From the NCBI GenBank assembly GCA_002269645.1, contig NIVC01000600.1, forward strand, positions 186,001 to 250,000: a DNA stretch of 64,000 nt, given 5' to 3'. The translations under genes were made by a program, and so were the position numbers. The DNA is from Macrostomum lignano (Eukaryota). This document shows, piece by piece, positions 1 through 64,000 of this stretch. The notes under the pieces were generated by a model, which had not been told where the DNA came from, did no database searches, and was given only the letters and a program-made list of their open reading frames with translations. Numbering within the stretch: the stretch's first letter is position 1; every line of letters begins with the position of its first letter.

Positions 1-261
1 GATACTCCCAAGTTACATTGTTGCCAACTTGATACTTGAGCCTTGTTTCCTAATAGACTCAAGAAAGTTGCTGTTTGAAGCATCCACAGGTCAAGGGGGC
101 GGGCTGGTCTCGCTTTTAAAGTTTGTAAAATTATACAATATTTCGAAATTTTAGTGTTACTTCTAGCGCTATTACGTATTATGCATTAATGATGACGCAA
201 CACCCCCCGATTCGCTAAAACAACTCGTATAAAAAATAACCTCGCACAGTTCAGCGCTCAC

Positions 262-526
262 CAATGATGTAGGAAGCGCCACCTCCGTTGAGCCGGACAT
301 CGCGAACGGGCACCCCGTCGGCCTCTAGGCGAGTCCGCACCCGCTGAACCCAGTCCTTGAGGGTGAGGCGCACCGGCGGGCAGCCGCCCAGGCCGTGAAT
401 GGCGATCTCCTGCTCCATGAAGTTGTACAGACGCTCGACCTGCTCAAAGCACAGCACACTGTACCGACTGGAGTCGCGTCTCTGCTTGCTGTTGCACGTC
501 TTCTCGTCTCTATGGTCACTGGTCAT
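262..526 (-). CDS. TENT5: Terminal nucleotidyltransferase 5 (FAM46 family), first coding exon; the gene continues off the left edge of the window
   Basis: Translation RYSVLCFEQVERL..EIAIHGLGGCPPVRL..VRTRLEADGVPVRDVRLNGGGASYI matches the FAM46 N-terminus as recalled (VLNWEQVQRL..IPIHGRGNFPTL..VRDVRLNGSAASHV). ATG at 526, upstream acceptor CTAACCACAG at 550-541, donor ATTG|GTGAGC after 262. Confidence 0.85.
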
Positions 527-2363
527 GCTTGCAGTCAGCACTGTGGTTAGATGGGTGACAGACCTTGGCTGAGGTAAATACAAGCTAGAGAAGTGTTGCG
601 CTGGAGAACACGAAACGGCTTTGTAAGTCTTGAAGGCCAAGGCTGCGAGAAAGAAAGCGCGGACTATTTATAAGCCTAGCTCAGCAGTTTTCACCCCCCT
701 GTGCTGTTGAGCTAAATTTAAAATGTACACCTGACCCTCCTCAAAGCCTGACAGCAGCCCTCCAATAGGAGGTCGCCGCCAGCGCCTCCACCCGCACTGA
801 ATGAATCTGATAAGTAAAGTTTTGGTTTGAGCTAGTCAGTAGCTTGAGTAGTCTGATTAATTACAGTTCGCATTGCGATCATAAATAACAATCAGATTGC
901 CAACGGCGTGTAAGCTATCATTTCATCTTGGCACAACTGGGAGGTTGGATAGCAACACTGCTGAGCGCTGGCGTCGGGCTCAAAAAGAATTCCATCCAAC
1001 TCAATGCGTACATTGCGAAAGCAGAAGGCCGATGTTACAAAAATAGCCCATCCGGGGACGGGGGTCGAGCTTCTCCTATTTTGGTCGTCGGGTAGGGATG
1101 GGGATAGAATGAAACTGGAGGCGCTGTCCTTGCCCCCCCATCCGTCCCAAATCCCTGAAACTCTCGCGGGCCTCCATTCCGTGTTGACTCTCCGTAGTCC
1201 CATTGCGGCCAGGGATTGCCAGAGAGAGAGTCTGGACTGGAAGACTCACAAGTTTGGACTCGGTTCAAGGCTAAATAAGTCTTTTTTTAAACAAATTTAA
1301 AAAGAAGCAAAACTTAAAACGTCAAGCGCCGAGCAAGGTTAACGGAGAAAAAACTTGTCATTTGGTTTGTTTTGAAGATAAATCAAAGCTAAAGCCTGAG
1401 CTCTGCTTTCTGTCCAGATTTCTATAACTTTGAACAGTCCATGTCCCTGCCTAAGGGGAAGAGGACTGAGTGGGTGGGATGCGGGGAGTGGGAGAGAACT
1501 GGTACAGAGCCGACCTTCGAGGCGGTGGTGGAATTTCCCAAGCCAACTCCGTCTAAAAAGGACGATACGGATCGACAGGAGCTTCTCGCTGTAGGAAAGC
1601 AGATACAGAGGAAGCTGGGCAGCCTGCTTTTCTGGCGGACTGCCAATATTGAGTTGCTAGGCTATTTTTAGACACTTGGCCTTCCTCTATCCTCCCCTCT
1701 ACAGCGGTGGCTGTAGAGACGAAGCCTCTTCAATCGAGCATAAACGAGGAGAAAACCCGATGGCCTTCTCAGAGTGAACCGTCATCAGCCCGCGCCAGTC
1801 TCTGGAGGGGTGTGCAGGAAATTTCTTTGCCAACTTCTTTTCTGTAGTCTATTTTTAGCAGCAGAAATTTTCTTCCAAAAGCCCGTTTATAGCCCCGATA
1901 TAAAAATTCATGGACTGCCTTCTCTTCTTTTCCTTCTTCTCATGTTCCATCCAAGCTCTTACTCAAACTCAAGCCCTAGCTTCGATGCGTGGGTGGAAGG
2001 CTGGCTTGTTGTCAAGGCTACTCGTTCGTTCATGCGTTTTAGTACTCGCCATCCTTACTCCAGCCGTCTCACTCCTCCCGACTCACCGCACCCTACATTC
2101 CCATTTTTTCGTTCAAGTCTATTTTTGGCGATGCTTAATTTATGCAGCCTGTGTGGGATATTTTTATCGTTATCAAAACACGCCAAGCACAAAATTAATA
2201 GATGAAACGCGAAGTGCAGCCGGTGGCAAAAACAGCATTAATTTATTAATTTTCTGTCGGCTGCATACATTCCGATCAATAGTTTATTGGCTAGTGACTC
2301 TGAACTCTTGGTTGGTTTACAGTCAAATGTAGCATGTTTGAAATGGTATTTGAGAATGTTTAA

Positions 2364-2652
2364 AGATGTCGCTTACCAGTAAGATGTCGCTTACAGTTAG
2401 ATGTCGCTTACAGTTAGATGTCGCTTACAGTCAGATGTCGCTTACCAGTAAGATGTCGCTTACAGTTAGATGTCGCTTACAGTTAGATGTCGCTTACAGT
2501 TAGATGTCGCTTACAGTTAGATGTCGCTTACAGTTAGATGTCGCTTACAGTTAGATGTCGCTTACAGTTAGATGTCGCTTACAGTTAGATGTCGCTTACA
2601 GTTAGATGTCGCTTACAGTTAGATGTCGCTTACAGTTAGATGTCGCTTACAG
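2364..2652. repeat. 17-bp minisatellite (AGATGTCGCTTACAGTT), ~17 copies
   Basis: Direct tandem units visible; two 18-bp variants (..CTTACCAGTA). Confidence 0.95.
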
Positions 2653-5600
2653 ACATCGATAACTTAACCTCTCTCTTCTATAGGTCATGACCCGAGATCC
2701 CATGCGCAATCTAGGAAGTGGGCACAGGGAGTGAGTCCATATTTAATGGATGCATTGAGCCCCAACATCCGGGAGCCGGGACGCCAGAATAATTATTTCT
2801 CTCCATGCTCGGGCTAGCAGAAATCAATCTGTGCTCCCTGAATCTTTTCTCAGCGACAGCAAATACACATACAGCACACCGAAACACACTCGCATTCTTA
2901 GAAATCACCCGAGACCTACATGTACAAATAAAGTCATAAACCCATGTCCTTACTTCGTGCTGTAAAACTGTCATTTGCTAAGAACATGCTATATTTACAA
3001 GCCATTCTCCTATGTCATCAATCATGACACGCATCCAAGACCCACAAACCTTGGAGCATTTGACACCCACTGAACCTTAACAGACCTGGCGCACCAGGCC
3101 TTCTCGAAACTGCACTACTCGCTCAATTCCGCAACTGCACGCGTAATTTTTCTGCTTTTAAAGCCCATCCTAATGACTATTGCTTTCGGTAGTAGCTACC
3201 GCTTTAAGCGATCGTCAGATGAACAGAGTGCAGGATGAACAGTTACATGCGTGGTAATCTGATAAAACTAAAAGTTTTTAACGTTTTTTACACCACATTT
3301 TCGTAACCTTCCATTTTTGCCTTCTTTTTGGCAAATGGCAAGCAAAATAGGAAAAAAACATATTTGAATTTACAAAAAGCAGTATAACATCCCAATATAC
3401 TACTTAAAAACAAGCTAAAAAGCAAACATTAAATTATAACGCTTTGGAAACATATTCATGCAGGTTTAGTTATAAGATTCGCCAAAAATATACTGCATGC
3501 TTCGCAACATAAGATCTGATTCTTTAGATTATACAAGATTCATTTTACTAAGACCAAAAAAACACGAATAGCATGGTGACAATTTCGGCGTCGTTTAACT
3601 TAATTAATAGTTCGGGTTAGCAATGCAGGGCGGTTAAAAATTCTATACAAAAGAAAATTAAAATAAAAACTCTACTTCTTTATTACTAATGTGCATTATA
3701 AAAATTTTTAAAAAATATTTTTATCATTCATATAAATGAACTTGAACTTAAAGTAATCGTTTAAACTATAAAATATGACAGTAATTTTGTTTTAAACGGA
3801 AAACCTATTTATGGTCAAATTAAACTATACGGTTATTTTTCAGAAAAAGAAAACAAGCGGAATAAAAATCATATTTTAGTGTCATCAATAAATTCATCAA
3901 AATACTGTTTAAAACGGCGGTAAAAGCGAATTTAGAGTTTCTATTATCTTCTTTGGGTTATTTTGTACATATTAAGTCCAAAAGTTATGCCTGTCAAATA
4001 AATATTTGGTTTAATTAGTCTTTTGACTGTAACTGCAAATGCAGACCATATTATTGTTTGGTGTGCCTTTGGTTAAATTTTCGTATGTATTTTGTGATTT
4101 TCCTTGATCAAAACAATTTGACAGCTGCCATTTATTTGTTAGTTATATTGTATGCCATATGTTCAATTGATTTTAAGTAGCACTAAGCCTGCCTTAAAAT
4201 GATATTCCATTGTATTGTATCAAAGTATTGTTATTAGGGCCAATTAGGCTAGGCCCCAATGGTCATTGTCAGGAACGTGAACCACGTGTGCCAGAATAAA
4301 TTTTCCCCTTTTTTTCTTCATGCGCCATGGGCCAAAGCAATTTTATTCCTTGTACCATGTGTTTACAGTTGACACTTGGGATTGTCAAATCAAATTCTAA
4401 AATTTAAAATAAAAGCCTAATATTTAATTTAATGTAATATTATATTAGGCCTAGGCCTATTGCATTTATTGTTTAGCTAACAAATAGTTTACTATTTTTT
4501 ACTTAAAAATTGTAAAAAATATATAACTTTGCATGTTTCTTTACTTTCTATAGCCTGCACCATAGTAAGGAAGGTGGCACAGTGTGCGCCAAAATAATTT
4601 TTTTGGGGCAATCTGTACGCTGTTTATGCGCCATTTGTGCACCCTCTGTGTGGCGTCTGTGCGCCATGTCTGCCCTTATTTTACATAATTTAGATAATTT
4701 ATGTATTTTATGTAAGTTATGTATTTTATGTAAATTATATATTTTATGACATTTACAAAATTCTTATAATTCATGTAGACTCAATATGCTATGCCAGTTT
4801 TATGTTAATAAAGATTCTATTTTGATTCCTTATAAACCAAAGTTGTACATAGCACCACATATGTCAGGGACCTTATGCACTGCATGCGCGACAGTTATGC
4901 GCTACATGCACTAGGGACCTCAGTTTGCACCATGATTGTGTGCCGCATACGCCAAGGACCTCAATGTGCACTATGATTGTATGCCAAGTGCACTAAGGAC
5001 CCCTTGTGTAAGTGCCAGAATTTTACCTTGGCCAAGGCCACCTTCTTGACTATAGAGCTTGCAAGCTAGCTATTATTATTAAAACTAAAATTGCTATGAC
5101 TAATTTAAGGCTTCTCAATGCTGTGTAAGTGATAAAAGCCTTTGGCAATTTGCCATAGCAAGATGAACAAGATAAGTATGCTATCTTTCAACTTTAACAT
5201 GTTAGTTCTCATGTTATTTATGTGCCACCCTTTGAGTGTTTGCTCTCTCTCTCTCTCTAGTATGTTATCCCTTTGGTGCATCACCATTTAGCCCTTCTAG
5301 TATACCAACCATGTCAACACTTTTTAAAGCACACTAGATCCAGGGTTTTCTTTTTGGCCAGAGACAAGGTGCAAAATTGCACCCTATGCTCACTTTCAGG
5401 GTGCAATTTTAAGGCTCAAAGTGCAATTTCTCTTTTTTTATTCAAAGGTAATGTAAATAAGGCTTCAATGGAAAAAAAGGTTATGAGACTACATCTAAAC
5501 TGCATCCATTTTTCAATTTCAAGGTGCAAATTTAAAATTTAAGGTGCATATGCACACTGCGTACAAAAAATAAACCTAGACTAGATCCATGGCTATCTGT

Positions 5601-6884
5601 ACAAATGTAACTTTTTCTAATGGGAGTTTAATAAAAAATAATTGATATAAGCAATAAGTTGTAAAATGATTTTTATGTTTAAAATGTAGATTTAATTTAA
5701 GCTTTACTTAAATGTTAGGTTCTTAAATAATTAAATAACTAAAGTAAACAATTTAGACTTATTGTTTTATTAGATTACTTTTGCCAAAAAATTATTAGCT
5801 TATTGCCAATTGTTTTTTTTCCAAAATAATATTTTGCTCTACAAGACATTAATTTAGCTAGCTACCTATGTATGAAAATTTATTAAAGATTTTTACCATT
5901 TAAGTTTAATGGTTTTTTATAGTTATAGGCAATGTTTTTTTAATATTTAATCCCTTTAGCACCAAGCTATTTCTGAGCCAAAATGTATGTACCATCATAG
6001 AAATTTTTTATCAAATGGTGCAAGTTTGAAAAAAATCAGTTGAGCCATTTTTCTGAAATTAATCACAAGTCTTTTTATGTTTTTAATTGACCTTTTTTAT
6101 GTAGGGTGTCTTTATTTGGCTTCCCATCCCTGTTTAACAACAACAACAAGTAGGGTGTCTTTATTTAGACAATTGAGATTATTGAATTAAAAATAGTCAA
6201 AGAATATTTTTAAAAATCTTATTTCAGCCCTAATGATACTATGAATAAAATAATATTATAAAATACCAAAAATGCACTTTTTTTTAAGTGCCATGCCAAT
6301 ATCATATTGATCTGATAAATTATGGTACTGATTTTGTTATTGTCTGTATAATCAAACAATTTTTTCTTCAAAAAACCTGGCTTTTTAGAATTAACAAATC
6401 GTTTTACTTTGCTTAAAGATTGACCTAGTTTTTGTAAATTTGTAAGCATAATATCTTGTCTAACCTCTAGTATTAAATGCCATAACAATGTCTATCCAGT
6501 GTTGGATTCAAGTTGTGCTTATTGTCCTAGATTTAATTATTTAGCATATATGTACACGAGAGACCAGTCTAGTTAGTAATAATAGTAGTAACTATCCTAT
6601 TATACTATGCAAGTAGTATATAAAGCTCAACTACTTTGAAAATAAAATTCATGGCGCAGCTGAAGCAGCCGCTTGGCCAGGAATGCAGCTGGTTAAATAA
6701 GACAGAGACCAGCCAATTGATCAGCCTACTCCCCGCCTGTAAAGAATAGAAACCTAATTCTAAAGCTTGAATATTTGTCTTTCACAGAAACACAGATTTG
6801 TCTTGTCAAGTCTTTCATCCTCGCTTAGGAGAGTGATTAGTTGTCTTGCTTACTCGGCATCCAAGCGCAGAAAGGGAGAAATTA

Positions 6885-7169
6885 ATGGACACAGACGAGG
6901 ACTGCGAGCCGCCTATTGTACGCCTGGGCCTGATGCCGCCGCCTCCGCCTCCGCCGCCTCTGCTGCATCCGTTTGGCAGCTCCGACTGTTCGGCCGCCTC
7001 CAAGCCCGGCTGCTTGACCCTGCTGGCCATGTCCAGCTCGTCCGACTCGTCCAGCTGCTCGGACTCCGACTCCACGTCAACGCCTAGCGCTCCGGGGCCC
7101 GCCGCTCTGGCCTGCGGCAGGTGCAGACTGGCGTTCGACACCTCTTGCGCTTGGCTGGCCCATCTGCAG
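6885..7169 (+). CDS. C2H2 zinc-finger protein, exon 1 (Pro/Ser-rich region, start of finger 1)
   Basis: ATG at 6885. CGRCRLAFDTSCAWLAHLQ ends at donor CAG|GTGTGG (phase 0); the finger is completed by DH at the start of exon 2. Confidence 0.75.
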
Positions 7170-7325
7170 GTGTGGAAACTTTTTTGGTGATACTTGCCGG
7201 GGGATTGTGCGATTCACAGCCCATTAGGCCCAACCCCCAAGGGCTTGGCCTGACGATTAATAGAAAGTCAATTGTGTTTATGGCTGCATTGATTGCATTT
7301 GTCACTCCCCTCGCGCACTTTTCAG

Positions 7326-7553
7326 GACCATCGGCAGCAGGGAATCGGGTCATTATCCTCCGACTGCTCCGCCGTCCTCACTGAGGTCTGCAGCGCCGCT
7401 GTGGACTCGCCGACAGCATCCGCCGCGTCGACGGCCGGCAACCGGCAATCCTCCACCGCCGTAGCTAGCGGCCAAATTATTGCCGACGTAGCCAACGACG
7501 AAGAGATGGCGGCTGAATTGCAGCGAATGCAGCGGCAGAGCTACCTGCAGTAT

Positions 7554-7594
<41 letters not shown>

Positions 7595-7836
7595 ATTCTA
7601 TCTGCAGCAGCGCCATCATCAGACGCGCACAACGGAGGAAAACAACTCGGCCGTGCCGTCCTCCCAGGAGCAGCAGTGTCGCTGCCCGCTGTGCGGCGCC
7701 TCCTTTGGTCGGTCGCAGAATCTTGAGAGTCACATCCGGCGCAAGCACATGGGCGCCGAGAGCGTTGTGTGCCCCGACTGCGGCAAATGCCTGTCTTCAA
7801 ATTCTTCTCTGAAGAAGCACATGCGCCTGCATTCTG
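7326..7836 (+). CDS. C2H2 zinc-finger protein, exon 2 (polyQ, fingers 2-3)
   Basis: Acceptor TTTTCAG|GAC. Fingers CPLCGASFGRSQNLESHIRRKH and CPDCGKCLSSNSSLKKHMRLH. Donor TCTG|GTGAGT (phase 1). Confidence 0.9.
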
Positions 7837-7988
7837 GTGAGTGGCTGGCCTCCTATGGCTTCTGTCTACAATGCCTCACAGAGATCGCCCTGTTACCCCG
7901 TCTCTTAGAAGAGTCATTCCGTTTACATTTGACTTAAACTCCCTAGAAAAAACTCCCTAGCTTCATAAACAGATGCTTCGTAGAATTT

Positions 7989-8338
7989 CCCAATAAACAC
8001 CTGTCTATATGATATGAGTGGCCCAATAAACACCTGTCTATATGATATGAGTGGCCCAATAAACACCTGTCTATATGATATGAGTGGCCCAATAAACACC
8101 TGTCTATATGATATGAGTGGCCCAATAAACACCTGTCTATATGATATGAGTTGTCCAATAAACACCTGTCTATATGATATGAGTGGCCCAATAAACACCT
8201 GTCTATATGATATGAGTGGCCCAATAAACACCTGTCTATATGATATGAGTGGCCCAATAAACACCTGTCTATATGATATGAGTGGCCCAATAAACACCTG
8301 CCTATATAATGATGACTAGCTCAATAAACACCTGTCTA
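7989..8338. repeat. 33-bp intronic minisatellite (CCCAATAAACACCTGTCTATATGATATGAGTGG), ~10 copies
   Basis: Tandem units fill intron 2 of the zinc-finger gene and produce 11-aa periodic spurious ORFs. Confidence 0.95.
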
Positions 8339-8366
8339 ATCCATAGGCCATTTCCCCCATCTCCAG

Positions 8367-9022
8367 GTGAGACGCCGTTCAGCTGCGACTTCTGCCGGTC
8401 GGCATTCCGCCAGAAATGGGAGCTGGAGAAGCACCTGGACTACAGCCACGGCGACAAAGAGCTGGCCTCGGCTGACAAGCCGTTCCAATGCAGCCTGTGC
8501 GGCCGGGCCTTCATCTATCAGAACAGCTGCAACGCGCACCGCCGCGTGCACCAGCGGGCCTACCAGTGCCCGCACTGCGGCATCGGCCTCACCTCTGCCA
8601 ACGATCTTCGCCGGCACGAGCTGGCGGCCCACCAGCCGCAACAGTGCTGGCCCTACGCCTGCCACCTGTGCCCCGACCGGTTCAGCCGCAAAGCTCACCT
8701 GGACGCTCACCTGGCAGCCTGTCAGCTGCGTCAGCGCCAGAGGCTGCAAGCCAATTATTCTCAGCAGCATCCAAATCAGCAGCGGCATCATCATTATAAT
8801 CATCAAATTGGCGACGACCCCGACCTGCTGCGCTGTCTGCTGCGGGCAGTTGACTCGGCCTCCGGCTCGTCTGCAACAGCCGCAGCTGGCGGCGCGGTCG
8901 GCACCCTCAGCGAACTCGAAGCTTCAACTGATCCGCCAGACTTGAGCCTGCTGAACTCCGTGCTGGACTCGGCGAACTCGATCGATATTGATGATGTGGC
9001 ATTCTCTAGCCAACCTCACTGA
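8367..9022 (+). CDS. C2H2 zinc-finger protein, exon 3 (fingers 4-7, stop)
   Basis: Acceptor CTCCAG|GT restores the canonical linker HSGETPF. Three further C2H2 fingers and one C2HC finger. TGA at 9020-9022. Spliced CDS is 1452 nt (483 aa), in frame. Confidence 0.9.
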
Positions 9023-9705
9023 CTGCAGCCCCTGCACCGCCGCCCCACACCCGCATGCCGCTCTTTCTGTAAGTCCGGTCTTTCCTGCATCGCGCGCCAG
9101 TCTTGAAGGAGATTTTCTTGCAGTTGCCACCAGTCTCTCGCTTTCCCATCTCCTTATATAAACAGAGCAACACGCACTGTCTATGTAGGATTGTATAGAA
9201 GAAACACAACAGTGTGTAATTAATTATAATCATTTGTATACTACTGCTAATCGCTCTTGTTTTTAGTAGTAATACGCGGCTGTCTTGTTTATTATATATC
9301 TATATATCTGTATATGCGCATACATTATAGAGGCTGACCCTTTCCCAGCAAAGAAGCTGCTTGTTTGCAATTTCTACCGAATATTAATATTGCTTCGGGC
9401 ATTGCTATTTACTTTTCTGTTTATTTATTTATTTATTCATTCATTAATAGTGTGTCCGCGGCGACCTTTGGACTTTCTCTCTCTCTTTCTCTTCAACATA
9501 ATTTGCTTTTGCGAGTGGGCAGGCAGCATAGGCGTGTAAATATTCTGTAGAAATTAGAGCGCTACTATTTACTCAATTCTCTACTGCGTGTTTATTATCG
9601 TTCGTATACTATTTATAATGCACCATTAATGTACTTTTATTGGCAGTCCGAGTCGGGCTGCTATTTTCGAGAGTTTTAGCTTCGGCTGGTTATTTGCAGT
9701 AATTA

Positions 9706-11037
9706 CGAGGGGTATTCAAAAAGTTTTGGCAACAGGCTACTAAAACCTAGTGCAAGCTCATTATTCTAAAAGTAAGGGTTTACAGTCCTTCTATGTAGTC
9801 TCTGCCGCGCTCTATGCACTTCTGATGCCTCCGTAGCCACGAATCAAAGGCGCCGCGGTACTCCGATTTAGTGAATGCCCTCAACTCTGAATTGATAGCG
9901 CGCGCCAGGTCTTGCGGCCTCTGAAATTGGCACCCAGCCAGCCTCTCGGTCAGTTTCGGGAAGGCCCGGAAGTCGCACGGAGCCAAGTCCGGGCTGTAGG
10001 GCGGGTGGCGAACGGTTTTCAGCCGGTTCTCCTCCAGAAATGCTGAAGTCATCGCCGCAGTGTGGCTTGACGCATTGTCATGGTGAAGGTGGATGCGACC
10101 TGACTCCAAGCGCGTGCGTTGATTTTGCCGCACGAAATCAACGACAGCTGGCAGGGCAGTGCTGGTATAGAAGCTGGCGTTCACATTCTGGCCTTTGGGC
10201 ACCATGACAACAGCTACTGGGCCACAGATGCTGAAGAACACAACGAACATCTGCTTGCGTGAGCAAAATGCTGATTGCAGAACTGTTGGACGCTCTTCAT
10301 CTGCGCCAATCCAAACCTTGTTCTGGCTCTTGTTGGGCACCTGGAAGTAGTAAAACCACTTCTCGTCACCGGTGACAATGTCAGAGAGGCGCTTGGTGCC
10401 GCCAGAACCGAAGCATCGCAAGAACTCCTGACTGCAGCGAACCCGCTCCTGGCGCTGCTCCTCAGTGAGCTGATGTGGCACCCAACGAGCTGTGATCTTC
10501 CTGAGCCCCAGCTGCTCATGCAGGATGGTGAAAACGCTGCCCTCAGATATGTCAAGTGTCTGGCTCAGCATGGCAACAGAAATGTTTGGGTCCTCAGCCA
10601 CCAGCGATTGCACAGTGTCAATGTTGCTCTTGGTCACGGCTGTGCTCGGCCTCCCCGATCGAGGGTCGTCACAGAGGCTGCTCCTGCCGGCGCCAAAAGC
10701 CTCAATCCATCGCGCAACGGTGCAATAAGATGGAGATTGATCCCCTATCACCTGTGCTAAGTCGGCATGGATTTTGGTGGCATTTTCTCCAAGTTGTGCG
10801 CGCATGAAGATGTAGAAGCGCGTGTTTTCTGAGCTGATATTTTCCATAATTTGTCAGAAGCTGAAACGTAGGTATGGTTAAGTGTGAATTGTGCAATAAC
10901 GGGTGAAGCCATTGAGCTGAAAATTTATATGGTGGTCTCAGGCATGTTACTAAAAATGTCCCTAAAATTTAGTGTGTTTTGCTTGAGCCAAAGTATATCT
11001 GCATATGCAGTTGCCAAAACTTTTTGAATGCCCCTCG
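9706..11037 (-). mobile_element. Full-length mariner (DD34D) DNA transposon, 1332 bp
   Basis: 28-bp TIRs: CGAGGGGTATTCAAAAAGTTTTGGCAAC (9706-9733) and its inverse (11010-11037, 1 mismatch). Flanked by TA at 9704-9705 and 11038-11039. Encloses an intact transposase ORF. Confidence 0.97.
9780..10847 (-). CDS. Mariner transposase, 355 aa
   Basis: Motifs WVPHQL, IVTGDEKW, HHDNASSH and HPPYSPDLAPCDF; 34 residues between the 2nd and 3rd catalytic Asp; N-terminal HTH region; no stops. Confidence 0.97.
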   Translation of the reverse strand: MENISSENTRFYIFMRAQLGENATKIHADLAQVIGDQSPSYCTVARWIEAFGAGRSSLCDDPRSGRPSTAVTKSNIDTVQSLVAEDPNISVAMLSQTLDISEGSVFTILHEQLGLRKITARWVPHQLTEEQRQERVRCSQEFLRCFGSGGTKRLSDIVTGDEKWFYYFQVPNKSQNKVWIGADEERPTVLQSAFCSRKQMFVVFFSICGPVAVVMVPKGQNVNASFYTSTALPAVVDFVRQNQRTRLESGRIHLHHDNASSHTAAMTSAFLEENRLKTVRHPPYSPDLAPCDFRAFPKLTERLAGCQFQRPQDLARAINSELRAFTKSEYRGAFDSWLRRHQKCIERGRDYIEGL

Positions 11038-11490
11038 TATAGTAGCCGCTGAAGTTCATTGAAATTGCCCGTTTCTCTTTCTTTGTGTGTTTTTTGGTCC
11101 CACATTGCTTTCAGTAAATTTGCTCCTTTCAAATTTCCTATGAATTATTTCATTTATCAATGATAATTGTTAAAATGCTTTGCTGAATATTGCTGTACAT
11201 TTATGAATATAACTCCCCTTTTGGCAGTTCTCCCAATTGTGGCTCTCTTCTTGTGTATGATACCCCTGTCTCCAAACCCCAATACTGCCTTCTAGTTCTT
11301 TTTTGATGTTGCATTGTGTTGTCCTTTGTGTCTACTTTTACAAATTGTTTCAAGTTTTTTTTTAAAGCAGCAATTTTGTTGGCTCTTTATCGGATCTTTC
11401 TCTCTTTTTTGTGGCTCGCTGTGCGTTTAAATGCGATTTTCGTGTATAGCGACCGGCTCTGTCTATGCTGGCGTCACCGGGGCTGAGCTG

Positions 11491-12038
11491 CCCTCCATCC
11501 CGTGCAGAATCGCCCTCCAACCCGTGCAGAATCGCCCTCCAACCCGTGCAGAATCGCCCTCCAACCCGTGCAGAATCGCCCTCCAACCTGTGCAGAATCG
11601 CCCTCCAACCCGTGCAGAATCGCCCTCCAACCCGTGCAGAATCGCCCTCCAACCTGTGCAGAATCGCCCTCCAACCCGTGCAGAATCGCTCTCTACCCTG
11701 TGCAGAATCGCCCTCCAACCCGTGCAGAATCGCCCTCAAACCTGTGCAGAATCGCTCTCTACCCTGTGCAGAATCGCCCTCCAACCCGTGCAGAATTGCC
11801 CTCCAACCCGTGCAGAATCGCCCTCAAACCTGTGCAGAATCGCTCTCTACCCTGTGCAGAATCGCCCTCCAACCCGTGCAGAATCGCCCTCCAACCCGTG
11901 CAGAATCGCCCTCCAACCCGTGCAGAATCGCCCTCTACCCTGTGCAGAATCGCCCTCCAACCCGTGCAGAATCGCCCTCCAACCCGTGCAGAATCGCCCT
12001 CCAACCCGTGCAGAATCGCCCTCAAACCCGTGCAGAAT
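11491..12038. repeat. 22-bp minisatellite array A (GTGCAGAATCGCCCTCCAACCC)
   Basis: About 25 tandem units. Confidence 0.95.
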
Positions 12039-13052
12039 GGGCCTCAGCTCCGCTGTCGCGAGCACCAGCCTGAGTGGCACATTTGCACATGTATTTACTG
12101 TGTCCTGCTTGACTCAAACAGTGGCTGTAAATATAATTTTTAGTTAGCAACCGCTGCTTTTCCTCATAAGCTTTGTAATTGATGCTGAAGCCGGCAGGCG
12201 CGTTTCTGATTTTTCACGGTTTCCCGATGCTTTCAATCAACACTTTTCTTCTTGTTCTTGTGTTTTTTTTAAAACTAATTGCTTCTGCCCTGACTGTTGC
12301 TTTCCGTTGCTGGACTGGAGTCTAAACTAATAGGTAGGTTAGAAGGATAACAAAGTTAACCAACACGGGCAGCGATATTTGCTTGGAATTTTTATTTCAA
12401 ATTTATCATAATTGCTTTTTGTTTGTTTGTTTTGTTTTTGAAATTAAGTACTTTTAGGTCTTTCCTGAGCAGCGCTTTTTTCTGTCCGTCTTTCGGCACT
12501 GCGTGTTTTTTGCTAATTAGTAGACTAGAATCGGGCACTGGTCATGGTGGGACTTCAGACTGGGGGGTCTTGTTATGATAGCGGCTTTAACGGATCACGG
12601 AGAACAGGGGATGCAGTTTGCGTTTTACTTCATATCTAAGCCATTATTGCTATGTCAATTATATTTCACATTATCTGCTTAGCATCCGTTATCTGCATAG
12701 TTAAGACTATTATATAAATACATTATAACTACCTGTCTATTTACTTGGCCCATCAGCAGTTTTTCAGCTTTCACTGTGTCTATTTATAAATATTTATTAT
12801 TTTTTGCTTTCCATGTCAGTCTTTGTCTGCCCCACCCCCCTCAAATCGCCTCATCGCAGCGGTTTTTGTTGATCACCACACTTGTGTACTAATTTGCACA
12901 CCTGTTATGTTCATATTCTCATAAATATACTAATTATTAATGCTATATTGAGCTAAGTTAGGAGTTTCTACACTTTAAATATTCTGCTTCATATAGCGAA
13001 ACGGCCAGCTGGAAAATGCATTTGCAAAGTGCTTCATTTTTTCACGACTATC

Positions 13053-14030
13053 CTCCACCGTGCAGAATCACCCTCTACCCTGCGCAGAATCGCCCTCCAC
13101 CCCGTGCAGAATCGCCATCCATTCCGTGCAGAATCGCCATCCACCCCGTGCAGAATCGCCCTCCACCTCATACAGAATCGCCCTCCACCTCATGCAGAAT
13201 CGCCCTCCACCCCGTGAAGAATCGCCCTCCACCTCATGCAGAATCGCCCTCCACCCCGCGCAGAATCGCCCTCCAACCCGTGCAGAATCGCCCTCCAACC
13301 CGTGCAGAATCGCCCTCCACCCCGCGCAGAATCGCCCTCCAACCCGTGCAGAATCGCCCTCCACCCCGTGCAGAATTGCCATCCAACCCGTGCAGAATCG
13401 CCATCCACCTCATACAGAATCGCCCTCCACCTCATGCAGAATCGCCCTCCACCCCGTGAAGAATCGCCCTCCACCCCGTGAAGAATCGCCCTCCACCTCA
13501 TGCAGAATCGCCCTCCACCCCGCGCAGAATCGCCCTCCACCCCGCGCAGAATCGCCCTCCACCCCGCGCAGAATCGCCCTCTACCCTGTGCAAAATCACC
13601 CTGTGCAGAATCACCCTCCAACCCGTGCAGAATCGGCCTCCAACCCGTGCAGAATCGCCCTCCACCCCGCGCAGAATCGCCCTCCACCCCGCGCAGAATC
13701 GCCCTCCACCCCGCGCAGAATCGCCCTCCACCCCGCGCAGAATCGCCCTCCACCCCGCGCAGAATCGCCCTCCACCCCGCGCAGAATCGCCCTCCACCCC
13801 GTGCAGAATCGCCCTCCACCCCGTGCAGAATCGCCCTCCACCCCGTGCAGAATCGCCCTCCACCCCGCGCAGAATCGCCCTCCACCCCGCGCAGAATCGC
13901 CCTCTACCCTGTGCAAAATCACCCTGTGCAGAATCACCCTCCACCCCGCGCAGAATCACCCTCCACCCCGTGCAGAATCGCCCTCCACCCCGCGCAGAAT
14001 CGCCCTCCACCCCGCGCAGAATCGCCCTCC
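13053..14030. repeat. 22-bp minisatellite array B (GCGCAGAATCGCCCTCCACCCC), same family as array A
   Basis: About 44 tandem units; an internal variant block recurs at ~13580 and ~13905. Confidence 0.95.
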
Positions 14031-14828
14031 ATCTCGTAAAATAGTTTATAAGTTGATGACATTTCTCATTCCAAATTTCCCAACACTATAAGTATTCGTA
14101 TAATCAATACTACTGATTCGAGCATGACGGTCCAGCAGGTAAAATGCTTTGCAAAATCGAGCTTAGCTTGTTTGCTTTGCTTTGCTTTGTGTGCAAACTC
14201 TTCTGTAGCCCGTATTCTTTTTTGCCAAGCATAAAATGTAGCGATGTGAGCAATTGCTCACTTCTATTGGCACTAATTGTGCTCAGAGGCTTGCCCCGGG
14301 GTTGAGCTTGAGAGGTTTGCACAGGCCTGCGACTGGACTCCACATAATTCTTATATGGTGTCGGCCTAGGTCTCTGCAAGTTGAGCAACTGTCAAAAGTC
14401 TCAGGCCAAAATTTCTAACAAAAATGCTTTGACAGCTCGCTTGGCAGGCCCCCTAAGGACTGGATCTCTGTAGCTATTAGCCGTTTGACTATAACTGTAC
14501 GAATGCGCAGAATTGGACAGGGTGAGGAAGAGATAAGAGACTCCAAATCTTACTCAAGCGTACTAAAGCTGCTGTCTCTGCGGCCTGTTTGCGAACGGAG
14601 AAGAGAGAGAGATACAGTACATGTATCAGTGCAGTTCACTGCAATCCGACCCCAAGTGGTGCAAATATAATTTTACTCTCGCCAATATTTCACCCTCTCT
14701 TACCCTCCTGTTGGTCCCGCCAAGCCAATATCCGCCAAATCCAGGTAAGGTTTACTGCTGTGTTGCCGTGAATCTCCTGTCCCAGAATCTCCTCTGGCTA
14801 GCTGATTATCCGTTCTGTGGAGATTCTC

Positions 14829-15357
14829 GACTCCGCTCTGTACCTTCTCTACTCCGCTCTGTACCTTCTCTACTCCGCTCTGTTTCTCTACTCCGCTCTG
14901 TACCTTCTCTACTCCGCTCTGTACCTTCTCTACTCCGCTCTGTTTCTCTACTCCGCTCTGTACCTTCTCTACTCCGCTCTGTACCTTCTCTACTCCGCTC
15001 TGTTTCTCTACTCCGCTCTGTTTCTCTACTCCGCTCTGTACCTTCTCTACTCCGCTCTGTACCTTCTCTACTCCGCTCTGTACCTTCTCTACTCCGCTCT
15101 GTACCTTCTCTACTCCGCTCTGTACCTTCTCTACTCCGCTTTATACCTTGTCTACTCCGCTCTGTACCTTGTCTACTCCGCTCTGTACCTTCTCTACTCC
15201 GCTCTGTACCTTCTCTACTCCGCTCTGTACCTTCTCTACTCCGCTTTATACCTTGTCTACTCCGCTCTGTACCTTGTCTACTCCGCTCTGTACCTTCTCT
15301 ACTCCGCTCTGTACCTTCTCTACTCCGCTCTGTACCTTCTCTACTCCGCTCTGTACC
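14829..15357. repeat. 21-bp minisatellite (CTACTCCGCTCTGTACCTTCT) with 18-bp variants
   Basis: Tandem units visible; periodic LYSALYL / LLRSVPS ORFs. Confidence 0.95.
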
Positions 15358-18300
15358 TGCTACTCATTGTCTCATTCATCAGCACACGGTATTGTTTCAC
15401 TTTTCATTATCTCTGCCGCATTTCTCATTCTGTCTCCAAAAAAGAAATCTCCAGCGCTCGCTGCACCTCTCAGTTCAGAGGATACTTTATCAATTTAACT
15501 TTCAAAACAATGATTAGCCGTCAGCAGAGTGAGGCAGACTTACTCTTTCCTGCAGTTGCTGATTGCCCTCTCTGTCTTTTCAGCGGCTCTGAACTCTGCT
15601 CTGAGCTCTGCAGAGCCGCTGAGCACGCAGTTCTCTCGAGCCCTTTGAGCCCCTCGCGCCCTGCAATTTCCGCTCCCCATAATTGCCCGTCCCTAGAGAA
15701 GCCTGACCATTTTCTTGCTCAAAGCAATGCCGGAGGCCGTCAGATCCTCTTTGATGTCAAAAATGCAGCCTAAAAAAGGCAGCGCAATCTCACAAGATGA
15801 ATTCACTTTGGATCTAGACAGGCTCAACTATATTTAAATTCGATTAATCATCATTTACTCCCATACTACTTTTAGTAGCTTTTCACCCTTTCCCAGTGCC
15901 TCAGTACTTCAGCACCAATCAATCTGGTTAATTTTGCTTTCCCTCCCTCTTTTTACCTTCTTTTTTCTGGCAAAATCCCGCCGTGGTCAATGGCAGAAGA
16001 AGCTGAGCCCAGGTGCGCCAGCTCTGGGGAAGAATTTAACCGCCTGTCAATGCCCGCCATCTTCTGAGCTCCCCAGCTCCTCTTCCGCCTCTCCTGAGCA
16101 CAAGGCTGCGGGAGACGGGGGAGTGGGGGCAGAAAGTGCGAAGGATTTGGGCAGAGGGGATTTCGCATCTGCCCAGGATACGAGAGAGGGAAGAACTGGA
16201 TTGAGCTGTGAGGAGTAGAAATCTCCCTTTACCCTCCCTCTTCCCCTCTTCTCCCGCTCGTGCGCTCACAATTCCCCCCCCATGCTCCGCTCCTGCCTCA
16301 CTGCCCCAAATTCATCTCCCCGCCCCTTCCAATGCCGCCTCTCCAGGTTTTTTCTCCGGACAAAGGCGAGAGGCCCGCAGCTGCCAGACGCGCGCGAGAG
16401 GGTCCCGCATCTCCTCTCTGCCCCATCCCTTGCAGCTTCATCTCCCAGCTTCTGCGAGGCTGAGCCGCCTCATCCAACCCGTGCTCAGCCAGCCTGCTGC
16501 CCCCTACTTGCCCCCCCCCTATGAAATTTCTAGTTCGTCTACTATCGAATCCCGCGTTTCTCCTTTCCCCTAAATATTCGAGTTCAAATTGAGGCGGCAA
16601 GTTCGCAGCCTGTTGCTAACCAGCAGACCTGCGGCACCTGCCGATCAATAAATCATTGCAAAGGTGAGCTTTCGACTCTCTGTTATGACACTACTTAGGT
16701 AGACGCAGGCCAACAGAACTGCAGGTTAAGCATTGTTAGCTGCGGTTAGCACAAATCTAAATAAGACTTGCTTCACTCCCTCAGTAACAGCTTCAACGAG
16801 TGGGGCAACCCATGACTGCTAGCGATATCTGAGACCTCGACCGAATCTCTCCGAGCCGCTGCCTAACTTCCTCTTGTCAATCTAAAATATTGCTTAATCA
16901 ATCCCGAATTAAACTAGCTTAATATTGATTCTGTTCCATCCCCATCCATCATCAGCTGAGCTGAGCTGACCTTGAGCTGCCTTTTCCCATCGAAGCCTCC
17001 GCTTCCCACCTCCCCCACCCCGTTTCCCATAATTCGAATCCATCCCATTTTATTAAAATGCCATTTCGGACATTTCAATTTAGAGTGGCTGTGCGCGCAA
17101 TTTTAGTCGCGAGTCAACAACACGGGAAGAGGGCGGGAGAGGAAAGTCTGTCTGTAGGCTTAGCGACATTTCTGTGTTCTGACAGCATGCTGCCTTCTCT
17201 CCACTGTCCTTCTGTCTCTCCCTCTCTCCGTCTCTCCCTCTCCCTCTCCCCTTTTTTCCTCCCCTCTCCCTCTCTTCCTCTACCTCTCTCTCTTTCCTCT
17301 CCCCTTCTCTCTCTCTCTCTCAATGTCCCTCTTGATCCGTCCCCTCTCCCTCTCTCCCTCTCCATTTCCCTCTCTCCTTCTCTTTCTCTCCCTCCCTCAT
17401 GGTTAAGAAATAAAATTGAAAATCAGACAGCTAATAAAGTTTCAACTTTTCCAGTTCGAAAATCTCTCAGCCATCTACAGCCAGAAGTTTCTCTCAGAGT
17501 TAAATCCCAAAGCGCAAGGGCAGGCCAGTTTGCCCTATTGATCCCGTCAGCAGCTCGCCGTCGGGTTAGGATGGGGCAGCTTCATCTGGGATTCGGCTTC
17601 AAATTCTATTTGTATCCGGGATTTTCCGCTCAAATACAGGGTCGGCCATCTCACTTGATTGCCCTGTTTTTATCGAATGGCTCTGTGTTTTTTGAAGCAT
17701 TAAGATTTAAAAATCAATACGCACTTTGCTAGTCAGCTGCAGGGTCGCAAAGCGGTAGTCAAACCCTTAGCCTAGACTTGCGATGCGACAACTCACTCAC
17801 CATAGTCACCCTCAATCGTGGCTGCCCAGCACCTTCACTCCAAAATCTGAAACTGACTTTGTCTGCGCATCTCCCTCTCGCTCTCTCTCTGTTATCTACA
17901 CAGAGAGTTTTACATCAGAGAGGAGTCTCTATCTCTGGGTTGTTTTCTTATGCGCAACCTCATGAATTATTAATGAGATCTAGCTCCGCTGTCCGTTCCC
18001 CCAGGGAGAAGGCAATTACTTGGGAACGGACGAAATTACATGTCGCCCTGGCGGACAAAATTACCTATATTAGGGACAAAAAATCTCGAACCGATTTCTA
18101 ACAGCTTGGAGGATTTCGAATTAATTGTCTCTCCAGGCTACTAGTGGAACCAAGAGTAAGTAATATCGAAGTATTTCCCTACCTACGGCAGTAGGAATGC
18201 TGAAGCGAGACAATCAAAACAGAAATTATATAGAGACATAAAAAAACTGAAAAATAAAAGATCGAGATCGAAAATTACTCATACTCATACTTCAGGTGTA

Positions 18301-18459
18301 GCAGCGGTTACAACTGACTCACATTTCACACGTGAAGCATTCACTGCTGAAGAAAAAGGCAAAAACGAAAACTGCTTTCACTAAAAGCTCAGCACCCATC
18401 GCTTTTTAATCGCTTTTTAATGTCTCTGCTCCTTGAGTTTGGGTGATACTGCAGAGCTA

Positions 18460-21400
18460 CTACAGAGGCCGGTGAGTCAGTTAGATGAAGTTTATAGCGA
18501 TTCCAAGAGCTCTGTGTGTTTGAGTGAAAATGCTGAGTTGGGTCTGGCTCTTTGTTCTAAGTATAGGACAGCCAAGGCTGCTAAGATATACAGAGGCCAG
18601 TGAGTCAGTTAGATGAAGATTATAGCGATTCCAAGAGCTCTGTGTGTTTGAGTGAAAATGCTGAGTTGGGTCTGGCTCTTTGTTCTAAGTATAGGACAGC
18701 CAAGGCTGCTAAGATATACAGAGGCCAGTGAGTCAGTTAGATGAAGATTATAGCGATTCCAAGAGCTCTGTGTGTTTGAGTGATATTGCAGAGCTAGGCC
18801 TGGCTCTTTGTTCTAAGTATAGGACAGCCAAGGCTGCTAAGATATACAGAGGCCAGTGAGTCAGTTAGATGAAGATTATAGCGATTCCAAGAGCTCTGTG
18901 TGTTTGTGTGAAATGCTGAGTTGGGTCTGGCTCTTTGTTCTAAGTATAGGACAGCCAAGGCTGCTAAGATATACAGAGGCCAGTGAGTCAGTTAGATGAA
19001 GATTATAGCGATTCCAAGAGCTCTGTGTGTTTGAGTGAAAATGCTGAGTTGGGTCTGGCTCTTTGTTCTAAGTATAGGACAGCCAAGGCTGCTAAGATAT
19101 ACAGAGGCCAGTGAGTCAGTTAGATGAAGATTATAGCGATTCCAAGAGCTCTGTGTGTTTGAGTGATATTGCAGAGCTAGGCCTGGCTCTTTGTTCTAAG
19201 TATAGGACAGCCAAGGCTGCTAAGATATACAGAGGCCAGTGAGTCAGTTAGATGAAGATTATAGCGATTCCAAGAGCTCTGTGTGTTTGAGTGAAAATGC
19301 TGAGTTGGGTCTGGCTCTTTGTTCTAAGTATAGGACATCCAAGGCTGCTAAGATATACAGAGGCGGCTGAATCAGTTCGATGAAGGAGTTATAGCGGCCC
19401 CAAGACTTTCCCTTTATGTTTGAGTGAAAATGCTGAGTTGGGTCTGGCTCTTTGTTCTAAGTATAGGACATCCAAGGCTGCTAAGATATACAGAGGCGGC
19501 TGAATCAGTTCGATGAAGGAGTTATAGCGGCCCCAAGACTTTCCCTTTATGCTTGAGCGAATATGCAGAGTTATTCCATGCTGGACTCCATGTCGCGAGG
19601 TAAAGCTAGCTTGCGCTGTGAATTGTTGTCTTTTCCCACAAAACTATATTCATTTTATTATCGATTTCTCCTCACTCGCAGATACACACGGTTCAAGCAA
19701 CTTTTCACACTTTTCATCGCCTAGCTGAAACCAAACCAAACCTTTTATCTTTGCTAGTGTAGAATTGCATCCATTCTGTGTTGATAAAAATACGCTGGCT
19801 ACGGCCTTGCGCCCCTCTCGTTCTTTCGCACCTTTGCCTTCTAACGTATTTTGTATGCATCGATTTCTCAGCTTCCCAGCTTCTCTCCGCTTCTCTCTGA
19901 TAATCCCAGCTTCTTTCCGCCTCTTTCTAATAATCCCAGCTTCTCTCCGCCTCTTTCTGATAATCCCAGCTTCTCTCCGCCTCTTTCTAATAATCCCAGA
20001 TTCTTTCCGCCTCTTTCTAATAATCCCAGCTTCTCTCCGCTTCCCTCTGATAATCCCAGCTTCTCTCCGCCTCTTTCTGATAATCCCAGCTTCTCTCCGC
20101 CTCTTTCTAATAATCCCAGCTTCTTTCCGCCTCTTTCTAATAATCCCAGCTTCTCTCCGCCTCTTTCTGATAATCCCAGCTTCTCTCCGCCTCTTTCTAA
20201 TAATCCCAGCTTCTCTCCGCCTCTTTCTAATAATCCCAGCTTCTTTCCGCTTCTCTCTGATAATCCCAGCTTCTCTCCGCTTCCCTCTGATAATCCCAGC
20301 TTCTCTCCGCCTCTTTCTGATAATCCCAGCTTCCTTCCGCTGCTTTCTGATAATCCCAGTTTCTCTCCGCTTCTCTCTGATAATCCCAGCTTCTTTCCGC
20401 TTCTTTCTGATAATCCCAGCTTCTCTCCGCTTCTCTCTAATAATCCCAGCTTCTTTCCGCTTCTCTCTGATAATCCCAGCTTCTTTCCGCTTCTCTCTGA
20501 TAATCCCAGCTTCTTTCCGCTTCCCTCTGATAATCCCAGCTTCTCTCCGCTTCTTTTTGATATCCCAGCTTCTCTCCGCTTCTTTTTGATATCCCAGCTT
20601 CTCTCCGCTTCTTTTTGATATCCCAGCTTCTCTCCGCTTCTTTTTGACTGACTGACTGACTGACTGACTGAGGCGGGTGAATCTCTTAGATGAAGAGGTT
20701 TTAGCGGCCCCAAGACTTTCCCTTTATGTTTGAGTGAAAAAACAGACTTAGAGCCTACTCCGTTCTAAGTATAGGAGGTCTAAGCTGCCGAGATTTACAG
20801 AGGCCGGTGAGTCAGTTAGATGAAGATTATAGCGATTCCAAGAGCTCTGTGTGTTTGAGTGATATTGCAGAGCTAGGCCTGGCTCTTTGTTCTAAGTATA
20901 GGACAGCCAAGGCTGCTAAGATATACAGAGGCGGCTGAATCAGTTCGATGAAGGAGTTATAGCGGCCCCAAGACTTTCCCTTTATGCTTGAGCGAATATG
21001 CAGAGTTATTCCATGCTGGACTCCATGTCGCGAGGTAAAGCTAGCTTGCGCTGTGAATTGTTGTCTTTTCCCACAAAACTATATTCATTTTATTATCGAT
21101 TTCTCCTCACTCGCAGATACACACGGTTCAAGCAACTTTTCACACTTTTCATCGCCTAGCTGAAACCAAACCAAACCTTTTATCTTTGCTAGTGTAGAAT
21201 TGCATCCATTCTGTGTTGATAAAAATACGCTGGCTACGGCCTTGCGCCCCTCTCGTTCTTTCGCACCTTTGCCTTCTAACGTATTTTGTATGCATCGATT
21301 TCTCAGCTTCCCAGCTTCTCTCCGCTTCTCTCTGATAATCCCAGCTTCTTTCCGCCTCTTTCTAATAATCCCAGCTTCTCTCCGCCTCTTTCTGATAATC

Positions 21401-24400
21401 CCAGCTTCTCTCCGCCTCTTTCTAATAATCCCAGATTCTTTCCGCCTCTTTCTAATAATCCCAGCTTCTCTCCGCTTCCCTCTGATAATCCCAGCTTCTC
21501 TCCGCCTCTTTCTGATAATCCCAGCTTCTCTCCGCCTCTTTCTAATAATCCCAGCTTCTTTCCGCCTCTTTCTAATAATCCCAGCTTCTCTCCGCCTCTT
21601 TCTGATAATCCCAGCTTCTCTCCGCCTCTTTCTAATAATCCCAGCTTCTCTCCGCCTCTTTCTAATAATCCCAGCTTCTTTCCGCTTCTCTCTGATAATC
21701 CCAGCTTCTCTCCGCTTCCCTCTGATAATCCCAGCTTCTCTCCGCCTCTTTCTGATAATCCCAGCTTCCTTCCGCTGCTTTCTGATAATCCCAGTTTCTC
21801 TCCGCTTCTCTCTGATAATCCCAGCTTCTTTCCGCTTCTTTCTGATAATCCCAGCTTCTCTCCGCTTCTCTCTAATAATCCCAGCTTCTTTCCGCTTCTC
21901 TCTGATAATCCCAGCTTCTTTCCGCTTCTCTCTGATAATCCCAGCTTCTTTCCGCTTCCCTCTGATAATCCCAGCTTCTCTCCGCTTCTTTTTGATATCC
22001 CAGCTTCTCTCCGCTTCTTTTTGACTGACTGACTGACTGACTGACTGAGGCGGGTGAATCTCTTAGATGAAGAGGTTTTAGCGGCCCCAAGACTTTCCCT
22101 TTATGTTTGAGTGAAAAAACAGACTTAGAGCCTACTCCGTTCTAAGTATAGGAGGTCTAAGCTGCCGAGATTTACAGAGGCCGGTGAGTCAGTTAGATGA
22201 AGATTATAGCGATTCCAAGAGCTCTGTGTGTTTGAGTGATATTGCAGAGCTAGGCCTGGCTCTTTGTTCTAAGTATAGGACAGCCAAGGCTGCTAAGATA
22301 TACAGAGGCGGCTGAATCAGTTCGATGAAGGAGTTATAGCGGCCCCAAGACTTTCCCTTTATGCTTGAGCGAATATGCAGAGTTATTCCATGCTGGACTC
22401 CATGTCGCGAGGTAAAGCTAGCTTGCGCTGTGAATTGTTGTCTTTTCCCACAAAACTATATTCATTTTATTATCGATTTCTCCTCACTCGCAGATACACA
22501 CGGTTCAAGCAACTTTTCACACTTTTCATCGCCTAGCTGAAACCAAACCAAACCTTTTATCTTTGCTAGTGTAGAATTGCATCCATTCTGTGTTGATAAA
22601 AATACGCTGGCTACGGCCTTGCGCCCCTCTCGTTCTTTCGCACCTTTGCCTTCTAACGTATTTTGTATGCATCGATTTCTCAGCTTCCCAGCTTCTCTCC
22701 GCTTCTCTCTGATAATCCCAGCTTCTTTCCGCCTCTTTCTAATAATCCCAGCTTCTCTCCGCCTCTTTCTGATAATCCCAGCTTCTCTCCGCCTCTTTCT
22801 AATAATCCCAGATTCTTTCCGCCTCTTTCTAATAATCCCAGCTTCTCTCCGCTTCCCTCTGATAATCCCAGCTTCTCTCCGCCTCTTTCTGATAATCCCA
22901 GCTTCTCTCCGCCTCTTTCTAATAATCCCAGCTTCTTTCCGCCTCTTTCTAATAATCCCAGCTTCTCTCCGCCTCTTTCTGATAATCCCAGCTTCTCTCC
23001 GCCTCTTTCTAATAATCCCAGCTTCTCTCCGCCTCTTTCTAATAATCCCAGCTTCTTTCCGCTTCTCTCTGATAATCCCAGCTTCTCTCCGCTTCCCTCT
23101 GATAATCCCAGCTTCTCTCCGCCTCTTTCTGATAATCCCAGCTTCCTTCCGCTGCTTTCTGATAATCCCAGTTTCTCTCCGCTTCTCTCTGATAATCCCA
23201 GCTTCTTTCCGCTTCTTTCTGATAATCCCAGCTTCTCTCCGCTTCTCTCTAATAATCCCAGCTTCTTTCCGCTTCTCTCTGATAATCCCAGCTTCTTTCC
23301 GCTTCTCTCTGATAATCCCAGCTTCTTTCCGCTTCCCTCTGATAATCCCAGCTTCTCTCCGCTTCTTTTTGATATCCCAGCTTCTCTCCGCTTCTTTTTG
23401 ACTGACTGACTGACTGACTGACTGAGGCGGGTGAATCTCTTAGATGAAGAGGTTTTAGCGGCCCCAAGACTTTCCCTTTATGTTTGAGTGAAAAAACAGA
23501 CTTAGAGCCTACTCCGTTCTAAGTATAGGAGGTCTAAGCTGCCGAGATTTACAGAGGCCGGTGAGTCAGTTAGATGAAGATTATAGCGATTCCAAGAGCT
23601 CTGTGTGTTTGAGTGATATTGCAGAGCTAGGCCTGGCTCTTTGTTCTAAGTATAGGACAGCCAAGGCTGCTAAGATATACAGAGGCCAGTGAGTCAGTTA
23701 GATGAAGATTATAGCGATTCCAAGAGCTCTGTGTGTTTGTGTGAAATGCTGAGTTGGGTCTGGCTCTTTGTTCTAAGTATAGGACAGCCAAGGCTGCTAA
23801 GATATACAGAGGCGGCTGAATCAGTTCGATGAAGGAGTTATAGCGGCCCCAAGACTTTCCCTTTATGTTTGAGTGAAAATGCTGAGTTGGGTCTGTCTCT
23901 TTGTTCTAAGTATAGGACATCCAAGGCTGCTAAGATATACAGAGGCCAGTGAGTCAGTTAGATGAAGATTATAGCGATTCTAAGAGCTCTGTGTGTTTGA
24001 GTGATATTGCAGAGCTAGGCCTGGCTCTTTGTTCTAAGTATAGGACAGCCAAGGCTGCTAAGATATACAGAGGCCAGTGAGTCAGTTAGATGAAGATTAT
24101 AGCGATTCCAAGAGCTCTGTGTGTTTGTGTGAAATGCTGAGTTGGGTCTGGCTCTTTGTTCTAAGTATAGGACAGCCAAGGCTGCTAAGATATACAGAGG
24201 CGGCTGAATCAGTTCGATGAAGGAGTTATAGCGGCCCCAAGACTTTCCCTTTATGTTTGAGTGAAAATGCTGAGTTGGGTCTGTCTCTTTGTTCTAAGTA
24301 TAGGACATCCAAGGCTGCTAAGATATACAGAGGCCAGTGAGTCAGTTAGATGAAGATTATAGCGATTCTAAGAGCTCTGTGTGTTTGAGTGAAAATGCTG

Positions 24401-27400
24401 AGTTGGGTCTGGCTCTTTGTTCTAAGTATAGGACAGCCAAGGCTGCTAAGATATACAGAGGCGGCTGAATCAGTTCGATGAAGGAGTTATAGCGGCCCCA
24501 AGACTTTCCCTTTATGTTTGAGTGAAAATGCTGAGTTGGGTCTGTCTCTTTGTTCTAAGTATAGGACATCCAAGGCTGCTAAGATATACAGAGGCCAGTG
24601 AGTCAGTTAGATGAAGATTATAGCGATTCTAAGAGCTCTGTGTGTTTGAGTGAAAATGCTGAGTTGGGTCTGGCTCTTTGTTCTAAGTATAGGACAGCCA
24701 AGGCTGCTAAGATATACAGAGGCGGCTGAATCAGTTCGATGAAGGAGTTATAGCGGCCCCAAGACTTTCCCTTTATGCTTGAGCGAATATGCAGAGTTAT
24801 TCCATGCTGGACTCCATGTCGCGAGGTAAAGCTAGCTTGCGCTGTGAATTGTTGTCTTTTCCCACAAAACTATATTCATTTTATTATCGATTTCTCCTCA
24901 CTCGCAGATACACACGGTTCAAGCAACTTTTCACACTTTTCATCGCCTAGCTGAAACCAAACCAAACCTTTTATCTTTGCTAGTGTAGAATTGCATCCAT
25001 TCTGTGTTGATAAAAATACGCTGGCTACGGCCTTGCGCCCCTCTCGTTCTTTCGCACCTTTGCCTTCTAACGTATTTTGTATGCATCGATTTCTCAGCTT
25101 CCCAGCTTCTCTCCGCTTCTCTCTGATAATCCCAGCTTCTTTCCGCCTCTTTCTAATAATCCCAGCTTCTCTCCGCCTCTTTCTGATAATCCCAGCTTCT
25201 CTCCGCCTCTTTCTAATAATCCCAGATTCTTTCCGCCTCTTTCTAATAATCCCAGCTTCTCTCCACCTCTTTCTGATAATCCCAGCTTCTCTCCGCCTCT
25301 TTCTAATAATCCCAGCTTCTCTCCGCCTCTTTCTAATAATCCCAGCTTCTTTCCGCTTCTCTCTGATAATCCCAGCTTCTCTCCGCTTCCCTCTGATAAT
25401 CCCAGCTTCTCTCCGCCTCTTTCTGATAATCCCAGCTTCCTTCCGCTGCTTTCTGATAATCCCAGTTTCTCTCCGCTTCTCTCTGATAATCCCAGCTTCT
25501 TTCCGCTTCTTTCTGATAATCCCAGCTTCTCTCCGCTTCTCTCTGATAATCCCAGCTTCTTTCCGCTTCTCTCTGATAATCCCAGCTTCTTTCCGCTTCT
25601 CTCTGATAATCCCAGCTTCTTTCCGCTTCTTTCTGATAATCCCAGCTTTTCTCCGCTTCCCTCTGATAATCCCAGCTTCTCTCCGCTTCTTTTTGATATC
25701 CCAGCTTCTCTCCGCTTCTTTTTGATATCCCAGCTTCTCTCCGCTTCTTTTTGACTGACTGACTGACTGACTGACTGAGGCGGGTGAATCTCTTAGATGA
25801 AGAGGTTTTAGCGGCCCCAAGACTTTCCCTTTATGTTTGAGTGAAAAAACAGACTTAGAGCCTACTCCGTTCTAAGTATAGGAGGTCTAAGCTGCCGAGA
25901 TTTACAGAGGCCGGTGAGTCAGTTAGATGAAGATTATAGCGATTCCAAGAGCTCTGTGTGTTTGAGTGATATTGCAGAGCTAGGCCTGGCTCTTTGTTCT
26001 AAGTATAGGACAGCCAAGGCTGCTAAGATATACAGAGGCCAGTGAGTCAGTTAGATGAAGATTATAGCGATTCCAAGAGCTCTGTGTGTTTGAGTGAAAA
26101 TGCTGAGTTGGGTCTGGCTCTTTGTTCTAAGTATAGGACATCCAAGGCTGCTAAGATATACAGAGGCGGCTGAATCAGTTCGATGAAGGAGTTATAGCGG
26201 CCCCAAGACTTTCCCTTTATGTTTGAGTGAAAATGCTGAGTTGGGTCTGTCTCTTTGTTCTAAGTATAGGACATCCAAGGCTGCTAAGATATACAGAGGC
26301 CAGTGAGTCAGTTAGATGAAGATTATAGCGATTCTAAGAGCTCTGTGTGTTTGAGTGAAAATGCTGAGTTGGGTCTGTCTCTTTGTTCTAAGTATAGGAC
26401 AGCCAAGGCTGCTAAGATATACAGAGGCGGCTGAATCAGTTCGATGAAGGAGTTATAGCGGCCCCAAGACTTTCCCTTTATGTTTGAGTGAATATGCAGA
26501 GTTATTCCATGCTGGACTCCATGTCGCGAGGTAAAGCTAGCTTGCGCTGTGAATTGTTGTCTTTTCCCACAAAACTATATTCATTTTATTATCGATTTCT
26601 CCTCACTCGCAGATACACACGGCTCAAGCAACTTTTCACACTTTTCATCGCCTAGCTGAAACCAAACCAAACCTTTTATCTTTGCTAGTGTAGAATTGCA
26701 TCCATTCTGTGTTGATAAAAATACGCTGGCTACGGCCTTGCGCCCCTCTCGTTCTTTCGCACCTTTGCCTTCTAACGTATTTTGTATGCATCGATTTCTC
26801 AGCTTCCCAGCTTCTCTCCGCTTCTCTCTGATAATCCCAGCTTCCCTCCGCTTCCCTCTGAGAATCCCAGCTTCTCTCCGCCTCTTTCTAATAATCCCAG
26901 ATTCTTTCCGCCTCTTTCTAATAATCCCAGCTTCTCTCCGCCTCTTTCTGATAATCCCAGCTTCTCTCCGCCTCTTTCTGATAATCCCAGCTTCTCTCCG
27001 CCTCTTTCTAATAATCCCAGCTTCTTTCCGCCTCTTTCTAATAATCCCAGCTTCTCTCCGCCTCTTTCTGATAATCCCAGCTTCTCTCCGCCTCTTTCTA
27101 ATAATCCCAGCTTCTTTCCGCTTCTCTCTGATAATCCCAGCTTCTCTCCGCTTCCCTCTGATAATCCCAGCTTCTCTCCGCCTCTTTCTGATAATCCCAG
27201 CTTCCTTCCGCTGCTTTCTGATAATCCCAGTTTCTCTCCGCTTCTCTCTGATAATCCCAGCTTCTTTCCGCTTCTTTCTGATAATCCCAGCTTCTCTCCG
27301 CTTCTCTCTGATAATCCCAGCTTCTTTCCGCTTCTCTCTGATAATCCCAGCTTCTTTCCGCTTTTCTCTGATAATCCCAGCCTCTTTCCGCTTCTTTCTG

Positions 27401-30400
27401 ATAATCCCAGCTTTTCTCCGCTTCCCTCTGATAATCCCAGCTTCTCTCCGCTTCTTTTTGATATCCCAGCTTCTCTCCGCTTCTTTTTGATATCCCAGCT
27501 TCTCTCCGCTTCTTTTTGACTGACTGACTGACTGACTGACTGAGGCGGGTGAATCTCTTAGATGAAGAGGTTTTAGCGGCCCCAAGACTTTCCCTTTATG
27601 TTTGAGTGAAAAAAACAGACTTAGAGCCTACTCCGTTCTAAGTATAGGAGGTCTAAGCTGCCGAGATTTACAGAGGCCGGTGAGTCAGTTAGATGAAGAT
27701 TATAGCGATTCCAAGAGCTCTGTGTGTTTGAGTGATATTGCAGAGCTAGGCCTGGCTCTTTGTTCTAAGTATAGGACAGCCAAGGCTGCTAAGATATACA
27801 GAGGCCAGTGAGTCAGTTAGATGAAGATTATAGCGATTCCAAGAGCTCTGTGTGTTTGTGTGAAATGCTGAGTTGGGTCTGGCTCTTTGTTCTAAGTATA
27901 GGACAGCCAAGGCTGCTAAGATATACAGAGGCGGCTGAATCAGTTCGATGAAGGAGTTATAGCGGCCCCAAGACTTTCCCTTTATGTTTGAGTGAAAATG
28001 CTGAGTTGGGTCTGTCTCTTTGTTCTAAGTATAGGACATCCAAGGCTGCTAAGATATACAGAGGCCAGTGAGTCAGTTAGATGAAGATTATAGCGATTCT
28101 AAGAGCTCTGTGTGTTTGAGTGAAAATGCTGAGTTGGGTCTGGCTCTTTGTTCTAAGTATAGGACAGCCAAGGCTGCTAAGATATACAGAGGCGGCTGAA
28201 TCAGTTCGATGAAGGAGTTATAGCGGCCCCAAGACTTTCCCTTTATGTTTGAGTGAAAATGCTGAGTTGGGTCTGTCTCTTTGTTCTAAGTATAGGACAT
28301 CCAAGGCTGCTAAGATATACAGAGGCCAGTGAGTCAGTTAGATGAAGATTATAGCGATTCTAAGAGCTCTGTGTGTTTGAGTGAAAATGCTGAGTTGGGT
28401 CTGGCTCTTTGTTCTAAGTATAGGACAGCCAAGGCTGCTAAGATATACAGAGGCGGCTGAATCAGTTCGATGAAGGAGTTATAGCGGCCCCAAGACTTTC
28501 CCTTTATGTTTGAGTGAAAATGCTGAGTTGGGTCTGTCTCTTTGTTCTAAGTATAGGACATCCAAGGCTGCTAAGATATACAGAGGCCAGTGAGTCAGTT
28601 AGATGAAGATTATAGCGATTCTAAGAGCTCTGTGTGTTTGAGTGAAAATGCTGAGTTGGGTCTGGCTCTTTGTTCTAAGTATAGGACAGCCAAGGCTGCT
28701 AAGATATACAGAGGCGGCTGAATCAGTTCGATGAAGGAGTTATAGCGGCCCCAAGACTTTCCCTTTATGCTTGAGCGAATATGCAGAGTTATTCCATGCT
28801 GGACTCCATTTCGCGAGGTAAAGCTAGCTTGCGCTGTGAATTGTTGTCTTTTCCCACAAAACTATATTCATTTTATTATCGATTTCTCCTCACTCGCAGA
28901 TACACACGGTTCAAGCAACTTTTCACACTTTTCATCGCCTAGCTGAAACCAAACCAAACCTTTTATCTTTGCTAGTGTAGAATTGCATCCATTCTGTGTT
29001 GATAAAAATACGCTGGCTACGGCCTTGCGCCCCTCTCGTTCTTTCGCACCTTTGCCTTCTAACGTATTTTGTATGCATCGATTTCTCAGCTTCCCAGCTT
29101 CTCTCCGCTTCTCTCTGATAATCCCAGCTTCTTTCCGCCTCTTTCTAATAATCCCAGCTTCTCTCCGCCTCTTTCTGATAATCCCAGCTTCTCTCCGCCT
29201 CTTTCTAATAATCCCAGATTCTTTCCGCCTCTTTCTAATAATCCCAGCTTCTCTCCACCTCTTTCTGATAATCCCAGCTTCTCTCCGCCTCTTTCTAATA
29301 ATCCCAGCTTCTCTCCGCCTCTTTCTAATAATCCCAGCTTCTTTCCGCTTCTCTCTGATAATCCCAGCTTCTCTCCGCTTCCCTCTGATAATCCCAGCTT
29401 CTCTCCGCCTCTTTCTGATAATCCCAGCTTCCTTCCGCTGCTTTCTGATAATCCCAGTTTCTCTCCGCTTCTCTCTGATAATCCCAGCTTCTTTCCGCTT
29501 CTTTCTGATAATCCCAGCTTCTCTCCGCTTCTCTCTGATAATCCCAGCTTCTTTCCGCTTCTCTCTGATAATCCCAGCTTCTTTCCGCTTCTCTCTGATA
29601 ATCCCAGCTTCTTTCCGCTTCTTTCTGATAATCCCAGCTTTTCTCCGCTTCCCTCTGATAATCCCAGCTTCTCTCCGCTTCTTTTTGATATCCCAGCTTC
29701 TCTCCGCTTCTTTTTGATATCCCAGCTTCTCTCCGCTTCTTTTTGACTGACTGACTGACTGACTGACTGAGGCGGGTGAATCTCTTAGATGAAGAGGTTT
29801 TAGCGGCCCCAAGACTTTCCCTTTATGTTTGAGTGAAAAAACAGACTTAGAGCCTACTCCGTTCTAAGTATAGGAGGTCTAAGCTGCCGAGATTTACAGA
29901 GGCCGGTGAGTCAGTTAGATGAAGATTATAGCGATTCCAAGAGCTCTGTGTGTTTGAGTGATATTGCAGAGCTAGGCCTGGCTCTTTGTTCTAAGTATAG
30001 GACAGCCAAGGCTGCTAAGATATACAGAGGCCAGTGAGTCAGTTAGATGAAGATTATAGCGATTCCAAGAGCTCTGTGTGTTTGAGTGAAAATGCTGAGT
30101 TGGGTCTGGCTCTTTGTTCTAAGTATAGGACATCCAAGGCTGCTAAGATATACAGAGGCGGCTGAATCAGTTCGATGAAGGAGTTATAGCGGCCCCAAGA
30201 CTTTCCCTTTATGTTTGAGTGAAAATGCTGAGTTGGGTCTGTCTCTTTGTTCTAAGTATAGGACATCCAAGGCTGCTAAGATATACAGAGGCCAGTGAGT
30301 CAGTTAGATGAAGATTATAGCGATTCTAAGAGCTCTGTGTGTTTGAGTGAAAATGCTGAGTTGGGTCTGTCTCTTTGTTCTAAGTATAGGACAGCCAAGG

Positions 30401-33400
30401 CTGCTAAGATATACAGAGGCGGCTGAATCAGTTCGATGAAGGAGTTATAGCGGCCCCAAGACTTTCCCTTTATGTTTGAGTGAATATGCAGAGTTATTCC
30501 ATGCTGGACTCCATGTCGCGAGGTAAAGCTAGCTTGCGCTGTGAATTGTTGTCTTTTCCCACAAAACTATATTCATTTTATTATCGATTTCTCCTCACTC
30601 GCAGATACACACGGCTCAAGCAACTTTTCACACTTTTCATCGCCTAGCTGAAACCAAACCAAACCTTTTATCTTTGCTAGTGTAGAATTGCATCCATTCT
30701 GTGTTGATAAAAATACGCTGGCTACGGCCTTGCGCCCCTCTCGTTCTTTCGCACCTTTGCCTTCTAACGTATTTTGTATGCATCGATTTCTCAGCTTCCC
30801 AGCTTCTCTCCGCTTCTCTCTGATAATCCCAGCTTCCCTCCGCTTCCCTCTGAGAATCCCAGCTTCTCTCCGCCTCTTTCTAATAATCCCAGATTCTTTC
30901 CGCCTCTTTCTAATAATCCCAGCTTCTCTCCGCCTCTTTCTGATAATCCCAGCTTCTCTCCGCCTCTTTCTGATAATCCCAGCTTCTCTCCGCCTCTTTC
31001 TAATAATCCCAGCTTCTTTCCGCCTCTTTCTAATAATCCCAGCTTCTCTCCGCCTCTTTCTGATAATCCCAGCTTCTCTCCGCCTCTTTCTAATAATCCC
31101 AGCTTCTTTCCGCTTCTCTCTGATAATCCCAGCTTCTCTCCGCTTCCCTCTGATAATCCCAGCTTCTCTCCGCCTCTTTCTGATAATCCCAGCTTCCTTC
31201 CGCTGCTTTCTGATAATCCCAGTTTCTCTCCGCTTCTCTCTGATAATCCCAGCTTCTTTCCGCTTCTTTCTGATAATCCCAGCTTCTCTCCGCTTCTCTC
31301 TGATAATCCCAGCTTCTTTCCGCTTCTCTCTGATAATCCCAGCTTCTTTCCGCTTTTCTCTGATAATCCCAGCCTCTTTCCGCTTCTTTCTGATAATCCC
31401 AGCTTTTCTCCGCTTCCCTCTGATAATCCCAGCTTCTCTCCGCTTCTTTTTGATATCCCAGCTTCTCTCCGCTTCTTTTTGATATCCCAGCTTCTCTCCG
31501 CTTCTTTTTGACTGACTGACTGACTGACTGACTGAGGCGGGTGAATCTCTTAGATGAAGAGGATTTAGCGGCCCCAAGACTTTCCCTTTATGTTTGAGTG
31601 AAAAAACAGACTTAGAGCCTACTCCGTTCTAAGTATAGGAGGTCTAAGCTGCCGAGATTTACAGAGGCCGGTGAGTCAGTTAGATGAAGATTATAGCGAT
31701 TCCAAGAGCTCTGTGTGTTTGAGTGATATTGCAGAGCTAGGCCTGGCTCTTTGTTCTAAGTATAGGACAGCCAAGGCTGCTAAGATATACAGAGGCCAGT
31801 GAGTCAGTTAGATGAAGATTATAGCGATTCCAAGAGCTCTGTGTGTTTGTGTGAAATGCTGAGTTGGGTCTGGCTCTTTGTTCTAAGTATAGGACAGCCA
31901 AGGCTGCTAAGATATACAGAGGCGGCTGAATCAGTTCGATGAAGGAGTTATAGCGGCCCCAAGACTTTCCCTTTATGTTTGAGTGAAAATGCTGAGTTGG
32001 GTCTGTCTCTTTGTTCTAAGTATAGGACATCCAAGGCTGCTAAGATATACAGAGGCCAGTGAGTCAGTTAGATGAAGATTATAGCGATTCTAAGAGCTCT
32101 GTGTGTTTGAGTGAAAATGCTGAGTTGGGTCTGGCTCTTTGTTCTAAGTATAGGACAGCCAAGGCTGCTAAGATATACAGAGGCGGCTGAATCAGTTCGA
32201 TGAAGGAGTTATAGCGGCCCCAAGACTTTCCCTTTATGTTTGAGTGAAAATGCTGAGTTGGGTCTGTCTCTTTGTTCTAAGTATAGGACATCCAAGGCTG
32301 CTAAGATATACAGAGGCCAGTGAGTCAGTTAGATGAAGATTATAGCGATTCTAAGAGCTCTGTGTGTTTGAGTGAAAATGCTGAGTTGGGTCTGGCTCTT
32401 TGTTCTAAGTATAGGACAGCCAAGGCTGCTAAGATATACAGAGGCGGCTGAATCAGTTCGATGAAGGAGTTATAGCGGCCCCAAGACTTTCCCTTTATGC
32501 TTGAGCGAATATGCAGAGTTATTCCATGCTGGACTCCATGTCGCGAGGTAAAGCTAGCTTGCGCTGTGAATTGTTGTCTTTTCCCACAAAACTATATTCA
32601 TTTTATTATCGATTTCTCCTCACTCGCAGATACACACGGTTCAAGCAACTTTTCACACTTTTCATCGCCTAGCTGAAACCAAACCAAACCTTTTATCTTT
32701 GCTAGTGTAGAATTGCATCCATTCTGTGTTGATAAAAATACGCTGGCTACGGCCTTGCGCCCCTCTCGTTCTTTCGCACCTTTGCCTTCTAACGTATTTT
32801 GTATGCATCGATTTCTCAGCTTCCCAGCTTCTCTCCGCTTCTCTCTGATAATCCCAGCTTCTTTCCGCCTCTTTCTAATAATCCCAGCTTCTCTCCGCCT
32901 CTTTCTGATAATCCCAGCTTCTCTCCGCCTCTTTCTAATAATCCCAGATTCTTTCCGCCTCTTTCTAATAATCCCAGCTTCTCTCCGCTTCCCTCTGATA
33001 ATCCCAGCTTCTCTCCGCCTCTTTCTGATAATCCCAGCTTCTCTCCGCCTCTTTCTAATAATCCCAGCTTCTTTCCGCCTCTTTCTAATAATCCCAGCTT
33101 CTCTCCGCCTCTTTCTGATAATCCCAGCTTCTCTCCGCCTCTTTCTAATAATCCCAGCTTCTCTCCGCCTCTTTCTAATAATCCCAGCTTCTTTCCGCTT
33201 CTCTCTGATAATCCCAGCTTCTCTCCGCTTCCCTCTGATAATCCCAGCTTCTCTCCGCCTCTTTCTGATAATCCCAGCTTCTTTCCGCTTCTTTCTGATA
33301 ATCCCAGCTTTTCTCCGCTTCCCTCTGATAATCCCAGCTTCTCTCCGCTTCTTTTTGATATCCCAGCTTCTCTCCGCTTCTTTTTGATATCCCAGCTTCT

Positions 33401-36400
33401 CTCCGCTTCTTTTTGACTGACTGACTGACTGACTGACTGAGGCGGGTGAATCTCTTAGATGAAGAGGTTTTAGCGGCCCCAAGACTTTCCCTTTATGTTT
33501 GAGTGAAAAAACAGACTTAGAGCCTACTCCGTTCTAAGTATAGGAGGTCTAAGCTGCCGAGATTTACAGAGGCCGGTGAGTCAGTTAGATGAAGATTATA
33601 GCGATTCCAAGAGCTCTGTGTGTTTGAGTGATATTGCAGAGCTAGGCCTGGCTCTTTGTTCTAAGTATAGGACAGCCAAGGCTGCTAAGATATACAGAGG
33701 CCAGTGAGTCAGTTAGATGAAGATTATAGCGATTCCAAGAGCTCTGTGTGTTTGTGTGAAATGCTGAGTTGGGTCTGGCTCTTTGTTCTAAGTATAGGAC
33801 AGCCAAGGCTGCTAAGATATACAGAGGCGGCTGAATCAGTTCGATGAAGGAGTTATAGCGGCCCCAAGACTTTCCCTTTATGTTTGAGTGAAAATGCTGA
33901 GTTGGGTCTGTCTCTTTGTTCTAAGTATAGGACATCCAAGGCTGCTAAGATATACAGAGGCCAGTGAGTCAGTTAGATGAAGATTATAGCGATTCTAAGA
34001 GCTCTGTGTGTTTGAGTGAAAATGCTGAGTTGGGTCTGGCTCTTTGTTCTAAGTATAGGACAGCCAAGGCTGCTAAGATATACAGAGGCGGCTGAATCAG
34101 TTCGATGAAGGAGTTATAGCGGCCCCAAGACTTTCCCTTTATGCTTGAGCGAATATGCAGAGTTATTCCATGCTGGACTCCATGTCGCGAGGTAAAGCTA
34201 GCTTGCGCTGTGAATTGTTGTCTTTTCCCACAAAACTATATTCATTTTATTATCGATTTCTCCTCACTCGCAGATACACACGGTTCAAGCAACTTTTCAC
34301 ACTTTTCATCGCCTAGCTGAAACCAAACCAAACCTTTTATCTTTGCTAGTGTAGAATTGCATCCATTCTGTGTTGATAAAAATACGCTGGCTACGGCCTT
34401 GCGCCCCTCTCGTTCTTTCGCACCTTTGCCTTCTAACGTAATTTGTATGCATCGATTTCTCAGCTTCCCAGCTTCTCTCCGCTTCTCTCTGATAATCCCA
34501 GCTTCTTTCCGCCTCTTTCTAATAATCCCAGCTTCTCTCCGCCTCTTTCTGATAATCCCAGCTTCTCTCCGCCTCTTTCTGATAATCCCAGCTTCTCTCC
34601 GCCTCTTTCTGATAATCCCAGCTTCTTTCCGCCTCTTTCTAATAATCCCAGCTTCTCTCCGCCTCTTTCTGATAATCCCAGCTTCTCTCCGCCTTTTTCT
34701 AATAATCCCAGCTTTTCTCCGCCTCTTTCTAATAATCCCAGCTTCTTTCCGCCTCTTTCTAATAATCCCAGCTTCTTTCCGCTTCTCTCTGATAATCCCA
34801 GCTTCTCTCCGCTTCCCTCTGATAATCCCAGCTTCTCTCCGCCTCTTTCTGATAATCCCAGCTTCCTTCCGCTGCTTTCTGATAATCCCAGTTTCTCTCC
34901 GCTTCTCTCTGATAATCCCAGCTTCTTTCCGCTTCTTTCTGATAATCGCAGCTTCTCTCCGCTTCTCTCTGATAATCCCAGCTTCTTTCCGCTTCTCTCT
35001 GATAATCCCAGCTTCTTTCCGCTTCTCTCTGATAATCCCAGCTTCTTTCCGCTTCTTTCTGATAATCCCAGCTTTTCTCCGCTTCCCTCTGATAATCCCA
35101 GCTTCTCTCCGCTTCTTTTTGATATCCCAGCTTCTCTCCGCTTCTTTTTGATATCCCAGCTTCTCTCCGCTTCTTTTTGACTGACTGACTGACTGACTGA
35201 CTGAGGCGGGTGAATCTCTTAGATGAAGAGGATTTAGCGGCCCCAAGACTTTCCCTTTATGTTTGAGTGAAAAAACAGACTTAGAGCCTACTCCGTTCTA
35301 AGTATAGGAGGTCTAAGCTGCCGAGATTTACAGAGGCCGGTGAGTCAGTTAGATGAAGATTATAGCGATTCCAAGAGCTCTGTGTGTTTGAGTGATATTG
35401 CAGAGCTAGGCCTGGCTCTTTGTTCTAAGTATAGGACAGCCAAGGCTGCTAAGATATACAGAGGCCAGTGAGTCAGTTAGATGAAGATTATAGCGATTCC
35501 AAGAGCTCTGTGTGTTTGTGTGAAATGCTGAGTTGGGTCTGGCTCTTTGTTCTAAGTATAGGACAGCCAAGGCTGCTAAGATATACAGAGGCCAGTGAGT
35601 CAGTTAGATGAAGATTATAGCGATTCTAAGAGCTCTGTGTGTTTGAGTGAAAATGCTGAGTTGGGTCTGGCTCTTTGTTCTAAGTATAGGACAGCCAAGG
35701 CTGCTAAGATATACAGAGGCGGCTGAATCAGTTCGATGAAGGAGTTATAGCGGCCCCAAGACTTTCCCTTTATGTTTGAGTGAAAATGCTGAGTTGGGTC
35801 TGTCTCTTTGTTCTAAGTATAGGACATCCAAGGCTGCTAAGATATACAGAGGCCAGTGAGTCAGTTAGATGAAGATTATAGCGATTCTAAGAGCTCTGTG
35901 TGTTTGAGTGAAAATGCTGAGTTGGGTCTGGCTCTTTGTTCTAAGTATAGGACAGCCAAGGCTGCTAAGATATACAGAGGCGGCTGAATCAGTTCGATGA
36001 AGGAGTTATAGCGGCCCCAAGACTTTCCCTTTATGCTTGAGCGAATATGCAGAGTTATTCCATGCTGGACTCCATGTCGCGAGGTAAAGCTAGCTTGCGC
36101 TGTGAATTGTTGTCTTTTCCCACAAAACTATATTCATTTTATTATCGATTTCTCCTCACTCGCAGATACACACGGTTCAAGCAACTTTTCACACTTTTCA
36201 TCGCCTAGCTGTAACCAAACCAAACCTTTTATCTTTGCTAGTGTAGAATTGCATCCATTCTGTGTTGATAAAAATACGCTGGCTACGGCCTTGCGCCCCT
36301 CTCGTTCTTTCGCACCTTTGCCTTCTAACGTATTTTGTATGCATCGATTTCTCAGCTTCCCAGCTTCTCTCCGCTTCTCTCTGATAATCCCAGCTTCTTT

Positions 36401-38390
36401 CCGCCTCTTTCTAATAATCCCAGCTTCTCTCCGCCTCTTTCTGATAATCCCAGCTTCTCTCCGCCTCTTTCTAATAATCCCAGATTCTTTCCGCCTCTTT
36501 CTAATAATCCCAGCTTCTCTCCGCCTCTTTCTGATAATCCCAGCTTCTCTCCGCCTCTTTCTGATAATCCCAGCTTCTCTCCGCCTCTTTCTAATAATCC
36601 CAGCTTCTTTCCGCCTCTTTCTAATAATCCCAGCTTCTCTCCGCCTCTTTCTGATAATCCCAGCTTCTCTCCGCCTCTTTCTAATAATCCCAGCTTCTCT
36701 CCGCCTCTTTCTAATAATCCCAGCTTCTTTCCGCTTCTCTCTGATAATCCCAGCTTCTCTCCGCTTCCCTCTGATAATCCCAGCTTCTCTCCGCCTCTTT
36801 CTGATAATCCCAGCTTCCTTCCGCTGCTTTCTGATAATCCCAGTTTCTCTCCGCTTCTCTCTGATAATCCCAGCTTCTTTCCGCTTCTTTCTGATAATCG
36901 CAGCTTCTCTCCGCTTCTCTCTGATAATCCCAGCTTCTTTCCGCTTCCCTCTGATAATCCCAGCTTCTTTCCGCTTCTCTCTGATAATCCCAGCTTCTTT
37001 CCGCTTCTTTCTTATAATCCCAGCTTTTCTCCGCTTCCCTCTGATAATCCCAGCTTCTCTCCGCTTCTTTTTGATATCCCAGCTTCTCTCCGCTTCTTTT
37101 TGATATCCCAGCTTCTCTCCGCTTCTTTTTGACTGACTGACTGACTGACTGACTGACTGAGGCGGGTGAATCTCTTAGATGAAGAGGTTTTAGCGGCCCC
37201 AAGACTTTCCCTTTATGTTTGAGTGAAAAAACAGACTTAGAGCCTACTCCGTTCTAAGTATAGGAGGTCTAAGCTGCCGAGATTTACAGAGGCCGGTGAG
37301 TCAGTTAGATGAAGATTATAGCGATTCCAAGAGCTCTGTGTGTTTGAGTGATATTGCAGAGCTAGGCCTGGCTCTTTGTTCTAAGTATAGGACAGCCAAG
37401 GCTGCTAAGATATACAGAGGCCAGTGAGTCAGTTAGATGAAGATTATAGCGATTCCAAGAGCTCTGTGTGTTTGTGTGAAATGCTGAGTTGGGTCTGGCT
37501 CTTTGTTCTAAGTATAGGACAGCCAAGGCTGCTAAGATATACAGAGGCGGCTGAATCAGTTCGATGAAGGAGTTATAGCGGCCCCAAGACTTTCCCTTTA
37601 TGTTTGAGTGAATATGCAGAGTTATTCCATGCTGGACTCCATGTCGCGAGGTAAAGCTAGCTTGCGCTGTGAATTGTTGTCTTTTCCCACAAAACTATAT
37701 TCATTTTATTATCGATTTCTCCTCACTCGCAGATACACACGGTTCAAGCAACTTTTCACACTTTTCATCGCCTAGCTGAAACCAAACCAAACCTTTTATC
37801 TTTGCTAGTGTAGAATTGCATCCATTCTGTGTTGATAAAAATACGCTGGCTACGGCCTTGCGCCCCTCTCGTTCTTTCGCACCTTTGCCTTCTAACGTAT
37901 TTTGTATGCATCGATTTCTCAGCTTCTCAGCTTCTCTCCGCTTCTCTCTGATAATCCCAGCTTCTTTCCGCCTCTTTCTAATAATCCCAGCTTCTCTCCG
38001 CCTCTTTCTGATAATCCCAGCTTCTCTCCGCTTCCCTCTGATAATCCCAGCTTCTTTCCGCTTCTTTTTGATAATCCCAGCTTCTCTCTGCTTCTTTCTG
38101 ACTGACTGACTGACTGAGGCGGGTGAGTCTTAGATGAAGAGGTTTTAGCGGCCCTAAGACTTTCCCTTTATGTTTGAGTGAAAAAACAGACTTAGAGCCT
38201 ACTCCGTTCTAAGTATAGGAGGTCTAAGCTGCCGAGATTTACAGAGGCCGGTGAGTCAGTTAGATGAAGATTATAGCGATTCCAAGAGCTCTGTGTGTTT
38301 GAGTGAAAATGCTGAGTTGGGCCTGGCTCTTTGTTCTAAGTATAGGACAGCCAAGGCTGCTAAGATATACAGAGTCCAGTGAGGACAGCC
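18460..38390. repeat. ~20-kb hierarchical macrosatellite with 11 macro-units of about 1.4-2.4 kb
   Basis: Each unit is [127-130-bp monomers]n + ~310-bp constant segment + 30-bp minisatellite + (GACT)n. The constant segment (marked by the MHPFCVDKN ORF) recurs at 19765, 21200, 22577, 24991, 26696, 28983, 30688, 32713, 34357, ~36250 and 37816. Confidence 0.97.
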
Positions 38391-38529
38391 TGGCCTAGCT
38401 AGGCATCTATAATTCTTAATCGTATTAATTCGTATACAAAAGTTCTACTCGTAATGCTTAAAACAAACTTTATGGTTTGGATACCTAGAAAACGGTACTT
38501 CATGTAACTCTGTATCGGGGAAGGAATGG

Positions 38530-40256
38530 CGGGTCACTAAAGGCTACTTGGATTAATGCGGGTCAGTGATGGTCACTTGGATTAGTGCGGCTCACTGATG
38601 GTCACTAAGATTAGTGCGGGTCACTGATGGTCGCTTGGATTAGTGATAGTCACTGATGGTCACTAGGATTAGTGCGGGTCACTGAAGGTCACATGGAATA
38701 CTTTTCTATAGTCTATTTCTGTAGTGGGGAGCAAATCTCAGGTAATTCTGTCCGGCCTCCAGATCTGTGTAGTGGGGAGCAAATTTCAGGTAATTCTGTC
38801 CGGCCTCCAGATCTGTGTAGTGGGGAGCAAATTTCAGGTAATTCTGTCCGGCCTCCAGATTTGTGTAGTGGGGAGCAAATCTCAGGTAATTCTGTCCGGC
38901 CTCCAGATTTGTGTAGTGGGGAGCAAATTTCAGGTAATTCTGTCCGGCCTCCAGATCTGTGTAGTGGGGAGCAAATTTCAGGTAATTCTGTCCGGCCTCC
39001 AGATCTGTGTAGTGGGGAGCAAATTTCAGGTAATTCTGTCCGGCCTCCAGATCTGTGTAGTGGGGAGCAAATTTCAGGTAATTCTGTCCGGCCTCCAGAT
39101 CTGTGTAGTGGGGAGCAAATTTCAGGTAATTCTGTCCGGCCTCCAGATCTGTGTAGTGGGGAGCAAATTTCAGGTAATTCCGTCCGGCCTCCAAATTTGT
39201 GTAGTGGGGAGCAAATTTCAGGTAATTCCGTCCGGCCTCCAAATTTGTGTAGTGGGGAGCAAATTTCAGGTAATTCCGTCCGGCCTCCAAATTTGTGTAG
39301 TGGGGAGCATATTTCAGGTAATTCCGTCCGGCCTCCAAATTTGTGTAGTGGGGAGCAAATTTCAGGTAATTCTGTCCGGCCTCCAGATCTGTGTAGTGGG
39401 GAGCAGATATCAGGTAATTGTGTCCAGTAACTGAGTCCCGTAGATTAGTGCGATTCACTAAAGTTCACTTGGATTAATGCAGGTCACTGATGGTCACTTG
39501 GATTAGTGCGGGTCACTGATGGTCACTTGGATTAGTGCGGGTCACTGATGGTCACTTGGATTAGTTGGGTCACTGAAGGCCACTTGGATTAGTGCGGGTC
39601 AGAGATTGTCACTGTAGGATTAGTGCGGGTCACTGATGGTCACTTGGATTAGTGCGGGTCACTAAAGTTCACTTGGATTAGTGCGGGTCACTGATGGTCA
39701 CTTGGATTAGTGCGGGTCACTGATGGTCAGTTGGATTAGTGCCGGTCATTGATGGTCACTTGGATTAGTGCGGGTCAGTGATTGTCACTGTTAGATTAGT
39801 GCGGGTCACTGATGGTCACTTGGATTAGTGCTAGTCACTGATGGTCACTTGGATTAGTGCGGGTCACTGATGGTCACTTGGATTAGTGCGGGTCACTGAA
39901 GGCCACTTGGATTAATGCCTGTCACTGAAGGCCACTTGGATTAATGCCTGTCACTGAAGGCCACTTGGATTAATGCCTGTCACTGAAGGCCACTTGGATC
40001 AGTTCGGGTCAGTGAAGAACACTTGCCATTAAGCGGGTCACTGATCGATACTTGGATTAGGTCAGTGATGGTCACCGTTGGATTAGTGCGGCTCACTGCG
40101 GGTTAATTTTCTACAGTCTATCTATGTAGTTGGGAGCAAAATCAAGGTAATTCTGTCCTAGTTGGGAGCAAAATCAAGGTAATTCTGTCCTAGTTGGGAG
40201 CAAAGTCAAGGTAATTCTGTCCTAATTGGGAGCAAAGTCAAGGTAATTCTGTCCGA
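38530..40256. repeat. Composite satellite: 29-bp array, 48-bp array (38715-39428), 29-bp array (39440-40100), 32-bp array (40126-40256)
   Basis: Units are GGTCACTGATGGTCACTTGGATTAGTGCG (29 bp); GTAGTGGGGAGCAAATTTCAGGTAATTCTGTCCGGCCTCCAGATCTGT (48 bp); and AGTTGGGAGCAAAATCAAGGTAATTCTGTCCT (32 bp, a shortened relative of the 48-mer). Confidence 0.95.
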
Positions 40257-40667
40257 TTCTGTACGTCTTCACTACTAAGAAAGTTAGTAGGCCTGTTCTA
40301 TAAAAAGTAGTACTACAAACAATGCAAAAAGTTCATTTATTAGATTAATTTTAGATCATCTTTCTTAAAAAATATTTTATAATTTTTTTCTAGCCGTGAT
40401 CTTTCGATTGAATATTAAATTTTCAATTTTTATCACCATGTAATTTTGTCCGCTCCATGTAGTCGCTGCTCCCAGTTTTGCTCCCGTTGCCATGTAGTCT
40501 TGTCCGCTTTATGTAATTGCCTGTGCTATAGGGTTCAGACAGTTTAAATTTGCGCTATCACGGAGTCGGGAATTGCCTGGCCTTTCTGCACTGATTCTGC
40601 TTTCAAAATCGGGATATGATGCTTTTTGGAGCTTCCTAACCTGATTTGTAGCGTGGGGCCCACACTC

Positions 40668-41690
40668 TCTCCCTCTCCACCTCTCTATTCTTGTCGCCCT
40701 CTCTTCCCCGTTATCTCTCTTCTCTCCCTCTCTCTCCTCTCCCTCTCTCCTCTCCCTCTCTCTCCTCTCCCTCTCTCTCCTCTCCCTCTCTCCTCTCCCT
40801 CTCTCTCCTCTCCCTCTCTCTCCTCTCCCTCTCTCCTCTCCCTCTCTCCTCTCCCTCTCTCTCCTCTCCCTCTCTCCTCTCCCTCTCTCTCCTCTCCCTC
40901 TCTCTCCTCTCCCTCTCTCCTCTCCCTCTCTCCTCTCCCTCTCTCTCCTCTCCCTCTCTCCTCTCCCTCTCTCTCCTCTCCCTCTCTCTCCTCTCCCTCT
41001 CTCCTCTCCCTCTCTCTCCTCTCCCTCTCTCTCCTCTCCCTCTCTCTCCTCTCCCTCTCTCCTCTCCCTCTCTCACCTCTCCCTCTCTCTCCTCTCCCTC
41101 TCTCCTCTCCCTCTCTCTCCTCTCCCTCTCTCCTCTCCCTCTCTCTCCTCTCCCTCTCTCCTCTCCCTCTCTCTCCTCTCCCTCTCTCCTCTCCCTCTCT
41201 CTCCTCTCCCTCTCTCTCCTCTCCCTCTCTCTCCTCTCCCTCTCTCCTCTCCCTCTCTCTTCTCTCCCTCTCTCTCCTCTCCCTCTCTCTTCTCTCCCTC
41301 TCTCTTCTCTCCCTCTCTCTCCTCTCCCTCTCTCTCCTCTCCCTCTCTCTCCTCTCCCTCTCTCTCCTCTCCCTCTCTCTTCTCTCCCTCTCTCTTCTCT
41401 CCCTCTCTCTTCTCTCCCTCTCTCTCCTCTCCCTCTCTCCTCTCCCTCTCTCTCCTCTCCCTCTCTCTTCTCACTCCTCTCTCTCCTCTCCCTCTCTGTA
41501 CTCACTCCTCTCTCTTATCTCTCTCTTCCCTCTCTCTTCCCTCTCTCTTCTCTCCCTCTCTCCCTCTCTCTCCTCTCCCTCTCTCTCCTCTCCCTCCCTC
41601 TCCCTCTCCCTCTCCCTCTCCCTCTCCCTCTCTCTCTCCCTCTCCCTCTCCCTCTCCATCTTATATACCTCTTTCTTTCCTCCTCCCGTC
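40668..41690. repeat. ~1-kb polypyrimidine (CT-rich) simple repeat
   Basis: Almost exclusively C/T on the + strand (CTCTCC/CTCTCTC units). Confidence 0.97.
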
Positions 41691-41859
41691 TCCCAGCTCC
41701 CATCCTACTTTTTCAAACTTCTTAGTTTCCAATCCAGATTCACAGCTTGAGACCTCCATGGCCATCCATTCAGTCCAGATCTGTTCCTGCGCATCTCTCT
41801 GAAATCCCGCGCCAACTCTTGAAATCCCCAATGTCCCATCCGCTTCAGCCATCGGAACC

Positions 41860-42184
41860 ATGGGCAACAACTCGAGCAACTCAGTGCTGCACAACATTGA
41901 CTCGGTGGTGACTCGGCTGGCCGGCCGGTCGGCTTCGAGTTCGGCCGAGTCGCCAACGGGCCCGAATTCGTCAGACGACCCGGAGACCGTGGCCGCTCGA
42001 CGCTTGGTGTGTGAAGTGCTGCGCGCGTCTGTCAAGGAGATGCTGCGGCAGCAGCTGCGCGCGGCGGCTGTCAGGGCGCCGCCAAGGAGCGACCAGGCCG
42101 AGCTGCTGCAGGCGGAGGCCGAGCGCCTGGTTGCTGGCGTGCTGGAGGCGGCCATCGATGTGCTGGCGGAGGAGCTGGTGCCCG
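41860..42184 (+). CDS. BCH-domain (BNIP2/caytaxin/PRUNE2-like) protein, coding exon 1
   Basis: ACCATGG start, MGNNSS; upstream acceptor CTTCAG at ~41848; donor CCCG|GTGGGT (phase 1). Assigned to this gene by phase compatibility with the downstream BCH exons. Confidence 0.65.
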
Positions 42185-42244
42185 GTGGGTTGACAGGGGT
42201 CGGCTTTCTGATGATTGGGGTGTGCACCAGCTGACTGCTGATGA

Positions 42245-43020
42245 TGTGCTCATGGTGTGCTCATGGTGTGCTCATGGTGTGCTCATGCTGTGCTCATGCT
42301 GTGCTCATGATGTGCTCATGGTGTGCTCATGGTGTACTCATGGTGTGCTCATAGTGTGCTCATAGTGTGCTCATAGTGTGCTAATGGTGTGCTCATAGTG
42401 TGCTCATAGTGTGCTAATGGTGTGCTCATGGTGTGCTCATAGTGTGCTAATGGTATGCTCATGGTGTGCTCATCGTTTGCTAATGGTGTGCTCATGATGT
42501 ACTCATAGTGTGCTCATAGTGTGCTCATAGTGTGCTAATGGTGTGCTCATAGTGTGCTCATAGTGTGCTAATGGTGTGCTCATAGTGTGCTCACAGTGTG
42601 CTAATGGTGTGCTCTTAAGTGATCATGATGTGCTCATGGTGTACTCATAGTGTGCTCATAGTGTGCTTATAGTGTGCTCATGGTGTACTCATAGTGTGCT
42701 CATAGTGTGCTTATAGTGTGCTCATAGTGTGCTAATGGTGTGCTCATAGTGTGCTCATAGTGTGCTCATAGTGTGCTCATAGTGTGCTAATGGTGTGCTC
42801 ATAGTGTGCTCATAGTGTGCTAATGGTGTGCTCATAGTGTGCTCATAGTGTGCTCATAGTGTGCTCATAGTGTGCTAATGGTGTGCTCATAGTGTGCTCA
42901 TAGTGTGCTAATGGTGTGCTCATAGTGTGCTCATAGTGTGCTAATGGTGTGCTCATAGTGTGCTCATAGTGTGCTCATAGTGTGCTCATAAGTGATCATG
43001 GTGTGCTCATGGTGTGCTCG
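42245..43020. repeat. 11-bp minisatellite (GTGTGCTCATA / GTGTGCTAATG)
   Basis: Tandem units in BCH gene intron 1. Confidence 0.95.
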
Positions 43021-43111
43021 CAGTGGTATGACCTATGAGAGCTTGGGTTTGTGTTTTTAAAGAATATACTAGAAAATGCTTGTATAGTCTAACACGAACT
43101 CGCTGCTGCAG

Positions 43112-43285
43112 AACTGCCCTCCATGAACGGGCCAACAAAATGCAAGAACTCGCATACCACTGGGCCGCAGCCGCCTCAGCAGCTGCCTCAGCAGCAGCAG
43201 CAGCAGCAGCCGGATTCTAACAATGATCAGCACCTGTCCTTCCTGACCGAAATTGCTTCTCGTATGGTCAACTCGCGATTGAATG
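43112..43285 (+). CDS. BCH-domain protein, coding exon 2 (polyQ, symmetric phase 1-1; not in the ORF track)
   Basis: CTAAC branch-like motif plus CTGCAG|AA acceptor; donor AATG|GTGAGT; 174 nt open: ELPSMNGPTKCKNSHTTGPQPPQQLPQQQQQQQPDSNNDQHLSFLTEIASRMVNSRLN. Confidence 0.6.
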
Positions 43286-43451
43286 GTGAGTGAAATGCGC
43301 CGCGAGCCTTTGCTTGAAAAGAAGTCATTGTGTACTTTTAGTAAGATTATTTTGGCGAAAACGCGATCAAAATCGGTGAAGAATTGCAATCTCTAGAGCG
43401 TTATGGACAAACATACAAATATTGGAGATTTAGTATATTTAGATTACGCTT

Positions 43452-43672
43452 TACTCCCCATCACCCACCTCACTCCCAACACCCACGCCACTCCCTTCAC
43501 CCACCTCACTCCCATCACCCACCTCACTCCCTTCCCCCACCTCACTCCCATCACCCACCTCACTCCCTTCCCCCACCTCACTCCCAAGACCCACATCACT
43601 CCCTTCTCCCACTCCACTCCCATTACCCACCTCACTCCCTTCACCTGCCTCACTCACATCACCCACCTCACG
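43452..43672. repeat. 18/36-bp C-rich repeat (CCACCTCACTCCCATCAC / CCACCTCACTCCCTTCCC)
   Basis: Tandem units in BCH gene intron 2. Confidence 0.9.
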
Positions 43673-43706
43673 CCTCCAGCCAACCCATCTCATTTCCCCA
43701 CCCCAG

Positions 43707-43965
43707 ACTCGCAGCTCAGCTCTGCAGTGGAGCAGCTGACCAGACATCGCAGCGAGTTCCGCCTGCCGGAGGCCAGACCAAAATCCGAGCGGTCAACAGC
43801 GGTGGACCTGGCGCTGCTCGGCCCCTACCTGCGCTGCCTGAGTCATGCCGGGGTGCTCAGCGAAGGCTGCGGACCCGCTGCAACCCTGCTGGTGTTCGAC
43901 GCCTCACGGCTGCCAGACTGCGACTCCGTACGGGAATACGACGGAATCATGCTGCAGCTGCTCAC
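43707..43965 (+). CDS. BCH-domain protein, coding exon 3 (start of BCH/CRAL-TRIO-like domain)
   Basis: DLALLGPYLRCLSHAG..TLLVFDASRLP..YDGIMLQL parallels BNIP2 DMKAIEPYKKVISHGG..AIVVFAVCFMP..YRYLMDNL as recalled. Acceptor CCCCAG|AC, donor AC|GTGAGT. Confidence 0.85.
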
Positions 43966-43966
43966 G

Positions 43967-45010
43967 TGAGTGTGGGGCGGATTTCCCCTTTGAGTCTGGG
44001 GCGGATTTCCCCTTTGAGTCTGGGGCGGATTTCCCCTTTGAGTCTGGGGCGGATTTCCCCTTTGAGTCTGGGGCGGATTTCCCCTTTGAGTCTGGGGCGG
44101 ATTTCCCCTTTGAGTCTGGGGCGGATTTCCCCTTTGGGTCTGGGGCGGATTTCCCCTTTGAGTCTGGGGCGGATTTCCCCTTTGGAATCTGGGGCGGATT
44201 TCCCCTTTGGAATCTGGGGCGGATTTCCCCTTTGGGTCTGGGGCGGATTTCCCCTTTGGGTCTGGGGCGGATTTCCCCTTTGGGTCTGGGGCGGATTTCC
44301 CCTTTGGGTCTGGGGCGGATTTCCCCTTTGAGTCTGGGGCGGATTTCCCCTTTGGAATCTGGGGCGGATTTCCCCTTTGGAATCTGGGGCGGATTTCCCC
44401 TTTGGGTCTGGGGCGGATTTCCCCTTTGAGTCTGGGGCGGATTTCCCCTTTGGAGTCTGGGGCGGATTTCCCCTTCGAGTCTGGGGCGGATTTCCCCTTT
44501 GAGTCTGGGGCGGATTTCCCCTTTGGAATCTGGGGCGGATTTCCCCTTTGGAATCTGGGGCGGATTTCCCCTTTGGAATCTGGGACGGATTTCCCCTTTT
44601 TAATCTGGGCGGATTTCCCCTTTGGAGTCTGGGGTGGATTTCCCCTTTGGAAACTGTGGCGGATTTCACCTTTGAGTCTGGGGCGGATTTCCCCTTTGGA
44701 GTCTGGGGCGGATTTCCCCTTCGAGTCTGGGGCGGATTTCCCCTTTGAGTCTGGGGCGGATTTTCCCTTTGGAATCTAGGGCGGATTCCCCCTTCGAGTC
44801 TGGGGCGGATTTCCCCTTTGAGTCTGGGGCGGATTTCCCCTTTGGAATCTGGGGCGGATTTCCCCTTTGGAATCTGGGGCGGATTTCCCCTTTTTAATCT
44901 GGGCGGATTTCCCCTTTGGAGTCTGGGGTGGATTTCCCCTTTGGAAACTGTGGCGGATTTCACCTTTGAGTCTGGGGAGGATTTCCACCTTGAAGTCTGG
45001 GGCGGATTCT
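43967..45010. repeat. 24/25-bp minisatellite (GAGTCTGGGGCGGATTTCCCCTTT)
   Basis: About 40 units beginning inside the exon-3 donor site. Confidence 0.95.
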
Positions 45011-45764
45011 AGATGACTCCGGGATGGATTTCCCCGGAGTCTCGGGATATACGTCTTTGGATAATCCCCGCCGAATCTGTACTGCAATAGCCATACAATT
45101 TGCCCTATACTTCGGCGCATTATGAGTGCACACTGGGGACTTAGGAAGCAGTCGAGATAAGAAAAAGGCTCCGCAGACCGACAGTAACCTCTCCGCTTGC
45201 TTATACTTCACTTTCATCCGGCGCAAGGAAGGAAACTCGCCTCGGGGGAGAGTCTGGATGGGAAGAGCGAGGACGGCCCCGTGGGATATGAGAGCGGACA
45301 CAGGGGCGCCCGTGACAGAAACATGGGGGGCTCTGAGTGTGGGATCGGAACTCTGTCTCGTCCGGAGCGGAGCTCTGAGTTAGAAAATGATGCTCATTTT
45401 TTCGCGAGCAGCATCACAAGCCAGCTCTATATTGCCGAGCCTGCCTCTCAGCGCTCCCGCACTTCACCTTTGCCATTTCATTAGATGCTGACTTCTCTTG
45501 ACTCTGAGCATCTGTGAGGCTTACAATGCAATGCCCCGAGCTCAAGTTGCCAGTGAGAGGCACGCGCGAGGGGGTATATTTTCGAGCAATGAGCCAGATG
45601 GAGATACAGATATGTAATTAAAACAGATGCGAACACAGAAAGCATCAACGGCCAGGGCATGCCAAGAGATAAATATTATTAATCTACTGTGGGACCTAAG
45701 TAGTATGAATAGCGTTTCTTAACATTGCTAAAGATTAGTTATTCATCTATTTATTCATCCATAA

Positions 45765-46860
45765 TATGTTGGCTAGATTAGCAATCCATTCTATTCTTTC
45801 ATCCATAATGTGTTGGCTAGATTAGCAATCTATTCTATTCCTTCATCCGTGATTTTGGCTAGATTAGCAATTTATTCTATTCCTTCATCCGCGATGTTGG
45901 CTAGATTAGCAATCAATTCTGTTCCTTCATCCATGATATTGGCTAGATTAGCAATCCGTTATATTCCTTCATCCGTGATGTGTTGGCTAGATTAGCAATC
46001 CATTCTATTCCTTCATCAGTGATGCTGGCTAGATTAGCAATCCGTTATATTCCTTCATCCGCGATGTTGGCTAGATTAGCAATCCATTCTATTCCTTCAT
46101 CAGTGATGCTGGCTAGATTAGCAATCCATTCTATTCCTTCATCCGTGATTTTGGCTAGATTAGCAATTTATTCTATTCCTTCATCCGCGATGTTGGCTAG
46201 ATTGGCAATCCATTCTATTCCTTCATCAGTGATGCTGGCTAGATTAGCAATCCATTCTATTCCTTCATCCGCGATGTTGGCTAGATTGGCAATCCATTCT
46301 ATTCCTTCATCCGTGATGTGTTGGCTAGATTGGCAATCCATTCTATTCCTTCATCCGTGATGTGTTGGCTAGATTAGCAATCCATTCTATTCCTTCATCC
46401 GTGATGTGTTGGCTAGATTAGCAATCCATTCTGTTCCTTCATCCATGATGTGTTGGCTAGATTAGCAATCCATTCTGTTCCTTCATCCATGATGTGTTGG
46501 CTAGATTAGCAATCCATTCTGTTCCTTCATCCGTTATGTTGGCTAGATTGGCAATCCATTCTATTCCTTCATCCGTGATGCTGGCTAGATTAGCAATCCA
46601 TTCTATTCCTTCATCCGCGATGTTGGCTAGATTGGCAATCCCTTCTGTTCCTTTATCCATGATGTGTTGGCTAGATTAGCAATCCATTCTGTTCCTTCAT
46701 CCATGATGTGTTGGCTAGATTAGCAATCCCTTCTGTTCCTTCATCCATGATGTGTTGGCTAGATTAGCAATCCATTCTGTTCCTTCATCCATGATGTGTT
46801 GGCTAGATTAGCAATCCATTTTGTTCCTTCATCCGTGATGTGTTGGCTAGATTAGCAATC
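45765..46860. repeat. 42/44-bp minisatellite (GATGTTGGCTAGATTAGCAATCCATTCTATTCCTTCATCCGC)
   Basis: About 25 units ending ~20 nt before the exon-4 acceptor. Confidence 0.95.
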
Positions 46861-46880
46861 CCCTCCTCTCCCCTCGGCAG

Positions 46881-47093
46881 GCTGCTCAGTCACGCCATCA
46901 GGCAGATCCGCACTCCCAGTTTTGCCTTGGTGTTTCTGCACTCGCCAGCCACTCGCGGCCAGTTCCCCAAGGTGGCCTGGATGAAGCAGGCTGCCGCATG
47001 GCTGGAGACCCAGTCCTCGCTGCGCAGAATCTACGTGCTGCACTCGACCTTCTCACTGAGCACCCTGTCCGTGCTGAGTCGCGCCTTTACCTC
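46881..47093 (+). CDS. BCH-domain protein, coding exon 4
   Basis: FALVFLHSPATRGQFPKVAWMKQ..LRRIYVLHSTFSLSTLSVLSRAFTS parallels BCH [48 protein letters not shown]. Phase-2 splice sites are consistent. Confidence 0.85.
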
Positions 47094-47456
47094 GTGAGTT
47101 TTTACTTACTTTGTTTTAAAAATAAGGTCACTTTGGTAATTCGAATTGGCGCTAAAAAACAAATAATCACGGATATGAGAAGCAGAACCTTTAAATTTAG
47201 ATTTGTTAAAGTCGCCAGAAAAATACTAGAATAGCGTTTTCCAGGTTTTGGTCGCGAGTTCAAAAGTTTTTCACGGGGTTTTTGGTGCGAATTTAACAGG
47301 ATACTTTTTTAATTTAACGGTAACCTAATGGTTACGTGTTTGTTTTGATGTCCAGCTTACAGTATCGCAAAACTTGGAGATATTATCAATTTTTTAGAGG
47401 CATGCGACTTCTTTTAAAATAGAATGCTCTTCTTTAACAAACCATAAACATGACAG

Positions 47457-47598
47457 GCGCGCATTCCGAGACCTCGTGACCAGCGTCTCGTCGGTGCAGC
47501 AGCTGCAGGAGCTTCTGCCGCTCCTGACCACCTCTGTCAAGCAGCAGCTCGAGGCGGTACGCGCTTGGGAGTCCACTCACAAAGGATTTGGATTTTGA
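47457..47598 (+). CDS. BCH-domain protein, last coding exon
   Basis: Acceptor TGACAG|G; RAFRDLVTSVSSVQQLQELLP parallels SKFSQKIRYVFNLAELAELVP; TGA at 47596-47598. The five exons total 1113 nt (370 aa), in frame. Confidence 0.75.
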
Positions 47599-47926
47599 GC
47601 ACCCGATTAAGCAGCATGGCGACAATGACCCTGGTCTGTTATATTCTCAGAAAGTCAAAACGCAAACCAGTTTTGGTCTCTTGTGTTTCACTTCTGTGCA
47701 AAGTCGCTCCGACTCCAAACATTAATTTGTTGTCCTGTCTGCATTATAAAATTTATGAATATCATTTTTTATACTGGCTGCAGGTGTCGTGTTCGGATTA
47801 CCGAAATGGATGGAATGGAATAGGTTTTCGGTACTTTATGTACTTTTCAATGTAGACTTGGTTGGTTTGTTGGTAATCTATTGCTGGGTAGCTTTTGACG
47901 TCGTAAATTTTGCACAATGAAATATT

Positions 47927-48331
<405 letters not shown>

Positions 48332-48859
48332 GTTATTCGCACGCTGCTTCGAAAAATTAAATTGTTCGCGTGTTGGTCCTTGCAATTATTGATAGTATTT
48401 TTCAGGCTGCAAGTATTTCATTTCGGACTTTTAAACCCAATGATTGAAAAATTTAATATCCATTAATCATATTTTTCAACAGTATGGCTATATTCCGTGT
48501 CATTCATCCTACAGAACACTAATTACATTAATTACTAACCTACACTGTCACGTGACTCGATCGATGTGTCACTTAAACCCCACTCTTAGCTTGTTGTCTA
48601 TTTAGTCCTTGACTGCTTTCCCCACACTTCTCATTACGAAAATTTACCGTTTTTAGGCTCAATCGCCGAGTTGTGCGTCGTGTTTGTTTCCTTTGTTGTC
48701 TGAGCTCGAAGGTTTAGAAATACACAAAGAAATGCTGCAGTTCGATGAGGTCCAAATCCTCGATATTTTATTGATTTTTTGTCCATAGCAAAACAAAAAA
48801 TTGACTTTTATTCAATTTACGCTTTGCCGCATTATCACCTGGGAAACGTAGCTTTGGAA

Positions 48860-49070
48860 TGGGGAACCTGTGAGGATGGGAAACGGGGGACCGGTGAGGA
48901 TGGGGAACGGGGGACCGGTGAGGATGGGGAACGGGGGACCGGTGAGGATGGGGAATGAGGGGCCAAGGAGGATTTGGATTCGGGGAACCGGTGAGGATGC
49001 GGAATGGGGAACCGGTGAGGATGGGGAACGGGAAACCGGTGAGGATGGGGAATGGGGGACCGGGGAGGAA
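48860..49070. repeat. 24-bp G-rich minisatellite (GGGGAACGGGGGACCGGTGAGGAT)
   Basis: About 8-9 degenerate units. Confidence 0.9.
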
Positions 49071-49607
49071 TTGGAATAGAAAGCAGTAAGAAAGTTAGCA
49101 CAGTGTGAGGCCGGAAGTTTAGAGCATAGAAGTCACATGCAAAATTAGGAAGAGCATATGCATGTTAAAAGTCCTTTTAGTTTTAGGTCACAAAAATTGT
49201 TGATCGAGTGTATCTTGGTATTTATTTTACTCACTAATAGGATAAGCTATGCACATGATATATAGGCCGAGTGGCACGAATATTATTAGTACAGTAACCC
49301 TACATATTAGTAGCTACTCCTAATGGATGCTCAAACGCATGGGTTAAACTAATCTCGTATTTTCTTTAGTGAGAGTGACGCAATTTAAACCACACCACAG
49401 GCCCTAAGGGCTTATATATCCTACCGATGTATACATGCAAAGGTTTCTAAATTTCTTGTGTTAATGAATTCAATGAGACAGAGTGTATCTTTTTAGTTTA
49501 TCGTACTAACGAATTTGTGGCAAGTTTTGCCAAAGGTTTTTAAAATCAATATTATAGTTAATCCTTGATTTTACGAATCAGGCTTGCGCTTCAACGCCAT
49601 TTAAATT

Positions 49608-49715
49608 TCATTTTGGAAGCTGGTCAACCAAAGGGGCAGCTGCGGCGTCCGTTTGGGCCGGCTTTTCGCGTCCAGAATAAATGGAAGCCGCGCTGTCCGA
49701 GTTCACTAGCCGAAT
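49608..49715 (-). CDS. SLC18 transporter, probable last exon (cytosolic tail)
   Basis: Pyrimidine-rich acceptor ..TTACACCGCAG|ATT, phase 0; 35 codons then TGA. Assigned by splice signals only. Confidence 0.5.
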   Translation of the reverse strand: MRLVNSDSAASIYSGREKPAQTDAAAAPLVDQLPK

Positions 49716-50288
49716 CTGCGGTGTAAATGAAATGAGATTATAGGACCAAACGCTCCTCAGCTGGTCTCTGATTGGCTTCCGCGCTGGTATACACATTGCC
49801 TCAGTTCTCTACCCCTTTATGGACACCCACCCCAATCCAGTCCGGGCCCTATAGTGCTGGTACAGACAATATTTTCTGACTGGTTATCTGTCTTTCCACA
49901 CAAACTGTTCATGACACACCAGCCAATCGATATATATTTTCTGTCTCGTTTTATTGCCCCACCTCACGCCCTCGCCAGCATAGGCTCGCTTATTGGCTAA
50001 CTAGGTATGTGCTTTTTCTCAAAAGCTAACTAGACTCGTCTGTTCACGACACCCCAGCCAATCGATATTTTTTCTGCCCCGTTATATTGCCCCACCTCAC
50101 ACTTTCTAGACTTCAGTGGCCAGCACAGACTGGCTGATTCATATTGGCTGACTGGTTAACCTGGCTTTCCACACAAACTGTTCACGATACCCTAGCCAAT
50201 TCTTCTCTGCCCCGTTTTGGGGTTTCCACGAAATTGGGGTGGCAGCTTTAATCCCAGTGCAGGAAGAAGAAGGAAGGCGGCAACTCAC

Positions 50289-50455
50289 AGACTGCAGATC
50301 GCGCCCGGTAGAATCCGCCGCCTGTCCGGCAGCCGCGCCCAGCGCTTGGCGCAGCAGCAGGTTGAGTGGGGCAAACAGCAGGTGCAGGGCGGCCATGCCA
50401 ATCACTGCGAAGGTGAAGCTGGCGTGCTTCACTAGCAGGCCGCCGATGATGGGGC
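50289..50455 (-). CDS. SLC18 transporter exon (TM12)
   Basis: PIIGGLLVKHASF..LHLLFAPLNLLLR parallels PSAGGAIAKAIGF..IDILFAPLCFFLR. Acceptor TCCAG|GC; probable donor TCT|GTGAGT. Confidence 0.85.
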
Positions 50456-50629
50456 CTGGATTGGAGTAGGATTTGAGGAAGATTTGTAATGAATATGAGG
50501 TGAACTGAAGTGAATGACGTTTTAGACGTTCAAAATGTGGGTTACACTCTTCTAGAAGCACAAACCCAATTAAATAGAACGTTTTAATAGCAATTGTTTC
50601 CTGTAAATCAGTTCTGTCTGCCTGCTCAC

Positions 50630-50813
50630 TGAAAATGAAAGCAGCCGCCACGCTGGTGTTGCACAGCGAGTAAACGCTGCCATAGGATCCCGGATGCCGC
50701 GTGTCCACCAGATTGCCAAGCAATGGAAACAGCGAGGCGTCTACGGTGCCCAGCGCCAGGCCAATTCCGAAGTGCGGCAGCAGCAGGTGGTAGACTGTCC
50801 TGGCAGACGGAAT
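50630..50813 (-). CDS. SLC18 transporter exon (TM10-11)
   Basis: PHFGIGLALGTVDASLFPLLGNLVDTRHPGSYGSVY parallels [36 protein letters not shown]. Confidence 0.92.
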
Positions 50814-51179
50814 CTTAAAGCGCAAGGGTGTACAATTGTCAGACTGAGAAATCAGTTAGTACACTTTGGACAGAGGCTCCTCTGCCACCTCTGACCTTTC
50901 ATTTAAAGCGACACTGATTGGCAGATGAGAAAGTGAGAGTTCATTGGCCTAGAATTCTTCTCTCTTCCTGACCTTCTGTGATTGGCTGGCGGGTGTGAGA
51001 GTAAAGTATTCTCCTCTCCTATTTGCCCTTTCATTGGCTCCTCCTTCTACTAGTACCTACCCATCGAAAGTGCCCCTCCCCCCCAGAAGCACCACTTACT
51101 CCTAATTTCATAGTTTCTATTGGCTGTAATTAACTGCTTACAAAACTTTCACTCAAAGCAAAAAACGATTACAACTCAC

Positions 51180-51310
51180 CACTGCGAAGCACACACCGGA
51201 CAGGGTGAAGCTAAGCAGGGCCTTCAGCCAGTCTTCGCCTACGGAACTGTGAGAACCGACCAGATTCGATGACAACAGGAAAGCGACGCTGTCCGGGAGA
51301 AACACGGCGC
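51180..51310 (-). CDS. SLC18 transporter exon (TM8-9)
   Basis: AVFLPDSVAFLLSSNLVG parallels VAFLPASISYLIGTNIFG. Splice phases 1/0 are consistent. Confidence 0.85.
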
Positions 51311-51392
51311 CTAGTTGAATGGATTCGAAGGCAGTCTGTTGTTTTTTGTGGTATCGATAATTTTGTATTGTCTGCCTCATCAGCCTGCTCAC

Positions 51393-51555
51393 CCAGCTGC
51401 CACTTCTCGGCTCGCATAGTCTTCTCAACCCAGATGGGAATGGTACTCTCCAGCAGAGAGATTCCAGCCTCCTGGAGGAATACGCCCAAAGTTGCTATGA
51501 GGATGTAGCGGTCGCACAGCAGAGTGGCGAGAGACTGCCGCTCGCCCCATTCCAC
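51393..51555 (-). CDS. SLC18 vesicular amine transporter (VMAT-like), internal exon (TM7 region); the 5' half of the gene is not in the window
   Basis: LLCDRYILIATLG..GISLLESTIPIWVEKTMRAEKWQLG parallels VMAT [37 protein letters not shown]. Acceptor CCTCAG|GTG, donor G|GTGAG. Confidence 0.9.
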
Positions 51556-51691
51556 CTGAGGAATGGGAGGAAGGAAGGTGAATTGGAGTCAGTAGAGGAG
51601 AGGTAAAGTCAACAATGGAGAAGCAGAGTCAGAGAAGCAGAAGTGGAGTCGGGAATCAAGGTGGAGAAGTGAAGTGATCTTAATTTAAGCA

Positions 51692-52240
51692 TGTTATGCC
51701 CAATGTTATTTTTTAGTCTAATGCGAACTTCAGAAGGTTTTTCTATCAGGAAAGTACAGCACATGCTTGTGCACCAGTAAAGATCCTATTGCGTGAAGCG
51801 AACACCAATGAAATGCGTTATAGAAATCATATATATACTAGCGTTCAGTGAGAATGAAGCCTCTCTCCAGTTTTTCCCGGTTCTCGGCTCTCCGCCTCTT
51901 TGCCTCCTCAACTGCTCCGCTAGCTTGCCCCAACAATCGGGCCTGAACTCTAATATCCCGATTTAACAGAGATAAATCCGGACAAACGTCAATTCGTGCA
52001 ACAATATCGATAAGTAGCCTGTGGCTCCATTTTCACTGAATTGCTTAACAAATTTGCGTAATTGCGTGATCAATATCCTATTAGGAATTGCTACTAACAT
52101 TGATTAGTAATAAACATCTTGTTGAAGGTTAGAGATCGAGAGAAACAAATCGAACCTCCGACTTATTTGATTCAACAGAAACATCAACGATCATAGTCAT
52201 CGTCAGAGGGGCACACCCCCGCAACAAAAAAATCTAAAAC
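51692..52240 (+). repeat. Candidate 5' LTR
   Basis: Starts TGTTA (51692 or 51704), TATA-like ATATATATA at ~51830, AATAAA at 52109, ends ..AACA (52226 or 52240) just before a PBS candidate. No second copy in the window to confirm it. Confidence 0.45.
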
Positions 52241-52247
52241 ATTTGAC

Positions 52248-52259
52248 TGGCTCCCCGAC
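52248..52259 (+). other. Candidate primer-binding site (tRNA-Asp)
   Basis: TGGCTCCCCGAC is complementary to a metazoan tRNA-Asp 3' end (..GUCGGGGAGCCA) as recalled; it lies a few nt after ..AAAACA. Confidence 0.55.
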
Positions 52260-54194
52260 CTTGTTTCTCTCCGTAATTTCCTTCAACATGCCCGGCTTCA
52301 ATATGCTGGGGTGAACACCTCCGTGGAGCTGGCTATGAGCTAGTGATGGCATCTTAGAAAGGGTCAGTAAAAAATATAAAAATTAAAAAATTACAAAATA
52401 TAAAAACCAATACAATTTGCAAAACTACAAAAATACTACGTGTATGATTCTCCCAAGCTGTAGAATCGTAGAAAAGATTAGTGTTATTTAATGTTCTTAA
52501 ATTTACAACCTCTAATCGCTCTCCCGCTTCGGAGAACCAGCAGCGAACCAGTCCTCAAACCGGTTCCGATGGGAATCCACCCATTCCCACTATTTACGCC
52601 CTTCTGATATACTTTCTCCGAGTACTTTGCTCGCCTCACCTCAAAGAACGTCAAGTTCACCTTGCTCTTTCTCCACAATCTCACTCTGTTCTATAAATAT
52701 CCTGCCTGGGCGACAAATCCCAACCAGGCAACCAGCATTGTCTCAATCCTTTTTCTATTTTTAGCCTCGCAAAACCAGTTCTCGTCCGGAGAATTCCGCC
52801 TTTACTCCGGCTGGTTCACAGCAGATCTGCATCGTTTTTCGTCTTCTGGAAATTCTAGTTCCATTCCGGTCTGCATCAGTTCACAAACCAGCCTCAACTG
52901 GCCTCAGTTCGCCTCACTCAGTTGGCTAAAACGCCCTATCGGCTCCGCGCCTCACTCAGTTGGCTCAACGCCCTACCACAATTCAGCTGTGATCCGCTCC
53001 AGCTCTTCTCTCCGCTGCAATTCTCATCCCCAGGGATAGAAAGTGAGGGAGAATGATTCTGTCACACCGGTGCGACACTCTCAGTACTCTCAATCTTCTC
53101 TTACCCCAGGGAATTCATTTTTGTTTCAATGGCTGCTCCCCCTCCTTGGGCTTTCCCATCAGAAACCCCCATTGTTCTCTAATGGGAATAATTTCCGTCC
53201 CAAGCTCTTATTTATACTACAATCCGCTTTCCTTCTCCGCAAAGTACAACCTACCACCCTCGTCTACCCATACACCAGCCCTTTAGCCTTCGCAGTCGTT
53301 CAAAATTTCTCAAAACAAAATAAAAATTACGCTGTGATTGCTACCCACCCTCTCCTATTCCCTATTCCTTGTTTCTCAATTTCAAGCAGCCACATCATTT
53401 CTTCATGATTAGCAGCGATAAGCCCGCGGCAATTTGTCCTATACACAGGACCTCTACACCTGCCTTCAGGTAATTATAATTCTATTTTAGTCGGCCGAAT
53501 CTATTTGTCAATTACACACTTAAACCCAGGACTGGTGCTTGGTTCATGCTCATCGTGTTCCAAGTTTGAAGTTTTGGCACGCCACTCATACGCCTCTGCC
53601 TTGCTTCCACAGACTTCTGCAGAGTCTCTTTCGTTCCTTTTACAACAAATTCAAATCGCGTACTCAACACGCATCGCCACATCCGCTGGCATCTTAACCA
53701 CAACTCACCAGCTGAGTTTTCAACGCCAATCCGTTCAATCTCAAAGGCATCAATCAACGCGCACATTGCCGCCTCCGCTGAATCTTCTACCGAAATCTGT
53801 TCAAATTCTAATCAAACTCAATCCAAGGATGAGGCTCAGCTTTTCTTGCTGCTTCTATGAAATATTTTAACCGCTCCACCGCTGAGCTATATTATAATTA
53901 GTACAGGCGCATCAGCCGACTCTACTCAGTTCTACTTTATACAACTGTTCAACACTTGCTCAAAATTGCTCTAAACTCACACTTTTGATAAATGATACTA
54001 CAGCTACCGAAGCTCTACATATTGAAAATTTGCTTATATAAAACAAAAAACTGACCCTGGATAGATGACCGCAAATCACGCTCAGATGCTATTGCTTCGC
54101 GCTATTTCAAATCTTTATTGTTACAAAATTGCGGATTATTTTCAACTCTTAATTGCAAGACCACTCGAAGTAAACCCATTCCACAGATCATTGC

Positions 54195-57100
54195 ATGAAA
54201 TTGCGTTCTGGTACCCAACTCGGACAACAACAACAACAAGAGCCGCCTGCAATATCCACACCAAATTCTGCCGGTGTCGCTGAAAATCCTATTGATATTT
54301 CTGGTGATTCTACTGGCATTTGTGGACATTCTACTGGTATTGGTGGACATTCTACTGGCATTGGAGGACACCATACTGACGACACCCAACAGCAACTAAC
54401 ACAAACAGCTACCCCAGCTACATTTTGCCATCTACCTGGCCTCCATCAAGAAAACACTGCCATCGGCACCAGAGACGAAGAACAACCTTCTGAGTTGTAC
54501 GAGCAGCAACAAGAACAACATCCTCCACAGCCACTTCTGCAACCTGATCATTTGAATCAAAATAACGCCAATATCCAGGAAACTGAGAGCAACGTTACAA
54601 TGGCAGAAGCACTAATGCAACAATTTATCAATGCTGTGCGAGATCAACAAAGACCACACGCTGCAATCCCAGCTAGTACCATCAACGAGATCCGCGAAGG
54701 TCTCAAGGAGATAGATCAACTTCATGATTTTGCCTCTTTCATCATGGAGTATGATCTATCAGCGAGAACTTTTAATCTAGATGAAAACTCAAAGCTTCGC
54801 ATCTTTCCTCGGCTCCTCAACGATCTCCTAAAGATCGAATATGCCGCTCTACCCGCCGAGACACAAAATGACTACACCCAATTAGTTCGGTCTCTGTCCG
54901 ACAGAATAGCGGTACTCACTCTCGGATCCACTTCGGCACTACATCACATCGCCAACCGCCGACAACTCCCGGGTGAGCCATTCATCCAGTACTACACGGA
55001 CATTCGCCGCAAACTTCGTGCCATATACCCAGAAGTCTCGCCACTACCACCCGTGGATGGCGAAAATGCACCGGCTAACCAAGCGGTCATTGACCAACGA
55101 AATGAAATGTTTAACAAAACATTGATCGGCCATATACTAAGTGGCGCTCTACCTCACCTTCGCGTTGAACTACTGCGAAACCCGCTGAATACCGAACAAC
55201 AGCTGCTCAACCAGGCCATTCGCCTTGAACAAATACAGCAGTCTTCACAATTAACGGCCCCAAACAACGTTCCGGCCGATATAGAAAAACGCCTTGCTGC
55301 CTTAGAATGTGGAACCATCAAGCCCAAGCCAATAGTAGCGGCTATTCAAGGCGCTAGCAATACTAGAGAACCACCAACGTGCAAATTCTGCCACAGGATT
55401 GGACACACAACAGATCGATGCTACCAGGATCCTCGAAATGCACGCCAACAAACTGCCAATGCTAGACAACCAAGACAGGCTGACTCTAAGTGGACACGCA
55501 ATCAACCGATTCAAGACCGGTACAGACGAGGCTCCGATGATCCTCGCAGCCGAGACACAGGCTCTCCAGCCAAATACTGCCACTTTCACAACTCGGACAC
55601 CCATGATACCGAAGAATGTCGTACCCTACACGATATTAAACAGGGGAGAACAACAAACAATAACCCACAGCGGTATAATCTAGGCCGGCGCGTACAATTT
55701 CAGCGCAACCCCACTCAACGATATCAACGGGAACGCCACTCTGATTCACCAAACCACGGACGTTCCAGAACACCGTCACCGCGCCCTCCTGCAGCCGGTG
55801 TAAACTCAATTCAGGTTGTCTCGAACGACCCCATGCCACAACTGCCGACTATGGACTCGCCTCAACAAATTGTGCCACCGAACAGCACACCCAGTGCTCC
55901 ACAGCGTCTCACTGAGGTTCCTGTGGCAAAATCAACGGCTACTCCAACCTATGCTTTGGACAGACCAATTGAGTACAAGTTCCATGGCTCGACCAGGCAG
56001 TTTAAGAAATTAATCCGCGACAGTCCATCTACACTGTCAGTCATCCACGTTCAACCGTACACTACGCTATCAGCCGCTCAACCAAAGCTAAGAAAAGATA
56101 TGCTACGTGCCCAGCGACAGCAGGTACACGTAAAAAGACCACTGTCTCAGCAGAAAGGACGTCGACTAACTGGTCTAACGACGCTTCTCGTGACACTCAT
56201 CTGGCTATCGCTATTCCCGACGGTGCAGACAACACCACTGCCATCGAATCCTAAGCAACATCCACTCTACGTGGACACACCAATGCTCTGTCCATTAGAT
56301 GGACCCGTGCGCATCTTCAAGATTCCTCAGCAGATCAGATGCGAACAGTTCACGTCGTCACAGGACGTTACGACACCAGTGCACTTACAGCTCTACTCTA
56401 CTAACCTGGAGCAAACCAGAACACCAGTCAGCTTATGCTTCCGTGAGGAAATCTCGGTTAATTGCCTCCCAATGAGCCAGGTTCTGCGCTCTCTCCGTGA
56501 TGCGTACGTAACCTTACGCCCACTTACAGTCGCCGCACAAGATTGCCAACATTGGACCGAATCATATAACTCACCTGATGGTCAGCTTCAACTGGTTGCC
56601 ACCACTGGAAACTACAAAATCTCTCGCTCCAATACAGGAACCTCCTTCCTCGAAGACTGTTACCATCGCAAGGCACGAACTCAAATAGTTTCAACACTCA
56701 TACAAGGGATAATAGCTTTCGCCTCTCCTAGCAAACCAATGGAATCGTTAGCCTTCTCCATGGCACACTGTAGCTATTCATCTCAAGGCTGCATTATTGA
56801 GACAACCTTTGACAACATGAAACGCTATAACCTACCGACAACTCTCCTTCAAAACGCATGGGACACTCTCGACCCACCGGCGACACAACAACTGACCGTT
56901 ACTGGCCAACGAAAACTGACACTTACGTGGAAAACAACAAGCCGTTCGGACTGTATACTCACGCCATTCCGACAAATTCGAGGTAACATACACTCGGGAT
57001 TCTTCATTAACGAAGAACAGACATTGGCTTTGACCTTTAAATTGCCGCTTCAACCCTTCCGCCTTACCTGCTCAATTGGAACGAAACGACTATATGTTTC

Positions 57101-58832
57101 CGAACAAGAACTGTACGTTGAAGTGCTCGACAACAGAGAAGAAGACTTCTTAAAGTCAATCGCGATTGTGCAATCTACAGCTGATGACACCACGAGCAAC
57201 ACAACACGCTCTGTCAAAGCCGCGGATGCTTTAACAGCTGACAGCAGCTCATCTTCTCGACAGAGCCGTTCACTACCTGACTTATTGGCTACCACAGAAC
57301 AACCGTCAACCACACCGATTCCGACGACAGTTCAAGCTCCAACTATTACGTCTCTACCCTCACAGCAGACGCTTGATACAGCTTCACCTACATCCGAGCC
57401 TACTGTCACTACCACTACAATTAAAAAATCTACTACCACACCTCTAAATCTGGAAATTACAACTCCACCAACTACGACAATAGCGACTAGTACAGTTCAA
57501 ACACCCACAACAACGATGTCGCTTAGAAAACCTCAACACACTACATCTCTTCAACTTAAGTCTACAACTCTACCAACGACAGTAGCCACAACTACAGTTA
57601 CGTCGTATAGTCCGCTAACTACGAAAACGACGACATCTACCGGTATTACCACCGAACAACTAACTCCTGGACCTATGTCTACAACACCTACTACCATACT
57701 GGAACCTGATCCTCTTAATATACCATACCTACACCGCGACCAACCACCAATGCTGGAACATCAGGACAGAATCCGTCGCGCGATTCCACCTCCAGACAAA
57801 ACAGTCAACATCACCAACGCTGAACTCAAGCTATCAGAAAACCTCGTTTCGGCACAGCTTCTCTCCAGTCAACTACAAGGACTTCAATCGAAGACTCTAC
57901 TCGATCTCAAGAAACTACACACTCAACTGACGACTACGCAGTGCAAGATGTACGCTTTGAATCTTCGCTATAGTCGCAACCTATACTATACCAATCCGAC
58001 ACTAGCTGCGCGTCAATTATTCGCTGACAAATTCATTTATGCGCACTCCATCGCTGGCTACATCTTTGTTCACCAATGTAAGCCACTAAGTCAGTTCCAG
58101 TTCGTTCAACCGCGATACTCACGAGACGAATGCTACACAAGACCACCGATACAATTTCAACTCCACAATAAGTCTGTTCTCGGATTCCTCGATACAACGA
58201 CATCGATCATCTCAACAGCAAGACCACCACTAATATCCTGCCGTTACCTACGAGACTACTATCTTCCAAAGGGTGAATTCATCTACAAAGCCACAGCCAA
58301 CTTCAGCTCCTTTAGTCCGATAGAAGCACAAAATAGATCCGACGAAACCTACCTCCTACAGTCCTTATACTCCGACATTAGACAGAGTATCTTCACGCCA
58401 CTTGGAGACGTCAACTACAGCGCTTTACGATCACCAGTAACAATAACTGACATGATGGAAAGTTTCATCCAAACACGTGATTTTCTAATCACTGTCTTTA
58501 AACTAAACAACGCTACTGGACGTCTCCACAAGGATGAATTCAAGCAGTTTGGCCTAAACGCCTTGGAAGCTTACCAGAATCTTTGGACATCTACCTTCTT
58601 CAGTTGGGAAAGATTCCAACAGAATCATATGGAGAAGTTTCTGTTCAGTTCTGCTGTAATTGTCTACGCTGCACTACTAATTTTCCTTTGCAACATTGGT
58701 CGAATCTGCGTTGCCAACACACTAACTTATGGTCGAACACACCGCCTTATGGTAATGCGAACGACCGACCCATCACCGCAACAAAACCGGAGCCCACAGC
58801 GACTTCCTACTACCCCGACCACGTGTCGTTAG
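54195..58832 (+). CDS. gag-env: Gag-Env fusion polyprotein, 1545 aa (Gag ~aa 1-540, linker, internal signal segment, gB-like glycoprotein, TM, tail)
   Basis: CKFCHRIGHTTDRC (CX2CX4HX4C) and CHFHNSDTHDTEEC knuckles. Hydrophobic LTGLTTLLVTLIWLSLFPTVQT (~56166-56230). Cys-patterned ectodomain with several N-X-S/T sequons. TM FLFSSAVIVYAALLIFLCNIG (~58638-58700). No stop between gag and env. Confidence 0.9.
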   Translation: MKLRSGTQLGQQQQQEPPAISTPNSAGVAENPIDISGDSTGICGHSTGIGGHSTGIGGHHTDDTQQQLTQTATPATFCHLPGLHQENTAIGTRDEEQPSELYEQQQEQHPPQPLLQPDHLNQNNANIQETESNVTMAEALMQQFINAVRDQQRPHAAIPASTINEIREGLKEIDQLHDFASFIMEYDLSARTFNLDENSKLRIFPRLLNDLLKIEYAALPAETQNDYTQLVRSLSDRIAVLTLGSTSALHHIANRRQLPGEPFIQYYTDIRRKLRAIYPEVSPLPPVDGENAPANQAVIDQRNEMFNKTLIGHILSGALPHLRVELLRNPLNTEQQLLNQAIRLEQIQQSSQLTAPNNVPADIEKRLAALECGTIKPKPIVAAIQGASNTREPPTCKFCHRIGHTTDRCYQDPRNARQQTANARQPRQADSKWTRNQPIQDRYRRGSDDPRSRDTGSPAKYCHFHNSDTHDTEECRTLHDIKQGRTTNNNPQRYNLGRRVQFQRNPTQRYQRERHSDSPNHGRSRTPSPRPPAAGVNSIQVVSNDPMPQLPTMDSPQQIVPPNSTPSAPQRLTEVPVAKSTATPTYALDRPIEYKFHGSTRQFKKLIRDSPSTLSVIHVQPYTTLSAAQPKLRKDMLRAQRQQVHVKRPLSQQKGRRLTGLTTLLVTLIWLSLFPTVQTTPLPSNPKQHPLYVDTPMLCPLDGPVRIFKIPQQIRCEQFTSSQDVTTPVHLQLYSTNLEQTRTPVSLCFREEISVNCLPMSQVLRSLRDAYVTLRPLTVAAQDCQHWTESYNSPDGQLQLVATTGNYKISRSNTGTSFLEDCYHRKARTQIVSTLIQGIIAFASPSKPMESLAFSMAHCSYSSQGCIIETTFDNMKRYNLPTTLLQNAWDTLDPPATQQLTVTGQRKLTLTWKTTSRSDCILTPFRQIRGNIHSGFFINEEQTLALTFKLPLQPFRLTCSIGTKRLYVSEQELYVEVLDNREEDFLKSIAIVQSTADDTTSNTTRSVKAADALTADSSSSSRQSRSLPDLLATTEQPSTTPIPTTVQAPTITSLPSQQTLDTASPTSEPTVTTTTIKKSTTTPLNLEITTPPTTTIATSTVQTPTTTMSLRKPQHTTSLQLKSTTLPTTVATTTVTSYSPLTTKTTTSTGITTEQLTPGPMSTTPTTILEPDPLNIPYLHRDQPPMLEHQDRIRRAIPPPDKTVNITNAELKLSENLVSAQLLSSQLQGLQSKTLLDLKKLHTQLTTTQCKMYALNLRYSRNLYYTNPTLAARQLFADKFIYAHSIAGYIFVHQCKPLSQFQFVQPRYSRDECYTRPPIQFQLHNKSVLGFLDTTTSIISTARPPLISCRYLRDYYLPKGEFIYKATANFSSFSPIEAQNRSDETYLLQSLYSDIRQSIFTPLGDVNYSALRSPVTITDMMESFIQTRDFLITVFKLNNATGRLHKDEFKQFGLNALEAYQNLWTSTFFSWERFQQNHMEKFLFSSAVIVYAALLIFLCNIGRICVANTLTYGRTHRLMVMRTTDPSPQQNRSPQRLPTTPTTCR

Positions 58833-60148
58833 TACCATTAGTACTTACTTCGCCCTCTAGGAGAAACACAAAGGCGACAGCCCCATCAGCTCCACCTATG
58901 GAACTCGAAGAACGACAGCCAGCTATACCGTCTACTTCTTCACGGACAGATTCAAGACTCTACCCGACACTTCAACACTGGCCGGTTGCCTACAACACCG
59001 TCTTGAAACATCTTACGATGCGAACCCTCATCACGCTCTGGTGCACAAGCCCAAGAATGACCAAATGCAAGTGCACCGCGCTGATTGATAGTGGCGCCTC
59101 TATCTCTTGCGTTTCACCTACCTTCGCACAGAAACTACAGGCTGACATTTTACCCTGTAAAATACGCGTTCAATGTGCAGGAGGACAACTTCTTAACGTA
59201 ACTAAACAGGCTAAATTTAGTATGATCATCGGATCATCAAATCGGAAAATCACAGCTTACATATTGGAGGCTATGCCACCCGATTATGATCTAATTCTCG
59301 GTGTCGAAACCTTTAAATCCCTTGGCATACCACTGTCCATTGACTACGCCAAGTCAGAAGCACAAATCGATGGCACTTCGTTTCCCATATTGAATACTTA
59401 CACAGCAACTGAGGTCGCTGAAGTCTACTTGCCAAAGCAGACTCACATACCCGCTCAATCTACCACCTGGATACAGGCGAATATCGACACGACCTATCCA
59501 AAGCGCCAGCCTGTCCTATTCATACCAAAGGATCATACTATTCAACGCTATAAGCTCTTAATCGCAAGCTGCTTGACGCTTACAGATGAAACGGGTAATT
59601 CGATCCTCATACAGATCGCTAACCCTTCACTACAGCCAGTAACACTCTATGCTCAAACACGATTAGGCAGTCTGTCCGATCCCGCGGAATATACACCTGT
59701 TACTTCAAAACCTACAGCAACAGTCAATACCATCTCTACCTCGCACGCACGACCTGAGACCGACCGCCAGCTAATTGAACAACAAACACGGCCTAACAAT
59801 TCGCATCTGACACCCGAACAAGCTACGAGACTGTGCGACCTACTTTTAGAGTACCGAGATACGCTGGCTCTGTTACCTACGGATATGGGATGCACTACTC
59901 AATATACCGCCACAATTAACGTTCAACCACATACGCATCCAATTACATCGCGACCTTTTCCGATTGCACATGGTCTTCAAGAGCGTTTTGACCAACTGAT
60001 CGAGAATTTCATCCACAAAGGAATACTCAGCCCTAGCGAGTCGGAATACTCAAGCCCATGTCTACTGGTCGAAAAGAAGACACTTGATGAACAAGGACGC
60101 CGCCAATTGCGTCTTGTCGTTGACTTTCGCCGTCTCAACGAATTCTAA
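58583..60148 (+). CDS. pol: Pol part 1: aspartic protease and RT N-terminus, in the -1 frame relative to gag-env; true start unknown
   Basis: ALIDSGAS protease motif; RT start PITSRPFPI..KGILSPSESEYSSPCLLVEKK..RLVVDFRRLNE. The 58583 start is a TTG, not credible as an initiator. Confidence 0.92.
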   Translation: MDIYLLQLGKIPTESYGEVSVQFCCNCLRCTTNFPLQHWSNLRCQHTNLWSNTPPYGNANDRPITATKPEPTATSYYPDHVSLVPLVLTSPSRRNTKATAPSAPPMELEERQPAIPSTSSRTDSRLYPTLQHWPVAYNTVLKHLTMRTLITLWCTSPRMTKCKCTALIDSGASISCVSPTFAQKLQADILPCKIRVQCAGGQLLNVTKQAKFSMIIGSSNRKITAYILEAMPPDYDLILGVETFKSLGIPLSIDYAKSEAQIDGTSFPILNTYTATEVAEVYLPKQTHIPAQSTTWIQANIDTTYPKRQPVLFIPKDHTIQRYKLLIASCLTLTDETGNSILIQIANPSLQPVTLYAQTRLGSLSDPAEYTPVTSKPTATVNTISTSHARPETDRQLIEQQTRPNNSHLTPEQATRLCDLLLEYRDTLALLPTDMGCTTQYTATINVQPHTHPITSRPFPIAHGLQERFDQLIENFIHKGILSPSESEYSSPCLLVEKKTLDEQGRRQLRLVVDFRRLNEF

Positions 60149-62751
60149 CAACACCAAGCATACGCCCGCCACGTATACCGGACCTCCTACTACGCCTACG
60201 CGACGCCAAACTTTATTCGTTGTGCGACCTTGCCGACGCGTTTTACCAAGTCCGACTAGACCCAGACAGCGCCAAATATACCGCCTTCATCGCACCTAAT
60301 GGCCTCCTTTTTCAGTTTAATCGCTTGCCACAGGGTCTGGCCGCATCTCCCAGCCTGATGTGTCGTCTAGTCGCTCTACTCACAGCAGATTCACCTAATC
60401 TTATCGCCTACCTGGACGATGTACTCCTAATCGCAAAGGACTTTAATGGCATGCTGGGTGAACTCAGACATTTCTTGGCGAAACTCCGCCATCACGGTCT
60501 TCGTATCTCGCTTAGAAAATGCACCTTTGCAAAGAACGAAGTACAGTATCTAGGCTTTCAAGTGTCCGAACATGGAATCCGACCGGCACCAGCGCTTGTC
60601 GAAAAAATTAAGAACTTCCCGGAACCTAAGACACCTAAGCAACTGCAGTCCTTCCTCGGACTTGCCAACTTTTATCGCTCGCATGTACAAGGATACTCTA
60701 CGATTGTGACACCATTGCTTCGTGCTCTCAAAGACGCTCTGGCTACAAAAAGTTTGAAATGGACTACTATCACACAGACGGCCTTTGACAACATCCGAAA
60801 GATTCTGTCAACTGATATTATACTAGTACATCCTGATCCTCGAAAGCCCTACGTGCTTCATACGGATGCCTCTGACTACTCTCTTGGTGCAGTCCTCTCT
60901 CAACACGATTCGCGTGGACATCTGCAACCCGTCGCTTACATCTCTAAAACTTTGACTCCGACGGAACAACGTTATCCTGCCATTGAGAGAGAAGCCTATG
61001 CTATCTATTGGGCGATTCGGAAGCTCCATGTTTTCCTATACGCCTCACACCTACCATTTACAGTGTTCACGGATCACCAACCGTTGCAATCTCTGTTCAC
61101 TGACAAACAGCCTCTCTCGAAACGACTGCAAAAGTGGATTCTACATCTACAGGATTACCAATTTTCGATCCACTATATTAAAGGCCGCTCAAACGCTGTA
61201 GCCGACTGCCTGTCCCGTATTCCTAGTGTGAATACTTTACATCCCATCCCAGCCTTTGACAACTTGCACGAAGCAGTAAACCAAGACCCATTCTGTGCGA
61301 CAGTGATAGCCACTCTACAGAACCAAAAAGACGACGTACTAACATCCATGTACAAGAACTTATCGAAAACAGAACAAAAACATCTGACGAAACATCTACA
61401 CCACTTCTACTACACCAACGACACACTCTACTACGATCCATTGGAAGGTGACTCTCGTAGTCCTAACTCGTCGACACCACGTCTGGTGATCCCAACCGCC
61501 TACAGAGACGCTCTCCTTCAGGAATGCCATTCCTCTCCATTTGGAGGACACCTTGGTCTTCAGAAAACCTTGTCCCGACTCAGCAAATTCTACTATTGGC
61601 CCAATTGCCACGCAGACGTGACAAGCTTCGTTAACAAATGCGAGATTTGTCAAAAAGCCAAATCAGGACCTCGACTGCGTTCAGAACAGAAAGCAATGAA
61701 ATTCCGCAGTGTCTTCTCACACCTGGCTATTGATCTTGTAGGACCGTTACCACCGGCTCATTACATGCGAGATGTGTACAAGTACATCTTGACAGCTCAG
61801 TGTGGTGTTAGCAAGTTTCTGTTCACGATACCACTGGCTGATACAACCACGTCTACTATTTGCAACCATTTGTTTCGACATGTCTTCGCGATAGCCGGAC
61901 TTCCGGCCTGTCTGATTTCTGATAATGGACCACAGTTCATTTCCAAGGAGTTCCGCGAGTACATGGACACAATGGGAATCCGACTGATCTACACATCAGT
62001 CTATCAACCATCCAGCAATTTCGTAGAACGTGCCCACCGAAACCTCAAACAGACACTAACTACCTTTGTGCACGACAAGCCCGATCACTGGATCGAATAT
62101 TTGCCAGCAGTGACTCTTGCGTTGAACACCGCAGCCCACACTGCCATGAAGGAATCGCCATTCTACCTGTTCTACGCCCGTGACTTCCTGGCACCCAGCA
62201 CAAGAATCCTCGAAAATCAAATATCGATCTACACCGAGGAAATCCAACCAATCAGCTTGACCTGCTCAGCGATCACATTGGCCAGAGAAATTGCTCTCCA
62301 TCACCTACACTCTACAGCCGATCAACGGGCCCAGAAACAGAACGAAGAAAAAGCCCCTAATGCTCAAAAGCTCACCATAGGCTCCCGCTGTTACTTAGAC
62401 ATATCTGCTACTAAGCTGACAAAGTTCTCTAATCCGTTCCGAGGACCGATGCGAATTCTAAAATGGCTGAGCCCACAGAATGCGCTAATCCAGGATATTA
62501 ATAAGCTGACAGAGCCACCATTCGTAGTCCATGCCTCCAAGCTAAAACGTTCCCCTTTTCAACCACAAGAGGAACTCAATCTGCCGAACTTCACATCATC
62601 GATACCACAGACTCACTTCGACCACCACCCGCCACTGGCACAGCATCACGCTACTCAGACTGACGTCGTGGATGAGCCTGACACTCGTGATCAGCACGGA
62701 CTAGAACCTATTCCAGCTGTGCGATATCATCTGCGCTCACGGGATGTGTGA
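60146..62751 (+). CDS. pol: Pol part 2: RT-RNase H-integrase, continuing after a 1-nt frameshift at ~60145
   Basis: The frame reopens as LTTPSIRPPRIPDLLLRLRDAKLYSLCDLADAFYQV. Motifs LPQGL and YLDD (RT); LHTDASDYSLGAVLSQ, EREAYAI and TDHQPL (RH); H..H..CEIC, IDLVGPLP, SDNGPQF and VERAHR (IN); GPMRI (GPY/F-like). Confidence 0.95.
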
Positions 62752-64000
62752 ATCAATACGCGGCAGTTGATTATCGATGGACAGTTGATTATCGATACGT
62801 TTTGAAAATTATTTTTGTTTATATTATTTCTATTAGTTTTATAATTATATATTATATCTTTCTTCCTCTTAAATCGCAATTTATCATTTTCCGCTTCAAC
62901 TTATATATCTTCGTTAGATAATTTCCTTGACAATACGCTACTCTTTTGCTACTCACAGTAGAAATGTCAGTTCTCAACACTCTTATCAAAATTATTGTTT
63001 TATTCTGTTGTCGTCAAACGCTTTAGCCCTACATTTTATTTGCTTACCTTTAATTACTATCACTCACCCTTGAAAAAATTTATCAGAACCATCTTCTCTA
63101 CTCTTGCTCACCCACGTGAACTCAATGATCTTTTCTTTCGTCACCTCATAATCCCTATTCGGTCTTTTGTAAGACCACGCGTTACCCGGATCTACACAGC
63201 CGTCCCGCTCTACACTGCAATCCGGCTCTACACGCTGCCCTGACCGAAATTCAGCTTCGACTCTGTTCAACACCAACCCGGCCCACTGCCCAGCCCTATC
63301 TACTACTTGGAAACAACCTGCTATGCTCCGAATTAACAGACTACATGCCTGCTACCGACAACTACGGCTAACTACGAACTACGACACCGGCCTGACTACA
63401 GAAACCCTACTGGCTGCAACAAAACTAAGACGAACAGCACTATCTGACACGTGGTGGCCTTGAAAAAGGCCGTTTTGACGTTGGCGCCCAAAGGACGCAG
63501 AAGACTTGGCAGACCAACTGTGCAGTTACACCGCAGTCTCCTGGACACGGGCAGTTGCAGCGGGCCGCAATGGTGCGCGACAACAGCGGCTGCAGCCGCC
63601 AAAGCAGCAGCAACACTTGCAGCAACAACAGCAGGCTACAAACGCCGCCACTAGCAGTAACAGCAGCAGCAGCATGATGGCGACGACCGCGCTGATGGAA
63701 ATGAAATACGCGTGACGCCCCTGGAGAATACCAGCCGCGATCTCTGTAATTTGCTCTCTTCCCAAAGACAGACCAGCCATTGACTAATCTAACTTGAATG
63801 ATAAACGAGCTATATCGAAACTTAAAAACAATTGCGGACAAAACCTGAACTAGAAAATTCCCTCCCTATCGTTTTTTATCTTATTTATACCACGCGACTC
63901 CATCCTTTCCTTTGAATTAGCTTCAGTGTACACTCACGCGCTCTACGAACACCCACCCCAAGCCAATAATCTCTTCGACCCCACGTACAATGTACATTCT

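What the first reader, a model, noticed from the sequence alone, without database searches (positions are those of the whole stretch)
54195..62751. Ty3/gypsy retroelement with gag-ENV-pol order: a membrane-spanning Gag-Env-Pol polyprotein
Seen: env lies between gag and pol and is fused in frame to gag (one 1545-aa ORF). Pol follows directly after the Env TM in the -1 frame. The three ORFs step frame 0 to -1 to -1, so restoring two single bases gives one ORF of about 2850 aa. Established: env-bearing retroviruses and errantiviruses normally put env last, on a separate spliced mRNA. Inference: two hydrophobic segments (internal signal at ~56166-56230, TM at ~58638-58700) leave Gag cytosolic, Env luminal and the tail plus PR-RT-RH-IN cytosolic. 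That resembles the capsid-signal-envelope polyproteins of alpha- and flaviviruses, grafted onto a retroelement. Env stoichiometry would be coupled to Gag, and Gag and Pol would start out membrane-tethered. I do not recognise this layout from described elements.
Basis: partly seen in the sequence, partly recalled or inferred. Interest (0 to 1): 0.95.

Follow-up and report, generated by a model that had tools for sequence, protein, structure and literature searches.

The report
Flatworm retroelement with Gag-Env-Pol polyprotein
This is a slightly damaged copy of a young, multi-copy retrovirus-like element of the flatworm Macrostomum lignano that carries a herpesvirus-gB-like envelope gene between gag and pol in one reading frame; the layout is real and conserved, but the gag-env-pol kind has already been described in flatworms and nematodes.

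Summary
The window has ORFs of 1545, 521 and 843 aa in frames 0, -1, -1, reading Gag (Ty3-type capsid, CCHC knuckle), hydrophobic segment, Env, membrane anchor, then PR-RT-RNaseH-IN.

The window is 99.7% identical to Macrostomum lignano contigs. Four sibling loci there carry the same element as one uninterrupted 2852- or 2859-aa ORF between 577-nt LTRs. The window's two frame steps are therefore copy-specific frameshifts, not part of the design.

Env is a class III fusion glycoprotein. Its family profile hits herpesvirus gB (E 3e-18), the AlphaFold model matches only gB in the top 50 PDB hits listed, and 13 of 20 relatives match Pfam Monjiviricetes_fusion.

Gag-Env and Env-PR continuity recurs in distant relatives (Meloidogyne, Ditylenchus, metagenome contigs), including a 2327-aa uninterrupted ORF.

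The layout is not new. GAG-ENV-POL Ty3/gypsy elements with gB-type Env are published for Platyhelminthes, Nematoda and Bryozoa (Chary & Hayashi, eLife 2026; Sacco 2022). A single Gag-Pol-Env polyprotein is known from the nematode Atlas virus.

The membrane-spanning polyprotein topology is a well-supported inference but untested. Verdict: new member of a known kind, moderate interest.

The parts
51670..52246 (+). 5' LTR (577 nt), starts TG
   Evidence: It matches both LTRs of each of four M. lignano sibling loci at 98.4-99.6%. In L004 the two LTRs are 99.3% identical to each other. The 3' LTR of the window copy would begin about 460 nt beyond the window end.
52248..52263 (+). primer-binding-site-like TGG... 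sequence, one base after the LTR
   Evidence: Read directly from the sequence. No tRNA gene in the window was available to match it, so the assignment is by position only.
52247..54194 (+). long 5' leader (1.95 kb), no recognisable coding content
   Evidence: Three 121-125-aa ORFs lie in the polyprotein's frame but have no Pfam hit. The leader is not conserved in the divergent M. lignano relatives L001 and L002.
54195..62751 (+). polyprotein gene Gag-Env-PR-RT-RNaseH-IN. It is broken in this copy by 2 frameshifts and has no premature stops otherwise. Gag and Env through its membrane anchor are intact; both breaks fall in the tail/pol part.
   Evidence: Searches give the window ORFs and their match to P0121. 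One search counts the differences from L004: 7 substitutions and two one-base length differences. Siblings L004, L009, L010 and L011 hold one uninterrupted 8559- or 8580-nt ORF.
54585..55394 (+). Gag capsid-like region (Ty3/PNMA/Arc type)
   Evidence: The profile of the window Gag plus 8 relatives (A2) hits Ty3 Gag 6r22 at E 6.7e-9, as well as PNMA2 and Arc. Six of the 9 members match Pfam Retrotrans_gag.
55380..55619 (+). nucleocapsid region with one CCHC knuckle and one CHHC variant
   Evidence: Motif scan. The A2 profile hits retroviral NC structures.
56169..56225 (+). internal hydrophobic segment (aa 659-677), predicted internal signal sequence
   Evidence: Kyte-Doolittle scan. The 15 residues before it hold 5 K/R and no D/E. 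An equivalent segment precedes the conserved PM[IL]C motif in all fused relatives.
56226..57194 (+). Env ectodomain, N-terminal half (gB domain I/II-like)
   Evidence: Most 10-residue blocks of the AlphaFold model have mean pLDDT of 70-93 here. The A1 profile aligns to the EBV gB N-terminal domain. Foldseek matches gB.
57195..57842 (+). mucin-like S/T/P-rich disordered insert, with a single furin-like RIRR at 57768-57779
   Evidence: pLDDT is below 50. The S/T/P-rich core of this stretch (aa 1011-1195) is 53% S+T+P, and there is one R-X-[KR]-R motif. Relatives skip most of this stretch in the alignment.
57843..58640 (+). Env ectodomain, C-terminal half (gB domain III-V-like, long central helix)
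   Evidence: The A1 profile against EBV, VZV and HCMV gB gives E 2.7e-18 to 1e-5. The model has a helix at residues 571-617.
58641..58709 (+). Env membrane anchor (aa 1483-1505), followed by a short tail that continues into Pol in the siblings
59069..59317 (+). aspartic protease domain (DSGAS)
   Evidence: Pfam Asp_protease_2 and gag-asp_proteas.
60098..60564 (+). reverse transcriptase domain
   Evidence: Pfam RVT_1 in the window ORF and in sibling P0121.
60760..61158 (+). RNase H domain
   Evidence: Pfam RT_RNaseH and RT_RNaseH_2.
61489..62010 (+). integrase: H2C2 zinc-binding domain plus catalytic core
   Evidence: Pfam Integrase_H2C2 and rve.
62752..64000 (+). 3' non-coding part of the element, cut by the window end
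   Evidence: It aligns with L004 up to the window end. It has no Pfam hit.

Best explanation
Window 51670-64000 holds most of one insertion of a young, multi-copy LTR retroelement of Macrostomum lignano. The element is about 13.4 kb and is of Ty3/gypsy (Metaviridae) type. It belongs to the already described group of elements that carry a herpesvirus-gB-like (class III) envelope glycoprotein between gag and pol.

In intact siblings, Gag, Env, PR, RT, RNase H and IN form one 2852-aa reading frame. The window copy has two frameshifts after the Env membrane anchor, so it is a broken or mis-assembled copy.

The most likely mode of expression is inferred, not shown:
1. The full-length RNA is translated from the Gag start codon.
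2. Gag is made in the cytosol.
3. The internal hydrophobic segment, which has a positively charged N-flank, acts as an internal signal. It takes the nascent chain to the ER and is probably cut by signal peptidase.
4. The Env ectodomain is translocated, glycosylated and cut at the RIRR site.
5. The second hydrophobic segment stops transfer.
6. PR-RT-RH-IN is made on the cytosolic side and freed by the element's own protease.

Gag, Env and Pol would thus be made in equal amounts and start out at the same membrane.
For: Identity of the element:
- The window is 99.7% identical over 12.3 kb to M. lignano contig NIVC01000270.1.
- LTR pairs flank the element at four sibling loci. The L004 copy also shows a TGG... 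site one base after its 5' LTR, a purine-rich tract before its 3' LTR and a possible 4-bp target duplication.
- Domain order is PR-RT-RH-IN.
- Gag is of Ty3 type.

Single ORF:
- Four loci have no internal stop in 8559 or 8580 nt. Flanks differ between L009, L011 and the window.

Env is a class III fusogen:
- The family profile hits EBV gB at E 2.7e-18 and VZV and HCMV gB as well.
- Pfam Monjiviricetes_fusion matches 13 of 20 relatives, BDV_G 5 and Glycoprotein_B 4.
- Foldseek against the PDB lists only gB in its top 50, at E about 1e-13 and probability 1.0.
- Foldseek against BFVD gives nyami-, rhabdo- and chu-like G proteins at E down to 2e-21, and gB.

The fused design is conserved:
- The divergent M. 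lignano family L001 has the same order at 41-64% aa identity.
- The uninterrupted 2327-aa ORF in L005 reads CCHC, hydrophobic segment, Env, TM, PR, RT, RH, IN.
- Meloidogyne enterolobii P0176 (1932 aa) reads gag-env-PR-RT-RH-IN.
- At least 12 representatives at or below 50% identity (P0125, P0129, P0133, P0135, P0137, P0141, P0144, P0145, P0149, P0167, P0176, P0184) join gag or a CCHC-bearing N-terminal part to env. At least six (P0137, P0149, P0150, P0155, P0163/P0184, P0169) join env to PR or PR-RT.

Topology cues:
- The polyprotein has only two hydrophobic segments.
- The N-flank of the first is net positive in 10 of 11 fused relatives.
- 7 of 11 have no Met within 40 aa upstream, so Env cannot start there on its own.
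Against: - No transcript or protein data were available. Translation of the whole frame, signal-peptidase cleavage and furin cleavage are all inferred.
- DeepTMHMM and SignalP could not be run; only a hydropathy scan was done.
- The M. lignano element does have a Met 25 residues before the hydrophobic core. A separately initiated Env with an ordinary N-terminal signal peptide is therefore possible on a spliced or trans-spliced RNA.
- An equimolar Gag:Pol ratio is unusual for retroelements, although single-ORF elements exist.
- TM-scores of the monomer model to gB are low (0.25-0.36), so the domain arrangement is not well modelled.
- One relative (L006) has an in-frame stop between PR and RT, so full continuity is not universal.
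Confidence: 0.8

Rival explanations
1. The element is as described, but Env and Gag-Pol are made from separate processed RNAs. Env would come from a spliced or spliced-leader trans-spliced subgenomic mRNA starting at the Met just upstream of the hydrophobic segment. Gag-Pol would come from an RNA with env spliced out. The open frame across the junctions would then be tolerated rather than used.
For: - The M. lignano copy has a Met 25 aa before the hydrophobic core. That would give a standard N-terminal signal peptide.
- Stand-alone Env proteins with N-terminal signal peptides exist among the relatives, for example P0132, P0148, P0160 and P0164.
- From established knowledge, retroviruses and Drosophila errantiviruses express env from spliced RNA, and flatworms and nematodes use spliced-leader trans-splicing.
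Against: - 7 of 11 fused relatives lack any Met within 40 aa upstream of the segment.
- Frame continuity gag-env-pol is kept in lineages sharing only about 20-35% Env identity. That would not be expected if the junctions were untranslated.
- No splice evidence could be examined.
Confidence: 0.25
2. The two -1 frame steps in the window are programmed ribosomal frameshift sites that lower the amount of Pol, as in many retroviruses.
For: In the window copy, Pol starts in the -1 frame with an overlap of about 250 nt onto the first ORF. That looks superficially like a gag-pol overlap.
Against: - Four sibling loci that are 99.5-99.8% identical have everything in one frame with no internal stop.
- The window differs from L004 over the coding region by exactly two one-base length differences.
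- The second step interrupts a catalytic domain of pol, which no programmed site would do.
Confidence: 0.02
3. The env segment is a one-off insertion or an assembly chimera inside an ordinary gag-pol element.
For: None was found beyond the unusual position of env.
Against: - The same arrangement occurs at four other M. lignano loci and in a divergent M. lignano family (L001).
- It also occurs in nematode proteins and in independent metagenome contigs.
- It is published for three phyla.
Confidence: 0.01
4. The locus is a domesticated host gene in which a captured fusogen is used by the worm.
For: Intact class III fusogen ORFs are sometimes co-opted. Env is intact in this copy through its membrane anchor.
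Against: - The element is multi-copy and near-identical, flanked by LTRs, with different flanks at different loci.
- Env is in frame with an intact PR-RT-RH-IN in the siblings.
- The window copy itself is broken in pol.
Confidence: 0.03

Closest known systems
GAG-ENV-POL Ty3/gypsy 'errantiviruses' with HSV/gB-type ENV in Platyhelminthes, Nematoda and Bryozoa (Chary & Hayashi, eLife 2026, PMC13524379; bioRxiv 2023.10.26.564294)
   Same: - Ty3/gypsy pol.
- gB-type class III Env placed between gag and pol.
- The ectodomain can be flanked by two transmembrane segments.
- The furin site is not always conserved.
- Multi-copy, near-identical insertions with LTRs.
- The host phylum includes flatworms.
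   Different: - The main text never mentions a fused reading frame or polyprotein: the terms 'polyprotein', 'fused', 'single ORF', 'in-frame' and 'frameshift' each occur 0 times.
- It names no flatworm species. 'Macrostomum' occurs 0 times and the supplements are not held. I therefore cannot tell whether this very element is in their set.
- The mucin-like insert is not mentioned.
Nematode endogenous retroviruses with a captured RNA-virus glycoprotein gene (Sacco et al. 2022, J Gen Virol 103:001739; known here only through its citation in PMC13524379)
   Same: - Env lies before pol.
- The glycoprotein resembles those of negative-strand RNA viruses.
- Meloidogyne proteins of this kind are direct relatives of the window's Env. 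These are the P0144 cluster, including the 1932-aa P0176 reading gag-env-PR-RT-RH-IN.
   Different: - The host phylum is different.
- Env identity is only about 20-30%.
- The paper itself could not be read, so I cannot say how far it describes a continuous reading frame.
Atlas virus and Cer13 (Belpaoviridae, nematodes; Merchant et al. 2022, PMC9094657)
   Same: An intact LTR element that encodes Gag, Pol and Env as one polyprotein of about 2830 aa, without stops or introns. Env is therefore fused to the replication proteins and must be released by processing.
   Different: - The order is Gag-Pol-Env, not Gag-Env-Pol.
- The RT is of BEL/Pao type.
- Env is a phlebovirus GN-GC-like class II fusogen.
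- Pol is not downstream of a membrane anchor.
Drosophila errantiviruses (gypsy, ZAM, Idefix)
   Same: Ty3/gypsy pol, LTRs, and a captured viral fusion glycoprotein.
   Different: - Env is last, is a separate ORF and is made from a spliced RNA (established knowledge).
- Env is the baculovirus/paramyxovirus F type (class I), not gB-like.
Herpesvirus gB and glycoproteins of Monjiviricetes (nyami-, chu-, rhabdo-like viruses)
   Same: Sequence-profile and fold-level similarity over both ectodomain halves, a central long helix, a C-terminal membrane anchor, and a basic cleavage site between the halves as in EBV, VZV and HCMV gB.
   Different: - It is encoded inside a retroelement polyprotein.
- It has an S/T/P-rich insert of about 200 aa.
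- Sequence identity to gB is about 8-11% in the structural alignments.
Capsid-signal-envelope polyproteins of flaviviruses and alphaviruses
   Same: Functional analogy only. A cytosolic capsid protein is followed, in the same polyprotein, by an internal signal sequence and a luminal envelope protein, with further cytosolic proteins after a membrane anchor.
   Different: There is no homology: these are RNA viruses with class II fusogens and different proteases. Here the analogy rests on hydropathy and charge only.

Membership tests
Ty3/gypsy (Metaviridae) LTR retroelement | Direct long terminal repeats flanking the coding region | tested here: met
   The 577-nt LTR is present at both ends of four sibling loci. 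In L004 the two LTRs are 99.3% identical to each other. The window holds only the 5' LTR, because it ends before the 3' LTR.
Ty3/gypsy (Metaviridae) LTR retroelement | Pol domain order PR-RT-RNaseH-IN with Ty3/gypsy-type domains | tested here: met
   Pfam finds Asp_protease_2, RVT_1, RT_RNaseH(_2), Integrase_H2C2 and rve in that order. The nearest Pol relatives are gypsy-type. No RT phylogeny was built.
Ty3/gypsy (Metaviridae) LTR retroelement | Gag with Ty3-type capsid fold and CCHC nucleocapsid | tested here: met
   Profile A2 hits Ty3 Gag 6r22 (E 6.7e-9), PNMA2, Arc and NC knuckles. The window Gag alone has no Pfam hit. A CCHC motif is at 55380-55421.
Ty3/gypsy (Metaviridae) LTR retroelement | tRNA primer-binding site and polypurine tract | tested here: inconclusive
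   TGGCTCCCCGACC lies one base after the LTR, and a purine-rich tract lies before the 3' LTR of L004. No tRNA was available to match.
GAG-ENV-POL gB-type errantivirus-like elements (Chary & Hayashi 2026; Sacco 2022) | env located between gag and pol | tested here: met
GAG-ENV-POL gB-type errantivirus-like elements (Chary & Hayashi 2026; Sacco 2022) | Env of the HSV/gB (class III) type | tested here: met
   Profile against PDB gB at E 2.7e-18. Foldseek top 50 PDB hits listed are all gB. Pfam Monjiviricetes_fusion, BDV_G and Glycoprotein_B match in relatives. The window Env alone scores only E 0.075 against Glycoprotein_B.
GAG-ENV-POL gB-type errantivirus-like elements (Chary & Hayashi 2026; Sacco 2022) | Ectodomain flanked by a signal peptide or TM and a C-terminal TM | tested here: met
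   The hydropathy scan finds two segments, aa 659-677 and 1483-1505.
GAG-ENV-POL gB-type errantivirus-like elements (Chary & Hayashi 2026; Sacco 2022) | Presence of this very element or host species in the published data set | not testable with these tools
   The supplementary files are not held. 'Macrostomum' is absent from the main text of both versions.
Class III viral fusion glycoproteins (gB / rhabdovirus G / Monjiviricetes G) | Five-domain fold with central helix and fusion-loop domain | tested here: met
   The AlphaFold model has most 10-residue blocks outside the insert at mean pLDDT 70-93. Foldseek probability is 1.0 to gB over about 800 columns, but TM-scores are 0.25-0.36. Fusion loops and the trimer were not examined.
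Class III viral fusion glycoproteins (gB / rhabdovirus G / Monjiviricetes G) | Membrane-fusion activity | not testable with these tools
   No functional data were available.
Belpaoviridae Gag-Pol-Env polyprotein elements (Atlas, Cer13) | BEL/Pao-type RT and phlebovirus-like class II Env at the C-terminus | tested here: not met
   Pol domains and the nearest relatives are gypsy-type. Env is class III and lies before pol. Only the single-ORF principle is shared.
Flavivirus/alphavirus-type structural polyprotein (analogy, not membership) | Internal signal sequence after the capsid protein, cleaved by signal peptidase | tested here: inconclusive
   A hydrophobic core with a positively charged N-flank and a small-residue C-flank is present and conserved. 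Cleavage cannot be tested here, and no signal-peptide predictor was available.

The most novel reading that the evidence does not exclude
The single uninterrupted Gag-Env-Pol frame is really translated as one membrane-spanning polyprotein. In that protein, a luminal class III fusogen is bracketed by cytosolic Gag and cytosolic Pol. This would be the conserved expression strategy of a whole clade of gB-bearing Ty3/gypsy elements from flatworms to nematodes. It would amount to a flavivirus-like way of making a reverse-transcribing element, with equimolar Gag, Env and Pol made at the same membrane. The order gag-env-pol is published. This reading of it as one polytopic polyprotein does not appear in the papers I could read.
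Probability: 0.55. Interest if true: 0.65.

Novelty: new member of a known kind. Interest (0 to 1): 0.45.

Why it matters
The element shows that a retrovirus-like element can carry its envelope gene inside the gag-pol reading frame rather than behind it. Intact siblings and distant relatives keep that frame open.

If the frame is translated as such, capsid, envelope and replicase are made in fixed 1:1:1 amounts at one membrane. That differs from the spliced-env, frameshifted-pol scheme of retroviruses. It bears on how envelope genes were captured from negative-strand RNA viruses or herpes-like viruses.

M. lignano is a laboratory flatworm with transcriptomic resources, so the transcript and protein products of this family can be described directly.

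For genome annotation, the 2852-aa 'hypothetical proteins' of M. lignano can be labelled as Gag-Env-Pol polyproteins. Several database entries turn out to be chimeric gene models or mis-binned eukaryotic contigs.

Tried and rejected
Searches that found nothing or failed:
- A single-sequence search of the 1545-aa ORF in the word-indexed 5.8-billion-protein database found nothing. The index-free search then found 49 relatives.
- phmmer of Env alone against the PDB found nothing. Pfam on the first ORF found nothing. Only family profiles and the structure model revealed gB and Ty3 Gag.
- An LTR search inside the window found no pair, because the 3' LTR lies beyond the window end. The LTRs were defined from sibling locus L004.
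- The profile search of the large database with alignment A1 failed twice on time-out, so no wider taxonomic census was made.
- Sacco et al. 2022 is not held. The supplements of the eLife paper are not held. A search for 'gag-env-pro-pol' found no paper.
- A tRNA scan of the window found none.
- The 5' leader and 3' region show no similarity to the divergent M. lignano relatives and no Pfam domain.

Explanations considered and rejected:
- Programmed -1 frameshifting.
- An assembly chimera or one-off insertion.
- A domesticated host gene.
See the rival explanations.

The single-ORF state was read from existing database loci only.

Full report
**1. What is in the window**

One search confirms three + strand ORFs between 54195 and 62751, of 1545, 521 and 843 aa.

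The first ORF reads as follows:
- a low-complexity N-terminus with a 21-nt coding repeat;
- a Gag-like region with a CX2CX4HX4C knuckle at 55380-55421 and a CHHC variant at 55578-55619;
- a hydrophobic segment at aa 659-677;
- a cysteine-containing domain;
- an S/T/P-rich stretch (53% S+T+P);
- a single RIRR motif;
- a second domain that opens with a long helix;
- a strongly hydrophobic segment at aa 1483-1505;
- a tail of about 40 aa.

The two downstream ORFs carry Asp_protease_2, RVT_1, RT_RNaseH, Integrase_H2C2 and rve in that order. An open frame of 1545 codons at 47% G+C cannot arise by chance.

**2. Whose element it is, and its true extent**

The best Pol relatives are Macrostomum lignano proteins at 64% identity. 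The index-free search with Env then returned a 2852-aa M. lignano protein, P0121 = PAA86625.1, that is 100% identical over the Env query. Across the three window frames P0121 is 99.5-99.9% identical to the window.

Its locus L004 (contig NIVC01000270.1) aligns with window 51670-63999 at 99.7% over 12.3 kb. L004 has 577-nt direct repeats at both ends that are 99.3% identical to each other.

The window therefore holds:
- the 5' LTR (51670-52246);
- a TGG... site one base after it;
- a 1.95-kb leader;
- the coding region;
- 1.25 kb of 3' sequence.
The 3' LTR lies about 460 nt beyond the window end. L004 also shows a purine-rich tract before its 3' LTR and a possible 4-bp target duplication.

The flank of the window copy differs from those of the database loci, so this is a separate insertion.

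**3. The frame steps are lesions, not design**

L004, L009, L010 and L011 each contain one ORF of 8559 or 8580 nt with no internal stop, and each is flanked by two LTRs. The flanks of L009, L011 and the window differ. Those of L004 and L010 are alike and may be duplicates.

Over the coding region, the window differs from L004 by 7 substitutions and two one-base length differences. In this copy the polyprotein gene is thus broken by two frameshifts and nothing else. Gag and Env through its membrane anchor are intact, and both breaks fall in the tail/pol part. Whether they are mutations or assembly errors cannot be told without the reads.

**4. What Env is**

Alone, the Env sequence hits nothing in Pfam or the PDB. 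I aligned it with 19 Env regions of relatives (alignment A1). The results were:
- The A1 profile hits herpesvirus gB in the PDB: EBV BALF4 at E 2.7e-18, then VZV and HCMV. Each match has two stretches, covering the N-terminal domain and the central-helix/crown region.
- 13 of the 20 members match Pfam Monjiviricetes_fusion, 5 match BDV_G and 4 match Glycoprotein_B.
- The AlphaFold model built on A1 has most 10-residue blocks at mean pLDDT 70-93 outside the S/T/P-rich insert, which is disordered.
- Foldseek against the PDB lists only herpesvirus gB in its top 50, at E about 1e-13 and probability 1.0. TM-scores are low (0.25-0.36), as expected for a monomer model with a 200-residue disordered insert.
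- In BFVD the best matches are glycoproteins of nyami-, rhabdo- and chu-like viruses, including nematode-associated ones, at E down to 2e-21. Entomopoxvirus proteins and gB follow.

Env is a class III fusion glycoprotein.

The RIRR site lies between the two halves, where EBV, VZV and HCMV gB have their furin site (established knowledge). Relatives lack most of the S/T/P-rich insert.

**5. What Gag is**

A profile of the window's Gag with eight relatives (A2) hits the Ty3 capsid (6r22, E 6.7e-9), PNMA2, Arc and retroviral nucleocapsid knuckles. Six of the nine members match Pfam Retrotrans_gag. The N-terminal third of the polyprotein is a Ty3-type Gag.

**6. Is the fused design conserved?**

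Yes.
- A divergent M. lignano family (L001) has gag, env N-half, env C-half, PR and RT in the same order at 41-64% aa identity. That copy is degenerate.
- Among representatives at or below 50% identity found with Env, at least 12 join gag or a CCHC-bearing N-terminal part to env. These are P0125, P0129, P0133, P0135, P0137, P0141, P0144, P0145, P0149, P0167, P0176 and P0184.
- At least six join env to PR or PR-RT: P0137, P0149, P0150, P0155, P0163/P0184 and P0169.
- P0184 is an uninterrupted 2327-aa ORF on a metagenome contig (L005). It reads CCHC, hydrophobic segment, Env, TM, PR, RT, RH, IN.
- P0176 of Meloidogyne enterolobii (1932 aa) reads gag-env-PR-RT-RH-IN. P0167 of Ditylenchus destructor joins a CCHC region to Env.
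- L006 has Gag-Env-PR, then a single in-frame stop, then RT-RH-IN.
- The closest Pol relative outside Macrostomum (L007, 32% identity) instead has gag, pol and then an 834-aa ORF. The N-terminal part of that ORF matches the Env family profile (hhalign probability 94.8%). Env position therefore varies between lineages.

**7. How it most likely works**

Shown:
- There is one frame in the intact copies.
- Only two hydrophobic segments exist in 2852 aa.
- The first has a net-positive N-flank (5 K/R, no D/E in 15 residues). It is followed by small residues and the conserved PM[IL]C start of the ectodomain.
- The same pattern occurs in the fused relatives, and 7 of 11 have no Met within 40 residues upstream.

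Inferred:
- The first segment is an internal signal with its N-terminus in the cytosol, cleaved by signal peptidase.
- Env is translocated, N-glycosylated at up to 7 sequons, probably O-glycosylated in the S/T/P-rich insert, and cut at RIRR.
- The second segment is a stop-transfer anchor.
- Pol is cytosolic and is freed by the element's protease, which would also have to release Gag from its C-terminal anchor.
- Gag, Env and Pol would then be equimolar and co-localised at one membrane.

The analogy with the capsid-signal-envelope polyproteins of flavi- and alphaviruses is functional only.

The main rival is separate expression of Env and of an env-less Gag-Pol from spliced or trans-spliced RNAs. 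The M. lignano copy does have a Met 25 residues before the hydrophobic core. I give that rival about 0.25.

**8. Comparison with what is known**

The order gag-env-pol is not new.
- They also state that such elements are not monophyletic in Pol, and that the ectodomain can be flanked 'by two transmembrane domains'.
- They credit Sacco et al. 2022 with the first nematode cases. I could not read that paper.
- A single Gag-Pol-Env polyprotein of 2828 aa without stops is published for the nematode belpaovirus Atlas (PMC9094657).

What I did not find in the texts I could read is an explicit statement that Gag, Env and Pol of these Ty3/gypsy elements form one reading frame, or any discussion of the resulting membrane topology. 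The terms 'polyprotein', 'fused', 'single ORF', 'in-frame' and 'frameshift' are absent from the eLife main text.

No flatworm species is named there, and the supplements are not held. The M. lignano element may or may not already be in their tables.

**9. Verdict**

The claim of an undescribed layout is wrong, and the frame steps are damage to this copy.

It is a new, or newly characterised, member of a known kind. The single-ORF, membrane-spanning polyprotein reading is the part that still deserves descriptive follow-up. Interest 0.45.

Noticed in passing
window 52247-54194: The 5' leader is unusually long (1.95 kb). It contains three ORFs of 121-125 aa in the same frame as the polyprotein, separated by a few stops. 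They have no Pfam hit and no similarity in the divergent relatives L001 and L002.
   Followed up: partly
window 54307-54370: A 21-nt tandem repeat (3 copies) encodes GHSTGIG units at the Gag N-terminus. Sibling P0171 is 7 aa longer (2859 aa), and its domain coordinates are already shifted by 7 at the start of Gag. That is compatible with one extra unit, but I did not check it.
   Followed up: no
window 57195-57842: An S/T/P-rich (mucin-like) disordered insert of about 200 aa lies between the two Env halves. It is missing from most relatives, whose alignments jump across it.
   Followed up: partly
window 18461-37580: A large composite satellite alternates arrays of a 30-nt unit (about 20-26 copies each) with arrays of 128/261/388-nt units. 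The pattern repeats about every 1.4-2.3 kb for 19 kb. It produces many spurious ORFs.
   Followed up: no
window 9780-10847 (- strand): A 355-aa ORF has Tc1/mariner-type transposase domains: HTH_48, HTH_Tnp_Tc3_2, DDE_3 and Transposase_1. A C2H2 zinc-finger ORF lies next to it at 8309-9022.
   Followed up: no
window 2364-17000 and 38720-49100: There is a dense series of unrelated minisatellites with periods 11, 15, 17, 21, 22, 24, 29, 33, 44 and 48, and a (TCTG)n run at 47927-48333. Some show strong strand skew. The element sits in a repeat-rich region.
   Followed up: no
L006 13506-13514: In a distant relative from an ENA metagenome assembly, Gag-Env-PR and RT-RH-IN are in the same frame, separated by a single stop codon. 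This is either stop read-through or a nonsense mutation.
   Followed up: partly
L007 5466-7970: The closest Pol relative outside Macrostomum (32% identity) has the usual order gag-pol-ORF3. The N-terminus of its 834-aa ORF3 resembles the Env family (hhalign 94.8%), and it has a weak Ricin_B_lectin hit in the middle.
   Followed up: partly
database proteins P0125, P0123, P0126: P0125 (gag-env fusion) is deposited as a protein of a 'Kangiellaceae bacterium' MAG, which is most likely a mis-binned eukaryotic contig. P0123 (3074 aa) and P0126 (3187 aa; named M. lignano) look like chimeric gene models joining element parts to glycosyl-hydrolase or laminin domains.
   Followed up: no
L004 and L010, 5' flanks: Two of the four intact M. 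lignano loci have nearly the same flanking repeat sequence. They may be duplicated or allelic contigs rather than independent insertions.
   Followed up: no

Follow-up and report, generated by a model that had tools for sequence, protein, structure and literature searches.

Ty3/gypsy elements with the order GAG-ENV-POL, referred to as 'errantiviruses', and with an Env of the herpes simplex virus gB (HSV-gB) type have been described in Platyhelminthes, Nematoda and Bryozoa (Chary & Hayashi, eLife 2026, PMC13524379). The Env of these elements has the gB-type five-domain architecture and conserved cysteine bridges, with a furin site that is 'not always conserved', and its ectodomain lies either between two transmembrane helices or between a signal peptide and one transmembrane helix. 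The elements are present in multiple near-identical copies, and their gag, env and pol are treated as ORFs. In the main text of that paper, mucin-like or disordered inserts are mentioned zero times.

We analyzed a 64,000-nucleotide stretch of the Macrostomum lignano genome (the window; all coordinates below are positions within it, and all features lie on the + strand). A sequence-only reading of this DNA had stated that gB- or chuvirus-G-like envs are known in some invertebrate retroelements, which is correct and applies here, based on PMC13524379 and on matches from BFVD and BLASTP. The M. lignano element shares with the published ones a Ty3/gypsy pol, an env between gag and pol, a gB-type Env and a flatworm host, but its intact copy is one continuous ORF. 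This kind of element is already published and the M. lignano Env is a further member of it, the sole unusual feature being a long Thr-rich insert just ahead of a conserved cleavage site. A continuous gag-env-pro-pol ORF, with an Env like nyamivirus or chuvirus G, is reportedly also found in the nematode endogenous retroviruses of Sacco et al. 2022 (J Gen Virol). These elements are said to have the same architecture as the M. lignano element, with a host from Nematoda and not Platyhelminthes, and we know of no report of a mucin-like insert in them.

The best explanation, which we consider likely as a whole, is that the region is the env module of a Ty3/gypsy-type endogenous retrovirus-like element, and that its protein would be cleaved and glycosylated as proposed below. 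Copies of the element are annotated in M. lignano and are all nearly identical. The window copy (51670-63999) aligns to a sister copy, L001, at 99.72% identity. It begins with a 5' LTR of ~577 bp (51670..52246), recognized by its 98.6% match to the 3' LTR of L001 (13473-14049), whose LTRs are 577 bp long. An LTR pair was not found within the window, and the element's 3' LTR falls past the window end. Sequence inspection revealed a primer-binding-like sequence, starting with TGG, immediately 3' of the 5' LTR. The untranslated leader (52247..54194; ~1.95 kb) has many stops in its frame translations and is kept in L001 with one mismatch and two indels.

The gag-env-pol polyprotein gene (54195..62751) is a single continuous ORF of 2852 codons in L001 and is broken in the window copy. 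Relative to L001, the window carries two single-base frameshifts, one that splits gag-env from pol and another inside pol, and no further in-frame stops; it thus corresponds to the L001 ORF in three frames, at 99.5-99.9% protein identity. Full-length ORFs of 2852-2859 codons are kept in several copies. Env had been read as a gene in its own right, but it is instead the middle of this one polyprotein gene, and in the window it belongs to a 1545-aa ORF that opens with gag at 54195. The gag part (ORF aa 1-654; 54195..56156) was identified by translation and includes a CCHC zinc knuckle (55380-55421) and a CHHC variant (55578-55619). It has no Pfam match and is similar to the gag of two relatives (P0005 and P0008). 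The pol part (58833..62751) has Pfam matches to a Ty3/gypsy-type aspartic protease (Asp_protease_2), reverse transcriptase (RVT_1), RNase H (RT_RNaseH, 5e-37) and integrase (Integrase_H2C2, 7.5e-21, and rve).

Based on hydropathy, the 1545-aa ORF contains exactly two hydrophobic segments (19-aa windows), at aa 658-676 and 1479-1497. Thus, the region initially noted as Env is an ectodomain that has an anchor on its N-terminal side and a transmembrane helix on its C-terminal side. The first segment (56166..56222) is an internal hydrophobic signal/anchor and a candidate for ER insertion; relatives have a hydrophobic segment at the equivalent place, ahead of a conserved P-M-x-C start. The transmembrane helix (aa 1482-1506; 58638..58712) aligns with a hydrophobic segment of the relatives and is helical in the model. 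It is followed by a cytoplasmic tail (58713..58829) that continues in frame into the protease in L001, P0051 and P0052 and in distant relatives; in P0003, P0012 and P0013 the env tail reads through to D-S/T-G-S protease motifs.

The ectodomain consists of two folded halves separated by a disordered linker. The N-terminal half (aa 695-1000; 56277..57194), defined by AF2, Foldseek and profile A2, is beta-rich with 10 Cys and includes the landmark MLCPLDG (from aa 697, 56283). It is the counterpart of the gB N-terminal strand and domains I-II, with putative fusion loops at ~aa 758-769 and 812-827. The linker (aa 1001-1216; 57195..57842) has an AF2 pLDDT of ~30 (env residues 326-541), and most of its span is unmatched in the 21 aligned relatives. 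The C-terminal half (aa 1217-1478; 57843..58628), defined by AF2 secondary structure and profile A3, is modelled as a 47-residue central helix (57852-57992), a beta-rich domain with four conserved Cys, and membrane-proximal helices. It includes the landmark SQLQGLQ (from aa 1225, 57867) and six N-glycosylation sequons.

The Env module is membrane-anchored and shares homology with gB-type class III fusion glycoproteins. An exhaustive HMMER search retrieved 50 matches, many of them gag-env(-pol) fusions. The window Env is only 16-26% identical to its relatives, and in the alignment it keeps all of the family-invariant Cys, Gly and Arg positions. Searched alone against Pfam and PDB by sequence, the window Env protein has no significant match: it scores 13 bits with the Pfam gB model, below the cut-off of 43, and has no score at E<=1 with Monjiviricetes_fusion (PF24664), which matches 14 of 22 family members. 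When a profile of 22 family members was compared with PDB using HMMER, the top 38 matches were all gB (best E=3.9e-20). Profiles of the two halves also match, the N-terminal half (A2) to the gB N-terminus at E=7e-4 and the C-terminal half (A3) to gB at E=6.3e-13. The family profile aligns to EBV gB residues 28-126 and 343-649, in blocks that comprise an N-terminal C-x17-C and, in the C-terminal part, a helix with Cys, NPT..R, PC, C-Y/T-..P-I, G-F/Y-LD and the final C. These N- and C-terminal blocks bear out the parallels with gB that the sequence-only reading had drawn.

Structural comparison led to the same assignment. The AF2 pLDDT is mostly 80-90 in the N-terminal half (77.6 when it is modelled alone) and 80-92 for env 545-700. 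Searched against PDB with Foldseek, the best 50 matches of the AF2 models are all gB with a probability of 1.00, and the N-terminal half alone also matches only gB. Low TM-scores were obtained against gB (full model, 0.18-0.39; N-terminal half, 0.26-0.36), so the fold call rests on Foldseek local scores and profile homology, not on rigid-body superposition. The structural alignments with gB have an identity of only 8-13%. Within BFVD, nyami-, chu- and rhabdo-like G proteins take the top places, with E-values as low as 2e-21, and the glycoprotein of Nyavirus midwayense comes first (2.4e-21). BLASTP comparison with San Jacinto virus (Nyavirus) G gave matches at 5e-15 (C-terminal half) and 8e-10, covering both halves. 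Thus, the identification as a gB-type class III fusogen is supported by both the profile and the Foldseek comparisons with PDB. The likeness to gB is one of homology and not of closest kinship: the nearest exogenous relatives are nyamivirus and chuvirus-type G, and herpesvirus gB is more distant.

Within the linker lies a mucin-like insert of 166 aa (57270..57767) that comprises 53 Thr, 23 Pro and 15 Ser (32%, 14% and 9%, respectively). This S/T/P content of 55%, compared with about 12-38% per 40-aa window elsewhere in the ORF, is a strong anomaly and not chance. The 29 relatives compared in a census of linkers have a median linker length of 31 aa with 6-35% S/T/P, whereas that of the window reaches 239 aa and 48%. 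A Thr-rich insert is absent from all 29 of these relatives, which have a scorable linker, and the insert is identical or nearly so in other M. lignano copies. By sequence comparison, the insert is a real, lineage-specific insertion. It ends exactly at the family-conserved R-x-K/R-R site, represented here by RIRR (aa 1192-1195; 57768..57779), a furin-type motif. The canonical motif occurs in at least 20 of 30 family linkers, and its alignment column also coincides with the basic cleavage site of EBV gB, which supports the earlier proposal that the Thr/Ser/Pro stretch occupies the position of the gB furin linker.

In the mechanism that we propose, the internal hydrophobic segment would drive the ectodomain into the ER lumen, with Gag and Pol remaining cytosolic and flanking the two membrane spans. 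Signal peptidase may cut at the internal segment, and a furin-type convertase would cut at RIRR, immediately N-terminal to the central helix, as happens in those gB proteins that are cleaved. The Thr-rich segment would be O-glycosylated and would remain attached to the N-terminal fragment, at its C-terminus, forming a flexible, glycan-rich appendage. By analogy, its position would be comparable to that of the mucin-like domain of Ebola virus GP1. The appendage may cover or modulate the fusogen, or may mediate attachment. A flatworm offers no obvious target for an antibody-type 'shield' role of the insert.

Alternatively, the insert could be a neutral low-complexity expansion, functionless and tolerated in an already disordered loop, which we regard as possible but not probable. 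No other part of the family varies as much in length as the linker (14 to 239 aa), which is disordered in the AF2 model, and gB proteins tolerate disordered linkers at this place. In P0005, a second relative from M. lignano itself, nearly the whole ectodomain is replaced by Asn/Asp/Thr-rich repeats, so low-complexity lumenal sequence arises readily in this lineage. However, the reading frame of the insert is the only one open for its 166 codons, the other five having 5-28 stops each. The insert is also not a recent microsatellite, as it contains no DNA tandem repeat and no repeated pentapeptide, and all four Thr codons are in use. It is kept in all recently amplified copies, which is weak evidence against neutrality because the copies are so similar.

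Another explanation, which we think rather unlikely, is that the insert is a pro-peptide-like module cut at both of its ends and released, such that double cleavage by convertases uncovers a fusogen that the glycan-rich segment covers during transport. RIRR and a second basic motif, RQSR (aa 1022-1025; 57258..57269), bracket the insert exactly, and the sequence-only reading had both motifs and their coordinates right. Its description of the insert as doubly furin-flanked goes further than the evidence: RIRR is the site conserved in the family, but RQSR, at the N-terminal edge, is a minimal R-x-x-R without the basic residue that the furin consensus has at P2, and falls in window-specific alignment columns where nothing is aligned in any relative. 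RQSR alone is not statistically remarkable because some extra R-x-x-R occurs in 12% of shuffled window linkers (0.035 for one as far from RIRR). Among the six longest linkers, four (window, P0049, P0042 and P0038) carry another R-x-x-R, separated from the canonical site by at least 60% of the linker length, and that of P0049 is canonical at both ends (RRKR and RIRR). Four such linkers are improbable by chance given conditional shuffle probabilities of 0.035, 0.12, 0.05 and 0.23, respectively, in a test that is post hoc (n=6, with the linker bounds and the 60% threshold set after the data were seen). With an S/T/P content of 17-27%, the other long inserts do not count as Thr-rich, so the long inserts have only the paired basic motifs in common. 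These pairs lend weak, post hoc support to excision.

We consider it more doubtful still that Env is no longer fusogenic, either as a decaying relic of an element with purely intracellular spread or as a host-co-opted gene. The segments aligned to the aromatic putative fusion loops of the relatives are less hydrophobic and less aromatic in the window Env, so its fusogenic competence is uncertain. The two frameshifts in the window polyprotein gene point in the same direction, as does P0005, a case of ectodomain loss within the same genome. Nevertheless, the env part is free of stops and nucleotide-identical to that of the sister copy except for one single-base indel. The intact ORFs of several copies and the retained invariant residues also argue against decay, and the module belongs to an LTR element rather than standing alone as a host gene. 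Finally, a reading of the region as a host gene for a mucin or cell-surface protein is scarcely conceivable and was rejected. It is favored only by the Thr/Ser/Pro-rich composition of the 166 aa and by the flood of low-complexity candidates in word-based searches made with the entire region. Against it, the significant PDB matches are all gB, the top BFVD matches are all viral glycoproteins, no host mucin or cell-surface protein is among the significant sequence or structure matches, and the region is in frame between gag and pol, inside LTRs.

The class III Env can be compared with known viral systems. Among exogenous viruses, its closest relatives are the G proteins of Nyamiviridae and Chuviridae (PF24664), such as those of San Jacinto virus and Midway virus, which share with it the P-M-x-C start, the Cys pattern, the basic site and the NPT..R, PC and G-Y-LD blocks. 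They are encoded by free-standing genes of negative-strand RNA viruses, whereas the M. lignano Env is embedded in a retroelement polyprotein, and the linker of San Jacinto virus G is ~120 aa long and not Thr-rich. With herpesvirus gB (e.g. EBV gB, PDB 3fvc), the M. lignano Env has in common the class III fold, the domain order and a basic site, within a disordered linker, that precedes the central helix. Directly before this site, EBV gB also contains a stretch rich in Ser/Pro/Thr that spans a few dozen residues; the M. lignano insert is several times longer. In its DNA virus, gB works with gH/gL, partners that the M. lignano element does not encode.

Among other viral glycoproteins, Ebola virus GP1 has a mucin-like domain that remains with the N-terminal subunit, next to a furin-type site. 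RSV F pep27 and the mucin-like domain of the CCHFV glycoprotein precursor are released by cleavage at both ends and are thus the known analogues of the pro-peptide-like reading. The CCHFV/NSDV context of the mucin-like domain is described in PMC12282141. These proteins are of class I or class II and come from vertebrate viruses, and their glycosylation and cleavage are experimentally shown, compared with inferred for the M. lignano Env. The likeness, one of analogy and not of homology, is that a disordered segment, heavily glycosylated in those proteins and presumably so in the M. lignano Env, directly adjoins a furin-type site.

The env module at 56166-58700 is, by profile and model comparison, a relative of the class III viral fusion glycoproteins, as the sequence-only reading had proposed from an alignment to herpesvirus gB. 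Queried alone, the window protein is too divergent for this to be apparent: the 1545-aa ORF has no Pfam match, the env part finds no match among PDB sequences (phmmer), and its score against the Pfam gB family (PF00606) is 13 bits (E = 0.071), below the gathering cut-off of 43. A word-indexed protein search with the C-terminal half of env gave no match, and one with the profile of that half gave two short fragments only. HMMER, run exhaustively against 1.84 billion representative proteins and with env as the query, retrieved 50 matches. The profile built on 22 family members, with 16-26% identity to the window protein, has 38 distinct matches above noise among PDB sequences, and all are herpesvirus gB, the best being EBV gB (E = 3.9e-20, in two stretches). 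Profiles of the two halves match gB separately (N-terminal, 7e-4; C-terminal, 6.3e-13), and the blocks that HMMER aligns to gB are the same as those of the sequence-only alignment. Given its sub-threshold PF00606 score, the window env is related to gB and is not a member of the gB family.

The AlphaFold2 model, with pLDDT of 80-90 in its folded parts, gave the same assignment. The top 50 Foldseek matches in the PDB are all gB (E down to 7e-15, probability 1.00), and a separate model of the N-terminal half (pLDDT 77.6) again retrieved gB. TM-scores to gB are only 0.18-0.39 for the full model and still 0.23-0.36 (query-normalised) for the N-terminal half modelled alone, so the structural evidence is one of local similarity and domain order, not of global superposition. 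The alternative that the module is a host mucin or cell-surface protein was rejected, the best Foldseek matches being gB and viral G proteins.

Among predicted viral structures, the nearest neighbors lie outside the herpesviruses. The top Foldseek matches in BFVD come from nyamivirus, chuvirus and rhabdo-like virus glycoproteins, headed by a nyavirus G, with E-values down to 2.4e-21 that are stronger than any gB match. The Monjiviricetes_fusion family (PF24664) matches 14 of the 22 aligned relatives (best 3.2e-14) and PF00606 matches 4 of the 22 at E<=1; the window env alone has no match to PF24664 at E<=1. The 50 HMMER matches include the G protein of a nyavirus, San Jacinto virus, and in BLASTP this protein matches both window env halves (5e-15 and 8e-10). 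Based on the BFVD, PF24664 and BLASTP results, we conclude that the module is of class III and gB-like, and that mononegaviral G proteins are its nearest exogenous relatives. Four uncharacterised entomopoxvirus proteins (W6JPK9, Q9YVZ3, A0A916KPE9 and Q9YW15) are also among the best BFVD matches (E = 1e-17 to 3e-11); judging from these models, this type of class III glycoprotein seems to occur in large DNA viruses of insects too.

The module is part of a single 1545-aa ORF (54195-58832). Gag occupies aa 1-654, with a CCHC knuckle at aa 396-409 and a CHHC variant at aa 462-475, and the membrane-glycoprotein layout begins at aa 658. Downstream of env, Pfam matches follow the PR-RT-RNase H-IN order of Ty3/gypsy pol. 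Env sits between gag and pol, with the knuckles upstream and the protease downstream, all in one ORF in a near-identical sister copy on another M. lignano contig (L001). This contig aligns to window positions 51670-63999 with a nucleotide identity of 99.72% and has two 577-bp LTRs, the positions of which place the 5' LTR of the window element at 51670-52246 and the 3' LTR past the window end; this explains why no LTR pair was found within the window. In the sister copy gag, env and pol form one continuous ORF of 2852 codons. Compared with it, the polyprotein gene of the window copy contains two single-base frameshifts, one between gag-env and pol and one within pol, and zero substitutions in the env part. 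In three distant relatives (P0003, P0012 and P0013) the env tail is in frame with the protease. Based on these relatives and the continuous sister ORF, we conclude that a single polyprotein is the design of the group. A programmed -1 frameshift, our first reading of the overlap between the gag-env and pol frames, was rejected, since there is no in-register slippery heptamer and the sister ORF is continuous. The nematode elements of Sacco et al. 2022 reportedly have a continuous gag-env-pro-pol ORF with a nyami/chu-like Env.

The best of the 50 HMMER matches is a 2852-aa protein, 99.5-99.9% identical to the window copy, that is annotated along with its cluster mates as 'hypothetical proteins' of Macrostomum lignano; at least six annotated gene models of this species represent the element, and L001 is the contig that encodes one of these proteins. 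An exact-sequence look-up of the window ORF gave no match, the window copy being different from the annotated ones. Another family member (P0008, MEE4246962.1) is a gag-env fusion on a 9-kb contig of a 'Kangiellaceae bacterium' metagenome-assembled genome, and most likely stems from animal DNA that was sorted into a bacterial bin.

The leader before the gag ATG is unusually long (~1.95 kb, 52247-54194). The non-coding stretch after the pol stop is at least 1.25 kb in the window (62752-64000) and extends ~1.7 kb to the 3' LTR in the sister copy; the two copies differ at 28 mismatches, and with 15 of them this 3' part is the least conserved. The element lies at the margin of a repeat-rich block: positions 1-51669, and especially 18461-38101, are almost wholly satellite DNA. 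Arrays of a 30-bp unit (~20-26 copies each) alternate in a regular pattern with arrays of 128/261/388-bp units in a higher-order repeat of ~1.4-2 kb that recurs a dozen times, and other arrays (units of 11, 15, 17, 21, 22, 24, 33, 44 and 48 bp) occupy 2-17 kb and 38-49 kb. The 5' LTR is preceded, at a distance of a few kb, by a (TCTG)n microsatellite of ~100 copies (47927-48333) and then G-rich 24-bp repeats (48856-49077).

Hydropathy analysis of the whole window ORF placed hydrophobic segments at exactly two sites, aa 658-676 and aa 1479-1506, which fits the type I topology of class III proteins, the first segment being internal to a polyprotein here. Between them are 14 Cys and 7 N-glycosylation sequons. 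A 47-residue helix (env residues 545-591) directly follows the cleavage-site position in the model. At the putative fusion-loop positions the relatives have aromatic segments of the Y-F-F-G and W/Y/C-C-x-W types, where the window protein has L-P-M-S-Q-V-L and S-F-L-E-D-C-Y, modelled with lower pLDDT. The N-terminal half contains a second, smaller insertion of ~40 aa (~56844-56970, env ~209-250), partly helical, modelled with low confidence and common only to the window protein and one relative (P0004) among 21 aligned sequences.

The mucin-like insert of the sequence-only reading, whose motifs and coordinates all proved correct, is bounded exactly by RQSR (57258-57269) and RIRR (57768-57779). 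Its 166 aa include 53 Thr, 23 Pro and 15 Ser (55% S/T/P, 32% Thr), and env residues 326-541 are disordered in the model (pLDDT ~30). We compared the linker, the span from the last conserved block of the N-terminal half to the start of the central helix, in 30 family members (the window protein and 29 relatives). In the window it is 239 aa long with 48% S/T/P; in the relatives the median is 31 aa, the maximum 151 aa and the S/T/P content 6-35%. The window linker is the longest, and the only Thr-rich one, among about 30 family members. All four Thr codons are in use in the insert, only the gag-env frame is open across it, and it is kept in other M. lignano copies. No tandem repeat was found in it at a score of >=30 and no repeated pentapeptide; in the absence of a tandem repeat, an origin from a microsatellite was rejected, and the tandem-repeat organisation typical of true mucins is missing. 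Taking together the length and composition of the linker, its disorder, the lack of repeats, the open frame and the retention in copies, we conclude that the insert is real, lineage-specific and mucin-like, and that it lies where the sequence-only reading had placed it.

M. lignano has another gag-env-pol relative of the element, a diverged one (P0005, UniRef A0A1I8HYC8), which retains the signal anchor, the first ectodomain residues, the membrane-proximal region, the transmembrane helix and the tail. In this protein ~100 aa of Asn/Asp/Thr-rich repeats with many N-glycosylation sequons (within aa ~1190-1440) have taken the place of almost the whole ectodomain.

The two basic motifs are not equivalent. 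The sequence-only reading, confirmed in what it observed and partly supported in its interpretation, had the insert 'doubly furin-flanked', which holds for RIRR and is doubtful for RQSR. RIRR fits the R-x-K/R-R consensus and occupies a conserved column of the 22-member alignment, immediately before the long central helix, to which the EBV gB basic cleavage site aligns; a canonical furin-type motif is present in at least 20 of the 30 linkers. RQSR is a minimal R-x-x-R in columns that are empty in all relatives, and when the window linker is shuffled a second R-x-x-R occurs anywhere with P = 0.12 and this far from RIRR with P = 0.035. These values are compatible with chance, and as a sequence motif taken alone RQSR is weak evidence for a second cut.

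In four of the six longest linkers (window, P0049, P0042 and P0038) the end opposite the conserved site also bears a basic motif, and in P0049 the motifs are canonical at both ends. Given the individual shuffle probabilities, four paired cases are unlikely by chance, with the proviso that the test is post hoc, has n = 6 and used bounds set after seeing the data. The three relatives are metagenome-derived proteins whose linkers, of 151, 89 and 60 aa (P0049, P0042 and P0038, respectively), have basic motifs at both ends and are not Thr-rich; the 120-aa insert of P0049, between RRKR and RIRR, looks like ordinary, possibly folded sequence. We regard excision of the insert as a live hypothesis, if a minority one. 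In its full form, in which long linker inserts are convertase-bracketed modules excised at maturation, and the one in M. lignano an O-glycosylated mucin-like mask of ~170 aa that covers the fusogen until both cuts are made, we consider it unlikely. If true, a fusogen within one gag-env-pol polyprotein would be activated by two cuts in the manner of pep27, a device so far unreported for class III fusogens.

In the mechanism that we consider most likely, the polyprotein would cross the ER membrane twice, so that the ectodomain would face the lumen and Gag, the tail and Pol the cytosol. The internal hydrophobic segment would serve as the signal, probably cut off by signal peptidase, and the element protease would release Pol and the tail. 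A convertase would cut at RIRR, immediately N-terminal to the central helix, and the Thr-rich segment would be O-glycosylated in the Golgi. The N-terminal fragment would then carry this segment at its C-terminus, as a flexible cover rich in glycans, unless RQSR were also cut, in which case the segment would be released. A shield against antibodies would make little sense in a flatworm; steric control of the fusogen, protection in mucus or sea water, or lectin-mediated attachment seem more plausible roles.

The Ty3/gypsy elements with an env correspond, in invertebrates, to retroviruses, and the gag-env-pol group shows how a fusogen can pass from a negative-strand RNA virus to a retrotransposon. 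The M. lignano element exemplifies the group cleanly in a species used as a laboratory model. Several near-identical copies have the full ORF, and Gag, Env and Pol are made as one polyprotein in which the two membrane spans would keep Gag and Pol cytosolic. Its exceptionally long Thr-rich linker is placed exactly at the conserved cleavage site. If this linker is glycosylated or excised, it would be a case of convergence on a mucin-like cover, here for a class III fusogen and in a host that lacks antibodies, and would point to roles beyond immune evasion; if it is neither, the element stays an ordinary member of a published family.

That family is the subject of Chary & Hayashi (PMC13524379). 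According to that paper, elements of Nematoda, Bryozoa and Platyhelminthes are GAG-ENV-POL, the ectodomain has a transmembrane helix on one side and either a signal peptide or another transmembrane helix on the other, the furin site is not always conserved, and Sacco et al. 2022 is cited for nematode elements that arose from RNA-virus glycoprotein capture. The words 'mucin' and 'disordered' have no occurrence in the main text of PMC13524379, and we found no description of a mucin-like insert in a gag-env-pol Env in the eLife main text searched; a paper on M. lignano LTR elements under heat stress does not mention env or glycoproteins. With the GAG-ENV-POL Ty3/gypsy elements the window element has in common PR-RT-RNase H-IN, a gB-type env between gag and pol, LTRs, near-identical copies and a flatworm host. 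EBV gB has its own, shorter Ser/Pro/Thr-rich stretch just upstream of the basic site. We conclude that the window element is the flatworm counterpart of a published kind of element, with one unusual elaboration.

Follow-up and report, generated by a model that had tools for sequence, protein, structure and literature searches.

In the window analysed here, a stretch of 64,000 nucleotides of the Macrostomum lignano contig NIVC01000600.1 (positions 186,001 to 250,000), the pol gene of a retroelement lies out of frame with the gag-env gene that precedes it, and the question is how Pol is made. The original prediction had offered three models: one ORF broken by a 1-nt deletion in this copy, a non-canonical -1 frameshift after the Env transmembrane segment, and foamy-like expression of pol from a spliced RNA. 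Inspection of the reading frames confirmed that the gag-env frame ends at the TAG at 58830-58832 and that pol is in the -1 frame relative to it. The pol frame, described as open from 58583 with a 250-nt overlap, is however open from 58538, and the overlap is 295 nt. The region 58500-58835 contains no X_XXY_YYZ heptamer in any phase; the donor-like CAG|GTAATT (53467-53475), the acceptor-like motif ending at 58860 (58841-58860) and the ATG at 58898 are all present. The single-base loss that shifts the frame was placed near 58814 (58810-58818), in the cytosolic linker between Env and the protease. It was found that a second -1 break, absent from the original prediction, lies near 60138 (60134-60142); this loss is private to the window copy and splits the RT domain. 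These features are on the plus strand, as are all others unless stated.

The window holds a young Ty3/gypsy errantivirus of the GAG-ENV-POL type with a gB-type Env. The structural features of Ty3/gypsy (Metaviridae) elements, namely LTRs, a target-site duplication and a tRNA primer-binding site, were all found. The 5' LTR of 577 bp occupies 51670-52246 and the 3' LTR lies just past the window end; the sole difference between the two is a cluster of 4 mismatches at 52227-52232. The 4-bp target-site duplication is at 51666-51669, its partner lying beyond the 3' LTR and outside the window, and such duplications flank all seven copies whose two ends are both present (in the eighth, the contig stops within the element). 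The primer-binding site of 13 nt (52248-52260) complements the 3' end of the host tRNA-Asp(GTC) including the added CCA. Pfam matches to gag-asp_proteas, RVT_1, RT_RNaseH, Integrase_H2C2 and rve give the gypsy-type order PR-RT-RH-IN, with no Bel/Pao family among the Pfam matches of the element. The aspartic protease (PF13650/PF13975) is at 59069-59308, and the rest of RT, RNase H and integrase extends over 60124-62751 with the ORF stop at 62749-62751. The best match in the PDB is the Ty3 Gag-Pol (E 1.8e-83). The env sits between gag and pol, as in GAG-ENV-POL errantiviruses of the HSV/gB type.

The gag part of the polyprotein (54195-56159, its 5' boundary taken as the first ATG) has two Cys/His knuckle-like motifs and no Pfam match of its own in this element; database proteins with a homologous env carry Ty3_capsid or Retrotrans_gag. 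It is followed by a predicted internal signal peptide (56160-56231), picked by eye from the sequence, which falls under the hydropathy cut-off here, whereas the corresponding segment of both related families exceeds it. The Env ectodomain (56232-58628) is predicted to be a class III fusogen of the kind represented by herpes gB and nyamivirus G. Its AlphaFold model (mean pLDDT 64.5, pTM 0.43) gave as best Foldseek matches the Nyavirus G (E 6.9e-18) and KSHV gB (E 5.6e-14), so that the modelled gB-like fold has strong E-values with low global TM-scores of only 0.2-0.4. A word-indexed protein search with Env found no match at near lengths, whereas a full HMMER search found 48 matches. Between two furin-like R-x-x-R sites, both also present in both related families, lies a mucin-like insert of 170 aa (57258-57779; 54% T/S/P) that is disordered in the model. 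The Env transmembrane helix is at 58629-58700. A late-domain-like PSAP motif, P(T/S)AP being a late-domain motif, is at 58883-58894, 5' of the ATG at 58898, and is common to all three families.

Comparison with other copies bears directly on the frame offset. The element occurs at 8 near-identical places in the genome including the window, which gives 7 sisters. The multi-copy alignment proposed in the original prediction was run over the junction, and it was observed that the stop and the offset are not kept: six of the seven sisters are continuous there, as a lesion in this copy predicts, while one sister shares the loss, which counts against a lesion confined to this copy. At the RT break all seven are continuous. 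In four of the seven the frame is intact all the way from gag to integrase, equivalent to three of six independent sister insertion sites because two share a flank. The exception at the env/pol junction, C158, is missing the base that the window copy has lost and has another loss 46 nt upstream. In public contig sets (8 sets, from 24 runs listed) the continuous form was found in all seven covering 58814, set X20 lacking cover there, and in all eight covering 60138. Contigs collapse rare variants and are therefore silent on whether a short allele exists at this locus. A database protein of 2852 aa (P0001) has gag, env and pol in one chain, with an env 100% identical to that of the window and PR, RT, RH and IN following it; the same fused order is seen in P0048, P0044 and P0027, whose env is only distantly similar. 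A continuous frame is supported by 9 of 20 copies of the related families, in which one frame free of stops spans the env transmembrane segment and the protease; the other 11, broken between env and protease, speak against it. Since six of seven sisters and all seven covering contig sets carry the continuous form, the first of the three models is supported: the offset is almost certainly a single-base loss in this copy of an element whose family encodes one continuous Gag-Env-PR-RT-RH-IN frame.

As to the origin of the loss, within this explanation we give about two thirds of the weight to an assembly error and one third to a real mutation. An assembly error is favoured because each of the 10 frame-breaking events, which fall in 4 of the 8 copies, is a net single-base loss, and because other copies have substitutions at 4 of the 8 sites concerned. 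In addition, a second family shows the same mosaic, with recurrent single-base losses in env (4/12 copies), PR (3/12) and RT (4/12). That 5 of the 12 copies of this family share one loss in the linker between the transmembrane segment and the protease counts against a flaw peculiar to single copies, though this loss is at another distance from the transmembrane segment than here and accompanies the similarly recurrent losses elsewhere. Differences between LTR pairs across copies also point this way, as they are mostly gaps (7, against 1 isolated mismatch and the one 4-base cluster, which is private to the 5' LTR of the window copy). The loss common to C158 and the window copy would also be explained by a shared real mutation. 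Three related copies (C114, C45 and C1272) have common in-frame stops between env and protease; read-through of these was considered and rejected, because the same copies also have many frame breaks in PR and RT.

A continuous ORF suggests how the products could be made. One chain of 2852 aa, inferred for the family, would cross the ER membrane twice. Gag would remain cytosolic, the internal signal peptide would direct the gB-type Env to the lumen, where signal peptidase would free it, and furin would excise the mucin insert. With the transmembrane helix the chain would re-enter the cytosol, where the PSAP-bearing tail and Pol would lie, and the element's own protease would release this part. 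Such a single threaded chain would need neither a frameshift nor a pol splice.

Expression of pol from a foamy-like spliced mRNA (53470 to 58861, starting at ATG 58898), as the main or a minor extra route, is very unlikely. A donor, an acceptor and an ATG are indeed present, and a continuous ORF is compatible with an additional spliced RNA. However, in 200 Markov simulations the coding part was expected to contain 2.2 +/- 1.4 acceptor-like motifs (4 were found) and the element 1.7 NAG|GTRA donors (3 were found); the splice signals are thus no more than chance gives. The acceptor-like motif is likely a chance occurrence, and the donor-like motif, whose +6 base differs between copies, shows no sign of use. 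No acceptor-like motif occurs in the same spacer of the seven related-family copies tested, and both related families have Ile where the ATG stands here but keep the PSAP peptide upstream of it; PSAP would therefore be untranslated from the spliced RNA unless a leader ATG is in frame. No joint from the leader to 58861 was found in the 8 contig sets, but contigs drop rare forms and the RNA status is a guess, and this observation is given no weight here. The sole joint that falls within coding sequence, from 56830 to 62571 (two of the eight sets), was rejected as a splice because the identical junction occurs in genomic DNA, in the internally deleted copy C1356. A programmed non-canonical -1 frameshift after the Env helix is the most improbable reading and hardly credible, for although retroelements usually make less Pol than Gag, a ratio that a single ORF leaves unexplained, and a short form is seen in 2 of 8 copies and a loss in the same linker in 5 of 12 copies of the second family, no shift is required in six of seven sisters or in the seven covering contig sets, so that the offset is not a family trait, there is no slippery heptamer (only AAAA and CCCC runs) and no unusual hairpin, the strongest nearby 60-nt fold being surpassed by 16% of coding windows, and the same kind of break occurs inside RT, where recoding is senseless. 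The env/pol junction is thus resolved and ordinary. It serves as a warning that the single-base losses scattered through multi-copy elements of this assembly look like recoding.

Of more consequence than the junction is an antisense gene downstream of pol. On the minus strand, 63526-63780 encodes a protein of 84 aa with one transmembrane helix, a Cys cluster and a C-terminal E-T-x-V, which we take to be a class I PDZ-binding-like motif. Its language-model recognition score of 2261 is just under the 2300 reached by most known families. Six weak protein matches were obtained (E 0.004-0.3); among the five examined none had pol nearby, and only C513 had the hairpin described below. A TATA-like box, a consensus match only, is at 63883-63889 (minus strand). 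It precedes the antisense ATG by 109 nt, and most host histone genes have a box of this kind 85-98 nt upstream. Past the stop codon lies a histone-type 3' stem-loop (63456-63471, minus strand) with a 6-bp stem, a 4-nt loop and histone-like flanks, followed 9 nt downstream by GAT(A/G). The Rfam search gave no match in the window at the gathering threshold; the hairpin surfaced only at an E-value threshold, as a match to RF00032 of 29.7 bits (E 3.8e-6), where the gathering score is 34 bits. A homologous antisense ORF and the hairpin are kept in three divergent families, and in all three the hairpin with its flanks lies 47-88 nt past the antisense stop and is the best-conserved DNA after pol. In two of the three it is identical to the host histone hairpin, and the same pattern terminates host histone genes. 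The CCACC flank is kept along with the downstream GAT(G/A), a candidate U7-pairing element, as in 13 of 18 host histone contexts; the GAT(G/A) was found in all ten retroelement contexts. The host encodes the SLBP RNA-binding domain (9 matches over the cut-off); six of these were examined as possibly element-borne and appear to be duplicated host genes.

From this arrangement, it is likely that the antisense mRNA uses the host SLBP/U7 route and ends, like a histone mRNA, at an SLBP-bound stem-loop. If it is cut by SLBP/U7 instead of being polyadenylated, the antisense protein would be made in S-phase cells, and the histone-type ending thus likely ties the gene to dividing cells. We hold in even balance the wider proposal that an envelope-carrying gypsy lineage took over the histone-mRNA pathway, with SLBP/U7 cutting and no polyadenylation, and makes a small Cys-rich membrane protein with a PDZ-binding-like tail in S-phase from an antisense gene that has no intron. 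In a flatworm the S-phase cells are the stem and germ cells that the element must reach. If the proposal is true, the antisense message would escape poly(A)-based surveys.

It is possible, though doubtful, that the hairpin at 63456-63471 acts instead on the sense genomic RNA, where its GAAA tetraloop would be a signal for packaging or dimer formation, or was carried along from a histone gene as a passenger, the antisense ORF then having no histone-type mRNA. Read as its reverse complement the sequence likewise forms a perfect hairpin, the AAAC 5' flank is absent in one family, and the Rfam score stays under the gathering cut-off; the histone-type RNA end is moreover a prediction, and the protein score falls short (2261 vs 2300). 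Against this, the hairpin and flanks follow a homologous antisense ORF in every one of the families, with identity to the host hairpin in two and retention of CCACC and GAT(G/A). In 3 decayed copies the stem has a U-G variant for which pairing is possible on the antisense strand alone, which argues weakly in the same direction.

The likeness of the element to foamy viruses and -1 frameshifting retroelements is a superficial offset in the window copy only; unlike them, the family has a continuous ORF and no conserved splice or slip signal. The nematode endogenous retroviruses (NERV) of Sacco et al. 2022 are reported to place Env before pol, to have a glycoprotein akin to RNA-virus G proteins, and to combine one continuous gag-env-pro-pol ORF with small extra ORFs. 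Their host group is probably different from that of the present element, and they are not known to have a histone-type stem-loop or a mucin insert. Coronavirus E, influenza B NB and the animal SMIM5/18/22 resemble the antisense protein in having about 80 aa, one transmembrane helix and a Cys cluster, and its nearest language-model clusters are small viral membrane proteins and SMIMs at scores of 0.85-0.90, a range reachable by shuffled proteins; this likeness is a lead only, as no alignment supports homology. GAG-ENV-POL Ty3/gypsy errantiviruses of the HSV/gB type are described from Nematoda, Bryozoa and Platyhelminthes (Chary and Hayashi, PMC13524379). In the available part of that paper they share with our element the gag-env-pol order, a gB-type Env between hydrophobic segments, LTRs, a tRNA primer-binding site and several copies above 98% identity. 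Compared by description, the only flatworm element for which it lists LTR data differs in its LTRs, which are about 863 bp long, and in its primer-binding site, the values here being 577 bp and tRNA-Asp, and the available main text makes no mention of frameshift, splicing, polyprotein, histone, antisense or accessory genes. The layout is thus already published, and the antisense gene with a histone-type 3' stem-loop is what is new here. A literature search, with most subscription journals outside its scope, found no report of such a stem-loop on a non-histone gene of a retroelement. Replication-dependent histone mRNA 3' ends are formed with a stem-loop, SLBP, HDE and U7 snRNP, and the stem-loop end is treated as the hallmark of these mRNAs (PMC10730174). 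The antisense gene shares with them the 6-bp stem, 4-nt loop, flanks and a downstream purine motif at about 10 nt, as well as a short 3' UTR and an intronless ORF, in a host that has the SLBP domain; unlike them it encodes a small membrane protein in a retroelement, with processing predicted from sequence. If the prediction is true, a mobile element that keeps this stem-loop on a non-histone gene in three divergent families would offer a natural example of a parasite that exploits mRNA processing coupled to the cell cycle.

Three long frames lie on the plus strand of the window (54174-58832, 58538-60148 and 60124-62751). Pfam places an aspartic protease in the second frame; the third holds its matches to reverse transcriptase (RT), RNase H and integrase. 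The solved structure nearest to pol is that of Ty3. The offset between the env and pol frames and the TAG were found where the original prediction had located them. The pol frame does overlap the gag-env frame, but it opens at 58538 and not at 58583, which gives 295 nt of overlap. Another -1 break was observed at about 60138, and its position within the RT domain suggested damage rather than recoding.

When 58300-60500 was compared with the genome, eight near-identical places were obtained, the window among them. At the env/pol break six of the seven sister copies are one base longer and their frame is continuous through it; one sister also carries the short form, plus a further loss 46 nt upstream. 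The frame is continuous through the RT break in all seven, and unbroken from gag to integrase in four, two of which share one flank and so count as three of six sister insertion sites. Eight public contig sets, from 24 runs listed, were compared, and the continuous form was present in all seven covering 58814 and in all eight at 60138. A database protein of 2852 aa carries an identical Env together with PR, RT, RH and IN in one chain, and the fused order occurs likewise in other database proteins, whose Env similarity is only distant. Among 20 copies from related families of the same genome, 9 have env and protease in a single frame free of stops, and the remaining 11 are broken at varied sites. 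The proposal that one ORF lost a base in this copy is thus borne out by sisters, contig sets, database protein and related families, and it is very likely that the env/pol junction is a single-base flaw.

The loss itself could be an assembly error or a real mutation. The coding part of the eight copies holds ten frame-breaking events, every one a net single-base loss; four of the eight loss sites are positions substituted in other copies, and the sharing pattern is mosaic. A like pattern exists in env, linker, PR and RT of a second family, with one linker loss common to 5 of 12 copies. Most differences within LTR pairs are gaps, and a cluster of 4 bases in the 5' LTR of the window copy matches neither its own 3' LTR nor any of the seven sisters. 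These features fit consensus-calling errors in collapsed repeats, a probable source to which we give a confidence of about two thirds. The less likely alternative is that a young copy suffered a real mutation, since contigs conceal rare alleles. Expression of pol from a spliced mRNA is not supported. The donor-like motif (about 53470), the acceptor-like motif (58860) and the ATG (58898) are present as predicted, but such motifs occur at chance frequency (donors 3 against 1.7 expected, acceptors 4 against 2.2), no acceptor was found in the same spacer of seven of seven related copies, and both related families have Ile in place of the ATG. Upstream of this ATG all three families conserve a PSAP peptide (58883-58894), which indicates that the stretch is translated as the Env tail. 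A -1 frameshift is not supported either: there is no slippery site, no X_XXY_YYZ heptamer lies between 58500 and 58835 (the original prediction likewise reported none in the correct phase after the Env TM), and the folds around the break are not unusual.

We infer that the family makes a single chain, in which cytosolic Gag would be followed by an internal signal peptide, a luminal gB-type Env, a TM helix, a cytosolic PSAP tail and Pol, with cleavage by signal peptidase, furin and the element's own protease. The structural model of the Env ectodomain has a mean pLDDT of 64.5. Its matches are to herpesvirus gB, with a best E of 5.6e-14, and to nyamivirus and further RNA-virus G proteins, and global TM-scores are low. 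A mucin-like insert (57258-57779, plus strand) may be excised as a free glycopeptide, because furin-like sites kept in both related families flank it on both sides.

The 5' LTR (51670-52246, plus strand) is 577 bp long and the 3' LTR lies just past the window end. Target-site duplications of 4 bp occur in all seven copies having both ends; judged by these, the LTR termini are TG...GA, the usual form being TG...CA. The primer-binding site, a 13-nt complementary match, corresponds to host tRNA-Asp. The leader (52261-54194) is unusually long at about 1.9 kb and varies more between copies than the ORF does. An acceptor-like stretch seen by eye at about 54160 could form a 5' UTR intron with the 53470 donor; no such joint was seen in the eight contig sets. 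Four of seven insertion sites (flanks of C270/C4280, C247, C158 and C471) lie in or adjoin short tandem repeats with units of 12-36 bp, possibly a target preference. One internally deleted copy (G000:C1356, L115), in which 56830 is joined to 62571, retains both LTRs and an intact antisense gene, and its junction is also present in two of the eight contig sets. Minus-strand exons at 50139-51588 directly adjoin the 5' LTR and resemble those of a gene for an MFS / vesicular amine transporter. About 18400-37200 is a large higher-order satellite with units of about 1.4-2.4 kb, in which 30-bp arrays alternate with repeats of 128/133 bp.

On the minus strand, the product of an ORF at 63526-63780 is 84 aa long; it has a single TM helix and a cluster of Cys residues, and it ends in E-T-x-V. 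It belongs to a gene (63431-63889, minus strand) with a TATA-like box and a histone-type 3' stem-loop, kept in three retroelement families, antisense and 3' of pol in each. The hairpin lies about 55 nt past the stop and scores 29.7 bits (E 3.8e-6) with Rfam Histone3, below the 34-bit cut-off. A tight hairpin pattern gave 116 genomic matches and none in the reversed control. From these, 38 distinct contexts and 20 further loci were counted: the former end core histone genes in 20 cases (including two H2A genes that the script had left as "other"), TM+Cys ORFs in 10 and other or decayed sequence in 8, and the latter comprise 10 histones, 8 TM+Cys ORFs and 2 without ORF. The RT-to-IN proteins of these families are 64-68% identical to the window element and the small proteins 34-39% identical. 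In all three pairwise comparisons of the regions after pol, no DNA match ranks above the hairpin (E 1.5e-4, 1.9e-6 and 1.6e-9). Against the host histone stem, that of the window family shows a paired double change and the other two match exactly. In 10/10 retroelement and 13/18 histone contexts the hairpin is followed by a GAT(G/A) motif.

SLBP is encoded by the host; its RNA-binding exon was found at nine places with identical scores (L175-L184), which look like duplicated host genes. Stem-loop, SLBP, downstream element and U7 are all required for histone-type processing (PMC10730174). Judging from the sequence, the antisense hairpin could direct such processing; the main rival would have it act on the sense strand. 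Elsewhere, an ORF that does not encode a histone but has a Cys-rich stretch like a zinc ribbon (L059/L122 on G000:C195, about 406657; L046 on G000:C40) stops about 45 nt short of a histone-type stem-loop and downstream GATA. We take this stretch to resemble Merlin/ISXO2 transposase N-termini, and the ORF may be a second mobile element with a histone-type end.

The element is of a known kind, with one apparently undescribed feature that could matter, the antisense gene with its histone-type end; we consider it about as likely as not that this gene uses the host's histone mRNA processing. Literature searches found no report of such a retroelement gene. Nematode NERVs reportedly have a continuous ORF. 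The main text of PMC13524379 holds no antisense gene with a histone-type end, and that paper describes elements of nematodes, bryozoans and flatworms that have a gB-type Env and the order GAG-ENV-POL; the host is on this basis probably a flatworm. Plant Retand elements are already known to carry antisense ORFs (PMC11963269).
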